A DNA stretch of 64,000 bases, taken from assembly GCF_030684315.1 (NCBI RefSeq), contig NC_081355.1, forward strand, positions 88,365,733 through 88,429,732. The letters run 5' to 3'. The notes beneath the pieces were generated by a model that worked only from the letters and a program-made list of their open reading frames with translations, did no database searches and was not told the DNA's origin. The stretch is from Stegostoma tigrinum (lineage: Eukaryota). Positions within the stretch are counted from its first letter, which is position 1. Each line of letters begins with the position of its first letter. A program made the translations under genes and the position numbers. Below are positions 1 through 64,000 of this stretch, one piece after another.

Positions 1-571
1 TTACTCGCTGTGAATAGTGGCGTGCACTGCTGCTATCATTTCGTTTCGCTAAATCGGTGCCCCCGTTCTTGATCTTGATCTGTTCTCGCTCCTCTCGATA
101 ATGGGAAGAGTGTCTTCCTATCTACTGTGACCAGATTCCTCATGGTTTCTCACCTCTCCTTCTAAATTTCAATGAGCCTGAACATATTCGACCGTTTCTC
201 ATTAGGCAACCCTTTCGTCGGAGTCTGGACAGAACTGCTTCCTGTACAAATCTCTCCGGACTCAAACTGAACACAGTATTCCAGATGTGCTCTCACCAAT
301 ATATGGTTGTAGCCTACACTGCCTCTATACTCCATCACACTCGCAAAAAATGCTAATCCGTTACTTGTCCTCTACTTGCTGTACCCGAATGCTTTTCTGT
401 GATTCACATACAAGGACATGTAAAAACACTTCCATTGTGGCGTTTTGCAATCTCTCTCATTTAATATTCAGATGTTTTGTACTTCCCAGCCAAAGTGAGC
501 AACCTCAGAGGTTGCTGTGTCATATTCACCTGACAATGTTTTGCCCACTGACTTAACCTGTCCCTTTCTGC

Positions 572-856
572 GTGACACGGTGGCTCAGTGGCTAGCGCTG
601 CTGCCTCGCAGCACCAGGGACCCAGGTTCGATTCCACCCGTGGGTGACTGTCTGTGCAGAGTTTGAACATTCTCCTTGTGTCTGTTTGGGTTTCTTCTGG
701 GTGCTCTGGCTTCCTCCATAGTGCAAAGATGGGCAGGTTAGGTGGACTGGCTAAGCTAAATTGCCCGTAGTGTTCAGGAATCTGTAGATTAGGGGGGTGG
801 GATGCACCAAGGGTCAGTTGGGCCAAAGGGCCTGTTTCGACACTGTAGGAATTCTA
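572..856 (+). mobile_element. HE1-like tRNA-derived V-SINE
   Basis: A box TGGCTCAGTGG, B box GGTTCGATTCC, V-domain-like core (tgtgcagagtttg...gggtttc...gggtgctctgg), CR1-like tail. Confidence 0.85.
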
Positions 857-1049
857 ATTCAATCATTTTGTGCCTTCTTTGTATTCCCAAACCAGAAGGC
901 AGGCTACTACTTGAATGGCTGTAAATTGAGAGAGGGGAGTGTGCAGTGGGACCAAAGTCTCAAAAACCCAAACCTTCTGCCAGACCTTTTTATCCTTCCT
1001 ATACACCTTGTATCCGTGAATATTTAATACCCAGTCCTGACCTTCTTTC

Positions 1050-1178
1050 AGAGATAATGGGAACTGCAGGTGCTGGAGATTCCAAGATAATAAAATGTGA
1101 GGCTGGATGAACACAGCAGGCCAAGCAGCATCTCAGGAGCACAAAAGCTGACGTTTCGGGCCTAGACCCTTCATCAGA
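1050..1178 (-). mobile_element. Penelope-like element terminal repeat fragment with hammerhead motif
   Basis: Same sequence as the 3' ends of the GIY-YIG-bearing copies at 8140 and 50915. Confidence 0.8.
1150..1177 (-). ncRNA. Minimal type-I hammerhead ribozyme motif (intact core)
   Basis: The - strand reads CTGATGA A GGGTCTAGGCCC GAAAC GTC. Confidence 0.75.
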
Positions 1179-1496
1179 GGGTGGCACGGTGGCTCAGTGG
1201 TTAGCACTGCTGTCTCACAGCGCCAGACACCTGGGTTCAATTCCACCCTCAGGTCACTGTCTGTGTAGAGTTTGCACATTCTCCCCGTGTCTGCATGGGT
1301 TTCCTCCGGGTGCTCTGGTTTCCTCCCACAGTCCAAAGATGTGCAGGTTCAGGGGGATTGGCCACACTACACTGTCTGTGGTGGGAAGATTAGCCATCAG
1401 AAATGCAGGGTTACAGGATCTGGATGAGATGTTCTTCTGAAGGTTGGTGTGAGCTTGATGGGCCAAATGGCCTGCTTCCGTACAGTAAGGATTCTA
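1179..1496 (+). mobile_element. HE1-like V-SINE
   Basis: GGTGGCACGGTGGCTCAGTGG...GGTTCAATTCC, V-domain core, CR1-like tail. Confidence 0.85.
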
Positions 1497-3989
1497 CGAG
1501 CCTGCCTCTGAGGCATTCTCAGGCAGCAGGTTACACCTCTTGGCACCCAATGTGTGAAACATTTCTCCCCTGCTTCTTCTACCTTAAATCTGTGCCCTCT
1601 TCTTCACCATTCTGTCACCAGTGGGGACAATACCTCTGCTCTTGATTCTGTCCAATTTGACAGCCTATATCTGACCTTCTTTCAGCCAGGTTTCTGTTAG
1701 AATGATAACATAAGATTTCCACCTGTCTATCTGCGACTCATCAATACTACACTCCATGTTTTCCCATGTATGCATAATAACCTTAATTTAACTTTTATTA
1801 CTTTCTCTCTTACACTGATCCCAGCCAATAACTTACTTATTTCTTGCTGCAGTCATATCCATCTCTCCCAGTATTCTTTACCCGTTGGTGTTCTTCTCAA
1901 CTATTACTGTTCACTGGTTCCTCTGCCCCTGCCAGGTTTTGTTTAAACTTTTGCTTTTGTACCAGTACATCACCCCACTAGAAAATTGGTCCTGGACATT
2001 TGTATAGGTGCAGCCCATCCAACCTGTGCATGTTCCATGTTCCCAAAGTCATTCCTGTTCTTTCAAGAATTAAAATACATTCCTTGCAACATCTTTCCAG
2101 CCACACACACATCTGCTCAATCCTCCTATTCTATTCTCTTTTGATGTATTGGAAGTAATCGGGAGATTGCTGCAATGTCCGATCTCGATCCTTAAATTTT
2201 GACCACTAGAATCACATCTCTCCTTTTGCCTACATTATTGATACTGATATGGACCATGACAGTTCACTGTTTCCTCTCAGGATGCTTTGCAGCCATTCAT
2301 TTACATTTTCACCATGGCACCAAGGAGGCAAAATATCATCCTCTTTCATGTCTGTGACTGCAGAACTGCCAGCCTGTTTTCCCCCAACACCTATGACTGC
2401 ATTTCCTGTTGTATTCATGACCAATGCACAGCTAAGACATCCACAATGCAACGAATTTGGCTGCACATTCCAGACAAAGCACCATTTCCACAGTGTTCAC
2501 AATGGAATATTGTATGGACAAGGGATGCAGGGGACTCCTGCAGTAATTATGTATTTCTTTTGACTGCCTAGTGGTCACCCATTCTCTTTCTCCCTGTATA
2601 CGCTTAAGCTGTGGGATGACTACGCCTACAAATGTGTTACCTTAAAACCAGATATACGCAATGATTCTGATCCATGCAAACTCCTCTCACTCTGCTTCAC
2701 AATGATTCTGATTTACTGCAAACCATTCCTGCCTCCTTCACAGAGATCCTGGCCTACTGCAGACTCCTCCTGGTCATTCTGCAATCACATTTAAATTTCC
2801 AGAGAATTGGAATAGAACTGATAACATAGTTCCGTCGATATTTTGGCAAGAGGAAAGGTTTTCTTTGTTGAATAACATCACAATTTTTATTCTTATATAA
2901 CGTGATTTTAAGCACACATCTCCATGGCATAAAACTAGATGCATAAAATTGAGCTTTTCCCTGATAACTTTACACAAGGAATTGGTATGTAGAACTTGTA
3001 GAGGGACAGGACAAAGGGATTTATGGGTGCGGTTAAATATGTTAATTTCTTGAACATTAGGGCACATGGAATCAAAGTAAGTCATTAAGAAGAGGGATTG
3101 TTCTTATTGCAGAACAATGCAGCCTCAACTTCAGATAAAATTTTATTATGAAGTGGTAAGTAACCAGAAAAATTCAAACAAGAATCTAGAGGTGGCAAAC
3201 ATGATTACATGAACAAGGCTTTCAGCACTAAAGGCGGACAGTATTGAAAGTGTGTGCTGTTCTTGATGGTTAAAATGTAGGGGGCCCTTTTGTGGTGTCC
3301 CTACCCCCTGGACCCAGGAGGCCTGGGTTCAAGTCCCATCTGCTCGAGAGGTGTGTAACAACATCTCTTAACAGATAGATTAGAAAAATAGGTTAAATAA
3401 GAAAGAAAAATGTAGGTCTTTGCCTCCCCTTCAGGCAAGATAAGACACAATTGTTTAGTAATGTTTTAGTCCATCGAAATAATAACTGACTGGGGAGATA
3501 TTATTATTTAATGGTTTTAATTGTATGTTAAAACAATCAAATGAAATGTATAAATACAATTCCTATCTTTACCCTTTTCATCTTTAATTTGTAATGCAGT
3601 CAAAGCATTTCTGGTCATTTTATGAGAATGTATAAAGATTTAGTGTGTGACAAACTGCTTAAATGTATGTTTTTGATAACTAATTTTGTTTCTGTTGATA
3701 TCACTGCTATCTTGTTAGAGACCCTGTCTACCTACTAGCGATACTCAAAAGATGAAAGTATCTGGTGGGAAGAGACTCAGTCCTCCTCAAAATCTCCTAC
3801 TCAGATTTAAGAAAGTGCAAGAGTGCAATGCGGGTGCTGGATGCAATCGTTGGTTCGGCTAACACTTTGAATTAGTGGATCCACCAACTATAGTTCTTGC
3901 TATCTCCGAACACTTTATCTGTATTTGAGATTTATTCAAATGCAGATCATCAGATGTTGTTCCCCTCACAAAGATGACACAATTTCCCG

Positions 3990-4270
3990 ATTTGCACCGG
4001 TTGTGCCCCGCACAATGATGGCGTCCCAACCTGGTCTCCTCCACGTCCGCGACCCGGCATCCGCTGCGGAGCGGAAGTTAAACAGGCGCTTTTTGGAGGA
4101 GACATGTCCGGCGATACGGTTGCACTAACCCTGATGCACGGTAATGGCCGGTGACTCGGTTCTGCTTCCTCTGTCAGAAGGGGTAGCGAAGGAGCCTTGT
4201 GCAGGGTCCGGTTGATGGAGGGAGCGGGTAATCTATGAGCACCAGGAGCTGCAGAGCCCGGGCAAGCTCT
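3990..4270 (+). promoter_or_regulatory. CpG-rich BAG1 promoter/first exon with ETS-like GCGGAAGT (4071-4078) and YY1-like ATGGCG (4018-4023) motifs
   Basis: Local CpG density far above the CpG-depleted flanks; typical housekeeping motifs just upstream of the ATG. Confidence 0.65.
4104..4140 (+). CDS. BAG1: BAG1 coding exon 1
   Basis: ATG at 4104, [13 protein letters not shown], donor GTAATG at 4141, inside a CpG-rich region. Confidence 0.88.
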
Positions 4271-7200
4271 GTCTGTGTCTGCACACTCAGCCTGTCTGCA
4301 TTCACTGTTAATTAGCAAAGTGAGTTGGCTTCAGTCATCCTGCAGCCCAGCCCAGCCGTTCATCTACAGTATACCTGCCATCTCAGTGATCGAGGGGCAG
4401 AGGAATCTCTGATACATCTCTTCATGGACTATAAAACACTGCCTTATACTGTGATGGAGACAGATTCAATCGGGAATGATATAATTATCTGAAGAAGAAA
4501 ATAAATGGTGGGGTTTCATGGAAAGGGCTGGGAGTGGAACAAATTTGCTGCTGCAGAGTTATGGACGTACAGGCCTGAACGGTCTCTTGTAATTTCTCTG
4601 AATATGGGAATATAATTCTGCATTTTTATAGCACGTGAGACATTGTGGCATAAAACTATGGGAGGTTTAAATGTGGATAAGAAACAGTCTGAATCCAAAG
4701 GCCTACACCTCATTGTGTATGCTGTATGCAACAATTAAATGTAATGCAAATTATATGCAAATAGATTAATTTCATCTGTTTATTAGGATACTGCAGAGTG
4801 CCTTTTCAGAAGCTGGAATATGTTTACTGTTGTATTTATATTTCATTCTTAGGTAGTTCAAAGCACAAGATTGAAATTTCTGCTGTACAGGAAGGATGTG
4901 AACCTACATTGCAGGACATGGCAACTGTTATTGCTCAAGTTACTGGAGTACCCCAGCAACTGCAGAAACTAATCTTTAAAGGTAATCATGACACATTGGA
5001 AAGATGGGCAGTGCATGAAATAATTTATCATCCACGTTGTGACTATCTAATGGTCTTGTGATACAAAAGTTCCACAGATTTGACACATTAGATAATTTTT
5101 TGCATTAGTACAATTTGGTATACTCTCAAGTCAAAAGCTTTTAGCAGTCTAGCCAGTTTGTAACCTTGGTTTGATATTTGATCTGGACATGAACTTCTGA
5201 TCGTGCAGTTGCACATCATTGATAGGATTGGCATTTATTGCCCTTTTCTAATTGCACTCAAGCAGAAAGTGGTGTGTGATCTTCTTGAAATGTTACTGTC
5301 CATTTGGCATGGACCCCACTCCAGTGCTGTTGGCAAAGGAACTCCAGGATTTTCACTTGTGACCATGAAAGAACAGCAATATGGTTCCAAGTCGGGATGG
5401 TGTCTCAGGTGAAGTTCCCATGTATCTGCTGCCATTTCCTCTGAGGTGGTACAGGTCACCTGTTTGTATGGTGCTTCTGAAGGAGGCTTGGCAGGCTGTG
5501 ACAGTTTTTTTTTGTAGATTGTATACACTACTGCTGCTGTGCTCTGGTGGAGGGACTGTTATTGGAGCCTCAGACATCCAGGCAACTGCAAATTAATCAG
5601 TCAAGACTCCAAACTTATTTTTAGATAGCTAGGCTATGGTGAGTTTGGAAGTAAATTACCTCAGATTTCCCAGCCTTTGACTTGCGTTTGCATTTATTGC
5701 TGCTGGCCCACTTCAGTTTCTGTATGTGTCAGTAAAGTGATTGTGTCTGTGCCTGAGTGAGTCGTAGACCAAGAGTACTTGTTGTTCTTTTTGTAGTAGC
5801 AATGTTCACGGATAAGCAAAAAAATGGCAGGGCTTCTTCAACTTTGATGTGGGAACTCCAGGATGATGCTCATATCCTGGATAACCATTTATGCTGCAGG
5901 TGTCATTAGTTGTAGCAGCTTAAATTCTGGGTTTCAGAGCTACAATGTGATCATGCTGCAGCTAGAAGTTGTGTAGGGAGAGAGTGAATAGGTGACCACT
6001 AAGTAATCAAAAAGGAACAGGCAGATAGTACAGTTTTCAACTAATATCTAATTCTGGAATCTAATATGGCAGATGGCTCTTGCAGCATTCTCCAGATGAG
6101 TGGAGGCTTAGCTGCACAGGGTGGTATAAAGACAGAAAAAGCCAAGTGATAGATGATTTGATAGGGGAATAGAAAAATGTTTCTGAACCACAAGTGTGAC
6201 AGTGTGTTGCTTCTTTGGTGCTGTAATGAAGGATGTCACTAAGTAATTGTACAGCACCCTGAAGGGGGAGGATGAACAGCCAATAGCCAGACTCCATGCT
6301 GGAACCAATGACATGAGTCGTCCTACAGCCTGAGCATAGGGAACTGGGTAGAAAATTAGTAAGTAGGAACGCAAAACGTAATAATTGTACGTTACTCCCA
6401 GTGCTATCTGTAAATGAGTACAGAACTAGGATAGGACAGATGAATGCATACCTGTAAAGGTGGTGCATAAGGAAGGGCTTTAGATTCTTGGAATGTTGTA
6501 ATTAGCTCTGAGAAACAAGGAAATTGTAAAGCTGGATTATTTGCACCTGAACAGAGCCGGGACTGAGTTCCTTCCAGGACATTTTGCTAGTACTATTGGA
6601 GAGGGTATCAGAGAGGAATACTATAGTGCAGAAAGCATTGGGAAAGATAGATAGTGGTCAGAGTAAATAGAGAGGAAATGTTTCTCACATGAAATGATTG
6701 AGAAAGAGAGGGTACAGGTTTACAGCAATTAGTAAAAGAAGTGAAAATGATATGAGGAAGAATCATGTTACATAGCAAATAATTAGATTCTGGAATATGC
6801 TGCCTAAGAGCCTGATAGAGGCAGATTCAGTTGAGAATGTTAGATGGTTATTTGAAAAGGAAGAATCAGCAGGAAGAGAAAGCAAGTGAATCGTACTAGG
6901 TGAGATGCTCATTGGAAGAGCTGGTGCAGACTGTTATGTTGAATGACCCCTGCGCCAATCTGTGGAAGACCCAAGGGTGGGGTGTCAGCAATAGTGGTAC
7001 CATAAAGACATGAATACTTGAATGTCAAGGAGAAATATCTAGATTCCTCCTTTTTGGAGACAATCATTGCTTGGCACCTGTGGGCCTCTAATTTCACTTA
7101 GCAGTTATCAGCCTGCACCCAAGCTTGAATGTTATTCAGCTCTTGTCGTGTGAGAGTATGGACTGTTCAGTACGTGAGCACTTCACCCCTGTCTCAGCTG

Positions 7201-10200
7201 ATCTACTGAAATCCTTATCTGTCTTTTGTTACTTCTAGGCTCAGCAATTCCAATACACTTCTCGCCATTTTCCCATATTCTACCCTCTGTCAAGTTGCGG
7301 TCATCCAATGTTCTGCAGGTTATGTCTTAACTCTCACTAAAGTCAGTCCCCTATTACTGCCGTTTTCTCTGAAGCTTTGACTTTAAAATGTTTTGAATTC
7401 TGATTTTGCAAGTGAGTTTGACCTGTTGGCATTCATTTGCTGAATTCACATTCTTCATGTAAATTAGAAACTACTGCCACCTGAGCATAGACCTCTGTGC
7501 ATGTCATCAGGCCCTCACTCTCTTCCATTGCTACCCAAGCAACTGTAGTTTATACCCTGAGCAAATCCCATTCATCACCCTCATGTATTACTTTAAATCT
7601 TTATCACTTTATGTTCAAATAGCAGCTTTATCAATGTAGTATATTGCACGTGTCTTTCCATATGATAACTTTGTAGAAACTTAAATGTGTCTATTTGAAC
7701 TTGTGTGTAGTGGGGCAGACCCACATCAACGCATTCCTGGTAACCTACTGGATTATTTTACCACATGACTTGGAATTGCAATTATAATTAAACAGGTTAG
7801 AATCCTTCAAAATACTTCAAGACAGTGGCTGTCCAGTGGGCACTAAGTTCGGATTTATGATTTTGTACTTAAGGTTAACTTCTTCAGAATTTAACAGAAT
7901 AACAAAGATTTGAAATCCCTGTCGACATAAAGCAATTTAATTAGCAAACTTGGAAGTATGTGTAAAAGTAGCCATTCGAAAATACTTGGATGGACAAAGA
8001 GATTAAACTATCCAATTCAGTATTAGGGGAGGAGACTCAAACCACATCAACTCGATTTTAAGTTTGCTCTTCTGTCTGAAAGCAAAGACACATTAAGATA
8101 CTTGCTGCTTGGCTATAAAATCGCTCCTGCCAAATCGCTGAGATAACAAGGTGTAGAGCTGGATGAACGCAGCAGGCCAAGCAGCATCAGAGGAGCAGGA
8201 AGGCTGACGTTTTGGGCGTCGACCCTTCTTCAGAAATAGGGCAGGGGATGGTGCTTCTGAAATAAATAGGGAGAGAGGGGGAGGTGGATAGAAGATGGAT
8301 AGAGGAGAAGATCGGTGGAGAGGAGACAGACAGGTCAAAGAGGCGAGGATGGAGCCAGTAAAGGTGAGTAGATGTAGGAAGGGGATAGGTTAGTCCAGGG
8401 AGGATGGACAGGTCAAGGGGGTGAGATGAGGTTAGGTGGGAGATGGGGTGGGTCTTGAGGTGGGAGGAGGGGATAGATGGGAGGAAGGACAGGTGAGGGA
8501 GGCGGGGACGAGCTGGGCTGGTTTTGGGATGCAGTGGGGGAAGGGGAGATTTTGAAGGTTGTGAAGTCCACATTGATACCATTGGGCTGCAGGGTTCCCA
8601 AGTGGAATATGAGTTGCCGTTCCTGCAACCTTCGGGTGGCATCATTATGGCACTGCAGGAGGTCCAGGATGGACATGTCTTCTGAGGAATGGGAGGGGCC
8701 GTTGAAATGGTTTGTGACTGGGACGTGCAGTTGTTTATTGCGAACCAAGTGTAAGTGTTCTGCAAAGCGGTCCCCAAGCCTTCGCTTGGTTTCTCTGACG
8801 TAGAGGAGGCCACCTTGTTTTCTCAGATTCTCCAGCACCTGCAGTTCCTACGATCCCTGCCAAATGACTGTCTCGTCTGATTTAACTGATTGTTTAACTG
8901 AAACGCAAGCACTTAAAAGAGCCTCTCTAAATTCTCTGACTCTACTTGTTGTATTTGGGTACCAGAAGTTACCTTGCACCACTCTAAGGAACTTATTGTC
9001 CACAGTATATTTACATCCGAGAGAGCAGTACATGGCAAATAGCTTTGTGAGACCTTACAACTCGTGGAAGTTGGTTAAAGGTTATACTGTCTGATGTACT
9101 CACGATGTAGGGCTTTTGTGCTGACTACTATAAAAACTTTTCACACTTTTTTAATTTGTCTTTGGGATTTTGGTAAGACTGATGGACTAGCATTATGAAA
9201 CTGAAGTCACATGTCGAGTAGATAATATCATAAGATCACAGAACGGTTAAGGCGTAGAAGGCAGCTATTTGGCCCATCAGTTCCACCTGTTCTATTACGT
9301 TGTGCCAATTTTCTGCCCTTTCCCCATATCCCTGCACACCATTTGAGTCCAAATAATCCTCCAATGCCCTCTTAAATGCCTCATTTGAACCTGCCTCCAC
9401 ATTTCCAGGCAGTGCATTCCATACCCTGATTACCCGCTGTCTGAGAGAGCTTTTTCTTGCATCGCCCTTGCTTTGTTTTTATGCCCCTTGAAACCTAGAT
9501 CTGTGCCCTCATCCTTTTTATCAGTTATGAGTGGGAACAGCCTCTCCCTATCTACTCTCTCCAGCCTGCTCGTGATTTTGTAAACCTATGTCCAACGTCC
9601 TGTCAGTCCTCTGCTGTCTGAGGAGAATAGTCCCAACTTCTTCAATCTGTCTTCACGAATGAAGTTTCTCATTCCTAGAACCATTCACTTCCTTACCTCT
9701 GTACTCCATGCTCCTATTAATAAAGCTGAGAAGGCTGCATTTTGTTAATTGCTCTCTCCACCTGTTATGCCGCTCAATAATTTATGGTCCCTCTGCTACT
9801 GCATCCTGTTTAGGTTTGTACCTTTATTTTATATTGTCTATCAGTACAATAAAGTACATCACCTCACATTTATAATAAAACAATAAGAAATAGGTACAGG
9901 AGTAGGCCAGTCACCTCTTGAGCCTGTTCTGCCAATCGGTAGGCTTGTCGTTGATCAGACATTCCTCATGTTTACTTTCTTGCCCTTGCTCCATAATCCT
10001 TGACTCTCCTTCTGATTAAGAATTTAAATATGCACAAGGACTCTGCCCCACAACACTCTATACCAAGGAGTTTCAAAGTCTCACAACCCTCTGACAGAAG
10101 AAATTCCTCCTCATCTCAGTACCCCTTTTTCTGAGACAATGCTGCCTGGTCCTGGACACTCCCATGAGGGGAAACATCCCTCAGCATTTACCCTGTCAAC

Positions 10201-13200
10201 CCCCTTAAGAATGTTTCAATGAGATCACTTCTCATTCCTCTAAATTCAAGTGAGTGGAGTTCCAAGCTGCTCAGCTTTGGAATCTTCTATGTATTGAACT
10301 TCATCTAACACCTATCCACCCTCTTCACAAAGTTGTCAGTGTCCTTTTGGAGCTCAACACTGTCCTCAGTTTGAAGAACTGCAAAGTATTGTGTCATGTG
10401 TAAACTTTGACATTATCCCCTGCATACCAAGATCCAGATCATTAATATACATCAGGAAAAGGAAGAGTTCCGATGCTGATCCCTGGGGCACTCTCCACTA
10501 CAAAACATCCATCAGCCCTTAAACTACCCATTGACATTATTTTCTTCTTCTTTTATGTTCAGGTTGCTGCTGTTGCTTTTACACCATAATGTCTAACCTG
10601 TCTTGCAGGTCTTTGTATGGTGGAGAGGAAGTTTCTTTCTCTGAAACACATTGGTGAATAAGTTGGGTTTTTATGACCTCTGTTGTTTTCTGGTGTTTGC
10701 CCACAAATTGACATTGATTTTAGAATATAACTTACTATAGTACAATTTGAACTTCTGAGCCTGAAGTCGGTCATACAGATTACCAAAAACCATAGGACAC
10801 TTTAGACGCCGTATGTGTCAGTTCAAATATTGATGTATTGACTTTCAAAAAGTGTAAAAATAACTAACAACATCTTTAATTGTTTTATTCTTCTGTATCG
10901 TGTAGGCAAATCTCTCAAAGACATGGAACAACCTTTGTCCGCTTTTGGTGTTAAAAATGGCTGTAAAATAATGATGATCGGCAAAAAGGTAAAGTTGTAT
11001 AACTTTTCTGTTAAAGAATTTTTACAGCAACTTGTCTAAAATATTGTTTCAAGCTTTCTAGGCGTTATTTATATATTCCTTTCTTTTTTAAAAAAAAGTA
11101 CTGTTTGCTCAATTTTTTTTTTGCCTTCATTCGTCTGGTTTTCCTCAGCCATGCACTGTGTCCTTAGTCATCAGAACCGACAAATTCCTGTTCTAAGTAA
11201 GGTTCATGAGCGTGTAAGTGATCTGGCCTATTGCATCATCCCTCTTGTGTCGGGAAATACCCAGTCTATGCTTTGTATTTTGACTGTTCAACTCTCATAT
11301 CTGTCTCTCTGAATAACTACAGCAATAATTACTAGATAGACAAACAGGAAGCTGGAAGAACACAGCAAGTCAGGTAGCACCTGGAGAAAAGGAGAAGCCA
11401 ACATTTTGGATATTATCTTACCCAAAACGTTGACTTCCCCTTTCCTCCAGACGCTGCCTGACTTGCTGTGTTCTTCCAGCCTCCTGTTTGTACACCTTTT
11501 ATTCCAGCTTCTGCACTTTTTTTTTGGTCTCTATCCAAGAATTACTTGATGTCAGCTAGAACAACAGGCATATTGAAGTGTCTTTCTGATTACATAGATT
11601 CAGTTATTTTAACACAGTTAGTCATTTTGGTAATCCATTAGCAGGATGTTAAGTCTGCATACCTCCAATTGTACATCTGCTCTGTTGTGTATGGCTAAAA
11701 GTGTGTGTGGCAGGACCTTGTAGAACTTGGATAAGTGATCTTATGTGGGAAATGTCTGGGAAGTTTATGGACAATTTCCTGGCAGGTCTGGACTGTCCAC
11801 AAATGCCTCTGATTTGGAGTTAGAGATTTCGGACAGATCTGCAGTAGTTGCCTAGATAATTACCGAGGAAATGTTATATGTTATAAATGTTATATTAAGA
11901 CCTAGTCTAACATCTGGTTAACCCTACAATCACTATTACTCCCCACCCCTGCTGTTATCCCTCTTGACTGCCCCCAATTACTCTCCTCCGATTTAACCCA
12001 ATCATTCCCAACCCAATCTGAATACCCCAACCATCCATTCAACTCTCAATTAGTTACCTGATCACCCTTCCAACCAGATCTAACTAGCCCATTCTCAAAC
12101 TGACAACCCCCTTCTGATACAACGCAACTGCCACCTCCCAGGCACCCTCTGGATCAGATTTGACTTACTGACCCTGACTTGACTACCCCCTTGACCAAAC
12201 CTGACCACTGAATGCTTACATATCCTCCTCCATATCGCACCCATCTTCCCACTAACCCATTTGTTTACATTTAGACCAGATCTTTAAAATTGCTGTACAG
12301 CTACAGCTGTGAAAGTGTCTTGTTATTCCCCAACTCTGCTCTGCTCCAATGGCATTCCCCCAGGCATACTAATTTTGGGACAACTGGGATCTGAAGATGC
12401 CCAAGGAAATGTTATGACGCACAGACAAGACAGCCAAACCAAATCAGCCTTTCTACCTCTGTATTCGCAACACAGTAAAATTAAAACCTTGAAAAACTCT
12501 CAAAATTGACACCAACGGTTCCTAATGAGACTTTAAATAATCAATTCCAGACTTTGTGAATAATCAGTTTTTGACATCAGTTTGTAGCTTAAACAAAAAC
12601 TCAGTTATTTATTTATAATTCAATAACTTTAGTAAGGCAAAATTAATTAACAAAGTAATCTTATTGGTCTATGCTATAAACCTAAAAACCATCATTGTTT
12701 TCAGCTCCATTCACACAAAAGGCAGTCAGATAAGCATAAATAAAAATAAATAACAAAAATGACCAGATTACTTAAGTGGTTTTCATGATACATAGCTGAT
12801 GGTTTCTTGGTTGATTTTCTGAAGATACTGTTTGGCGTCACCTTTACAGTTCACTCAGATAAAGGCAGCAATACTTAAATTCGGTTTTCTATTCTATGAC
12901 CTTCCAAGAGCTGCTCATAGGGGGTTAGTTTGGAAGCTTTTAGATGTTCATGCTATAGTATCAACAGCCAGATTCCTTTCCACAGAAGACACTGTTCAAA
13001 GCCCAATTCAAATTCTGACCACTCGCAGACAGACAGACCATTTCCTCCAGTTACCATTCAACGTCTCCATCTGCTTTAGCATAAGATTGCTTTCCAGACT
13101 TGCTGGAACCAATTCCCAGGTACTGACCTCATTGATAGCCAACTTCTGCTATCTGTTCATCCCTAATGATGAAGCATCTGCAGAACCTTTCCTTTAGGAG

Positions 13201-16200
13201 CCCAAGCTGCTTTTAATTTCCAGGTCTCTGCTCATGAATAAACTGAAGTTTGTTTGATCTGTTTTCCTTTTAACATAAGTCCAAAAGCCCTGTTTAGCTC
13301 ACGGTTCCCAGCTCACTGCTCCAAGCCCAATTGATAAAAGAATAAAACAAAGATAATGAGAAAAATCTGTGCGGGCTCCATCAATATGCAGCAACATTGG
13401 TTTGGGGTGATTTTTGACTGCCATGGCAAATTCAGCAACATTGCTGCTGTTTGAAAGATCCATGCCAGTTCTCTGGGCTAAATCTTTGCATAACTGTGGG
13501 TGTATTACATTATTGTAAATTTTCAAATGAGATGTTCAACAGAACCCCAGTTGCCTCTTCCACCATTTGAAAGAGAATTTCAAAACATATGGGTACCTGT
13601 AAGGAATTCTGTTGGCAGTGTCTGGGTTGACATTCTATTTTTCACCACATTATCAGAAACAGATGTATTGATTGATCGTTTGTTAATGCTTATGGCATCT
13701 TGCTGAGTACAAAGTGGCCACTACATTTGCCTACATGAAGATACAACAAATTACTTTTTAAAAACTATCTTATCATATTTTTAAGAACTATACAAAAAAA
13801 ATCACATCACTCCCTCCCCCATCAAAGTTTTCTTCTGAAGGAATCCATCCTGACCTGACCGTCATTTTCTTTCAACTTACAGAACAGTCCTGAGGAGGAA
13901 GCTGAATTAAAAAAGTTAAAGGAGCTGGAAAAATCTACAGACCAGCTCTCCCACAAACTGGAAGAAATTAATGCAGAGCTGACAGGCATTCAGAATGTGA
14001 GATAGTCCTTACTTGTCTTTGAAAATGCTGTCATTTTGCTATTCTTACAACTATATTCTCCTCCCTGTAAAAATTAAAATGCGGCTGGACTGCTCTGTGT
14101 CTGGATGCAGGTAGGATTGCCGGTGTCTTTCCAGACATTGCTGTCCCTACATTTGGATCACTGGCTGTTGTGTGGAATGTGCAATTAAAGTTGCACTCCT
14201 TTCAGGGCAGCTGAGTATCTTGACTAAAATTACTCTCATGCTATTCTTGTGTACTGATCATAAACTGTTCAACTTTTCTGGTAATGATTGGATACATTAT
14301 CTCAGTTGGCTTGGGGACTCCAAATCTGTTAAATGTGGGAGCACGGTATTGGGAAGGTTCAGACATTTATATTATCGGAACACACTAAATATTATGATAC
14401 AGAGTGTTGTTTCTTAGTCTATGCTTAATGGATTTTTGCTGTTTTAACTTTCTTAGTAATTGTTTTGGAAAATCACTCGTGAATATTGTGTCTCTCAATA
14501 GCTCAGTATTGAAATGTAAGTGCCAAGCTAACCTTTCAGGTTATACTACTGAATTTCATTTTTGCTGTTGGGCATATTTCATTTGGCCTCAATTTCTAGT
14601 CTGGGAATATTAATTAATGTAGCTCAGGACAGGACGGGACTCAGTTGTTATTTTACATTGACATGCTAACATTTACCATCTTGAGTTATTTTTAAAAATT
14701 TGTTCATGGATCTGGGCATCGCTGGCTAGGCCAGCATTTATTGCCAATCCCTAATTATCCTTGAAATAGTGGTAATGGTTTTTTTTTTGACAAAGTCCTA
14801 TGTAAAAGATTAATGTGTAAAATTAAAGTGCATTGGATTGGGAGTAATGTATTGAGATGGATAGAAAATTGGTTCACAGACAAGAAATGAAGAGGAGGAA
14901 TAAAAGGGTCCTTTTCTGAATGGCAGACAGTAACTAGTCTGGTGCTACATTAATTAATTTGTGTCTTTGTGCTTTCTTTCTGCATTAAAATAACGCCATC
15001 CCTTTGGGGTGTAGTTTAATTCAGTCTCGCCTCTAGTTTATCTGAACTCATTAAAAAAAACCTTTTAAGAGGTAGTAACTCACCCTACAACCAGTCTGAA
15101 GTGGATGGCTTTTCCAGGCTGTACTCCTGTAATTTTTTTGGTGGCAAAGTCCCATAGAAGCCAGGCTCACTTGATGGCAGAGATGCTACCCAGCATGCCA
15201 GGTTCTACAGAACTCTGAGCCAGTGGATTGAGATACTGGGACATTTGCAATACATGTTAATAATTTAAATGAGGGAACTAAATGCAATAACTCAACATTC
15301 AGATGACACAAAGCTGGATGGAAGACTGCGCTGTGAATGTAGAGATGTTGCAGTGTCATTTACACAGGTTGAGTGAGTGGGCAAATGCATAGTACCTGCA
15401 GTATAACGGTTAAATGTGAGGTTATTCACTTTGGTAGCAAAAATAGGAGGGCAGATTATTATTTGAAACGTTATTAATTGACAGAGGGGAATGTTTAATA
15501 AGCCCTGGACTGTCCTCATGCAGTAGTCACTGAAAGTAAGAAGGCAAACTATATGGCACAGGAGTGAGAGGGATTTAGGTGTAGCAATAACACACAGGTA
15601 AGAGACTAAGAATAGGAGTACTGTGATGAGTAACTCTCAACCTGACTCCCCAGTGTCTGTCCACCATCTACAAGGCACAAGTCAGGAATGTGATGGAGTA
15701 CTCCCCACTTGCCTGAAAGGGTGCAGTTCCAACCATGTTTATGAAACCTGACACCATTCAGGACAAAGCAGCCTGCTTGATTGGCTCAACATCCACAAAC
15801 ATCCACCCCCTCCACCATCAACACTCGGTACACACTGCTGCTACTACCTCCAAGATGCACTGCATTTATTCAGCAAAGATCCTCAGCACCTTCCAAATCC
15901 ATCTTGGCACCAGATACATGGGAGCACCACCAACTGCAAGCCACTCACCATTCGGACTTGGGAATATATCACCATTCTTTCACTGTCACTGTGTCAAAAT
16001 GATGGAATTCCCTCCCCAAGGGCATTGTGGGTTAATCTACATGTGGGTTAATCTACAGAACATGGACTGCAGTCATTCAAGAAGGCAGCTCAACCCCACT
16101 TTCTTGAGTGCAACAAGGGATGGTAATAAATGCTGGCCAGTCAGTGACCCCCATGTCCCATGAATGGATAAAAAATGTCTTGCTGCAATTATGCAGGGCA

Positions 16201-19200
16201 TTGCTGAGGCCACACACGAAATATTATGTGCCGTTTTGGTCTCCTTATCTGAGGAAGGATGTTGTTATGGAGGGAGTTTAGCAAAAGTTTACCAAATTCA
16301 TTCCTGGGATGGCAGACTGACATTATAAGGAGGTTGAGTTAATTAAGGTTGTATTGTGGGGTTTAGAAGAATGAGACAGGATCTTATAGAAGCCTATAAA
16401 ATTCAAAGATGGATAGACAGGCTAGATGTGGGAAGGATGTTCCCAGTGGGTGGGGATCCAGAACTAAGGTTCATAGTTTAAGGATAAGGGGGGGCGAACC
16501 TTGTAGGACTGAGATGAAGAGAAACTTCTTCACCCAGAGAGTGGTGAGCCTGTGGAAATCAATAACACAGAAAGTGGTTGAGGCGGAAACATTGTGTTTT
16601 CAAGAAAGAAGTAGATGCAGCTCTTGTGGCTGAAGGGATATTGAGAGGAGGGCGGGATTAGGGTATTAAGCTCGGTGATCAGCTATGATTGTATTGAATG
16701 GCAGAGCAAGCTGAGGGATTAAATGGCCTTGTCCTACTCCAGATTCTATGTTTGTACGTTTAGCAAAACTCCTGATGAGTGCAGGGCAAAAAGCTTCAAC
16801 AAGTTTTTTTTAATTCTCAGCAATACGCAAGTAGTGATTCACACCTAATGTAATAAAACTACATAAAATCTTTACACTTGATCATGTTTTAAAAGGGTTA
16901 AGGGTCCTTAGATCTGATGCAGAATTATGGCTGCACATTTTTGGTAGTTTCCTGCAATGTTAAGGATTTGGTTTAACTTGCAACATTGGATGTATGAAAC
17001 ATGATATATAGGTATAAAATAATTTGTGCTGAGGTTTTGTTTTGTTGCCATCCAGGGGTTCCTAGCCCGAGATCTTCAATCAGCTGCATTAAGCAAATTA
17101 GAGAAGAAGGTGAAGACCACATCTGAACAGTGTATGAAGTTTCTTGAACAGATTGATGCTATGGTGGGTGAGAGAAAATTACAGATATGTACAAATTGTA
17201 TAAATAGAATTTGTGTTTTTGGAGAAAGAAGTTAACTGAAAATTTGTGTTTTTCTCATTAGTCTGCAGTGTCCATTTTAATGAATTCCAGTTCTCCTTAA
17301 AAAGAGTTCACAATTTTTGATAACTTATTTCAAAGGTTTTTTTTTTCTGAAAGTTGTTCAATCCAGAACTTCGGAAAATTATATTTCAAGCATTTGCAAG
17401 TTGATGATTAAACTTTCTTCAGCAATGAATACCAGCCTGCAATATATTTTAATCAAGATATAAACGATATATTGCTGTCAAATTTAGATGTAGCTAAATG
17501 TAACAGCCAGCTTATTTGAACAAGTAATACTCTGATCATTTCTTGAGGCTCTGTGATATGTTTGTAGTTGATTTTGAGGATAGTGCTTCGATGAATGAAA
17601 AGTGATCTTGTGGAAATTTAAAAATTTTTTATTTGGTTTAACAGGGTGGATGTAGATGGGGTGTTTCTCCAAGCTGGTAAGTTTAGAACCAGAGGACAGA
17701 GTTTCACCATAGGGGATTGGCACTTTAAGACTGACATGAGGCTGGTGAATCTTTGGAATTCTCTATCACAGAGGCTGTGGAAGCTTATTCATTCAACTAG
17801 TTCAAGACACAAATCACTTAAGATTTCTGGATACTGAAGACATCTTGGGCTGCAGGGATAGTGTAGGAAAGTGGCGTTGAAGTAGATGTTCAACGATGAT
17901 TTAATTGAATGGCACCGTGTTCCCAGTATTAAACTCTAATTCCTTCTTATTCAAAACACAATAAACTTAAAATGGTCTCACAATGATGTGAATGAATGTA
18001 GTTGATCCTTGTGAAACGACTGGTTCAGTAGCATTTGTCCATGTTTAAAAAGGATTTGTGCCACTTTTTTTATTCCTTTAGACATCATTCACAGTTGAAA
18101 ACACATGGTGAGGGAGAAACTCAAGAACCATGATCAATTCATCCATCAATTTGGTTGTGTAGACTCATATTAAAATTTTAATTATTTAGTACAAACCTGC
18201 TTCTGCTGTATCAAGGCACCGTAAAATGTACAGATAGGAGCAAGAAGTTATAAAGAAAAATAGACCTGTGTGTGGACAAAACCAGCATATTTAATGCAGT
18301 GTAGGGAAGGTCAAATTAGAAAACCTTCTCAATGGTGAGAATTGGGAGCTGTAGATGTACAGGAGTACAAAAAGTAATGAGCAAGACAAATTGAACTTCC
18401 GCCTTCAACTCAAAAGGGATAAAATTCTATAATGAAGAAATAATGGTTCAGTTTTACAGCCCTTCTCCAATTAAATCTGGTCCTGATATTCCAATAGGAA
18501 GATAGTCATTGTGACTTAGGAGCATGTGGGAATTGCCCAGAAAATTGAAATTTCATTGGGGCATATAACCTAGCATCAGGAAACCCCACAGAAGTCTCCT
18601 ACTTTGAGTCTGAGACTTTGGATCGTTCTGACTTTCTTAAACTCAATAATTGCCCACCGAGGATTAAAATCTGTTTTATCATTGAATTGAACTATTGACT
18701 CACTGCTGACTTCCTGATCTGATCCCCCCCACCCTCACCACCCTGTTAGATTATCACGTATCCAATTCTGAGGGGAAAACCGGATCATTGTATGCATCTA
18801 CTTTGTACCAGTCTTTGGACATATTGACTCAGGGGTTATGTGCATTATTTCATCAGAATGCTACTAGGACTTAAGAGTTAAATCAGGAGGGCAAGTGCAT
18901 TTGACTTATTTTCCCTTAGTTTACAATATTGAGGGAAGTTCAAATTGAGTAATAGAGCATTCAATTGAGGGCATAGATAAACTATTTTCTCTTGTGTAAT
19001 CTAGTGCAGTGTGGTATAATACTAAAATTAGAGATAGACAAGAATTGATATCAGGCAGTACAACTTCACACAAGATGTAGTGCAAATCTGAAACTTTACT
19101 AAAAGGAAGTGGGCTATTGGAAATTTAAGACTCCGATTAGTACATTTTTTGTCAGATAAAGCTATCACAGGATATGGAGCAAAGGTGGATAATTAGATGT

Positions 19201-21575
19201 TGAGGTACATATCCTGCATGATTCATAATCTTGATTTTTGTTTTGAAGCATTTTGGGTAGAAATCTTCTCTAAGTGCAACCAATGCTGTATGGCCCCAGT
19301 CTGAGCTAATAATGACTATGAATGCCGAAGAAAGATGCGCTTGAAAGATCCTGGAACATAATATTTACCAAACTTCATGAGATCACCCAGTATCGTAGTG
19401 CGCTGTCCTCTCCAATAGGAAATTCCAGACCACGTTTAAATTGTAAACATGCTAAATCAAATTTGTGCATTTGTACTGTTTCTTCCTTGCAAGTAAAATA
19501 TTTTGAATTTATTTTCAAGAGTTTGCCTGATGACTTTAGTGACTGCAGACATAGGAGGAAAGGTCTAGTAAAGAATGTACAGGTGAGTTTGTCTTGTATA
19601 TTGGAATTTGAGATGTTTCAGATGTTTGAAAGTCAGACTCACTCCCATACTGTGTTTTGAGTGTAGTTGGTACCCAATTTAATTGATAATGGCACCTTCC
19701 CTTACAACTAGCGAAGGTGCAACATCCGCCATTTACCTCCTCCCTCCCCAGTATCCAAGGGCCCAAACATACCCTCCAGATGAAGCAACACTTCACCTGC
19801 ACTTCCCAGAACCTAGTCTACTGCATTACTGCACACAATGTGGTATTCTCTACATTGGGGAAACAAAGCAGAGATTGGGTGACGGCTTGGCAGAACATTT
19901 ACGTTCTGCTCACAAAAAAAGACCCTGAGCTTCCAGTTGCCTGCAACTTTAACACACCCCTGTTCACTGGCCAACATCTGTGTCTCTGGCTTGCTGCAGT
20001 GTTCCAGCGAAGCTCAATGCAAGCTGGAGGAACACCACCTCATTTTCTGCTTGGGAACCTTGCAGCCCTCTGAACTCAATATCGAGTTTAATTTTAGGGC
20101 CTAAACTCTCCCATGTCCTAATCCCCACAGGCCATGTTACCACATACCCTACTATTACACACTACCTATTGTTAGTCACTAACAGTCCCATTAACAGCTA
20201 TTCAAAGATTGGTATCAGCTCCTTTGTCTATCCCACTGTTCTCTCTCCTTGGGCTCTATCCTATCATTTACTTCCTACCCCATCCCCCTCCCTATTTTCT
20301 GCATATAAGCTGACGTTTTCCCAGTTACCATCAGCTCTGAGAAAGGGCCACTGGACCTGAAACGTTAACTCTGATATTTTCTTCAGAGATGCTGTCAGAC
20401 TGGGGTGGCACAGTGATTAGCACTGCTGCCTCACAGCGCCAGGGACCTGGATTTGATTCCACCCTCGGGCGACTGTGTGGAGTTTGCACATACTCCCCGT
20501 GTCTGCGTGGGTTTCCTCCAGGTGCTCCGGTTTCCTCCCACAGTCCAAAGATGTGCAGGTAGGTGGATTGGCCACGATAAATTGCCTGTAGTGTTCAGGG
20601 TTGTTTAGGTCAGGTGGGTTATAGGGGGATGGGATGCTCTGAGGGTCAGTGTGGACTTGTTGGACCAAAGGGCCTTGTCCACATTGTAGGGACTCTATTA
20701 AAAAAATGAGCTTTTCCAACAACTTCTGTTTTTGTTCCTGTCATTAATTTAAATTAGATTGTACTCTCAACTTTTGTCTCTTGTAAACAACTAAACAAAA
20801 CAAATGTGTATGACCACTTATTTAATCAATCTATATTTTTAGTGGTTTATAATTTTTATAAATTTACTACACTTTGTAGGGTTTTTTAAATAAAAATCTG
20901 AAACATTGACAAGTCAAAATTTGAACAGTGGGTATTTTGCTGCAATTTAGTCAAATCCATTAGCTGCAAGCAGATGTGTAAATGGTTTAAATATAAATCC
21001 CCCAACATACATAATTGAGAAGTCTGGAAAGATCAGATTTGATGCTCTGTTAACCAGCCTGAGACTAGCTAAGTGTCGGGTCTGTCTAGGTAATAGCTGG
21101 TTTACATTTCCTGGCCAGAGTTTCCAGCTCTAATAGCATGAAATTGTTATGTATGAGCAGTCCAAATGGTTGAACTGAATGTTTAGAGTGTGGGTGACAA
21201 CACCATACTGTTAACTGCCGATAGGTTTGAAATGCCCTTGAAGCCTGAAGTACAATGTAGGGGCACGTTGTACTTACAAACATGCTCTTCCGTCAGGGAG
21301 GTGAATAGCGCACCAAGGTATCCCGCTAGTTCTGTCCGTAATTAAACAAATGATAAATAGACACTGCTTAACAGTTGTAAGCAGATTGCAGTCTATCCCA
21401 GATGTGGCCCAGGAAGTTGCCATCAAACATGTGTAAAACTTCTACATTTTCTCCAAGTGTGAATTTTTTCTTCTTTTGGCTGCAGAATTACTTGGCTCAG
21501 TGTGACATCATTGAAACAAATATCTCACAGGAACTAGAAAAGCTTCAATCAAAGAACCTCACTCTTGCTGACTGA
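4104..21575 (+). CDS. BAG1: BAG family molecular chaperone regulator 1 (ubiquitin-like + BAG domain), complete spliced gene, 7 coding exons, 624 nt / 207 aa
   Basis: Exons 4104-4140, 4853-4981, 10906-10988, 13883-13996, 17056-17163, 19520-19582 and 21486-21575 join in frame with GT-AG introns. Translation [21 protein letters not shown]...[60 protein letters not shown]...[39 protein letters not shown] resembles vertebrate BAG1S throughout. Confidence 0.96.
4853..4981 (+). CDS. BAG1: BAG1 exon 2 (UBL domain)
   Basis: ttcttAG acceptor; [43 protein letters not shown]; donor GTAATC. Confidence 0.95.
8140..8855 (-). mobile_element. 5'-truncated Penelope-like retroelement (GIY-YIG endonuclease C-terminus + pLTR, short inverted 5' piece)
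   Basis: [19 protein letters not shown]...[21 protein letters not shown]; flanking direct repeat CCTGCCAAAT (8126-8135 / 8856-8865); hammerhead at 8206-8233 has GAAA>AAAA. Confidence 0.88.
9230..10620 (-). mobile_element. Degenerate nested CR1-type LINE 3' fragments
   Basis: Reverse-complement CR1 RT/3' motifs; no long ORF. Confidence 0.6.
10906..10988 (+). CDS. BAG1: BAG1 exon 3
   Basis: tgtAG acceptor; [27 protein letters not shown]; donor GTAAAG. Confidence 0.95.
11340..11535. repeat. PLE-derived fold-back (arms ~11340-11409 / 11422-11491)
   Basis: acaaacaggaagctggaagaacacagcaagtcagg... versus ...cctgacttgctgtgttcttccagcctcctgtttgt. Confidence 0.75.
13883..13996 (+). CDS. BAG1: BAG1 exon 4
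   Basis: ttacAG acceptor; [38 protein letters not shown]; donor GTGAGA. Confidence 0.95.
14780..16750 (+). mobile_element. Mosaic of degenerate CR1-type LINE fragments, with a nested second LINE 3' end at ~15630-16165
   Basis: ADDTKL-like codons, RPH.EY/FWSP motifs, [13 protein letters not shown] and a typical CR1 tail. Confidence 0.7.
17056..17163 (+). CDS. BAG1: BAG1 exon 5 (BAG domain)
   Basis: tccAG acceptor; [36 protein letters not shown]; donor GTGGGT. Confidence 0.95.
19520..19582 (+). CDS. BAG1: BAG1 exon 6
   Basis: ttttcaAG acceptor; [21 protein letters not shown]; donor GTGAGT. Confidence 0.94.
19690..20740 (+). mobile_element. Penelope-like element 3' fragment (second subfamily), tail interrupted by a SINE
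   Basis: GIY-YIG motif [26 protein letters not shown]; hammerhead-like CTGAGAA...GAAACGTT at 20337-20366. Confidence 0.85.
20402..20707 (+). mobile_element. HE1-like V-SINE nested in PLE tail
   Basis: GGGGTGGCACAGTG...GATTCC, V-domain core. Confidence 0.85.
21486..21575 (+). CDS. BAG1: BAG1 exon 7 (last coding)
   Basis: tgcAG acceptor; [29 protein letters not shown] then TGA at 21573-21575. Confidence 0.95.
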   Translation, partial: NYLAQCDIIETNISQELEKLQSKNLTLAD

Positions 21576-21706
21576 TTTTACAGAAAATAACAAAGGAGTA
21601 TAATAGTAAGGAACCACCGCATCTAGATTTTGCTATTTTAATCTAAAGAATTATTAAATTATTCACAACCTGGTGTAAGAAATGATTTGGCGAATGGAAA
21701 CTTTGT

Positions 21707-21893
21707 AATAAAGGTAATAGATTGCTTTCCAGGACAGTAACACATTTACTCTGATAATTACTTCCTACATCATCACATCAGAAGGCTCTTTATTACTACA
21801 AAAAGACCAGGTGAAATAAGCTTTTTTTGTATTCTAGCTGTACAATGGACTACTTGCATGTGGTAGTTAGTCAAAAGGGCATACCTTAATAAA
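21707..21893 (+). terminator. Candidate BAG1 polyadenylation signals (AATAAA at 21707 and 21888)
   Basis: Canonical hexamers downstream of the stop codon; which one is used is unknown. Confidence 0.5.
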
Positions 21894-23280
21894 TTACTTC
21901 ATTTAATTCATTTGATATGTCTAACTTATTTAACATTCCTTGGAGACATCATGAATAACTATTAAAAATATGTCTCTTAGTGAATAAGTTTAAGTGCTTA
22001 TTCACTTTAGAAACAATTGATATGAGGCTGTTGTAACACACACTTCTGCTTTAAGTTTTGTGGAAACTCCCATTCTTTTTAGTTTCAAAGTATATCAGTC
22101 CATGGAGATGAGAAAAGAGATAGAGGTCTTCATGCCACTGTGGAACAAAAGATCAGTTTATGTTTAACACTGCTACCAGTAACTATGTTGGAGATGTGGA
22201 CAAATCTTTGAAGGTGACAGGGTAGCTTAAGAGTTCAACTAAAAGCATAAAGAATCCTAGACTTCACAAAATTATGGAAAAGTATACAAAAACAAGGAAG
22301 TTATTAAAAATACCTGTGTAAAACACTAGATCACCCTCAAATGAATTATTGCATCCAGTTCTTGGCACCAGGAAGGAACCAAAAGGCAATAGACTCAGTG
22401 AATGATGAACCTCTTATGTAAATAGATCAGAGATGCTTGAGTTGTTCTTCTCATGAAGTTCTCTAGGTAGAATAGATGGGGAAGAATGTTCCATCATGAA
22501 AATGTATCACCAATTTCAGGTGATTTGGGATATGAAGGAACCTTTCTCATGCAATGATGGTTAGGATTTGGGTGCACTACCCAAGTGTGACCAAATAAGA
22601 TTCAGGCATAGATTTCACAAGAAGGTTGAATCATTCCCTCAATCTAGAAGGTTTAAAGTGATATGCGTGGGAGCTGTTTGCAAGAACAATTCTATCCCGT
22701 GCTATCCCCCACCTTTCCGATACACTTCAATCTTCTATCTGGCTGCTGAAGGTGAACAGGAGGCTGAATGGCTGTTTCCTGTACAAACCATTTTATGATT
22801 ATAAAATGCCATGACAGACATATAGCTAATAAAACATTAGGATAATATGGGTCAAATCAATCTCAAACAATTTTTTGTCTAAGCTGTGTGGATGCATTAG
22901 GTTCTAGTTCTAGAATCCATTGCTATGTGTGGACCTTGAAAGTCCAGGCAGCGGTAGGAAAAATGAAAAGAAACGTGGGGAACAAATATACAACTGCTTT
23001 CATGCATATAGTGTAGCTATTCAGATTGGCTTTACCACGCACAATGGCAGATTTGGACCTATCAGCTATAGTCATCTTGTACTATCTCAAACTTACTTTA
23101 TTTGTTCCACCCAAAACCTTTACCTTTTAAATTTCAAAGATCCCTGAAGTTAGGTATGTTAATCCGTGGCAACAAGAATAACCCATGTCAAATAAGTACA
23201 TTTAAAACTGAATTTACTTTCTAAGTTCCCTTTCTACAAAAACGAAATGCATAAATACACAACTAATATTATTTCAGGAG

Positions 23281-23317
23281 TTTATTTTTATACATTATTT
23301 TCAGTAATGGTTTTATT
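23281..23317 (-). terminator. Candidate FASTKD3 polyadenylation signals
   Basis: TTTATT on + (AATAAA on -) at 23281-23286 and 23312-23317, 115-150 nt after the stop. Confidence 0.55.
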
Positions 23318-23432
23318 TATACAATTGTAATCAAGACACTTTTAAAAATAGGTAAGGTGGCCACCAATGCATATTGCCTACAGCTGACAGTGGCTTTTTA
23401 AGGTGGAAATTAACTCTTCGTTTTAGCTTTTA

Positions 23433-23531
23433 TTACCAAGCAAGTCTGTAGCTGTATGGAAAGATCTTCTTGTGAACATATTCTACCATTTCCTTATTGT
23501 TCTGTAGCTTGTCAAATTCATAGAATGGAAT
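23433..23531 (-). CDS. FASTKD3: FASTKD3 last coding exon
   Basis: IPFYEFDKLQNNKEMVEYVHKKIFPYSYRLAW followed by TAA TAA. Confidence 0.94.
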   Translation of the reverse strand: MPFYEFDKLQNNKEMVEYVHKKIFPYSYRLAW

Positions 23532-26500
23532 CTAGATAAAACAAATTACAGGTTTTCACATCATCCTATGTAATAATTTAATAAACATGTATAAATTTGT
23601 GTAGACATTGATTGTAATTACAGGTTATCAATGTAAAAGCTCTAAGTCAGAATTACTGACAAAGCATTTTATAACCATTTGTTCAAGTATGTATCCCAAA
23701 TACTTTTAGCTTTCCCAATCTCTACTCCACTAGTGTACTCACCTGTACAACATCGTAGCCCAGCAGCCGTAGTTGCCTCTGTTTGATAGCTTCCTTACCG
23801 AGTAGATTCTGAGTATTTACAGAGAACCTGCTCTGGCCATCAATGCAGAGTGCTATTCTGAAAATGATGATAATTTGAATGAATAACATAGCTCAGTAAC
23901 AACAGCAACATTTATATGGTGCCCTTGACTTTTCTATGACTATGTTTTAAGGTGGATAGGGAGGGAGTTCCACAGAATGGGATTAAGTTAGTGCATGTTG
24001 AGACAGAGTAGGTTAACACATACACCTGTATCAGAACTGGGAATTTTAGGGTGGGAGAATAGCTGAAATCTTGGGTATGGCAAGCAAAATTTATAATTTT
24101 AAAGTACTTGCAGAAATTTAGGATCCAATTTGATTAGCTTTACCAGGACTACCCCAAGGTACATAGTTGATTTACTGAAACAATATCAACCAATTTATGA
24201 AGCTGTGGGTCATCATGTGACAGTGACCACATCTAACTTCATATTTTGGGATAAATTATATTAATTCAACAGAACCTTTTGTAAATTTGTCGCCCGCAAA
24301 AGGAGAAAAAAAGTTACCTGTACAACAAACACATTCCCCTTAGAAATATCATAATCCTTATAGTTTCATAACATTGCACATAACAGATACCTTCCAGATC
24401 CAGACCAGAATTAAACAAAGTACTGTGATAGCTTCCATGCTAATTACAACGTCCCTTGCAATAGTTATTCACTTCATCATGATCACTCAGATGGAAAGCC
24501 CTTTAATCTAAGTTGCTTCTGTGCCCAAACCAAAGTGACTAGTGTAGATGCCTGATTACAGTTTGCAGATGACTGCCATGTCGTTGCCTGCTCTGCACCA
24601 GATTTGCAAGCAATCCGGGCTGTTTTCAATTATCATATAGGAAACTCTGCTTGCCTTTGAATATCATCCAATCACAGCCAAATATTCCACCTCCTTCATA
24701 TGTTAGAAAATAAAGTTCCATCCAGTGGTATAACCTAATTTTACACAAAAATCACCAAAGGGTATCCTGCAGAGAGGTAGGTCATGTGGAACACCAAACT
24801 TAAGACACCAACACAAAATACATGTTCTGGGAAAGACTGGGAGGCTGAAAGAGGAATGCTGAGATCAACAGAGAAAGCCAGCAAGGGGATGGGAGTAATA
24901 TTTGCAAAGAAAACAATTTCAAATCTGACAACAAAGAAGCACTCCAGTAACTAGCAGCTAAGAAATCATGAAGGCTGTATATTGGAGCAAGTGAATTCAA
25001 TATCAATTAGGTGAAGAGGGAAATAACTTAAAATATTAACTTTCCTTTTTCAATCTAAGCCAAACGTTTTTCAAAACTATATCAAAAGGAATGGGAGTGC
25101 ACACACAAGCTACAGTAATTGACTGGCAATCACGAGCAAATCACATTTTTAAAAAACAGACAAGTTTCTGTCAAGATTAGTTTGTGTCCACTGTGCAGAA
25201 ACAGCATCTTTACATTTCATCTATGCGCTAGAGAGTGAGATGGAATTTTTGGAGTCAGCAGAGGATCGTGAACTTCTAGGAGCACAGGAACAAGAGTAGG
25301 TCATTTAGTCCCTCAAGCCAGTTCTACATTCAGTGAGATCGTGGCTGATCTGTGGCCTAACTCCATACATTTGCCTTTGGCCCATATCCCTTAATACCTT
25401 TGCTTAACAAAAAATCCTTTCAGATTTAAAATTAACAACTGATCCAGCATCCACTGATATTTGTGGAAGAGAGTTCCAAGCCACTATCACCCTTTCTGCG
25501 TAGAAGTACTTCCTAATACCTCGGCTGAACCATCTCGCTCTAATTCTCAGATAATGCTCCTAGTTCTAGAATTAACAAACTATTTCCACTAGTTATCTAC
25601 CCAGTCTTTTCCTGTTAATATCTTAAACTTCAATTAGATCACCCCATATCCGTTGAAACTCAAAAGAAACAGGTCTGGTTTATACAATCATTCCTCATAA
25701 CTCCTAAAGTTCAGATATATAAACCTATATTGTGCCCAGATCAGCTCATTGTACTCCAAATGGAGTATAACCAGGGTTTTGTATAACTGCAGCATAACTT
25801 CTGTATCCTTGTACTCCAGTCCTCGAGGTATAAAGGCCAGCATTCCATTAGCTTTGTTGATTATTTTCTGAACCTGTCTGTGCATTTCAAAGACGCATGC
25901 ATCTGAATCCAAGTCTCTCTTTAAATACATTCACTGCATTTCACTTCATACCATGCCAAAATTACTCTGATCTATCCTTTTTCAGTCCAAAATAGATAAC
26001 CTCGCACATTTACACAGTTTTGCCCAGCCACATAGCATCAAATTACAACAGGATATTGACAGACTATCATTTACAGAATACAATGTTGCTTAACTTTGTG
26101 TCATCAGCAAATTACCTGAATGTTATTAAAAAATTATTTGACTAATGTCATTGGCTGGGAATTTGTTACCCGCACCGAGATGATGGTGGTGTAGCTTGAA
26201 CTTCTACAATCCTTGGGGTGAAGATCTGACCCCCAGTGCTTTAAAAAAGGAGTTCCAGAATTTTCAGTCAGAGAAGGAACAACAACATACAAGTCGGATG
26301 ATGTGCACCTTGGAAAGGAACTTGCAGGTGGTAGCATTCCCATGCATCTATTACCCTTGTCCTTCTATGTGATTGACAGCAACTTCCAAACCTGCAACCT
26401 CAGAGGAACCTGGATGAACCTTACTGCAGTGTATCTTGTATATGGCATATACTTCTATCATTGCACATTGGTATGGATGTTTAGTGCCAATCAAGTGTGC

Positions 26501-29500
26501 TGCTTTGTTCTGGATAGTGTTGAGTTTCTCAAGTGTTGCACCCATCAGTCACTCAACCCTCACCTTTCGAGTTCACATCCTTTGTCTATGTTTGGACCAA
26601 GGCTGTATTAATGGCTTATCTGGACCTTCCCTGAAGTTGTTTGTACATAACACGTTAATGGTATTGTTGTCAGCAATGTCTGGTAAATCAACTCTGCACT
26701 CTGACAAATGGACTCAAAATTCTGGAACTCCTTTTCTAAAGCACTGGGGGTCTGATCTTCACCCCAAGGATTGTAGAAGTTCAGGCTACACCACCATCAT
26801 CTCGGTGCGGGTAACAAATTCCCAGCCAATGACAAATCATTAACTCTGGTTCTCTTTCAATGGATGTTGATCTGCTGAATTTGTTTTTGGTTTATATTTC
26901 TAGCATTGACTTTGCTTTTAATATTCGTCCAGACTTTGCATTAGTTACTCTTCTGAAATTGCTAACAACTTCTGGGGCTTGTATATGTGAAAATCCAGAA
27001 GCTGCCATCAGTGAAACCACTAGTTCACTCTGCAATCTCTGCAAACCAATCAAAAGTTACTGAACTGTCTGAAACATTTCTTTTTATGTTGTTAGTCTCA
27101 TAGTGAAAATCTTTTAAGCTGTGCCTTTTTTTAAAGTAAGGCCTAACTAGGTTTTCAATAGCATACAACAGTCATAATTATGAAAAACAGACTTACTGTC
27201 TCTGAAAAACTAATTATATAATGGAATTATCCAGTCTCTTCACTTTCAAGTTTTTCCAGAAAGTTTTTGTTATTCAACCTTCTAGTTGAACCTCATGTAT
27301 GTCTCAGTTGAGTGCTTCACTGTCTATGGTTTAACTGAGTGAAAAAAAATCAGTGCTGTTTACTTTTTGATTTGCTATGAGAAAACATGAATATAATTTA
27401 GCTATTAGGCTACTTGGTGTTACTTGGAAATCTCCTTGACCTGACAGAAGAATTACACTGGCATTGAGAAAGGTAAAATCCCAGTCTCAAAGATTGCTGG
27501 CATTTCATTTACATTTCACCTGGCTGTACTTCAGGAAAATCAACACAGAGGATATGTAATTCCTACTTTGTCTGTTTAAATTTAAAGTTTCCATTTCAGT
27601 GTGCAGTTCTTGCATCCAATTTATCATCTACGTAATGTGCCATTCTTTGCACAGTCATAATGTGAAGAATTTGGCCTTTCATCTTAAATCCAGTTGCATT
27701 TCCAGATATACAATACTAGTCATTAGATAAAATAGCACAGTTATATCTGACGTCTTTAGTGAACACTTTCAGTGGGTAACCAACTGTCTTCTATTTTGAT
27801 TATGTAAAGATCAATCTTATATTCTTAAAGCATTCCAATTTTCGATAACCCTCACTGAGTGGAAAATCTCAACTAGAAATAAACAGCCATAGAAATTAGA
27901 TTATCTCTTCAACTCTGATTTTTGTTTTAATTTTTTGCTGAAATAACCATTTACCACTGGTCACCCTTTCTGCTTCTTCCAGCTGTTGCAGTTTGTTTTA
28001 CTAATGTTAAATCACTTACCATTGTCAAGTAGAGATTTGATTTGTAGCATGTCCAGTAACACAGATGAGAGAATCATCCTGCATTACATTTACATTCACA
28101 TTTCAGACCGTTAAAGTTATTGTATTACGCTAGGTTGGTTGAAAGTTCCTTTCAGTGTAATATTTTAGCTTCCTTTCCCCAACTTTATGACCTTAAATCC
28201 TCATCCACTGTCCTTTTTTTATTCTTTTAAAGGTCATTTGTACCAATCACCTTCAGCAACAACCTGCTGATTCCATCTGAAATGCCACTAATGCTGATGA
28301 CACCATCCCCTACAGAGTTAACTCTGAAAGGTGAGCTGCAATCAAAATTGTAGGTCAATGCAGACAGACCTGAGAAGGAGAACACATGGATCATTCTCTT
28401 CAAAGAAAGAACACATTCATAAAACCCCCTGAATGAGATCAACTGAAAACTGTCTATATAGTTTTGCTCCGGAATACAAACCAACTTGACTGTTTTTCAG
28501 CCTATTAAATTTTGTAATTATAGTAATGATTCAAGCTGATGGAAATGCTGGTGTAAGAATGAATTCTAACAATTTAAAGTCTCTAAATCAAGGATGAAAT
28601 GCTGCAGCATTATTAAAGAGAGAAAACCCATCTCCTAGATACTCGGAGATATAATCCAACTATTGCTGTGCGGATCAGTGCATTTGGTAAGCAAAGGCTA
28701 CTCTTTACACCGGAGTTCTCCAAAAGCCAGAAGTGCAATTCTTGTGCACCTCAGCGCCACGGCAAAAAATGCCTGTGAGGCCTCTGATTATCAGTCATAA
28801 ATTCAATAGAGAAACAATGGCATAAATAGCCAAATAATGTGACTCTGCCAATCTTCCACAGAATGAGGTCAGCTGGAATATTGTACCTTGGATTCAGAAA
28901 ATGACACACAGACAATTACAATTGCTAGAACACTAATTCATATAAACAGCTTCATCAATTCAATGTTCACACCTTCTGAATACTGCTTCACGCTGAGAGG
29001 CAGGGAGCACATATCCTTCTTCATCCAATATAATCTCAGCATCTGAAAAAGTGCAATGGTTTCAGGTTTTATTCAGGGAAAAATATTTAAGCTTAATTTT
29101 GTTTTATAGATTTGATCAATATAATATCAAAAGGCACTGTAGTGCAATAGCTTAGAGCTGCATAGCATTTGGGTACTTGTTGCCAAGCTCCCACATAATT
29201 AGCAAAGCAGCGGAGGCTAAAAGCTGTCCAAAACAAGTTTTTTTTTAGGGAAGGGCTAATCATCAAATTCTTATAAGACTCTTAACTGTGTAAGTATGGA
29301 TGCAGAATAATGCAAGATAGGGAGAAAATGTCATTATTAATTGAAAAGTCAATACTGCACAAGGTTATATCTTAATAATGAAAGAAAATTTAGTTCACTA
29401 CAAAAAAAATTCAGGAGAAAAAAAACCAGAAAGCTGACCTTTGGGATTCCTATTTTCTGGTACGCACCGAAAAGAAATTCCTCTTCACTACTTTAGATTC

Positions 29501-32500
29501 AAAACTAAAAATTGTTAATTATTATTCATTTAAATGCCATTTAGACAAGGAAGAAAGGGTAGCAGACATTTCTTAAATATTTTCTGTCTCCCTTATAATT
29601 GCTTGATACATAGAAAACTTATCTGCACAAACGCACCACTAATAGTCAATTGTGTCTTTCCTGTTCACATTAAAAACAAGCAAGTAATTGTACCTAGTGT
29701 ATAGCCATATGGTGTCAGCACACGGGAAGCAAAGTAATTCCTTGCTCCAAGAAGATCAGTCAGGGCATTCTTAACTTTGTTGTAGAGTTGTTCATCTACC
29801 AGGCTTTCCACTGAGCGTCCCGGTGTAATGAAAGACTTGACTCGATACTTTAAAGGAAGGCTGGGACCCTGTTGGAAAACAAATTTGGTATATTTTTTAG
29901 AGATAGCAGGAACTGCAGACGCTGGAGAATCTAAGATAACAAGGTGTAGAGCTGGATGAACACTACAGGCCAAGCAGCATCTCAGGAGCACAAAAGCTGA
30001 CGTTTCAGGCCTAGACCCTTCATCAGAGAGGGGGATGGGGAGAGGCAACTGGGATAAATAGGGAGAGAGGGAGAGGCAGATAGAACATGGATAGAGGAGA
30101 AGATAGGTGGAGAGGAGACAGACAGGTTAAAGAGGCAGGGATGGAGCCATAGGTGGGGAGGTAGGGAAGAGATAGGTCAGTCCAAGGAGGATGGACAGGT
30201 CAAGGGGGCGGGATGAAGTTAGTAGGTAGGAGATGGGGGTGGGGCTTGAGGTGGGAGGAGGGGATAGGTGGGAGGAAGGACAGGTTAGGGAGGCAGGGAT
30301 GAGCTGGGCTGGTGTTGGAATGTGGTAGCGGGAGGGGAGATTTTGAAGCTTGTGAAGTCCACATAAAGTATTAGGTTCCATAAACTGAGGACTATCTACT
30401 TTCCAGCACACAACTGCTTTAAGTTATAAATTTGGAAAGAAAGGCATGAATTATAAATCACCTACATCCCAAATTGCTTCACAACCAACGTGGTACTTGA
30501 TGTGAATTTTCTGATGATCAGATAACTGTTTCTGAAACATTGATAGGAGATGGGCATAGGGACCCTGCAGAATCCCCATTATATCAGGCTGTTAAAAACT
30601 TGCCTGGGAAATTTCAGATTCCATTGGACAATTCCCCTACGCTTAGACTCTTGGAAGATATCAACCTTAATCAGAGAATTAAGAGAGTTTTGTAGAAGAG
30701 AAGTAAATAGACAGGAAAAGTTAGGATTATTAAATTTCTTGTTTAATTCTGAGTAATAAAGCCCCAACTTACTTCAAACACCCTCAAATCTATATCCCCC
30801 AGATCCTCTCAACTCCAGACTATGACCTGACACCCACTAACTGCTCTGGACACCTGCTTCAGGTCCAATTACAGTTCCCACTCAACCCTACCGACAAACA
30901 TTCCATTACTAACCCCTACCTCCCTGGCAACCTAACCTCACACTTAACTTATATCCTCACTCTTTGACAGCAGCCATCAAAGTGTGGGTAGCTGGACCTT
31001 TAAGTTACAGAACTAGCCAACAGACTTCTGTGAAAAAAGGGGCGTAGTTTGCCTATTTCCGACAGTTTTATGCGACAAGGGACTTGTGAGAACAGAAGTT
31101 TGGCACTGCATTTCTGAAGGAGACCTCATCTGCATATCCTGTCCGAAATCCCAAACTTTTTCATTTTGTGAAAATAGAAGTGGAGTGGAGTGGAGTAGCA
31201 ATACGTACAAAATTACCACTCCTCGGAAGTCCTTGCCCACCGTCATTGTTCTAACACAGGAACTACCACAAATAATTTGCACACAGCAAGCTCCCACAAA
31301 TATTAACAAGTGATAATGACCTGAGTTTGCTGTTGTTTCAGGGTTAGAACACAGGGGACAATTTCCTTGCTCCTCTTTGAAACAGTGCCTGAATCTTTTA
31401 CATCCGCCTCAAAAAGCAGATGGGACACAGGAGTATTTGTGCAGTTTTGATCACCATATTATAAATAAAAAGGACGTAGAGGCATTAGAGAAGGTGCAGA
31501 AAATATTTGAAAGGTAACGTTTTAAATGTGAGATGATTTCCATGTGGAAAGGGTAAACGGATTGATCTTTTCTTTCCTGAAGAGGAGAGGGCAACTTACT
31601 AGACTTTTTGAAATTAGGTTTTCCTACAGTTGGCATAGACAGTGTTTTGACTTTTGGGCAAGAACTAAAACTAGAGGCCATCAATACTAAATAGATTTAA
31701 CAAGAAATTAGATGGGGAAATTCAAAAGAAACCTTGTTAACCAGAAATTGATGGGAATGTGAAACCTGACCCTATAGGGAGTGTGTTAAAGCAAAGCAAA
31801 CAATTACATACAGGCTTGACCTAACAAGTGGCAAGTAACATTCATGCCTCACAAGTGCCAGGTAATGACCATCTCCAGTGACAGAATCTAACTACTGCCC
31901 CTGATGTTTAATTGCGTTACCATTCTTAAACCCCTACTTTCACAGATTACTTGACCTCCTAGCTCCTCAATACTTGTCTACAATCTAGAAGGCATAAGTC
32001 AGAAGTGTGATAGAATACACTTGCCTGGATGGGTGCATTTCCAACAACACAAGAAACTTGACACCAGCCAGGACAAAGCAGCCTGTGTGATTGGCACCTT
32101 ATCCACCACCTTCAACATTAACTTCCTTCATCATCTACTACATGAACTTAACACACCTCCTTCAGCAGCATCTTCCAAACCCATAACCTCTACATTCTAC
32201 AAGGTTACTACTCAACTACTTGCAAGTATTCCTCCAAACCCATACAATCCTGACTTGGAATTGTGTTCCTCGCAAGCAGTATTTGTTTGATGAAACTAAG
32301 AAAGATTTTACAGCTAGCTTGGGGTAACTGTTTTATGAAAGCTGATATTGAACTATCAATTAAATGCTTAGGAGCGCTATTGGGACGAGATTGACGAGAT
32401 TAAATAGTCGTTTAGACAGTCAAGGCCAAGGGAACTTTGAGGACATTATAAGGGTAGACCTTTGAAAGTCAAGAATTGGAATTCCTTGCAAAGGAAATAG

Positions 32501-35500
32501 AGTTTTAATGGGATTTGGTGATCCAGATTGTCACTAAGATATGAGTTGGATTTGTCTTAACTGCATTGGCTATTCAAAGTCTTGTCTGTGGGATATTTGA
32601 CCACAGTTTGTCTGCTAACACAAACTTACCTTATGTTAATCCTGAATGTTAAAGGCTAAGTTGTGTATACAGATATATTGTTTAGAACCATTAACTTACC
32701 AGTTCATTATACCTATTTAATCATGATTGCTTGTATTGGTTTTGGTTAAGTTATATAATAAAGGTTTTATTTGTCAATTGAATTCAACCCTGAAATCCTG
32801 TCACTTATTTTCTTACCCTTGGTTTCTCTATTCTTTAAAACATTCTGGTCTTTCAAGCTAGATCCTAACAAAGATCTAGCTTATTCAGCATTCTCATAAC
32901 TGGGATTGTAACATAAGATAAAGGAACAACGCTTAAAAAATTTAAATAAAGCAAATTCAAAACTAGTTAAATAAAATAAGAATAGAGGGTTAAGTGATGT
33001 GTTATTCCTGCATAATGTGGGAGCTGGTGGACCCCAATGTGGTTCCCAGTGACCACATTTGTAGTAAATGTAGTTGCTTAAGGAACCCCGATTCAAAACT
33101 GATGAGCTGGAGTCAGAGCTTTGGATGTTGTGACACTTCAGAGTTACCTGGACCTTGTTTCACGAGACAGTCACACCCCTTAGACTAACTAACTTGAATT
33201 CGGCCAATGGTCAGGGACAGGAGGGTGTGGCTCTGAGTGAGCCAGGTAAAGGGATCCAGGAGGTAGAGCTGCAGGAGCCTCAACCCTTGTCCTCCAAAAA
33301 GTTTGAGAGTCTTGCTCCCTGCATGGATAGGAATGGGAATTAGGGAGGACGTGCCATATGTCCGCAGCATCATGGTGCAGGGACCCCTTCAAGTGGGCGA
33401 AGAGAAATGCAGTTATAATTGGCAACAGTATAGTTAGGGCCATAGACACTCTCCTCTGTGAACAGATCGGCAGTCCCGGTGGTTGGGTTGCCTAGCTGGT
33501 GCTCACGTTCAGGATATCTCATCTGGGCTACAGGGGAACTTGGGAGTGGGAGGATAAAGATCCAATTGTTGTGGTCCACGTAGGTACCAATGATATAGAT
33601 AAAACTAGGACAGAGGTTCTCCTAAGTATGGGCGTGAGTATGAACATCTAAGAGCTAAATTCAAAATCAGAACCAAAAAGTTGTTAATCTCTGAATTACG
33701 ACTTGAGCCAGGAGCTAATTATCACAGGATCAATAAGATTAAGCAGGCGGACATGTGGCTTAAAGATTGGTGTGGGAGAAATGGGTTTGAATTCACGAGA
33801 CATTGGCACCAGTGGCAGGGAAGAAGGGACCTGTTCCGATGGTCTTCATGTGAATCGTGCTGGAACCAGAGTCCTAGCAATCGCATAAATAGGGGTGTAG
33901 ACAGGGCTTTAAACCAAATAGGGAGGAGGAGGGTTCAGTTCTCAGAGGAATTAGAAAACCCAAATTAAAGGAGGAGGTAAGAGTGCAGGTTAGTGATGTG
34001 GCAGATGGTTACCAGAGCATAAAAGGTGAGAGGCAGAACAGGTGATTGCCGTTATGCACCAAGGATTTAAGAGAATAGGGAAATTTATCAGTAGAACAAA
34101 TTTAAAAGCTTTCTATCTAAATGCATGAAGCATTCAAACAAAATTAATGAGTTAATGGCACAAATAGAAACAAAAGAGTATGGATTTGGTAGCAATTACG
34201 GAGACATGGTTACAAGGAGACCAGGTCTGGGAATCCAATATCCAAGGGTACTCAGCATTTCAGAGGGATAGACTGAAAGGAAAAGGAGGTGATGTAGCTT
34301 TGCTGATGAAGGAAAGGATCAGTGCTGTAATGAGAAATGACGTAAGCACAGGAGATCAAGACATGGAATCAGTCAGGGTAGAAATAAGAAATAGTACTTG
34401 AGAGCAGCGATCTAAAAATCCCCAAACAGTTGTTCTGCAGGGGGGCACTGTGCAAAATAGGAAATATTAGAGACTTGCAACAAAGGTACGGCGATAATCA
34501 ATGGATGATTTTAACATGTATATAGATTGGAAGTATCAAATTGGCAAGGGGAGCCTGGAGGCAGAGTTCATTGAATGTATTAGAGTTTGTGTTTCTTGGA
34601 GCAGCACGCTGTGGAACCAAACAGGGAGCAGGCTAGTCTGGATTTGGTATTGTATAATAAGGAAAGATTAATTGGTGACATCATATTAAGGATCTTCTAG
34701 GGAGTAGTGACCATAGAATTCAAAATTCAGTTTTAGGGTTGTGGCAGAAATAGTGGAATGGTTACAATATCCCAAAATTCCTTGGACATGGGACAAGTTC
34801 CAGTGGATTGGAAAAATGCTAATGTAATGCCCTTATTCAAAAATGGAGGGAGGCAATATGTGGAAAAGTACAGACCAGTTAGTTAAACATCTGTTGTTGG
34901 CAAAGCGTTAGAATCAATTATCAAGGAAGCAATATTAAGACATTCGGAAAGTCGAAATGCTATCTATTAGAGTCAGCATGGTTTTAGGAATGGCAAATCA
35001 TGTTTGACTAATTTGCTCTTGTTCTTCGAAGATGTAACAAGCAAAGTGGATAATGGGGATCCTGTAGATGTAATATATCTGGACTTCCGGAAGGTGTTTG
35101 ATATGGTGCCACACAAAGGGTTAATCCACAAGGTTGGATCATGTAGGATTGAAGGTAAATTTTAGCTTGGGTAGGTAGTAACAAGTGGAGTGCCACAGGG
35201 TTTGGTCCTTGGGCCCCAGCTATTTACAATCTACATTAATGACTTGGATACAGGGATAGAAAACTTTATAGTCAAATTTGTGGACGGTACAAAAATAGGC
35301 GGAACGGTAAATAGCAACGAGGAAATAAGAACCTTGCTAATGAGTAGTCGTGGGCCAAAATGTGGCAGATAGATCTTAATGTGGATAAGCGTGAGGTCAT
35401 GCATTTTAGTCAGATAAATGGGAAGGCAACCTACTATCTAAATGGGGAGAGACTTTGGGGCACTCCTGTGCAGAGAGATCTTGGTGTCTTTGAGTCATAG

Positions 35501-38500
35501 AAAACTAGCATGCAGGTACAGCAGATAATAAAGAAAGCAAATGGAATGTTTGCTTTTATACCAAAAGGAACAAAACATAGAGGTAAGGAAGTATTGTTGC
35601 AACTACACAAAGCAGTGGTGAGACCACACTTTGAGTATTGTGCACAGTTTTGGTCCCCCTATTTGACGAAAGATGTAGTGGCATTGGAAGCAATTCAGAG
35701 GAGGTTCACTAGATTGATCCCAGAGATGGAGGGGTTTGTCGGATCAAGAGAGATTGAACGGTTTAGGTCTATACTGTCTGAAATTTAGAAGAATGAGGGG
35801 AGATCAAATTGAGATATTCAAGATGATAAAAGGTACGGATAAAATAGATGTGGAGTGAATGCTTCCTCATGTGGGGCATTCTAGGATGAGCGGTCATAGT
35901 CTTAGTATGACGGGTAGCAAATCTAAAACGGAGTTATGGAAAAACTACTTCTACCAAAAGGTTGTGAATCTGTGGAATTCACAACCCCAAAATGCAGTTG
36001 ATACAGGGTCAGTAAGTGAATTTGAGGATTTAGACAGATTTTTAATTGGAATTGGGTTGAAAGGTTATGAGGAGAAGGCAGGAAAATGGGGTGAGGAGCA
36101 TATCGGCCATGACTAAATGGCAGAGCAGACTCAATGGGCCAAATGGCCTATTTCTGCTGCTATTACTCAAACTGCGCTGTCTCATTCCTACAGATGATAA
36201 ATTACTTTTACAGCTTATAAATTTTAAATAGTTTGCTTTCTTACTTTTTCTTTACTGAAAAATTCATTTCTCATCTCCTTCTCAATCCAATCTTTTCTTC
36301 CCTCTTTTTATTTCTCTCTGCATTTAATTTGACACTCATTCATTCTAGTTCTTTTTCCACTGTCCCCGATACATTCTCTATCCTCAAATTTAATTAGTTT
36401 AGGAGGTAATCTGCTGTATCCATTGTTCGCCAAAATCTCAAATATCTCTTTGACCTCACTAAACCTATCAACTCAGACAACTAACAACTTGCAGCATGTG
36501 GTATTTTTTGGTTGAACAGTCAGGAAATCAGACTCAAGTCAGGTGTCCTTATTCAGAAAATTCTAATGCAACACCACTCTGTAGCTAAGCAGAAAGCCAT
36601 CCCTCTCCCAGAGATGATCTGAATGACCCAAAATTTTGAAGTTTATAGTATAACTTTAAATTGGAAACTTAACAGCGTCCATGTGCCCTGCTGCAATTAA
36701 TCTTCTCTCTCTGATTCGTTCAAAGCCTAAACTTGATCTCGATTCACCAAATCACAGAATCACAGAAATGTTATGGTGCAGAAAAAGCCATTCAGCCCAT
36801 CATGTCTGTAGCTGCCATCAATGAGCATCATTACCTACTGCTAATCTCCGGCTTGTTCACCATACCCATGCACATTGATTAGTTGGATAGAAATATTCAA
36901 TAATTTCCTGAATTCCTCAATTGAACATGCCTCCACACTTCCCGGATGTGCATTCCAGAGCAAATCAATCGATCACTCTATGAGAAAGTTTTTATTGCAT
37001 CACATGTGCACCTTTTCCAAATAACTTTAATTCCATACCCTCTAGTTCCTGATCGTTTTGCAAGCGGGAACAGTTTCTCGCCTCTACTCTATAATTTCAA
37101 AAACCTCAACCATGTACAATATATAGGAGGCACAGTCAATTTGTAATGAGACAAAGTGAATAGTTAAAACACCTTCATACCTCATATGTTCGGCACTCCA
37201 GTTTCATAGTCATGAACAGCTGAGTCAGCTGGGCAAGCACAAACTTGTCAAAACCTTTTCCTTCTGCTTTTAGAATATAGAGACAAAATTTTAAAATTAA
37301 AATGAATAATGCTAATTTGGGTTAGGTATCACCATTAGCACCACTTTCTAATACCCAAAGAACCATACAACCATATACTAATTTAAGACAGAATTAGCCT
37401 GAGAGGGAGGGACAACTTTGTGCTTAAAAAGTGAAAGAACCGCAGGTGCTGGAAATCAGAAACAAAAACAGAAATTACTGTAAAGGCTCAGCAGGTCTGA
37501 CAGAAATCAGAGTTAACATTTTGGGATCAATGGCCCTTCCTCATAACTTACAGAAAAAGTTGGTTCTTATGCAGAAGATTTGGAGGGGTAGTGATTGGAG
37601 TTAATGACAGATGGAGATACAGCCCAAAGAAAAAGAAGAACAGTTGGACAGACAAAGCAGTGGATAATGATCAGCCTGAGAGGATGAATGGCCATTAGTG
37701 GACAATCAGTGGCTAATGATGGGCGGTGTGCAAATAACAGGCCACATGATAACAAGGCCTAGTGTGTGGGGGTTAGGGTGAGGGCATGGGAGAAGACACC
37801 TCGAGCCTAAAATTGTTGAACTCAATATCGAGTCCAGAAGGCTGTAGAGTTCCCAAAACAGAAAATGAGGTGTTGTTCTTCCAGTTTGTGCTGACGCACT
37901 GCAGGAAGCCCAAGACAGATGCTGGCCAGGGAACACGGTGGTGTGTTGAACTGACAGACAACTAGAGGCTCAAGATCTTTGTGCTTGCTGTTTTCTTCTG
38001 GACATGTGTTACTATGTATTGCCTATGGAAGAATTTTAGCTAGAAACAACATGCCTAATGATTCAGCTTTTATCTAAATTTTGGTTCAAACATGAATGAA
38101 GAGTTGGGTGATATTCTGGAGGCTTGCTTATGGTCATAAGACAATTTTCTAGTATGAATGAGGCCCAAGTAGAAGAGAAAACAAAGTGATGTTTGGATTT
38201 GGAAAGCTATTCATCCCAATCTTGTAATTACAGAAAAAGGCTGGTAGTTGTTTATTAATTCCATGCTAAAACCTTTCACATATTCACAGATGTAATAGAT
38301 TACTATTGGATTAGATATTAGGAAGAGGTAGAGAAAAATGCGAAGGCCACATGTAGATTCATTGCGAGAGACAGAAGGAGTAAGAAGCTGTTGGGTGGAC
38401 AAACAGACGCATTCAAGAACAGGCAGTGATAGCAGGGTGATGCTGAAAGGGGCAGCAAGAGACTAAAAGGCAGCTTTAAAGGAATTATTGACAGTTTACT

Positions 38501-41500
38501 GTCGAGACAAGTACCTATGTTACCTGCCACAATAATCACAGAATTAATATGGTTTAGTGACTTTGTGTGTGGTGATTGAGGGAGTGAATGTTTAAGATCG
38601 TGGATGCAATGCTGATCAATCAGACTGTTCTGTTCTTGAATGTTCAAACAATGCTGAATCACTGATCACAGACAAATTGTTGCTTAGGGGCAAAAGAAAA
38701 CACAGTAAAATTATCAAAGAAAACTGCTGTAATAAATTCATGAATGGTTGTGATCCCCAATCAGGAAAGATTGAACAGTTTGAAGAGACTGGGTCTCCTT
38801 TCCATAGATTTGAGAGCTGAAAGTGACCAATTGAGGTCATAAAAGGTTTGATACGGGAGATGTAGGCAGAACGTTCCAATTAGCTGTGAGACTGGTTCTA
38901 AGAAGATAGTCACTAAAATCAAAAGGGAATTCAGGCGACGATTCTTTACCCAGAGAATCTTCAGAATCTGTTGAGAAAAATAGCACAACTGCCTTAAAGG
39001 CAAAACTGAAAGGAGGGAAACATGAATAAGATATATCGATGGGAGATAAATTAAAAGGGATGGGAGGCAACGTTCACAGTGCATAAACAGCAGCATAGAC
39101 TTTTTATAAAATTATTATGAGATGCATAGATAGGGTTGATAGTCAGAGTCTTTCTCTTGGAGTTGAAATGTTGAAAACTAGGGGGCATTCATTTAAGGTG
39201 GGGGGGGGGGAATTCAAAGGAGATGTGAGGGGCAGGTTTAGTCAGAGGGTGGTAGAAGTATGGAACACACTGCAGTAGGGGCAGTTAAGAGACTTTTAGA
39301 TAAGTACATGAATATGCAGGAAATGGAGGGATATGGACCAAGGGCACAGCCTGTTTCTGGGTTATACATGCAATGTATACATGGGAGCAACAGAACAATA
39401 CTGGAACTCCTCTTTATTTCTTCCTCTCTTGCTGAATCATTAACTACTCACTGGACTATTGTTTCACAGATGCTCTCTTAATTATCATTCATATGCAAGC
39501 CTATGGAGCAAACCCTCGTCTATTAAACAATTGGGCGATCACTATCTCTTCTAATGTTTGAATCAGACATGCTTAAAACATATTCTACCACTACCCACCC
39601 AACCAACTCAAGGATCTACCCTGGCAACTATCCAGGAATGTGGAAATTGCCAAGGTATACCCTGCCAAAAAATCCAACCTGGCCAATTATTGCCCCACCA
39701 GTTTAATCTCAACTGTTAACAAGCGATAGAAGGAGTCATCAACAGTGCTATCAAAGCTGCACCTACTCAACAATATCCTGCTCATTGGTGCTCTGCTGGC
39801 AATCTGCCAGGCCCGTTCAGTTACTGAATTCATTACAGCCTTGATCTGAAAATAAACAAAAGTGCTGAACTAAGGGAAACCAAGTGCCGCTGCCCTTCAC
39901 ATCAAGGCAGCATTTGACTCAGCATGGTATCAAGGAGCCCTAGAAAAACTAGAGCCAATGAGAATCGGGGAGAAAATTTCCAGAGTTTGGAATGATACCC
40001 AGCACAATGAGAGACAGTTGGAGCTGTCAGAGGCCAATAATTTCAGTCACATCTCCTATTGGTCCAGATATAACTTGTAATTTACTGGAGAAACACTATA
40101 TAACAACACATCTCACTTGTAGTTTTGCTCTAACTCAAGTAGGACTCAACTCCATCTCTTCCTTCTATGTTTTGAACAGCTTTAAACCAACTTGATCCCC
40201 AGACCCTGCTGCTGCTGTAGATTGGTCAGTTCACATTGTGAAGTGTTTCATTTCCAACACACACCACAACTAGTTAGTGTGTCATATCTAATAAATGCTA
40301 TTTCTGATGAAAAGAAGCACAGAAAAATTGAAATAAGATTATGTTAAAAATGGCCTATTGTTTTGATGTTTATGGTACTCTGAATCCAACAGCTAGCTAT
40401 GGCAACATAATTACTTATAAGAATCTATTGTTCTCTACAAATTCATATTTTCCTGTCTCAAAAATCACAATTAATTATTTTCAATCTACGTACAACACAG
40501 ACCTGCAGAGAGCAGAAATGGGCCCTTCGGTCCACAACATTATGCCGAACATGACACCAAGAAAAACTTTTCCCCTACTGCCTGCCCTTGGTCCACATCC
40601 CTCCATTTCCTGCATATTCATGTACTTATCTATAAGTCTCTTAACTGCCCCTATTGCAGTGCGTTCCAAACCTCTACCACCCTCTGACTAAACCTGCCCC
40701 TCACATCTCCGTTGAACTTTCCCCCTCTCACCTTAAATGCATGCCCCTTAGTTTTCAACATTTCAACTCTGAGAGAAAGACTCCGACTATCAACCCTATC
40801 TATGTATCTCATAATAATTTTACAGACTTCTATCAAGTCTCCTCTAAGTCTCTGCCACTCTGGAGAAAACAACCCAAGTTTTTCTAGCCTCTCCTTATAG
40901 TTCATACCATATAATCCAGGCAGCATCCTGGTAAATCTCTTCTGCACCCTTTCCAAAGCCTCCAAATCCTTTCTGTAATGTGGTGACCTGAACTGAACAC
41001 AATACTCTAAGTGTGGCCTTATCAAAGTCTTACAAAACTTCAACATGACATCTTGACACTTGTACTCTGTTCCCTGACCAATAAAGGCAAGCATGCCATA
41101 AGCCTTCTTCAGCACCCTATTTACTTGCATGATCACTTTCAGGCAGCTATGGACCTGAACCCCAAGATCCTTTTGTACATCAATGTTGTTCAGGGTCCTG
41201 CCATTAACTGTATACTTTGCCTTAACATTTGATCTCACAAAGTGCAGCACCTCACACTTACCTAGATTAAACTCCATCTGTCATTTCTCTGCTCATATCT
41301 GCAACTGATCTACATCCCACTGTATCTTTTGACAATCTTCTACACTATCCACAACTGCACCATCTTTGTATCATCTGCAAACTTACCAACCCACATTTCC
41401 ACATTTTCATTCAAGTCATTTATATATATCACAAACAGCAGACGACCCCCCAGTACAGATCCCTGCGGAACACACTAGTCACGGACCTCCAGCCTGCAAA

Positions 41501-43996
41501 ACAACCTTCCACCACTACCCTTTGCCTTCTGTGGGCAAGCCAATTCTGAATCCACATAGCCAAATGACCGTGGATCCCATGCATCTTAATCTACTGGATG
41601 AGTCTACTATAAGGGGCCTTGTCGACAGCCTTACTAAAAACCATGTAGACAACATTCACTGCTGTACCCTCACTGATCACCTTCATTACTTCCTCAAAAA
41701 TTTCAATGACTGCCCTATTTTTCTAAATCCTATCCCTAAAACTTCTCTAACAGTTTTCCAACCACCAAGGTGAGGTTCACCAGTCTAGAGTTTCCTGCAG
41801 TGTCCCCATTTCCCTTCTTGAAAAGACGAACATTAGCACACACGTAACCAACTGTATTAATGCGTAGTTATTTCAAATTGAAAGTTCTGCTAACCTCCAC
41901 TGCTTGCTCCTCTTTCTCCAGGAATGGAGTAGTGTACATGATGTAGACTGCTACAGTAAAAGTCAGCTAGCAAACACATTAGGAAGGGTTAAGAGGAATA
42001 TGGGGCAAATGGTGGCAAACAAGACTAGATCAGTTTAGAATAGCTGGTCGGCATAGATGAGTTAAGCCAAAGGGTCTGTTTCTGGGCTGTATAACTCGAT
42101 GGCTCTAAATGATGCAGGACTAATTTAACCACACCAGGAACAACAGAATGAATAGATTAAGTGAATTTGAAGATAGTGAAGTCAGAAATAGACACATTAT
42201 GGCGGGGGGGGGGGGGGGGGGTGTAATATTCATTAGAAGAACTTTTGGTCAGTGTGAAATTACTGTACACTATCAGCTCAAAGCACACAGCACATTTTGT
42301 TCTTGCATCTAAAAGAAACACCAAAAGGAAAAATCCAGTTAAGCATCTGTAACAACTGAATACTGAGTACTGGAGCCAACTTGAATGTGATTCAACATGT
42401 AATAAGTTCAAAATAGCACAATCCAAAATCCACTCAAAATGTAACTTTAAAATTATTTCCAATGAAATAAATTTTGAAAAAAGCACTTTGCTTCCACATT
42501 AGAAGAATGATGTACACCTTATGAGAACTAGAATAATTAGAGGTAACCTCACCTTCCAGCTGCTGCAGAAAATATGGACTGAAGATTTTGGCTACAAAAT
42601 TCATGGGAAAGCGTTCTATTAATATACAGGAATGAAGAAGGTTCAACAAAACACGTGGCTGAAATTGTGAAAATCGTCCCCTTAATAAGTTTTCAATCTT
42701 TCTGAAGAGCTGACTTGCATTTGGTGGCAGATAATTCAGCTTGCCAAATGGAATAATTTGTAAGGCAATTTCTTTAGTTGTAAAGTTATCTGAATTGTAA
42801 ACAAAACTCTCAGCGACAGCATCAAATATAGGAAGTGACAGAATTCGCCGTTGGCTGCAGTATTGCATTACTTTGCTGACTGCCTCTGGTTTTAACGAAA
42901 AGGTTTTTTTGGGAATATTTTGCTCCAGAGCATCAGTGAAAAATCTGTCACTGTGTCCAAAGTACATGAGAGCATTCAGTACCACTATGAACTCCTGATC
43001 TGAGAATTCAGGAACATGTCTCACTGAATGTTTACATAGATTAATCACTAAAGGAAGTGCTTGAGTTTGTTTAAGGACAACCATTGCATTGAGTATCTCA
43101 TTTTTGGCTTTACGATTCAACTTGGAAGCTAAATGAAGGGTGTGAGTATTCATTTTGTTCAACAACTGCTGATAATTTCCTCCTTCTCCCGCAGTAGCCC
43201 CCAGCAAATTATAAACCATTATTATCTCTTCAGATGTCCAGTCAACAATTTTGATTCTTTGAATTTCATCCATTACTTGCTTTAACATTCTACACCCTGG
43301 GCCTTCCAAGTCCAGCAAGGCCTTGCCCAACAAACACAAGTCTGTAATGGACATCTGTCCATTGTTAAGCCGCATCTGACATTCTGACAGTAGCCGCGAC
43401 ATGAGTGTGCTCTTTGGGTCCACATACAGTTGAACGTAAGCATATAGAGCAGTTACCAGTCCTGTACTGCTGAGCCTCAAAGACTCATGCTCAAAGTGGA
43501 AGCACAATGCCTTGAATGCCTCATTCTCCAGCAGTGCCCCAGGATCCTTCAGACTACTCCCGTCTCTTTCAATCTGCGATATTCTAAGCAAGGCAGCAGA
43601 AGCCATTGTATCTGTAATGGAACCTGAAGAGTTCAGAAATTTAAAGATGTGCTTTGCAGTTTTACAGTTGTTCAAATGTTCTAAAAACTCCTGTACATTG
43701 GAGAATGTGCGCTGCTTGCTGTCCAAATTAAGGAACTCCCCAGCATTGCCATGGAGACACACTGTTCCCAATGTGGTACCAGGCTGATCTTTGACAATGT
43801 TGTGGTATCCTTTATAGGGAATCTGATGATGCCATCCCTTTGTCGGTCCGACAGACAAAGTGTTGCTATGTTGTGAATACAGAGTTTTGTTCTGGCTTTT
43901 ACAGGAAAACAACCGCTGCTTGACAATTTGTAAAATGTTGTATGCCTGTAAGTCCGGCAAAAGAAAATGAACCACTCTTCGAAGACTTAATGCCAT
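23433..43996 (-). CDS. FASTKD3: FAST kinase domain-containing protein 3, mitochondrial; complete spliced CDS, 6 coding exons, 1989 nt / 662 aa
   Basis: Exons 43996-42553, 37266-37181, 29868-29694, 29042-28973, 23857-23743 and 23531-23433 join in frame. Starts MALSLRR; FAST-domain region PFGKLNYLPPN...LLNLLHSC..ERFP.NF; C-terminal RAP domain IALCIDGQSRFSVNTQNLLGKEAIKQRQLRLLGYDVVQIPFYEF. Head-to-head with MTRR, as in human. Confidence 0.95.
23743..23857 (-). CDS. FASTKD3: FASTKD3 coding exon 5 (RAP domain)
   Basis: IALCIDGQSRFSVNTQNLLGKEAIKQRQLRLLGYDVVQ; donor GTGAGT. Confidence 0.95.
25260..26115 (-). mobile_element. Degenerate CR1-type LINE 3' fragment
   Basis: KANGMLAFIPRGLEYKDTEVMLQLYKTLV..HLEY. 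Confidence 0.8.
26146..26834. repeat. Near-perfect ~124-bp inverted repeat (26146-26269 / 26711-26834)
   Basis: Arms are reverse complements with only a few mismatches; also visible as the same peptide in opposite-strand ORFs 26134..26343 and 26436..26843. Confidence 0.92.
28973..29042 (-). CDS. FASTKD3: FASTKD3 coding exon 4
   Basis: DAEIILDEEGYVLPASQREAVFRR; tttttcAG acceptor, GTGTGA donor. Confidence 0.92.
29694..29868 (-). CDS. FASTKD3: FASTKD3 coding exon 3
   Basis: GPSLPLKYRVKSFITPGRSVESLVDEQLYNKVKNALTDLLGARNYFASRVLTPYGYTL; AG/GT bounded. Confidence 0.94.
29899..30363 (-). mobile_element. Penelope-like element pLTR fragment ending ~30 nt from a FASTKD3 acceptor
   Basis: Same sequence as the 3' part of copies at 8140 and 50915. 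Confidence 0.85.
29999..30026 (-). ncRNA. Hammerhead ribozyme motif, sense to FASTKD3
   Basis: CTGATGA A GGGTCTAGGCCT GAAAC GTC; first stem II pair is G-U. Confidence 0.65.
32950..36165 (+). mobile_element. Near full-length but internally deleted, decayed CR1-clade LINE (HER1-like)
   Basis: ORF1 Cys motif CYSC...HICSKC and SGNH esterase VVHVGTND / DGLHVN; ORF2 APE DLVAITETWL and SDH; RT PQGLVLGPQLFTIYINDL..KFVDGTK; CR1 tail; many stops and frameshifts. Confidence 0.9.
37181..37266 (-). CDS. FASTKD3: FASTKD3 coding exon 2
   Basis: AEGKGFDKFVLAQLTQLFMTMKLECRTYE; donor GTATGA; the acceptor is a tandem AAG-CAG-AAG, so the start may shift by 3 or 6 nt. Confidence 0.9.
37433..37976 (-). mobile_element. 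Penelope-like element 3' fragment (same subfamily as 19690)
   Basis: LGTLQPSGLDIEFNNF; degenerate hammerhead at ~37515-37544. Confidence 0.8.
39107..39346 (+). repeat. 240-bp inverted copy of part of the LINE at 40583-40822
   Basis: High identity to the reverse complement, colinear over the full length. Confidence 0.88.
40490..41825 (-). mobile_element. CR1-type LINE 3' part (RT C-terminus and tail)
   Basis: 208-aa ORF MEFNLGKCEVLHF...RPHLEYCVQFRSPHYRKD...RLRGDLIEV. Confidence 0.9.
42204..42221 (+). repeat. Poly-G run (18 nt)
   Basis: Direct observation. Confidence 0.9.
42553..43996 (-). CDS. FASTKD3: FASTKD3 large first coding exon (exon starts 44023; ATG 43996)
   Basis: The 529-aa ORF in the track; acceptor tctttttctaacAG upstream of 44023; donor GAAG|GTGAGG after ...YFLQQLE. 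Confidence 0.96.
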
Positions 43997-44226
43997 AGCA
44001 GCTTCAGCAATGTTACTCGTCACCTGTTAGAAAAAGACTGAAGGTCAGGGACAGCCACAAGTTCGCACTGTAGTGAATTGCTAATTTTAAGGTTGAAAAC
44101 TGTGTAAATCACATTCAGCATTTGCAATGAAGGGTGAAGAATACCACAAACATTTTAAACCCTTGTTTAAATGATTCCCACAACTAAGACCTCCATGAAT
44201 AAACACTGACACCAATGACTGTATTA

Positions 44227-44403
44227 GAGATAATGGGAACTGCAGATGCTGGAGAATCCGAGATAACAAGGTGTTGGGCTGGATGAACACAGCAGGCCAA
44301 GCAGCATCTCAGGAGCACAAGGTCTAGGCCCGAAACGTCAGCTTTTGTGCTCCTGAGATGCTGCTTGTCCTGCTGTGTTCATCCAGCTCCACACTTTGTT
44401 ATC
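44227..44403. mobile_element. PLE pLTR fold-back (arms 44262-44320 / 44345-44403)
   Basis: Inverted arms around a truncated hammerhead (GGTCTAGGCCCGAAACGTC); flanking repeat CACTGACACCA(A/G)TGA at 44204 and 44403. Confidence 0.85.
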
Positions 44404-44489
44404 ACTGACACCAGTGAGGTTAATTTTCTCACATTAACCTGATGTAAAACTTCCAGTAAACACTACTTACTGTGGGGTTAAATCTGACA

Positions 44490-45210
44490 GACTCAGGCCC
44501 TCGATGGCAGACTCAGCTGCTGACTTAAACTACCTGTGCCTCTCCCTTTTAGCCGGGCCAGCCGGAAAGAGGTGGCGGGGGGCGACTCCAGGGAGAGGGT
44601 CGGGGCCTGTCCCACACCGAGAGTGACCTCCCCGCGGCCTAACACCGGGCCTCGGCTTCTTATTACCCTCCTGCCCCAGGGAGACTGGACCCTGGGCTTC
44701 TCCTCCTCCTCATAATCCACCCCCCCCCTCTAATCTCATCCCCCCCCCTCTAATCTCATCCCCTTTCACACTCACTCCATCATCCTCTTTCTCCTTTCTC
44801 TCCCTCTCCACGCCAATGGTACAGGAAGTCCTCTGTGAGTAAACCACAGCGTGGCCGACCGAGCACTTTCCCAGAGTTACTGTAAACTCCCAGTTAATTG
44901 ACTCTGTGAAGGGCCTCCGTTCCTGGCAGTGACCACACCCTCAGAAATAGTCAGATAGGCTTCCCTTAACATCCACGCCTTTATCATGCTTTTACAGTTT
45001 CCCATAAATTTGTATTTGCATTGCAAAATCCATGTCACTTAAATCAAAGTATTGTAACAGTACAGCTGAGTATGGGGTGCACCATAAGGCAATTCAATAT
45101 TCCTTTATGGAGCTGCAGACCAAGACCGATGTCCTTGCAATGCGTTCTCCTACTTCTGGCGAGGAGTAGCGGGAGAACACAAACTGAACCGCTCAGCAGC
45201 TAGCCCTCCT
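44490..45210 (-). promoter_or_regulatory. GC/CpG-rich region, probable FASTKD3 promoter and non-coding first exon (candidate donor GA|GTGAGT at 44775)
   Basis: CpG-rich patch 0.5-1.2 kb upstream of the first coding exon, with CCAAT and ACAGGAAGT (ETS-like) motifs; exon boundaries not certain. Confidence 0.5.
44721..44760 (+). repeat. Exact 20-bp tandem duplication CCCCCCCCTCTAATCTCATC x2
   Basis: Direct observation. Confidence 0.9.
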
Positions 45211-45237
45211 TTCTGCCCTAGCTTAATGTCTTAGATA

Positions 45238-48000
45238 ATGTGCTATAGGAAGGATGTTGTGAAACTTGAAGGGATTCAGAAAAGATTTACAAAGATGTTG
45301 TCAAGGTTGGAAGGTTTGAGCTATTGGGAGAGGCTGAATAGGCTGGGGCTATTTTCCCTGGCACGTTGGAGCCTGAGGGCTGACCTTATAGAGGTTTACA
45401 AAATCATTAGAGGCATGAATAGGTTAAATAGAGAAGGTCTTTTCCCTGGGGTGGGGGAGTCCAAAACTAGGGGGCATAGGTTTAAGGTGAGAGGGGAAAT
45501 ATTTAAAAGGGACCTGAGGGGCAACATTTTCATGCAGAGGGTGGTGCTTGTATGGAATGTGTTGCCAGAGGAATGAATAGAAGTTGGTACAGCTACAACA
45601 TTCAAAAAGCATCTGGATGGGTATATTGATATGAAGTGTTTAGAGGGATATGGGCAATATGCTGCCAAATGGGACTAGATTTATTTAGGATATCTGGTCA
45701 GCATAGACAGGTTGGACTGTTTCTGTACTGTATATCTCTATGACTATGATGGTGTGTCACTTTCTTGAACTGCTGCAGAATATAGGATTTAGGCACACTC
45801 ATAGTGCTGTTAGGAAGGGAATTCCAGGATTTTTACCCATCAGTCTATTCTTGATCATCTATAAAGTGATGGAAAGACTCAGCAACAGTGCTCTCAAGCA
45901 GTACCTGCTCAGTGATGCCCAGTTTGGGTCTTGCCACAGCTATGCAGCTCCTGGCATCATTACAGCCTTGTTTCAAACACGGTCAAAAGAGCTGAATTCC
46001 AGAGGTGAGGTGAGAGTGATTTCCCTTGACATGAAGGGCATCATTTGACCAAGAAGTGCTAGGAATAACTTGAGTCAATGGAAATCAGGGGAAAGAGCCA
46101 TACTTCATACAAAGGAAGATAACTGTTGGAGGTCAGTCATCTCAGAGCCAGGATATCTTCACAATAGTTCCTCAGGGGAGTGTGCTAGGCCCAACCATCT
46201 TCAGTTGCTTCATCAATGACTTTCCCTTCAATAGTAGAAGCAGGGATGTTTATATCAAATTTATCAGCCAGGACCCCCACAATTTCTTCTCTAGCCTCTT
46301 GCAGGGTTCTTGGATATATCTGATCAGGATCAGGAGATTTATCCACCTTCATACGTTTTAGTACTTCCAACACCTCCTCTAAAGTAATATGGACTGTCTC
46401 CAAGATATTGCCACTAGCTTCCCCAAGTTCACAAGTCTTCATGACTTTCTCCACAGTAAACACAGAGGAGAAATATTCATTAAGGACCTTGCCCATCTTC
46501 TGCGGTTCCACTGTCCACTTTGGTCCTTGAGGGGTCCTATTCTCACTCTAGTTATTCTTTTCCCTTTAATATACTTAAATAATCTCTTAGGATTCACCCT
46601 AATCTTCTCAGCCAAAGCTATCTTGTGCCCTCTTTTTGCCTTCCCGATTTCCTTCTTCAGTAGACTCCTGTATCCCCCATATATCTCCAGGGATTCCCTT
46701 GATCCAAGCTGCCTGTTCCTGAGCCATGTCTCCTTTTTTCTGGTCAAAGCCTCAATATCTCTTGTCACCCAGTGTTGTCTAATACTGCTAACCTTGCCCT
46801 TCACCCTCACAGGAACATATAGACCTTAAACTCTAGCTATCACACTTTTAAAGGCCTCCCACTTACAACCACTTAAATAAGCAGTATCACAGACGGTGAG
46901 AAAGGTTATCAGAAATTGCAGCAGGATCTTGATCAGCTGGGGAAATGGACCGAGAAATGGCAAATGGTGATAAGTGTGAGTGTGTTGCATTTTGGAAAGT
47001 CAAGTCAAGGTAGGAGCTTCATGGTGAATGGTAGGGCCTTAAGGAGTGTAGTGGAACACAGGGACCTTGGAATTCAGGTGCATGGCTCTCTGAAAGTGGA
47101 GTTACAGGTAGACAGGGCAGTGAAGAAGGCTTTTGGTACACTAGCCTTCATCAGTCAGGGCACTAAGTACAGAAGTTGGGAAGTTATGTTGTAGTTGTAC
47201 AGGACACTGGTGAGGCCACACTTGGAGTGCTGTGTGCAGTTTTTTGTCATCTTGCTATAGGCAGAGTGTTATTAAACTAGAAAGAGTGCAGAAGAAATTT
47301 ACAAGGATGTTGCCAGGACTCAAGGGACTGAGTTATTGGAGAAGTTGTACAAGCAAGGACTTTTATTTAGAACATAGGAGACTGAGGAGGGGATCTTTGA
47401 TAAGTGTATAAGTTCATAAGAGGCATGGATAAGATGAATGCACGCAGTCTTTTTCCTAAGGTTGAGGAATCTAGGATTAGAGGGCATCAGTTTAAGGTAA
47501 GATGGGAAAGAATACATGGGAACCTGAGGGGCAACATTTTTACACTGAAGGTGGTACACATATAGAATGAGCTGCCAGCAGAAGTAGTTGAGGCAGGTAC
47601 ATAAAAAACTTGTTTAAAAGGCATTTGGACAAATACATGGATAGGAAAGGTTCAAGGATATGGGCCAAGTTCAGGGAAATAGGGTTACTGTTGACGGACA
47701 TTTTGGTCGGCTTGGACCAGTTTGGGCCAAAGGATCTGTCTCTGTGCTGTCGGACTCTATGACTCTATGTTTGCTGACGATTACAAAATGTTCAGCACAT
47801 TTGTGACTCTTTAGATACTGAAGTAGTCCATGACCAAGGGAAACAAGACCAGGACAATATCCGAATTTGTGCTGACAAATAGCAAGTAACATTTGCACAA
47901 GTGCAAGGCAACAACCATCTCTAAAAAGAGAGAATTTAACCATCAGTCCTGGACATTCGATGGTATTACTGTCACCAAATCCCCATTGTCAACATCCTGA
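45238..48000. mobile_element. Cluster of nested CR1-type LINE fragments (45238-45747 +, 46255-46865 -, 46890-47770 +) inside an older LINE
   Basis: Peptides YRKDVVKLEGIQKRFT, LNEYFSSVFTVE..KSPDPDQIYPR, LQQDLDQLGKW; the interrupted LINE resumes at ~47770. Confidence 0.85.
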
Positions 48001-48365
48001 GGGTAACCGTAAATATTAGGATGATCACTTGGACAAGTAACTGGTCAGCAACCATAGAATACTGTTAGTTTCTGCCTTCATGAGAGGTGCGTAGTTAATT
48101 TCAAAGATAAGTAAGTTTTTTAAATTCATTTATTCACAGGATGAGGGCATCACTGGCGAGGCAACATTTATTGCCCACTCCCATTGCCCAGAGGGCTTTT
48201 AAGAATCAACCACATTGCTGTGGATCTGGAGTCACATGTAGGCCAGACCAAGTCAGGATGGCATCAGTGATAATGGGAACTGCAGATGCTGGAGAATCCA
48301 AGATAGTAAAACATGAGGCTGGATGAACACAGCAGGCCCAGCAGCATCTCAGGAGCACAAAAGCT

Positions 48366-48393
48366 GACGTTTCGGGCCTAGACCCTTCATCAG
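48366..48393 (-). ncRNA. Hammerhead ribozyme motif (intact core)
   Basis: CTGATGA A GGGTCTAGGCCC GAAAC GTC on the - strand. Confidence 0.75.
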
Positions 48394-48843
48394 AGAGGGG
48401 GATGGGGTGAGGGTTCTGGAATAAATAGGGAGAGAGGGGGAGGCGGACCGAAGATGGAGAGAAAAGAAGATAGGTGGAGAGGAAGAGATTACAAGAGAGT
48501 TGCAGTGGGAGAGAGATTCCCTGAGGTTGGTCCGGAGGGAGGAGGGTAACTTCTTCAGGTTAGGCATCTGGAATAAATAGGGAGATTTTATTATCTTGGA
48601 TTCTCCAGCATCTGCAGTTCCCATTATCACTGATACAATTTTAACCTCACTGCGAAGCCTCTTCCAGGGATGCCTAACCTGAAGAAGTTACCCTCCTCCC
48701 TCCGGACCAACCTCAGGGAATCTCTCTCCCACTGCAACTCTCTTGTAATCTCTTCCTCTCCACCTATCTTCTTTTCTCTCTATCTTCGGTCCTCCTCCCC
48801 CTCTCTCCCTATTTATTCCAGAACCCTCACCCCATTCCCCTCT

Positions 48844-48871
48844 CTGATGAAGGGTCTAGGCCCGAAACATC
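48844..48871 (+). ncRNA. Hammerhead ribozyme motif (AUC variant)
   Basis: CTGATGA A GGGTCTAGGCCC GAAAC ATC. Confidence 0.65.
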
Positions 48872-49182
48872 AGTTTTTGTGCTCCTGAGATGCTGCTGGG
48901 CCTGCTGTGTTCATCCAGCCTCACATTTTATTATTTTGGATTCTCCAGCATCTGCAGTTCCCATTATCACTGATACAATTTTAACCTCACGCGAAGCCTC
49001 TTCCAGGGATGCCTAACCTGAAGAAGTTACCCTCCTCCCTCCGGACCAACCTCAGGGAATCTCTCTCCCACTGCAACTCTCTTGTAATCTCTTCCTCTCC
49101 ACCTATCTTCTTTTCTCTCCATCTTCAGTCCGCCTCCCCCTCTCTCCCTATTTATTCCAGAACCCTCACCCCATCCCCCTCT

Positions 49183-49210
49183 CTGATGAAGGGTCTAGGC
49201 CTGAAACGTC
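49183..49210 (+). ncRNA. Hammerhead ribozyme motif
   Basis: CTGATGA A GGGTCTAGGCCT GAAAC GTC. Confidence 0.65.
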
Positions 49211-50914
49211 AGTTTTTGTGCTCCTGAGATGCTGTTGGGCCTGCTGTGTTCATCCAGCCTCACATTTTATTATCCAGGTCAGGATGGCAGTCTCCTTCTC
49301 TAAAAGACATCAGTAAACCAGATGGGTTTTTCCCAATAATTGGCAATGGATTCACGGTCATCATTAGACTCATAATTCCAGATATTTATTGAATTCAAAT
49401 TCCAACATCTGTCATGGCAGGACTTGAAGCTGGGTCCCCGGAACATTACCTGGGTCTCTGGATTAACAGTCCAGCGATAATACCATCACCTCCCTAAAGA
49501 GGCACATGTACTTGGAAGGTCATAACAATCAACAACTGTAGTTTAAAGTCACAAACCAAAAATGGACTTTCACCAGTTAGATTAAAAGTAAGTGTATATC
49601 TCATTTAAGAAATCAGACATGTGTGTGTCTCTGGTCAGCAATGATAAGTAAAACCACGTCACACATCTATGTGCTGAGGTGATAAAAACATATCTGAAAC
49701 ATTTTAAAAGAACATCACGTTCAAGTTCTCACTTTACCAGATCATGGTTCAGTGTTTACTGGATTTGAATTTTTTATGCAAAAATTGCGTAAAAAGCAAT
49801 GTTACCAATGTAAGTAGATCATTTTATTTTTAATTTTATTTGCAATTATTAATAAATTAGTGCAGAAAATGAAATCAGTAATATGCATCTATATGCACAA
49901 TTACCTTATATAAAGGTCCTTACAATGCCACAGCAGTGAAATTAGTAAATTAAACACCATAGAAAGTTATTCATTAATTAAACACCATAGAAGGCTAGGG
50001 CAGATACTTAATGGTTAAGGATCATTTCAATCATGAGATTTATATCCTTGCTTTGTCAGTCAACACCTCAGTCCATAAACGGAAAGTTTTAAAGAACTAA
50101 ATCTGAATTGCTGAATTGTGCTTAGAGGTGATTTACATATCTGTAATGTTTTGTTTTATATCCTTCTTTTGTGTCTCCTGTCTCTTAATTCAATCTCTTT
50201 GCTATCTCTCTATGTTTCTATGATGTAAATATTTTAATAGTAATTTCCTATTTCCTTCTTAGTCGTTCCTCTGTTTCTTTGCCTAACCTTTAATTTGTTA
50301 AGGAGATAGGTGATTGGTCCCATCATTCACCAAAGTTCAAGGTGCCCTATTACTTCCTTGTATTGCTATCACCTTGACTTTGCCATCGTTAATGCCAAAG
50401 AATGAAGGGAAAGACCGAACGAACAGAGCATGCTGTCTCACTGCTGATGAAGTTAGGAGCTGAATGACACTGGCAAAATCCAAATTGAAGTTCTGAAGAA
50501 AAGTCATAACTCTTTTTCTCCATCCATAGATGGTGCCCAACCAGCTGATATCCTCCAATACTTTATTTCTATTTAAATTTTCCAGAATTTGCAACACCTT
50601 GCTTTTATTGTAGTGCATTTGTGTTCATTTTCCCTGTGTTCTTGAGAGTCAGAGTCTAGACCTATACAGCATGGAAACAGGCCTTTCATCCAAAAGTGGA
50701 CCATGCTGCCCACTCAGCTAGTTCCAATTGCCAACATTGGTCCATATCCCTCTCAGCCCTTCCCATCCATGTACCTAACCAAATGCTTTTTAAATGTTTC
50801 TATTGTACCTGGCTTAACCACTTTCTCTGGCAGCCCATTCTATATACACATCATTCTAAGAGTGAAGAAGTTGCCCCTCAGCTCCTTCTTAAATCTTTCC
50901 CCTCTCATCTTAAA

Positions 50915-51614
50915 GGGGAAACCAAGCGGAGGCTGGGAGACTGCTTTGCAGAACACCTCCGCTCGTTTCGCAATAAACAACTGCACCTCCCAGTCGCGAA
51001 CCATTTCAACTCCCCCTCCCATTCCTCAGAGGACATGTGCATCCTGGGCCTCCTGCAGTGCCACGATGATGCCACCCGAAGGTTGCAGGAACAGCAACTC
51101 ATATTCCGCTTGGGAACCCTGCAGCCCAATGGTATCAATGTGGACTTCACAAGCTTCAAATTCTCCCCTCCCGCCACGGCATCCAAAAGCCAGCCCAGCT
51201 CGTCCCCGCCTCCCTAACCTGTTATTCCTCTCACCTATCCCCTCCTCCCACCTCAAGCCCCACACCCATTTCCTACCCACTAACTTCATCCCGCCCTCTT
51301 GATCAGTCCATCCTCCCCGGACTGACCTATGCCCTCCCTACCACGCCACCTACACTCAACTTTACTGACTCCATCCCTACCTCTTTAGCTTGTCTGTCTC
51401 CTCTCCACCTATCTTCCCCTCTATCCATATTCTATCAGCCTCCCCCTCTCTCCCTATTTATTTCAGAACCCCTTTCCCCTCCTGCATTTCTGATGAACGG
51501 TCTAGGCCCGAAACGTCAGCTTTTCCACTCCTAACATGCTGCTTGGCCTGCTGTGTTCATCCAGCTCTGCACCTTGTTATCTCAGATTCTCCAGCATCTG
51601 CAGTTCCTATTATC
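50915..51614 (+). mobile_element. 5'-truncated Penelope-like element inserted in a CR1 tail
   Basis: [17 protein letters not shown]...PVANHFN...[21 protein letters not shown]; flanking TCTTAAA repeat (50908 / 51615); hammerhead motif at 51490-51517. Confidence 0.9.
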
Positions 51615-51859
51615 TCTTAAACTCTATGCCCTCTTGTTTTTAATTCCCTGTCCCTGAGAATTCACGAAAGAGCAGCGCTTGGAAAACTGTGATTTCAAAT
51701 AAGCCTGAAGGACTATACCTGGTGTTCAGAAGTTCTGGGTTCAAGTCTCAATTGCCTCAGTGGTGTGTCACAACATGCCTTTCCAGGTTGATTGAAAATA
51801 ATAAACACTGGCGGCAGAGATGCCTGAAAGTAAAATTCAGTTCAGTACTCTTTATGGAT

Positions 51860-52450
51860 CTCCCTAGTTACACGTGGAATGACGCTGAGGATCTGTCAGA
51901 TAAGCAGCATGGATTCACTGTCGGCCTCTCCAGGTCATTAGTCCCGCCCATTTCATGTGGGCTGCATTTATTGGATAAACGTTCCCAAAGGCACATGATG
52001 ATTGGGTAATTGTGCTGTCAATCAGGCGCAGTTGCGTTTTGTTGAGCGCTTGCGCCAATGTTGCCAGTGAGTGGAACATTGAAAGTATCGAGCTGGAGTC
52101 GGGCACTAGTCAGAGTCGCGGAGCAGGTGGGATCGGTTCGTACAGTGTATTTCCCTTGGCACGAGGGTATTCATGACCGTGTTGTAATTTGTCCCCATCG
52201 GGTATTTCTTACTGCGGCGCTTCGGAAAAGGACACTTATCACCTCCAGTCCTCCTTCGTAAGTAACCCACGTTTTTTTTGTTCTGCTCCGTGGATTGTAG
52301 TTCGTGTACCGCCAAAAGAAGGCGCCGGGGCGCCTCATAATTTTACAGCACTTATTCAGAACAAATTATCTAATCATTTAAATCCCACGCACCGCTCTTT
52401 CCGTTTGCGTTATCTTCATTATTAAAGTAATAAAGATGCCATGGCGCCCT
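51860..52450 (+). promoter_or_regulatory. CpG-rich probable MTRR promoter and non-coding exon 1 (candidate donor GTAAGT at 52258)
   Basis: E-box CACGTG (51871), GC box CCCGCCC (~51943), ATTGG/CCAAT boxes, NRF1-type GCGCTTGCGC (52046-52055), consensus donor. Confidence 0.6.
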
Positions 52451-53799
52451 GGTGCTCTTCAGATCAGAAAGAAATTTAGAGGAATAGTTCCCAATATTTG
52501 CTGCTTAGTCTGGGGAAGGGAGCAAAGGCGATTGAAAGCCGAAACAAAAGTTGTAGTTTTCTTTGGAGGTTGTACAATATGTTTAGATGTAATGCTGTTC
52601 TTATGGACTAATTTTTTGGGGAGGGTGAATGAAGCATAAATTTATCAGAAGGCACAAACAGGCCATTCAGTGCAAACATATGTGCTCCATTCAAGCCCAA
52701 TCCCACCTGTCCTCATCTAAATCTATTATTGTAAACTCATATTTCTTTCTCCCTCATGCTTGTCAGGCTACCGCTCACCAATACTATTTGTTTCAGCCAC
52801 TCTGGTAGCAGGTAACACTTGCAATTTTTTTTGTTTGTTTGGTTTTTAAAAAGAAATTTTCTTCTGATTTCAGTGTAGATTTCTTGGTGACTATCTTCTG
52901 TTGATAGCATCTGCTTCTCTTTCTCTGTCCAGTCGATCAAAAGCCCTCCTAATTTTAAAGACCTATTTCAGATCATTACTTAGCTTTTCTCGAGAGAAAA
53001 GAGACCAGCCTTACCTGATATACTTATCAGAGCTTTTCTGAGATATGGATGTATGTATGAACTAGGATTGGTTGTAGGGCACTCGGCCCTTTGAGACCCC
53101 TCTACTGTTGAGTTGGATTATGGCTGATCTGATTTTAACTTTAACTTGACATTCTTGCCTACTCCTGATAACTTTTCACTGTTTGCATATCTAGAATCTC
53201 TGGTCAGGTGGCAGATAAGTATTTTTAAAGCAATCTATTGACATCTTTTACAGTCCACAGCTACCCTCCTCTCTGTCAATCAGGTGCCCAATTTATGTGA
53301 TCATTCCTCCTACATTTATGACAAAATTGTTAATATTCATGTCAAAGAAAAAAGGAGACTGAGTGCGAAGCCCTGTGGAACCCCACTAGAGTGATCCATA
53401 GTGTCACAAAAGTACCCATTAATAATTACCCTTTGTTTCCTGCCACTGAATTTTATTTTATCCAGCTTGCTATGTTCACTTGGTTCCCATTGGATATTTC
53501 TTTTAAACCAGTATGTCATGTGGATCTATATTTAAATTCCCCTTGTTACTTTCTCAAATAATTCCATCACAATAATCAGACAAAATCTTCATGATTTCCC
53601 ACCAACAAATCTGTGCTGACCTCCATTGGGAACACGTTTGCTCTGAACCACTGAAATCTCTTCTCCTACGCCCCCTCCATGTTTTCTGCTGCTCTGATAC
53701 TGATTCACTTTCAAATTGTTTTTGATTCCAATCCATTCTGCTAAATCACTCCTTAGACGTGTAAAACTAGCCTTGCCAATGTTTAAGAATTCTTCTAAC

Positions 53800-54115
53800 T
53801 TAGATTAGATTCCCTACAACGTGGGAACAGGCCCTTCGGCCCAACAAGTCCACACCGCCCCATTCAGCATCCCACCCAGACCCATCCCCCTGTGACCCAC
53901 ACACCCCTGAACACTACGGGCAATTTAGCATGGCCAATCCATCTAGCCTGCACATCTTTGGACTGTGGGAGGAAACCAGAGCACCCGGAGGAATTCCATG
54001 CAGACACGGGGAGAATGTGCAAACTCCACACAGACAGTCGCCCGAGGCTGGAATCGAACCTGGGTCCCTGGCGCTGTGAGGTTGCAGTGCTAACCACTGA
54101 GCCACCATGCCACCC
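53800..54115 (-). mobile_element. HE1-like V-SINE
   Basis: Reverse complement of GGTGGCATGGTGGCTCAGTGG...GGTTCGATTCC and V core. Confidence 0.88.
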
Positions 54116-54604
54116 ATCTGTTCTTTTCTAACTTGCGTTTTTTTTATCATTTCCCACAATTATGATAAAACTAACTAAACGTTGGGTACTGCTTCCAAAA
54201 TGTTCTTCTGCAGCCACCAGTTTCACCTGTTCAACTTAATTTCTTAAAACTTACCCCAGAGCTGTAACCTGTGGTTGGACTTATCGCATATTTGCCAAGA
54301 TATCTTTCCTGAAAGCACCTCGATAACTCTGCTTCCTCAATTCCTGTCACACAAACTACTGCAACATAATATTGGGATCATTGATTAACTTTATGAGCAA
54401 ATGTTATGCACTAAAAAAGAGCTGCTGGGCTGTTAAGTGGCCTTGACAGTAGGTATTTATGTAATATAAATGCACCTTAGGAGTAATTGGAACTTGAATC
54501 CAGGCTGCCTGGCTTGTGGTAGGAGTACAATTGCTATACCACAGGAGAACTTCTTTTCAATATATGTAGTTATGATGTTCTACAATTGTCATTTATAATT
54601 TTGT

Positions 54605-54745
54605 CAGAAGTCATACAATGCCAGGTTACAGTCCAACAGGTTTATTTGAAATCACAAGCAAAGACTGTATCTGATGAAGGAGCCGCGCTCTGAGAGCTTG
54701 TGATTTCAGATAAACCTATTGGCCTATAAATCTGGTGTCGTGTAG
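54605..54745. mobile_element. Fold-back from a third PLE-like terminal family with degenerate hammerhead
   Basis: Arm ccaggttacagtccaacaggtttatttgaaatcacaagc versus gcttgtgatttcagataaacctattgg; loop CTGATGAAGGAGCCGCGCTCTGAGAGCTT. Confidence 0.65.
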
Positions 54746-56089
54746 ACAAGGTCAAAAGTCACTCCAATTCAACACTGGCACCCCACATCACATTGAAAAT
54801 ATCTTGTCAAACTGAATAAATGTATCATTGCTAACTTAGCTGTCAGTTGTTTGTTTTTAATGCACAATCATAAAAATTCAAAACAACTCTGAAGCAGTAA
54901 TATTGATATTAAATAGGACTGAAGTATTCCTTTACGATTCCTTTCCATTGCATGCATCAGGAGCAAATCTTTGCTACTGTACTGTATCTGTAGCTATTTA
55001 AAATCAGGGCAAAGAACAGCTGTACATTGCTTCTGACTTGCAATTTGACCCAGGTTTCCCAATGCTACTGTTACAGTAACAGATATCATTGGCCCTGTCA
55101 CGGCTGTTTCTTCCAAGTTGTGTGGAGATCCGATTATGAATTGACCTTTGTTAATACAAAGTTTGAATTTTGATGTAAAAATATGTTTTGTTGAAGTTTT
55201 TGTTTTGCACTCATCAGAGCCATTCAGAAGAAATACTAGAGGAGAAACATCATTTATACTGTTTGAGGGGACTGTGTTGATTTGTAAGTGGGCTCTGGTC
55301 GTTAGAGGTATTACCATGGTGGAAATGATGTGGTTAGAGCATTGTCTGGTTCATTTCTCTAGACAATGTTATTACCTGCTTTGTTGAGTTGAGGCTGACT
55401 CATTTCATCTACATATTATTTCTGTCTGCAAAGAACAGGACCCTGTGTATTAATGTGTGTAGTTTTCAGTAACTAAATGTGCCATATTGCACGCACAGCC
55501 TTATATTGATTGTCTCAAATTCTTTGTGCAACATTAGCCAAATAATCTTTTCTAGTCTAGACTGCCCTGGTGTAGTATTGCTATGCAAATGTCCATGGCT
55601 TCCGTGAGTGATACATTGGTGAATAGCCTAACAATGTCAAATGAATGCATGGACGCTGCACTGATGTTTGATATGCAAGTTCTGCATGGTTTGTGCAGAA
55701 GTGAAGGATTTTATTGCTGTGTATGCTGAAACCTTGCTCAAAACTGGTTTTAGCAATAACTTAAACATTTCTCCAGTTCATATTTTGCAGGACCAGTCAG
55801 AGATAAACATAAAGGGGAGTCATTTTTGTGTGTCTTGGGTGTCCCATACTTGTGTGGATGCATAAACCATGAAAAAAAATCCTGTTACATGCATCACTAG
55901 CCCGCTCAGTGCCCAGGTAGTGATGTTTCTTGCTTTCTTTTCTGTTTCAAGTGAAGCTGTCTGATTATCCTGAGTGGCTGTTCTGATGGAAACAGACATG
56001 GATCTATTGTTTTAGGAATAGCATGCATTTTGGCCATATGTTTGCTACTGTTTTGATCAGTCTTCATTGAACATATAAACTACGCAAGT

Positions 56090-57200
56090 TGTGCAGTTGA
56101 GCTCATTTTGAATGACACCATATTTGCCCAAATAGATGGTATTTCCATAGAATTTCTGCCAGGCCCAGTGCACTCCAACATCTTTTGTTGGGTTCCATTA
56201 TGGAATGACATTAAACCTCCCAGCCTTGCACGTTTCTATGTCTTCACCATCTGTGGGATAATGGCCACATTGGTCTGGTTCATGGAAAATTCATGAATGA
56301 GTTTTAGGTGCCACTTTTGATCCTAAAATGAAAAGTGCTATGTTTACCTCCCATTTACCCTGGAGCGTAAGGTACCCTGAAGTTTGAGTAACAAGTTATG
56401 CTAATTGTTTCAAGCTGCTTCTATATATGAGTAACAAGGGTGGTGTCTGCCACTTACAGGATGCTGCTGTCAGGCCATAAAGATGTACTGCCTATCACGC
56501 AAAACGGTTGTTCATGAATTTTATTCCCAGTGTGATGTCCGGTATGTAGGTTATGTGTCTCAAGCACTAGATGATCTTGCAGCATTTCCCTTCAGCTGTT
56601 TGCACTAAGCAGACTTTGATATGATACCCAACAAGTCTGGACTTGCAAAACTCTCAACAATGCGCAATGTAAGAAGGGATTCCAAAATGGGACAACATTT
56701 GCTGGATAATCCTGAGTGTGATAATTTTTATTGAAAATCAATTCATTTGGCTTGTAGTGTGGCGCCCTTGAGTACCAGAAGTTATGCGTGAATATGCAAG
56801 GCTCCTTATTGCAGACAGAAGGAACGCAAATGTACACTGTAATAAAGTGTGAAGCTGGATGAACACAGCAGGCCAAGCAGCATCTCAGGAGCACAAAAGC
56901 TGAGATGCTGTTTGTCTGCTGTGTTCATCCAGCTTCACACTTTATTATCTTTGGATTCTCCAGCATCTGCAGTTCCCATTATCTCTGATGCAAATGTATG
57001 CTGTGCTTGTTTTGACTCAAAATAGGTGACCCATTCTCTGTTTCATTGGTCCAGGCATTGGCAATCAAACTTGATTTCACAGGACAATCAGTCAGCATTC
57101 TGCCATCACGTTATTTTCATTTTTTCACTGGTATTTCTTTCAAGTTGTCCTAGTAATTGCAAGATGAAAAGCTTTTCTTTTTCTAGCTGTAGAGGGGATT
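56090..57200 (+). mobile_element. Old degenerate Penelope-like element (RT and GIY-YIG remnants) with a nested pLTR fold-back at 56840-56989
   Basis: NDTIFAQIDGISIEFLPGPVHSNIF resembles the PLE RT QxxGxxMGSPLGPxLANIF motif; CD..YVG remnant at ~56530; nested insert flanked by GCAAATGTA (56826 / 56990). Confidence 0.6.
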
Positions 57201-57244
57201 GTTTGCCATAATCTTAAAAGCAATAGCAAGTCTTATACGGGATG

Positions 57245-57620
57245 TTAGCCCTTGTTTGATTGAAGGCATTCTTACCTCTGAAACAGAAGGCTTTGCGGTT
57301 ATGTCCTAGTTTGGAGGGTTAAGGAAGCAAATGAGACTGACGCTTCAGGTGCAAAAGTAAGGCAGTTATAGTATTTATTGGTGGTAGCATTTTTCAAATT
57401 ACATAATTAAATAGAGGTCTCGTCTGTGCTCCAAGGTCGGAATAAAATATACTACAGCACTAATTTTAAAGAAAAACAGTGGAGATATCCCAGTGCTGTG
57501 ATCAATATTTTATTCCTCAAACAACCACTTGCATTACTGTCTCTCTTTTTTATTAAAACCATAGTAAGACAGCCCAAAATACTTCTCAGAAGCATAACCA
57601 AAAAGATATAACACTAAGCC
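57245..57620 (+). mobile_element. Ancient SINE remnant (DeuSINE/SacSINE1-like)
   Basis: Degenerate tRNA-like head and Deu-domain-like text (taaatagaggtctcgtctg...ttttaaagaaaaacag...caatatttattcctcaa); recalled similarity only. Confidence 0.45.
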
Positions 57621-58147
57621 ACAAAGAGATATTGTGGGACAGGTGACTAGAAGTTTAGTGAAAGAGGCAGATTTCACATAGTGTCTTAACAAAAGAACAG
57701 GGGAGATTTTGAGGGAAGTGTCCAGGTTACTGAACACAGAGCTGTCAATCATAGGCCAGTAGAAATCAGGGTAACTCGGGCCAGAATAGGACAAGTACAG
57801 AGATTTCAGAAGGTTGCTGCGTTGAAGTTAAGTTACACAGTTGGATGAGGGAGGACCTGGAGGAATTTCAGTACTGCTGAGAATTTTAAGATTGCCAAAA
57901 TGGGAGCCGACAGCTCAATGACTTTTTAAGGCAAATTATCAGCATTGCTGTTTGTAGGACCTGTGAAAATTGGCTGCCTCACCAACTGGAATTAAAAACA
58001 TGTTTATCTAAGTGTGGTGCTTGGGGATATCCTGAGGTCATGAAAGGCACTATATAAATGCAAATTATATATCCAGCTCGCCTTGTCAATTGCCATTACG
58101 TATGGTAACTAACCAATCCTTTTGATTTGTGCAGCTGGTGCAGTGTC

Positions 58148-58291
58148 ATGCCTTTAGAGATCAAACATCGAATTTTGTTGCTTTATGCCTCACAAAATGG
58201 ACAAGCGAAAGCGATTGCTGAGGATATTGCTGAAGCAGCAGATGGAAAAGGATTTATAGCTGACCTATATTGTGTAAGCCAAATGGAAGAG
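58148..58291 (+). CDS. MTRR: MTRR first coding exon
   Basis: Branch-like CTAAC and gcAG acceptor at 58134; [48 protein letters not shown]; donor GTAACT. Confidence 0.93.
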
Positions 58292-61200
58292 GTAACTGAG
58301 GGAAAATTATCCTTTCTTTTTATATATAGCAGACAATGCATGTGATTGAAAAGAGTAGACTGAATTCAGTTTGGGTGTCAATTTTAATAAGCCTTATAGA
58401 CAGTCTTGCTCAGCGAAACCCAGAATGTTTTCTCACTCAGTTCTGTGTAGCTTGCCTCATTGGCTTTGCACCACACTTCTATGAAGTCCTGCTCATTCTA
58501 TCTTTCCTCTTGTCGGTCGAGGAAGTACTTTTCATCTGTGTGACCTGCTGGGAATCCCAGCCCCATTTTTACAGATGCATTTGTGCACCAGGTTGAGTGC
58601 TGACAGTGTGCCCCTACCAAGCTCTGATTCTTTGACCCAAAGCCCCTCTGTGTGGCTATCTGATGTGTAAGTGAATGTTTAAAACATGGTGTAAATTTAA
58701 AACAAAACTCATGGTCATTCATTATTGGTACAATGCTTTCACAAGACCATGAAAGAGTGTTTTATTTCAGAATCACAGAACCACAAAAATAGGTACAGGA
58801 ACAGACCATTTGCCCTTGAGTGTGTTCTGTCATTCCACATGATTTGCTGCTGATCATCTAACTTAGTACCCTGTTCCCGCTTTCTCGACATTCCCTCAAT
58901 CTGTTTTTTTTGGGGTTAAGGGATCAAACTCCTTGAAAACAGTGTTTTGACCTCAATTGCTTTCTGTGGCAAAGAAATTCTGCAGGCTTGCCACTCTGAG
59001 TGAAGAAATTTCTCCTTGTCACAGTTCTAAATTTGCAGTCCAGTGTCCTTAGACTCTGAGCCCTGGTTCTGGTCACTGTGGTCATTGGAAACATCCTACA
59101 GGTATCTGGTACATGTCACGTGGGGGGCCACTGGATAACAGGTTTCACTGAGTTAATTTGCTTCATTGCTGAATCTTATTGAAAAGCTGACGTTGTTAAT
59201 ATTTGAAGATGTTCGTTTTCTCTTGATGTATTTCTTCAGTTCAACCTGGAGAAGGAACATGCTCCAGTTGTTATAATCACCTCTACTACTGGTTTTGGAG
59301 AAGTACCAGACACAGCAAGGAAATTTGCACGAGAGCTTAAGAGTGATTTGCCAGCTGACTTCTATTCACACGTAAAATATGCAGTATTAGGTAATAAACT
59401 ATCATCTGGATTTTACAGATAATGTTAGCCAACAATTTATTGTTTTCTGACATTGATTTATTTTCCCTAGCTCTTGGAGATTCCAACTACAGTTGTTTTG
59501 CCAATGGTGGAAAGATAATTGATAAATGCCTTCAGCAGCTTGGTGCACAACATTTCTATGCAACTGGATATGCAGATGATGCTGTTGGGTAAGACCAGTG
59601 ATGAGATCTTCTTCCAACTGATTTTTTTTAAAAAATCTGTCCTGTATATTTAAAGATATAGTATATTATTTCAGTGTTACTGCATCATACGTAGAATTTT
59701 GGAGAAAATAATTAGTGAATGAACAGAAGCCATTGAAAACAATGTAAAGCAAATTATTCCTTTTTCTGAGCTTCTGAAAGGTGTTATTTTAAGATCCTCA
59801 TTTGCTTTCATTAGTTAGGCTTGGCAGCGTAAATTTTTTTCGGGAAGTTGTTATGAGTTTGATTTTTGTTTTTTAAGTTGCTGTGAAGGTTTTCCCCAAA
59901 GTAGCAGAATCAGGGGAAATCGTTTCGGAGCAGCTCTTGTCTGGCGACTTACTACTGACTGCTTGCAGTGGAGCAGGCCTAGAAGCAGTTTGCTTAGCAG
60001 TGCAAAACATGTGAATTGTGAGAAATAAAGAAGAAAGGAGCATTAAGGTTTGGATTGGATGCTGTTAGTTTTGGAAATTTTATAGACCTGCTATTTTGCC
60101 TTCATGATTAGAGTAGAAAATGCCACCAGTGATCCAGACAGTTCCTTTTCTTGCAGCTGACCTTATGCATAGGTCGGTACAAAGTAGAATCACATATCTT
60201 TGTTGCTCCATGTGCAACATCCACAATAAACAGACTTATCTCTGAGATTTACTTCTCTTTAGGATTGACCCTGGTGGTGATGGTTAACTTTCCTCTTCAT
60301 TTGAATATAGGAGAGTCCTATTTTACCGCTGTCTAAATAACATTCCTCTTTTTTTTTTGCTCTCTCCTCCCACATTTCTAGTCTTCCTTCAGTCACATTT
60401 CAGCAAGTTTAGATTGGATACGTTAACAAGCAATGAAACCTTGTTTCCTTTTGTAGATGTTATTCACTGACAATGTTTCCTCCTCTGTGCCAAGAACCTC
60501 CTCATCACTGTTGTGTTTTCTTTAACTGACCTGTACCGTCCTTCTCCAGAGTCACATTTCACAATTATCTAGTCTTTGGATGTCCCTTATTGGTCCTGTG
60601 CAAAAAGTCACTTCAGATTTATAGTCTTAATTTAGACTGGCATTTGTTTGAAAATAATACAATATATATTTATGTAAATGTTTATATATGTGGGCTGGCA
60701 GATTGTGATAGTGTCATGATCAGCAACAATACTTTCAAATATTGTTTTTGACAAATTAAATGCAATGTATTAGCCTATAATAGCATTACTTAACACGTTG
60801 CCCTTACGAATTTGAATGCAATTTTAGGATTTACCGTACGTAATCTCCTGTCATTCACTGTTGCGTCACTGTTGTGCTACGGGCCCCTCCCTGACCCTGC
60901 CTCAAAGCTGGCAGTCAATGAAATGAGTTGATGTGGCAAAAATGTGTTCTCCTGTCCCGTTGTCATTTCATTGCTAGAAATTTGATTGTACTAAGCCTCC
61001 TCCGAGAGGTGTAACTGGACTTTTAATGGCAACTACTGCCGAGGAACCATCTGCCATGACAGAAAACATGTTTTTGTGTGTCTCTCAGGAGTTCTTCCCA
61101 AGTTCTTTCTAAAACTAGACTATTTTTCTTCCAGCTTCTACCTTCACCCCATTGTATATCTCCTAGTTTTTATTTTGCGGTTGTATACTAAGGGGAGATG

Positions 61201-63179
61201 ATGGTGTAGTAGCATTGTCAAAGGGCTAGCGTTCCAGAACCCCAGTCTAATGGTTTTGAGACATAATTTCAGATCCTACTGTGGTGAATGTAATGTGGAA
61301 ATAATAAAAATCTGAAAAAGAAAGCTGTAGCCGAGTTGGTGACCATGCAACCACTGGTTGTCATAAAAATGCATCTGATTCACTTACGTCCTATTTTATT
61401 TTCGATAAATAAGTCTCACCTATTCTGGCCATAAATAAAGTCTAACTGTCATAGCGATTGTTGCTGTAAAGTTTAAAGTGATTTGATATTAGTGCTTCTC
61501 ATTTCCTTGTTAGTTTGCTGTAATGTTTTTTTAACATGACTCCTTGTGCAGATCTATGTGTTTATCTTGCAAATCTTTGATGGAAATGCGACTCAAAAAG
61601 CATCAGAACTTACAAATTAGAAAGCATAAATAAATAGACATGTACTAGGGAAGACAGTAATGTATATCCTTGTGCTTTACAAGAGCTGTTGTAAAGTTGA
61701 TGCAAAAAAATTCAGTTGTTTTATTTTTAATTTTAGTATTGGTGCAATGCATTATATAAAGCCAGGTATGAAATTCAGTTTTGAATTTGGTCATGTACTA
61801 GAAATTGTTGGTCCAGCTCTTAGATGTCTGCCCCAAGAAGTTCCAGATGTATTGAGGGTTATCAGACCACTTTGATCATATATTTCACAAGACAACAGGG
61901 GATCCAGGCCCTCAGTTTACTATGTGGTGCATCCTAACACGCAATCGGTTTTCAAGTTTATCTTTTTTTAAAAAATCTCTAAAATGAGCTTTAATTTGTA
62001 TCATGGGACATCACTGTTAATTTAGTCAAGGGATCATCTGATTTGATCTTGTGTTTATGATGCACAAACTAATCTTAATTCTAACCCTATTGCCTACACA
62101 GTCTTTCAAACAAAAACTCTAATTACTCTTCGTTACTGTTGTGGAGAAGTTATGGTAACAAAAATGTGTTAACTTTTTTTTTCTGTTCGTAATTGATCTT
62201 GTAAAAGCCACTGCTGTGGTAAATTGCTTTACATTTGCTCACGAACTTACGAGAATGAAAATTATGCACAAAATATCTATGACGTTCTGATCATTGTAGT
62301 TGGCAAACTCCATTCTTGTATAGACATTTCAAACGTTTGCTGCTGATCAGTAAGCTTCCTTGCTGGCAGCAAAGGTATGTAACATGACCTTTTGTATAGG
62401 GTGGGATGGAAGAGTGGAAAGTAATGTTACATGGAAAATGTATATCAAATGTACATTTCTGCATCAGCAACAGTCTTTAAATTGGAATCTGTGTTAACAG
62501 AACAAAATGATTAATAAAAACAAACTGCATGAGTTTAATTTTGTGGAATTATGTTTTCCATTTGGTTGCGTATATTATAAATATTTTCTACTGTGTGCTG
62601 TCCTGTGTTATGATGTAAACCCACTTAAGCTGATGGTTTTATAATCTTGTTGGAGCAGCTCATTCCTAATCTGACCTTAATTATACTAACTCTTTCTAAA
62701 AAGGAAATTTTGTTATTGCCCTTCCTCTGTCGTTTTTGAGCCTTTAATAGTTTTGGACATTTAATAATAACAGTAATATTCATTTTCAATTTCTGTTTGG
62801 TTTTAGGTTGGAATTAGTGGTTGAACCTTGGATTGAAGGTCTTTGGGATGCATTGAAGGAATTGTGCCAGAAGCAAAACGCGGAGATTTACAGTGATGCA
62901 GAAAAAATACTGGATATGAATCATGCTTCAACAACTAACAAGAGTTTTGAGCTGCCAGATATTGAATTGAGGTTAGAAGCAAATGTACCACCAACTTCTA
63001 AAGATTCATTTAATTCATCTGAGGGTGTTGAACCGAATCCTATTGTAGCAGGGCTTCAGGAATGTCGTCTAGTGCCAACCTGGGTAAAATCGGAAAAGCC
63101 CTTGTCAGAAACTGCTCTGAATATCCCTTCACTGCCTGTGGAGTATCTAAATGTGGAGTTTCAGAAAAGCACAGTGCAG
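58148..63179 (+). CDS. MTRR: Methionine synthase reductase, 5' part (FMN/flavodoxin domain and hinge); gene continues beyond the window
   Basis: Exons 58148-58291, 59240-59390, 59471-59588 and 62807-63179 splice in frame: [18 protein letters not shown]...[15 protein letters not shown]...[57 protein letters not shown]. Confidence 0.95.
59240..59390 (+). CDS. MTRR: MTRR coding exon 2
   Basis: [50 protein letters not shown]; AG/GT bounded. Confidence 0.94.
59471..59588 (+). CDS. MTRR: MTRR coding exon 3
   Basis: [39 protein letters not shown]; follows an 80-nt intron. Confidence 0.94.
62807..63179 (+). CDS. MTRR: MTRR coding exon 4
   Basis: [18 protein letters not shown]...[26 protein letters not shown]; donor GTAAGG. 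Confidence 0.94.
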
Positions 63180-63319
63180 GTAAGGCCATCTATCTAATAA
63201 GCACTCTCCTGTCAAATTGGTGGCATCATTTACGTGCATTAATATATTGAAAATGTACAGTTGAATGATGACTGTCTTAACAAATGTTTTTCCAAAGGAA
63301 GATATATTTAAATTCATTC

Positions 63320-63860
63320 ATTAATGGGATATGAGTGGTGTTGATTGTCCAGGATTTATTACGAATCCCCAGCTCTCCTGGAGAAGGTGATGGTGACCTG
63401 CTCTCTGGAATGACTACCGGCCTTTATGAAGGGGCACCCGCACTGCTATTAGGGAGGGAATTGGGGATTTTAATCAGGAACACTGAAGGAATGGCAATAG
63501 ATGTGCAAGCCAGGATGTGTGTGGGTTAGAGGGACACTTGCAGGTAGTGGTGATTCCAAGTATCTGCTGCCCCTCCCCTGAGTGACTGCAGTGCACATTT
63601 CTGATGGTACACGTTGCTGATAGTGGATGATGACACTTCCTGAGTGTTATTGGAGCTGCACTCATCCAAGCAAGTGGGAAGTATTTCATCACCAGTCCTG
63701 ACATTTGTACTTTGTGGATGGTGGACAGACTTTATGGAGAAAGGGGATGAGTTACTAGCTGTGGAATTTCTGGCCTCTGACCCTTGTAGCCAAGTATTGG
63801 TTTGGTGGTCCAATTCAGTTTTTGTGGTGAGTAGTAAATCCCAAGTTTTAAATAGTCAGA
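63320..63860 (-). mobile_element. Degenerate LINE 3' fragment
   Basis: MKYFPLAWMSAAPITL motif shared with other LINE remnants here (~15700, ~32020). Confidence 0.65.
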
Positions 63861-64000
63861 GATTCGAGTTGGGAGCAGAGAGGCGAATATGTCTAATATG
63901 TTTTTTTTATTGGATTTTCCAGAGTCCACAAAGTTTGACAATAAGAGAAAATGGACACTGAGGGAGGTTTTAAAAAAAACAAAAAGCAGGAGAGCAAATG

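Follow-up and report, generated by a model that had tools for sequence, protein, structure and literature searches.

A tandem hammerhead-bearing insertion in Stegostoma tigrinum is very probably built from an internally deleted, nonautonomous PLE

Non-LTR retrozymes in the strict sense are tandem units of ~150 to 450 nt with a TSD of >4 bp, a GC content of <50%, and a canonical type I hammerhead in which helix I has ~6 bp and loops 1 and 2 are in contact; they are further expected to self-cleave, to be expressed as monomeric circular RNAs, and to form dispersed multicopy families. An operational definition (Li et al. 2026) instead asks for a TRF array with ≥2 consecutive complete hammerhead motifs and an MFE below -5 kcal/mol. 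In the accessible portion of that preprint (Li, Clavereau, Pollet, bioRxiv 10.64898/2026.07.22.740005), animal retrozymes are argued to derive from PLE pLTRs, PLE-derived retrozymes with a mean length of 363 bp are reported from one Chondrichthyes genome, and a satellite birth route by DNA-level duplication is proposed. PLE insertions themselves are described, in the accessible part of PMC8557442, as a partial tandem with an inverted, 5′-truncated arm and a tail of 30 to 40 bp at one end. The minimal PLE hammerhead has an extra base between positions 9 and 10.1, a G10.1-C11.1 pair, and a palindromic helix III that must dimerize, and its cleavage is poor (PMC4209133, as far as that text is accessible). 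The PLE of Anolis (PMC11167929) uses two internal RT start sites, with both strands nicked and extended, and requires its first 172 nt. Its hammerhead cleaves with the help of protein, but cleavage is dispensable: uncleaved RNA was inserted in vitro, and no RNA-seq ends were seen at the hammerhead site.

We analyzed a 64-kb stretch of S. tigrinum DNA (64,000 nt; here, the window), within which an earlier note had read positions 48248 to 49289 as a single insertion bounded by a 16-bp TSD with one mismatch, holding an inverted partial unit, a switch fragment, and direct units of 340 and 339 nt. This anatomy was borne out at every coordinate (Table 1). The two TSD copies are identical at 15/16 positions and scored 13, compared to a maximum of 9 among 300 random position pairs scanned identically. 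Between them lie the inverted arm, an 18-nt switch fragment that meets the inverted-arm ATG after a common TTCCAG, and 2.03 direct units, with three hammerhead cores in all. The direct arm spans 688 nt (340 + 339 + 9), and TRF assigned it a period of 339, 2.0 copies, and 97% matches. The motif TTTTATTAT is present at 48586, 48926, and 49265, confirming that the direct units start and end at a common sequence.

The insertion splits an older dispersed host repeat, weak copies of which were found by nhmmer at other places in the window. In an old copy on the minus strand (61150 to 61700), the corresponding spacer is 33 nt, where a single 16-mer predicts 32 nt and a double one predicts 48 nt. The spacer in this one degenerate copy suggests that the 16-mer was duplicated at insertion.

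Table 1. Coordinates of features of the insertion and of the PLE copies compared with it (positions within the window)
Feature	Coordinates	Strand	Basis or remark
Older dispersed host repeat, split by insertion	48110..49500 (48110-48263 + 49274-49500)	+	nhmmer
Left TSD, 16 bp	48248..48263	+	TSD scan
Inverted arm: nearly complete deleted-PLE monomer, from ORF ATG (48567) to long 3′ terminus (48264)	48264..48567	-	
Minimal PLE hammerhead of inverted arm, core intact: helix II of 4 bp, palindromic ACGU helix III, 2-bp helix I	48366..48393	-	
ORF codons 1-29, inverted arm	48481..48567	-	tblastn of XP_059505880
18-nt template-switch fragment from pLTR	48568..48585	-	same as 49143-49160
Direct unit 1, 340 nt: short-terminus motif, tail, leader, codons 1-29, deletion join, 3′ pLTR body, hammerhead	48586..48925	+	
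39-nt PLE tail between short and long 3′ termini	48595..48633, also 48935-48973	+	
ATG and ORF codons 1-29, unit 1	48670..48756	+	29/29 identical to XP_059505880
Minimal hammerhead, unit 1	48844..48871	+	helix III palindrome broken, G16.2>A (ACGU>ACAU)
Direct unit 2, 339 nt	48926..49264	+	
ATG and ORF codons 1-29, unit 2	49009..49095	+	deletion join 49095/49096
Minimal hammerhead, unit 2	49183..49210	+	conserved G10.1-C11.1 pair changed to G-U (C11.1>U)
Family short 3′ terminus, 63 nt past hammerhead site; putative RT start of direct arm	49265..49273	+	
Right TSD, 16 bp	49274..49289	+	TSD scan
Three other two-armed PLE insertions	8141-8855, 44219-44402, 56841-56989		terminus alignment and TSD scan
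Ordinary PLE copies compared with the unit	8158-8324, 29951-30116, 51399-51565		pLTR alignment

A segment of ~130 nt, which the earlier note had described as absent from the truncated PLE copies, proved to be neither novel nor, in all likelihood, foreign to PLEs: it consists of the 5′ leader and codons 1 to 29 of a long, multicopy shark ORF. These codons match the N terminus of the S. tigrinum protein XP_059505880 at 29/29 residues, and the sequences part at codon 30. Relatives of this N terminus were found in gene models of Rhincodon, Hemiscyllium, and Chiloscyllium, with identities of 73% to the Chiloscyllium protein and 59% to the Hemiscyllium protein; such protein matches point to a carpet shark. 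The Chiloscyllium protein occurs as an identical sequence under 4 accessions, as expected of a multicopy ORF. In a later, ungapped block of 90 residues, 31/41 differences between Hemiscyllium and Chiloscyllium fall at codon position 2, compared to 16/46 in residues 1 to 150; this excess indicates that the block is conserved in a shifted frame and that the ORF is therefore long and frameshifted.

The C-terminal end of XP_059505880 is a translation of the pLTR tail. In addition, PLE copy E in the window extends past the tail by 5 nt of this leader, which argues that the continuation from tail to leader is native. Judging from these sequence comparisons, the ORF that begins with these 29 codons would be the PLE's own, and the segment would correspond to the regular 5′ end of the autonomous element. 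An alternative raised beforehand, that the unit junction is simply such a normal 5′ end, probably applies to the segment but not to the junction itself, which is a deletion join. The unit lacks RT and GIY-YIG codons, as had been claimed, but it does contain coding sequence, namely, the first 29 codons of the ORF with their ATG; an autonomous PLE would carry an ORF for RT and GIY-YIG, and only these 29 codons are found here.

Searches for the identity of the encoded protein were negative. Pfam returned no significant family for 5/5 PLE-related proteins (XP_059505880, the Hemiscyllium and Chiloscyllium proteins, and two endonuclease-like ORFs), and residues 1 to 165 of the Chiloscyllium protein had only unnamed or HEAT-like look-alikes in the ESM atlas. 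An alternative-frame scan with a short PLE RT motif matched the homologous site of the Hemiscyllium and Chiloscyllium proteins, a result without significance on its own given that 86/300 and 155/300 shuffles matched too. Protein searches yielded no full-length PLE record linking the 29-codon N terminus to RT or GIY-YIG, and no stray shark DNA (0 cases) was found in prokaryotic genome contigs. A single sub-threshold match of the PLE-related proteins to AAA_15 was disregarded.

The remainder of the unit, its 3′ (pLTR) part, matches three ordinary PLE copies in the window with 81 to 89% identity over ~166 nt. Two of these three carry the end of an endonuclease-like ORF that we take to be a PLE GIY-YIG; Pfam named no family for these ORF ends. 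At the deletion join, codon 29 is fused to the 3′ pLTR through a microhomology of 2 to 3 nt (48754 to 48756), and this fusion of leader and codons 1 to 29 to the 3′ pLTR very probably marks the unit as an internally deleted, nonautonomous PLE. The junction is present in 3/3 arms, indicating that the deletion predates the insertion and was already in the template, and the 3/3 arms share 2 derived bases that are missing from the other copies in the window. Splicing was rejected as the origin of the deletion, since none of copies A, B, and C has an AG on the pLTR flank of the join. Elsewhere in the 64-kb window, 0 further copies of the junction were found, leaving it confined to the 3 arms of one insertion. 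Of 2 candidate proteins spanning the junction, 0 passed, and the exact 72-aa peptides were absent from the protein collection; this negative carries little weight, as DNA of this sort seldom gets translated. Taken together, these data identify the 339-nt unit, with a probability of about 0.9, as an internally deleted, nonautonomous derivative of a resident shark PLE. The earlier proposal of a nonautonomous, PLE-related element retrotransposed as a multimer-containing unit is supported.

Alignment of 12 pLTR fragments revealed two fixed 3′ termini, 39 nt apart, which in this insertion lie 63 and 102 nt past the hammerhead site. All two-armed insertions in the window (4/4) have one arm at the short terminus and the other at the long one, with TSDs of 15 to 16 bp (15 bp in the three others). 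The single-arm copies (n = 3) end at the long terminus, and the TSD scan of these copies gave scores of 2, 6, and 2, none above the null. The termini are common to the two-armed insertions of the window, which makes the right end at TTTTATTAT a characteristic of the family rather than a point of permutation. The unit had been called circularly permuted, a description that does not hold: both of its 3′ ends are fixed family termini used by other insertions. The left end of the direct arm lies 9 to 10 nt past two full units, a coincidence with a chance of 3 to 6%.

Hammerhead-type cores start at 48393 (minus), 48844 (plus), and 49183 (plus), in agreement with the earlier observation of one core per unit and a spacing of 339 nt between the direct pair. 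The inverted arm alone retains an intact core, with every feature of a minimal type I hammerhead. Units 1 and 2 have one defect each, in both cases a CpG-decay hit at a conserved position of the core. No hammerhead matched in Rfam; there were 0 matches at gathering score in the whole window and 3 chance matches at E values up to 10 in 48200 to 49350. A MIR408 match among the Rfam results was dismissed, as it reflects just the inverted repeat. Forcing an active-like hammerhead fold cost 6.8 to 10.6 kcal/mol in the three arms, and the same fold in three ordinary PLE copies cost about the same or more (8.9 to 17.6 kcal/mol). In the predicted fold of a whole-locus transcript, the unit 1 core is buried in a ~300-bp hairpin with the inverted arm.

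These properties bear on how the multimer arose. The earlier note had proposed rolling-circle reverse transcription of a ~339-nt circular RNA; this is now one of three candidate template models. Under such a model, dimeric hammerhead cleavage would free a 339-nt RNA that is ligated, and the PLE RT would go round it twice. Successive cleavage sites are exactly 339 nt apart, and both direct units read through the site, although this read-through is not special, being shared by all ordinary PLE copies of the window that extend across the site. Circular templates have also been proposed for PLEs (PMC4209133) and retrozymes (PMC7229834) in the accessible portions of those reports, and the protein-assisted cleavage in Anolis also speaks for the model. 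Against this stand the 2-bp helix I and the folding cost of 7 to 11 kcal/mol in all three arms, the lack of an Rfam hammerhead match, the poor cleavage of minimal PLE hammerheads, and the insertion of uncleaved RNA by the Anolis PLE in vitro. In the accessible part of 10.64898/2026.07.22.740005, moreover, 8/9 Xenopus retrozyme dimers tested showed no cleavage. The predicted 339-nt circle had an MFE of -57.5 compared to a mean of -56.9 for 100 shuffles (z = -0.13) with 42% of bases paired, and it is therefore no more structured than shuffled sequence. We regard such a circle as rather unlikely.

The pattern of divergence among the arms bears on the remaining models. Units 1 and 2 differ at 9/349 positions, and the direct units differ from the inverted arm at 9/305 and 7/266. 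Private changes number 4, 4, and 3 per arm, with one indel assigned to none of them, corresponding to post-insertion decay of ~1.2 to 1.5% per arm. Such differences are as expected if near-identical templates gave rise to a single insertion that decayed afterwards. The evenness of the private changes would also suit the identical templates expected from a circle. One derived base (48874/49213) is present in units 1 and 2 and absent from the inverted arm and from all other copies; it needs two RNA templates, parallel mutation, or an early or later duplication, and it would also fit a single circular molecule copied twice.

A later DNA duplication, in which one direct unit plus ~10 nt was inserted and then became a dimer via its terminal TTTTATTAT repeats, would account both for this shared base and for the start and end on the same motif. 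However, units 1 and 2 are as divergent from each other as from the inverted arm, so that the duplication would have to have come soon after insertion, and it would have had only ~10 nt of homology to work with. We consider this origin improbable. Assemblers tend to err on short tandem and inverted repeats, and a false duplication of one unit could in principle mimic a dimer. This possibility was rejected as highly implausible: the TSD is intact, and among the 9 positions at which the units differ, 7/8 substitutions are transitions, 3 of them CpG transitions, which is a pattern of real decay.

We therefore return to the deleted PLE and to the course of events that its anatomy suggests. In an earlier round, ~3 kb (given a typical PLE size) would have been lost between codon 29 and the 3′ UTR at the microhomology, leaving a monomer made up of the tail and leader, the 29 codons, and the pLTR with its minimal hammerhead. 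The deletion-bearing source, to judge from the characters shared by the arms, would then have been transcribed and mobilized in trans by full-length PLE protein. At the target, a GIY-YIG nuclease would have made a 16-nt staggered cut, with both 3′ ends priming cDNA: the long start site would have given rise to the inverted arm (304 nt plus the 18-nt switch) and the short start site to the direct arm (688 nt), with a head-to-head joint between the two cDNAs. The likeliest template is an uncleaved RNA read through a tandem source of at least 2.3 units, or else a set of monomers between which homologous jumps were made; hammerhead cleavage would not be required in either case. Such a template is favored by the Anolis PLE, for which cleavage is dispensable in vitro and no RNA ends map to the site (PMC11167929). 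A tandem source array was not seen in the 64-kb window. The direct-arm stop just past two units is left unaccounted for by a linear model.

Overall, a linear template seems somewhat likelier than not, and we hold the scenario as a whole (a deleted mini-PLE, mobilized in trans, with paired priming on a noncircular template that was tandem or jumped) to be moderately probable. That the locus is instead a fossil of rolling-circle target-primed reverse transcription, with a 339-nt circular mini-PLE RNA traversed twice as the template and a second cDNA started at the other RT start site from the opposite nick, is doubtful. If true, the locus would show, resolved to the base, how a single internal deletion in a PLE founded a retrozyme lineage. 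It would also represent a naturally occurring minimal cassette that suffices for PLE trans-mobilization and would tie inverted pLTRs to paired use of both RT start sites. A circle, if real, would also answer the question of circular templates as the source of PLE tandems, and the short 339-nt unit would lend itself to tests of such templates in the in vitro PLE system.

How the element should be classified depends on the definition applied. It shows the hallmarks of a PLE insertion, namely, a partial tandem with an inverted, 5′-truncated arm, the 39-nt tail at one end only, and pLTR homology to endonuclease-coding copies, presumably of the GIY-YIG type. For a strict retrozyme, unit size and number (2.03 units of 339 nt), the 16-bp TSD, and a GC content of 169/339 (49.9%, a borderline value) all agree. 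The hammerhead, with its 2-bp helix I and no Rfam match, is not a canonical type I, and the predicted circle (z = -0.13) is not the highly self-paired molecule with a freely folding hammerhead that the strict sense implies. With respect to the operational definition (Li et al. 2026), the TRF array is present, and 28-nt cores fold at -7.1 and -4.8 and 57-nt windows at -12.0 and -11.8. The element roughly fits this loose definition, and the designation as a retrozyme fails in the strict sense, for want of a canonical type I hammerhead and a self-paired circle. It is borderline as an operational retrozyme, lies outside the strict retrozymes, and falls within PLE insertions.

Five described systems come closest to the element. 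The retrozymes of Li et al., as described in the accessible part of their preprint, likewise have tandem units, a type I hammerhead (the minimal form being allowed), and a relationship to pLTRs. There the terminal repeat is proposed to amplify locally, whereas the Stegostoma unit combines an ORF start with a pLTR; one TSD encloses both the multimer and the inverted arm, which favors retrotransposition for the Stegostoma multimer. Strict retrozymes (Cervera and de la Pena 2020, PMC7229834, accessible portion) are similar in unit size, tandem arrangement, a TSD of >4 bp, the lack of RT, and a presumed PLE helper. They are distinguished by canonical type I hammerheads and abundant, highly self-paired circRNAs, whereas in the Stegostoma unit, itself a piece of a PLE, the motif is of the minimal PLE type and the predicted circle is unstructured.

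Chlamydomonas MRC1 and other nonautonomous Chlamys (PMC8557442) also form multicopy, head-to-tail insertions with pLTRs, a 3′ end in common with autonomous families, an inverted arm, and a one-sided tail; relative to the accessible account of them, the Stegostoma element is set apart by its minimal hammerhead and by a deletion join to the ORF start that is resolved to the base. The Poseidon PLE of Anolis (PAc; PMC11167929) likewise has two fixed RT starts that delimit a tail 3′ of the hammerhead, primes on both strands, and carries a cis region immediately 3′ of the ribozyme. The ORF of the autonomous PAc begins at helix II, whereas the Stegostoma ATG lies 138 nt past the cleavage site. The retained 5′ piece extends 224 nt past the hammerhead site, compared to 146 nt required in the Anolis element, and the Stegostoma element is expected to keep the region where PLE protein would bind and start reverse transcription. 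Finally, R2 SIDEs (PMC6765202) resemble it in having an internal deletion that spares the ribozyme and the cis sequences at both ends, and in moving in trans; according to the accessible text, they belong to another retrotransposon class, have an HDV-like ribozyme, and lack a tandem or inverted plan.

The element thus belongs to an already described kind, the nonautonomous multicopy PLE derivatives, with an origin that is unusually clear here. A literature search, with subscription journals mostly outside its reach, returned no paper describing this shark element; a mention of "shark" in the accessible part of PMC6155905 is an analogy of shape and does not refer to one. The locus provides a worked example of a retrozyme-like tandem arising from a PLE via one deletion, with its cis signals kept, and being retrotransposed as a multimer within one TSD. 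It supports a PLE origin of animal retrozymes at the level of the junction. A practical consequence is that pipelines that count tandem minimal hammerheads will score deleted PLE insertions as retrozymes. The locus as such has decayed, with damage to both direct hammerheads, and is most likely without function.

On one side of the insertion lies an exon of 530 codons encoding a FAST domain (42437 to 44026, minus strand). On the other side are a CpG-rich patch at ~52.0 to 52.5 kb and then an exon encoding a flavodoxin domain that starts at 58148 (plus strand), for which a PDB sequence search gave 0 matches. By synteny we presume these exons to belong to FASTKD3 and MTRR, respectively, and the insertion would sit in the first intron of FASTKD3 if those gene identities hold.

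The two fixed 3′ ends of the Penelope-like element (PLE) family, a short and a long terminus lying 39 nt apart, were both used in every two-armed PLE insertion in the window. One arm carries the short terminus and the other the long terminus in 4/4 cases, an outcome expected 1 time in 16 if the arms chose at random, and the insertions have target site duplications of 15 to 16 bp. Because each insertion ends one arm at each terminus, these data suggest that the two reverse transcriptase start sites of the PLE work as a pair, one per nick.

Features of the window and their positions
Feature	Position	Strand	Remark
Two-armed PLE insertion	8126-8870
Inverted repeat pair	26146-26834		124 nt, 97%; self-comparison of window
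Inverted repeat pair	39107-40822		240 nt, 92.5%; self-comparison of window
FAST-domain exon	42437-44026	-
Two-armed PLE insertion	44204-44417
Two-armed PLE insertion with 339-nt units	48248-49289
CpG-rich patch	about 52000-52500
Two-armed PLE insertion	56826-57004
Flavodoxin-domain first exon	58148-58291	+

In the insertion with 339-nt units, a derived T lying 3 bases beyond the cleavage site is common to the two direct units (48874 in unit 1, 49213 in unit 2) and absent from the inverted arm (48363) and from all other copies. Both units also contain a 72-codon open frame created by the deletion (48670-48885 and 49009-49224); no protein matching it was found in the protein collection searched.

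A 13-codon frame starts from an ATG within the hammerhead core (window 48847-49009). A possible splice donor at the hammerhead is intact in unit 2 and the inverted arm, and a possible CAG acceptor lies 2 nt upstream of the main ORF ATG. Judged from sequence, joining the two could place the 13-codon frame in frame with the ORF (1 in 3 by chance), as if the tail were 5′ intronic. The putative spliced product would resemble an Anolis element whose ORF begins at helix II.

The retroelement ORF underlies several shark gene models (related proteins P0001 to P0004). It forms the final ~120 residues of whale shark "prostatic acid phosphatase-like isoform X1," and a frameshifted copy of it appears to make up a Hemiscyllium "mucin-2-like" model. 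Such models are probably annotation artefacts or exonisations.

The FAST-domain exon and the flavodoxin-domain first exon lie head to head, with the CpG-rich patch between them; the two exons are probably those of FASTKD3 and MTRR. The ~300-bp inverted repeat of the 339-nt-unit insertion would then yield double-stranded RNA in the probable FASTKD3 intron. This insertion is hosted by an older repeat, and an ordinary PLE copy lies, within 50913-51617, in a repeat, presumably a CR1-like 3′ end, related to one just left of the insertion (47400-47770); both are nested insertions. Self-comparison also identified two further inverted repeat pairs.
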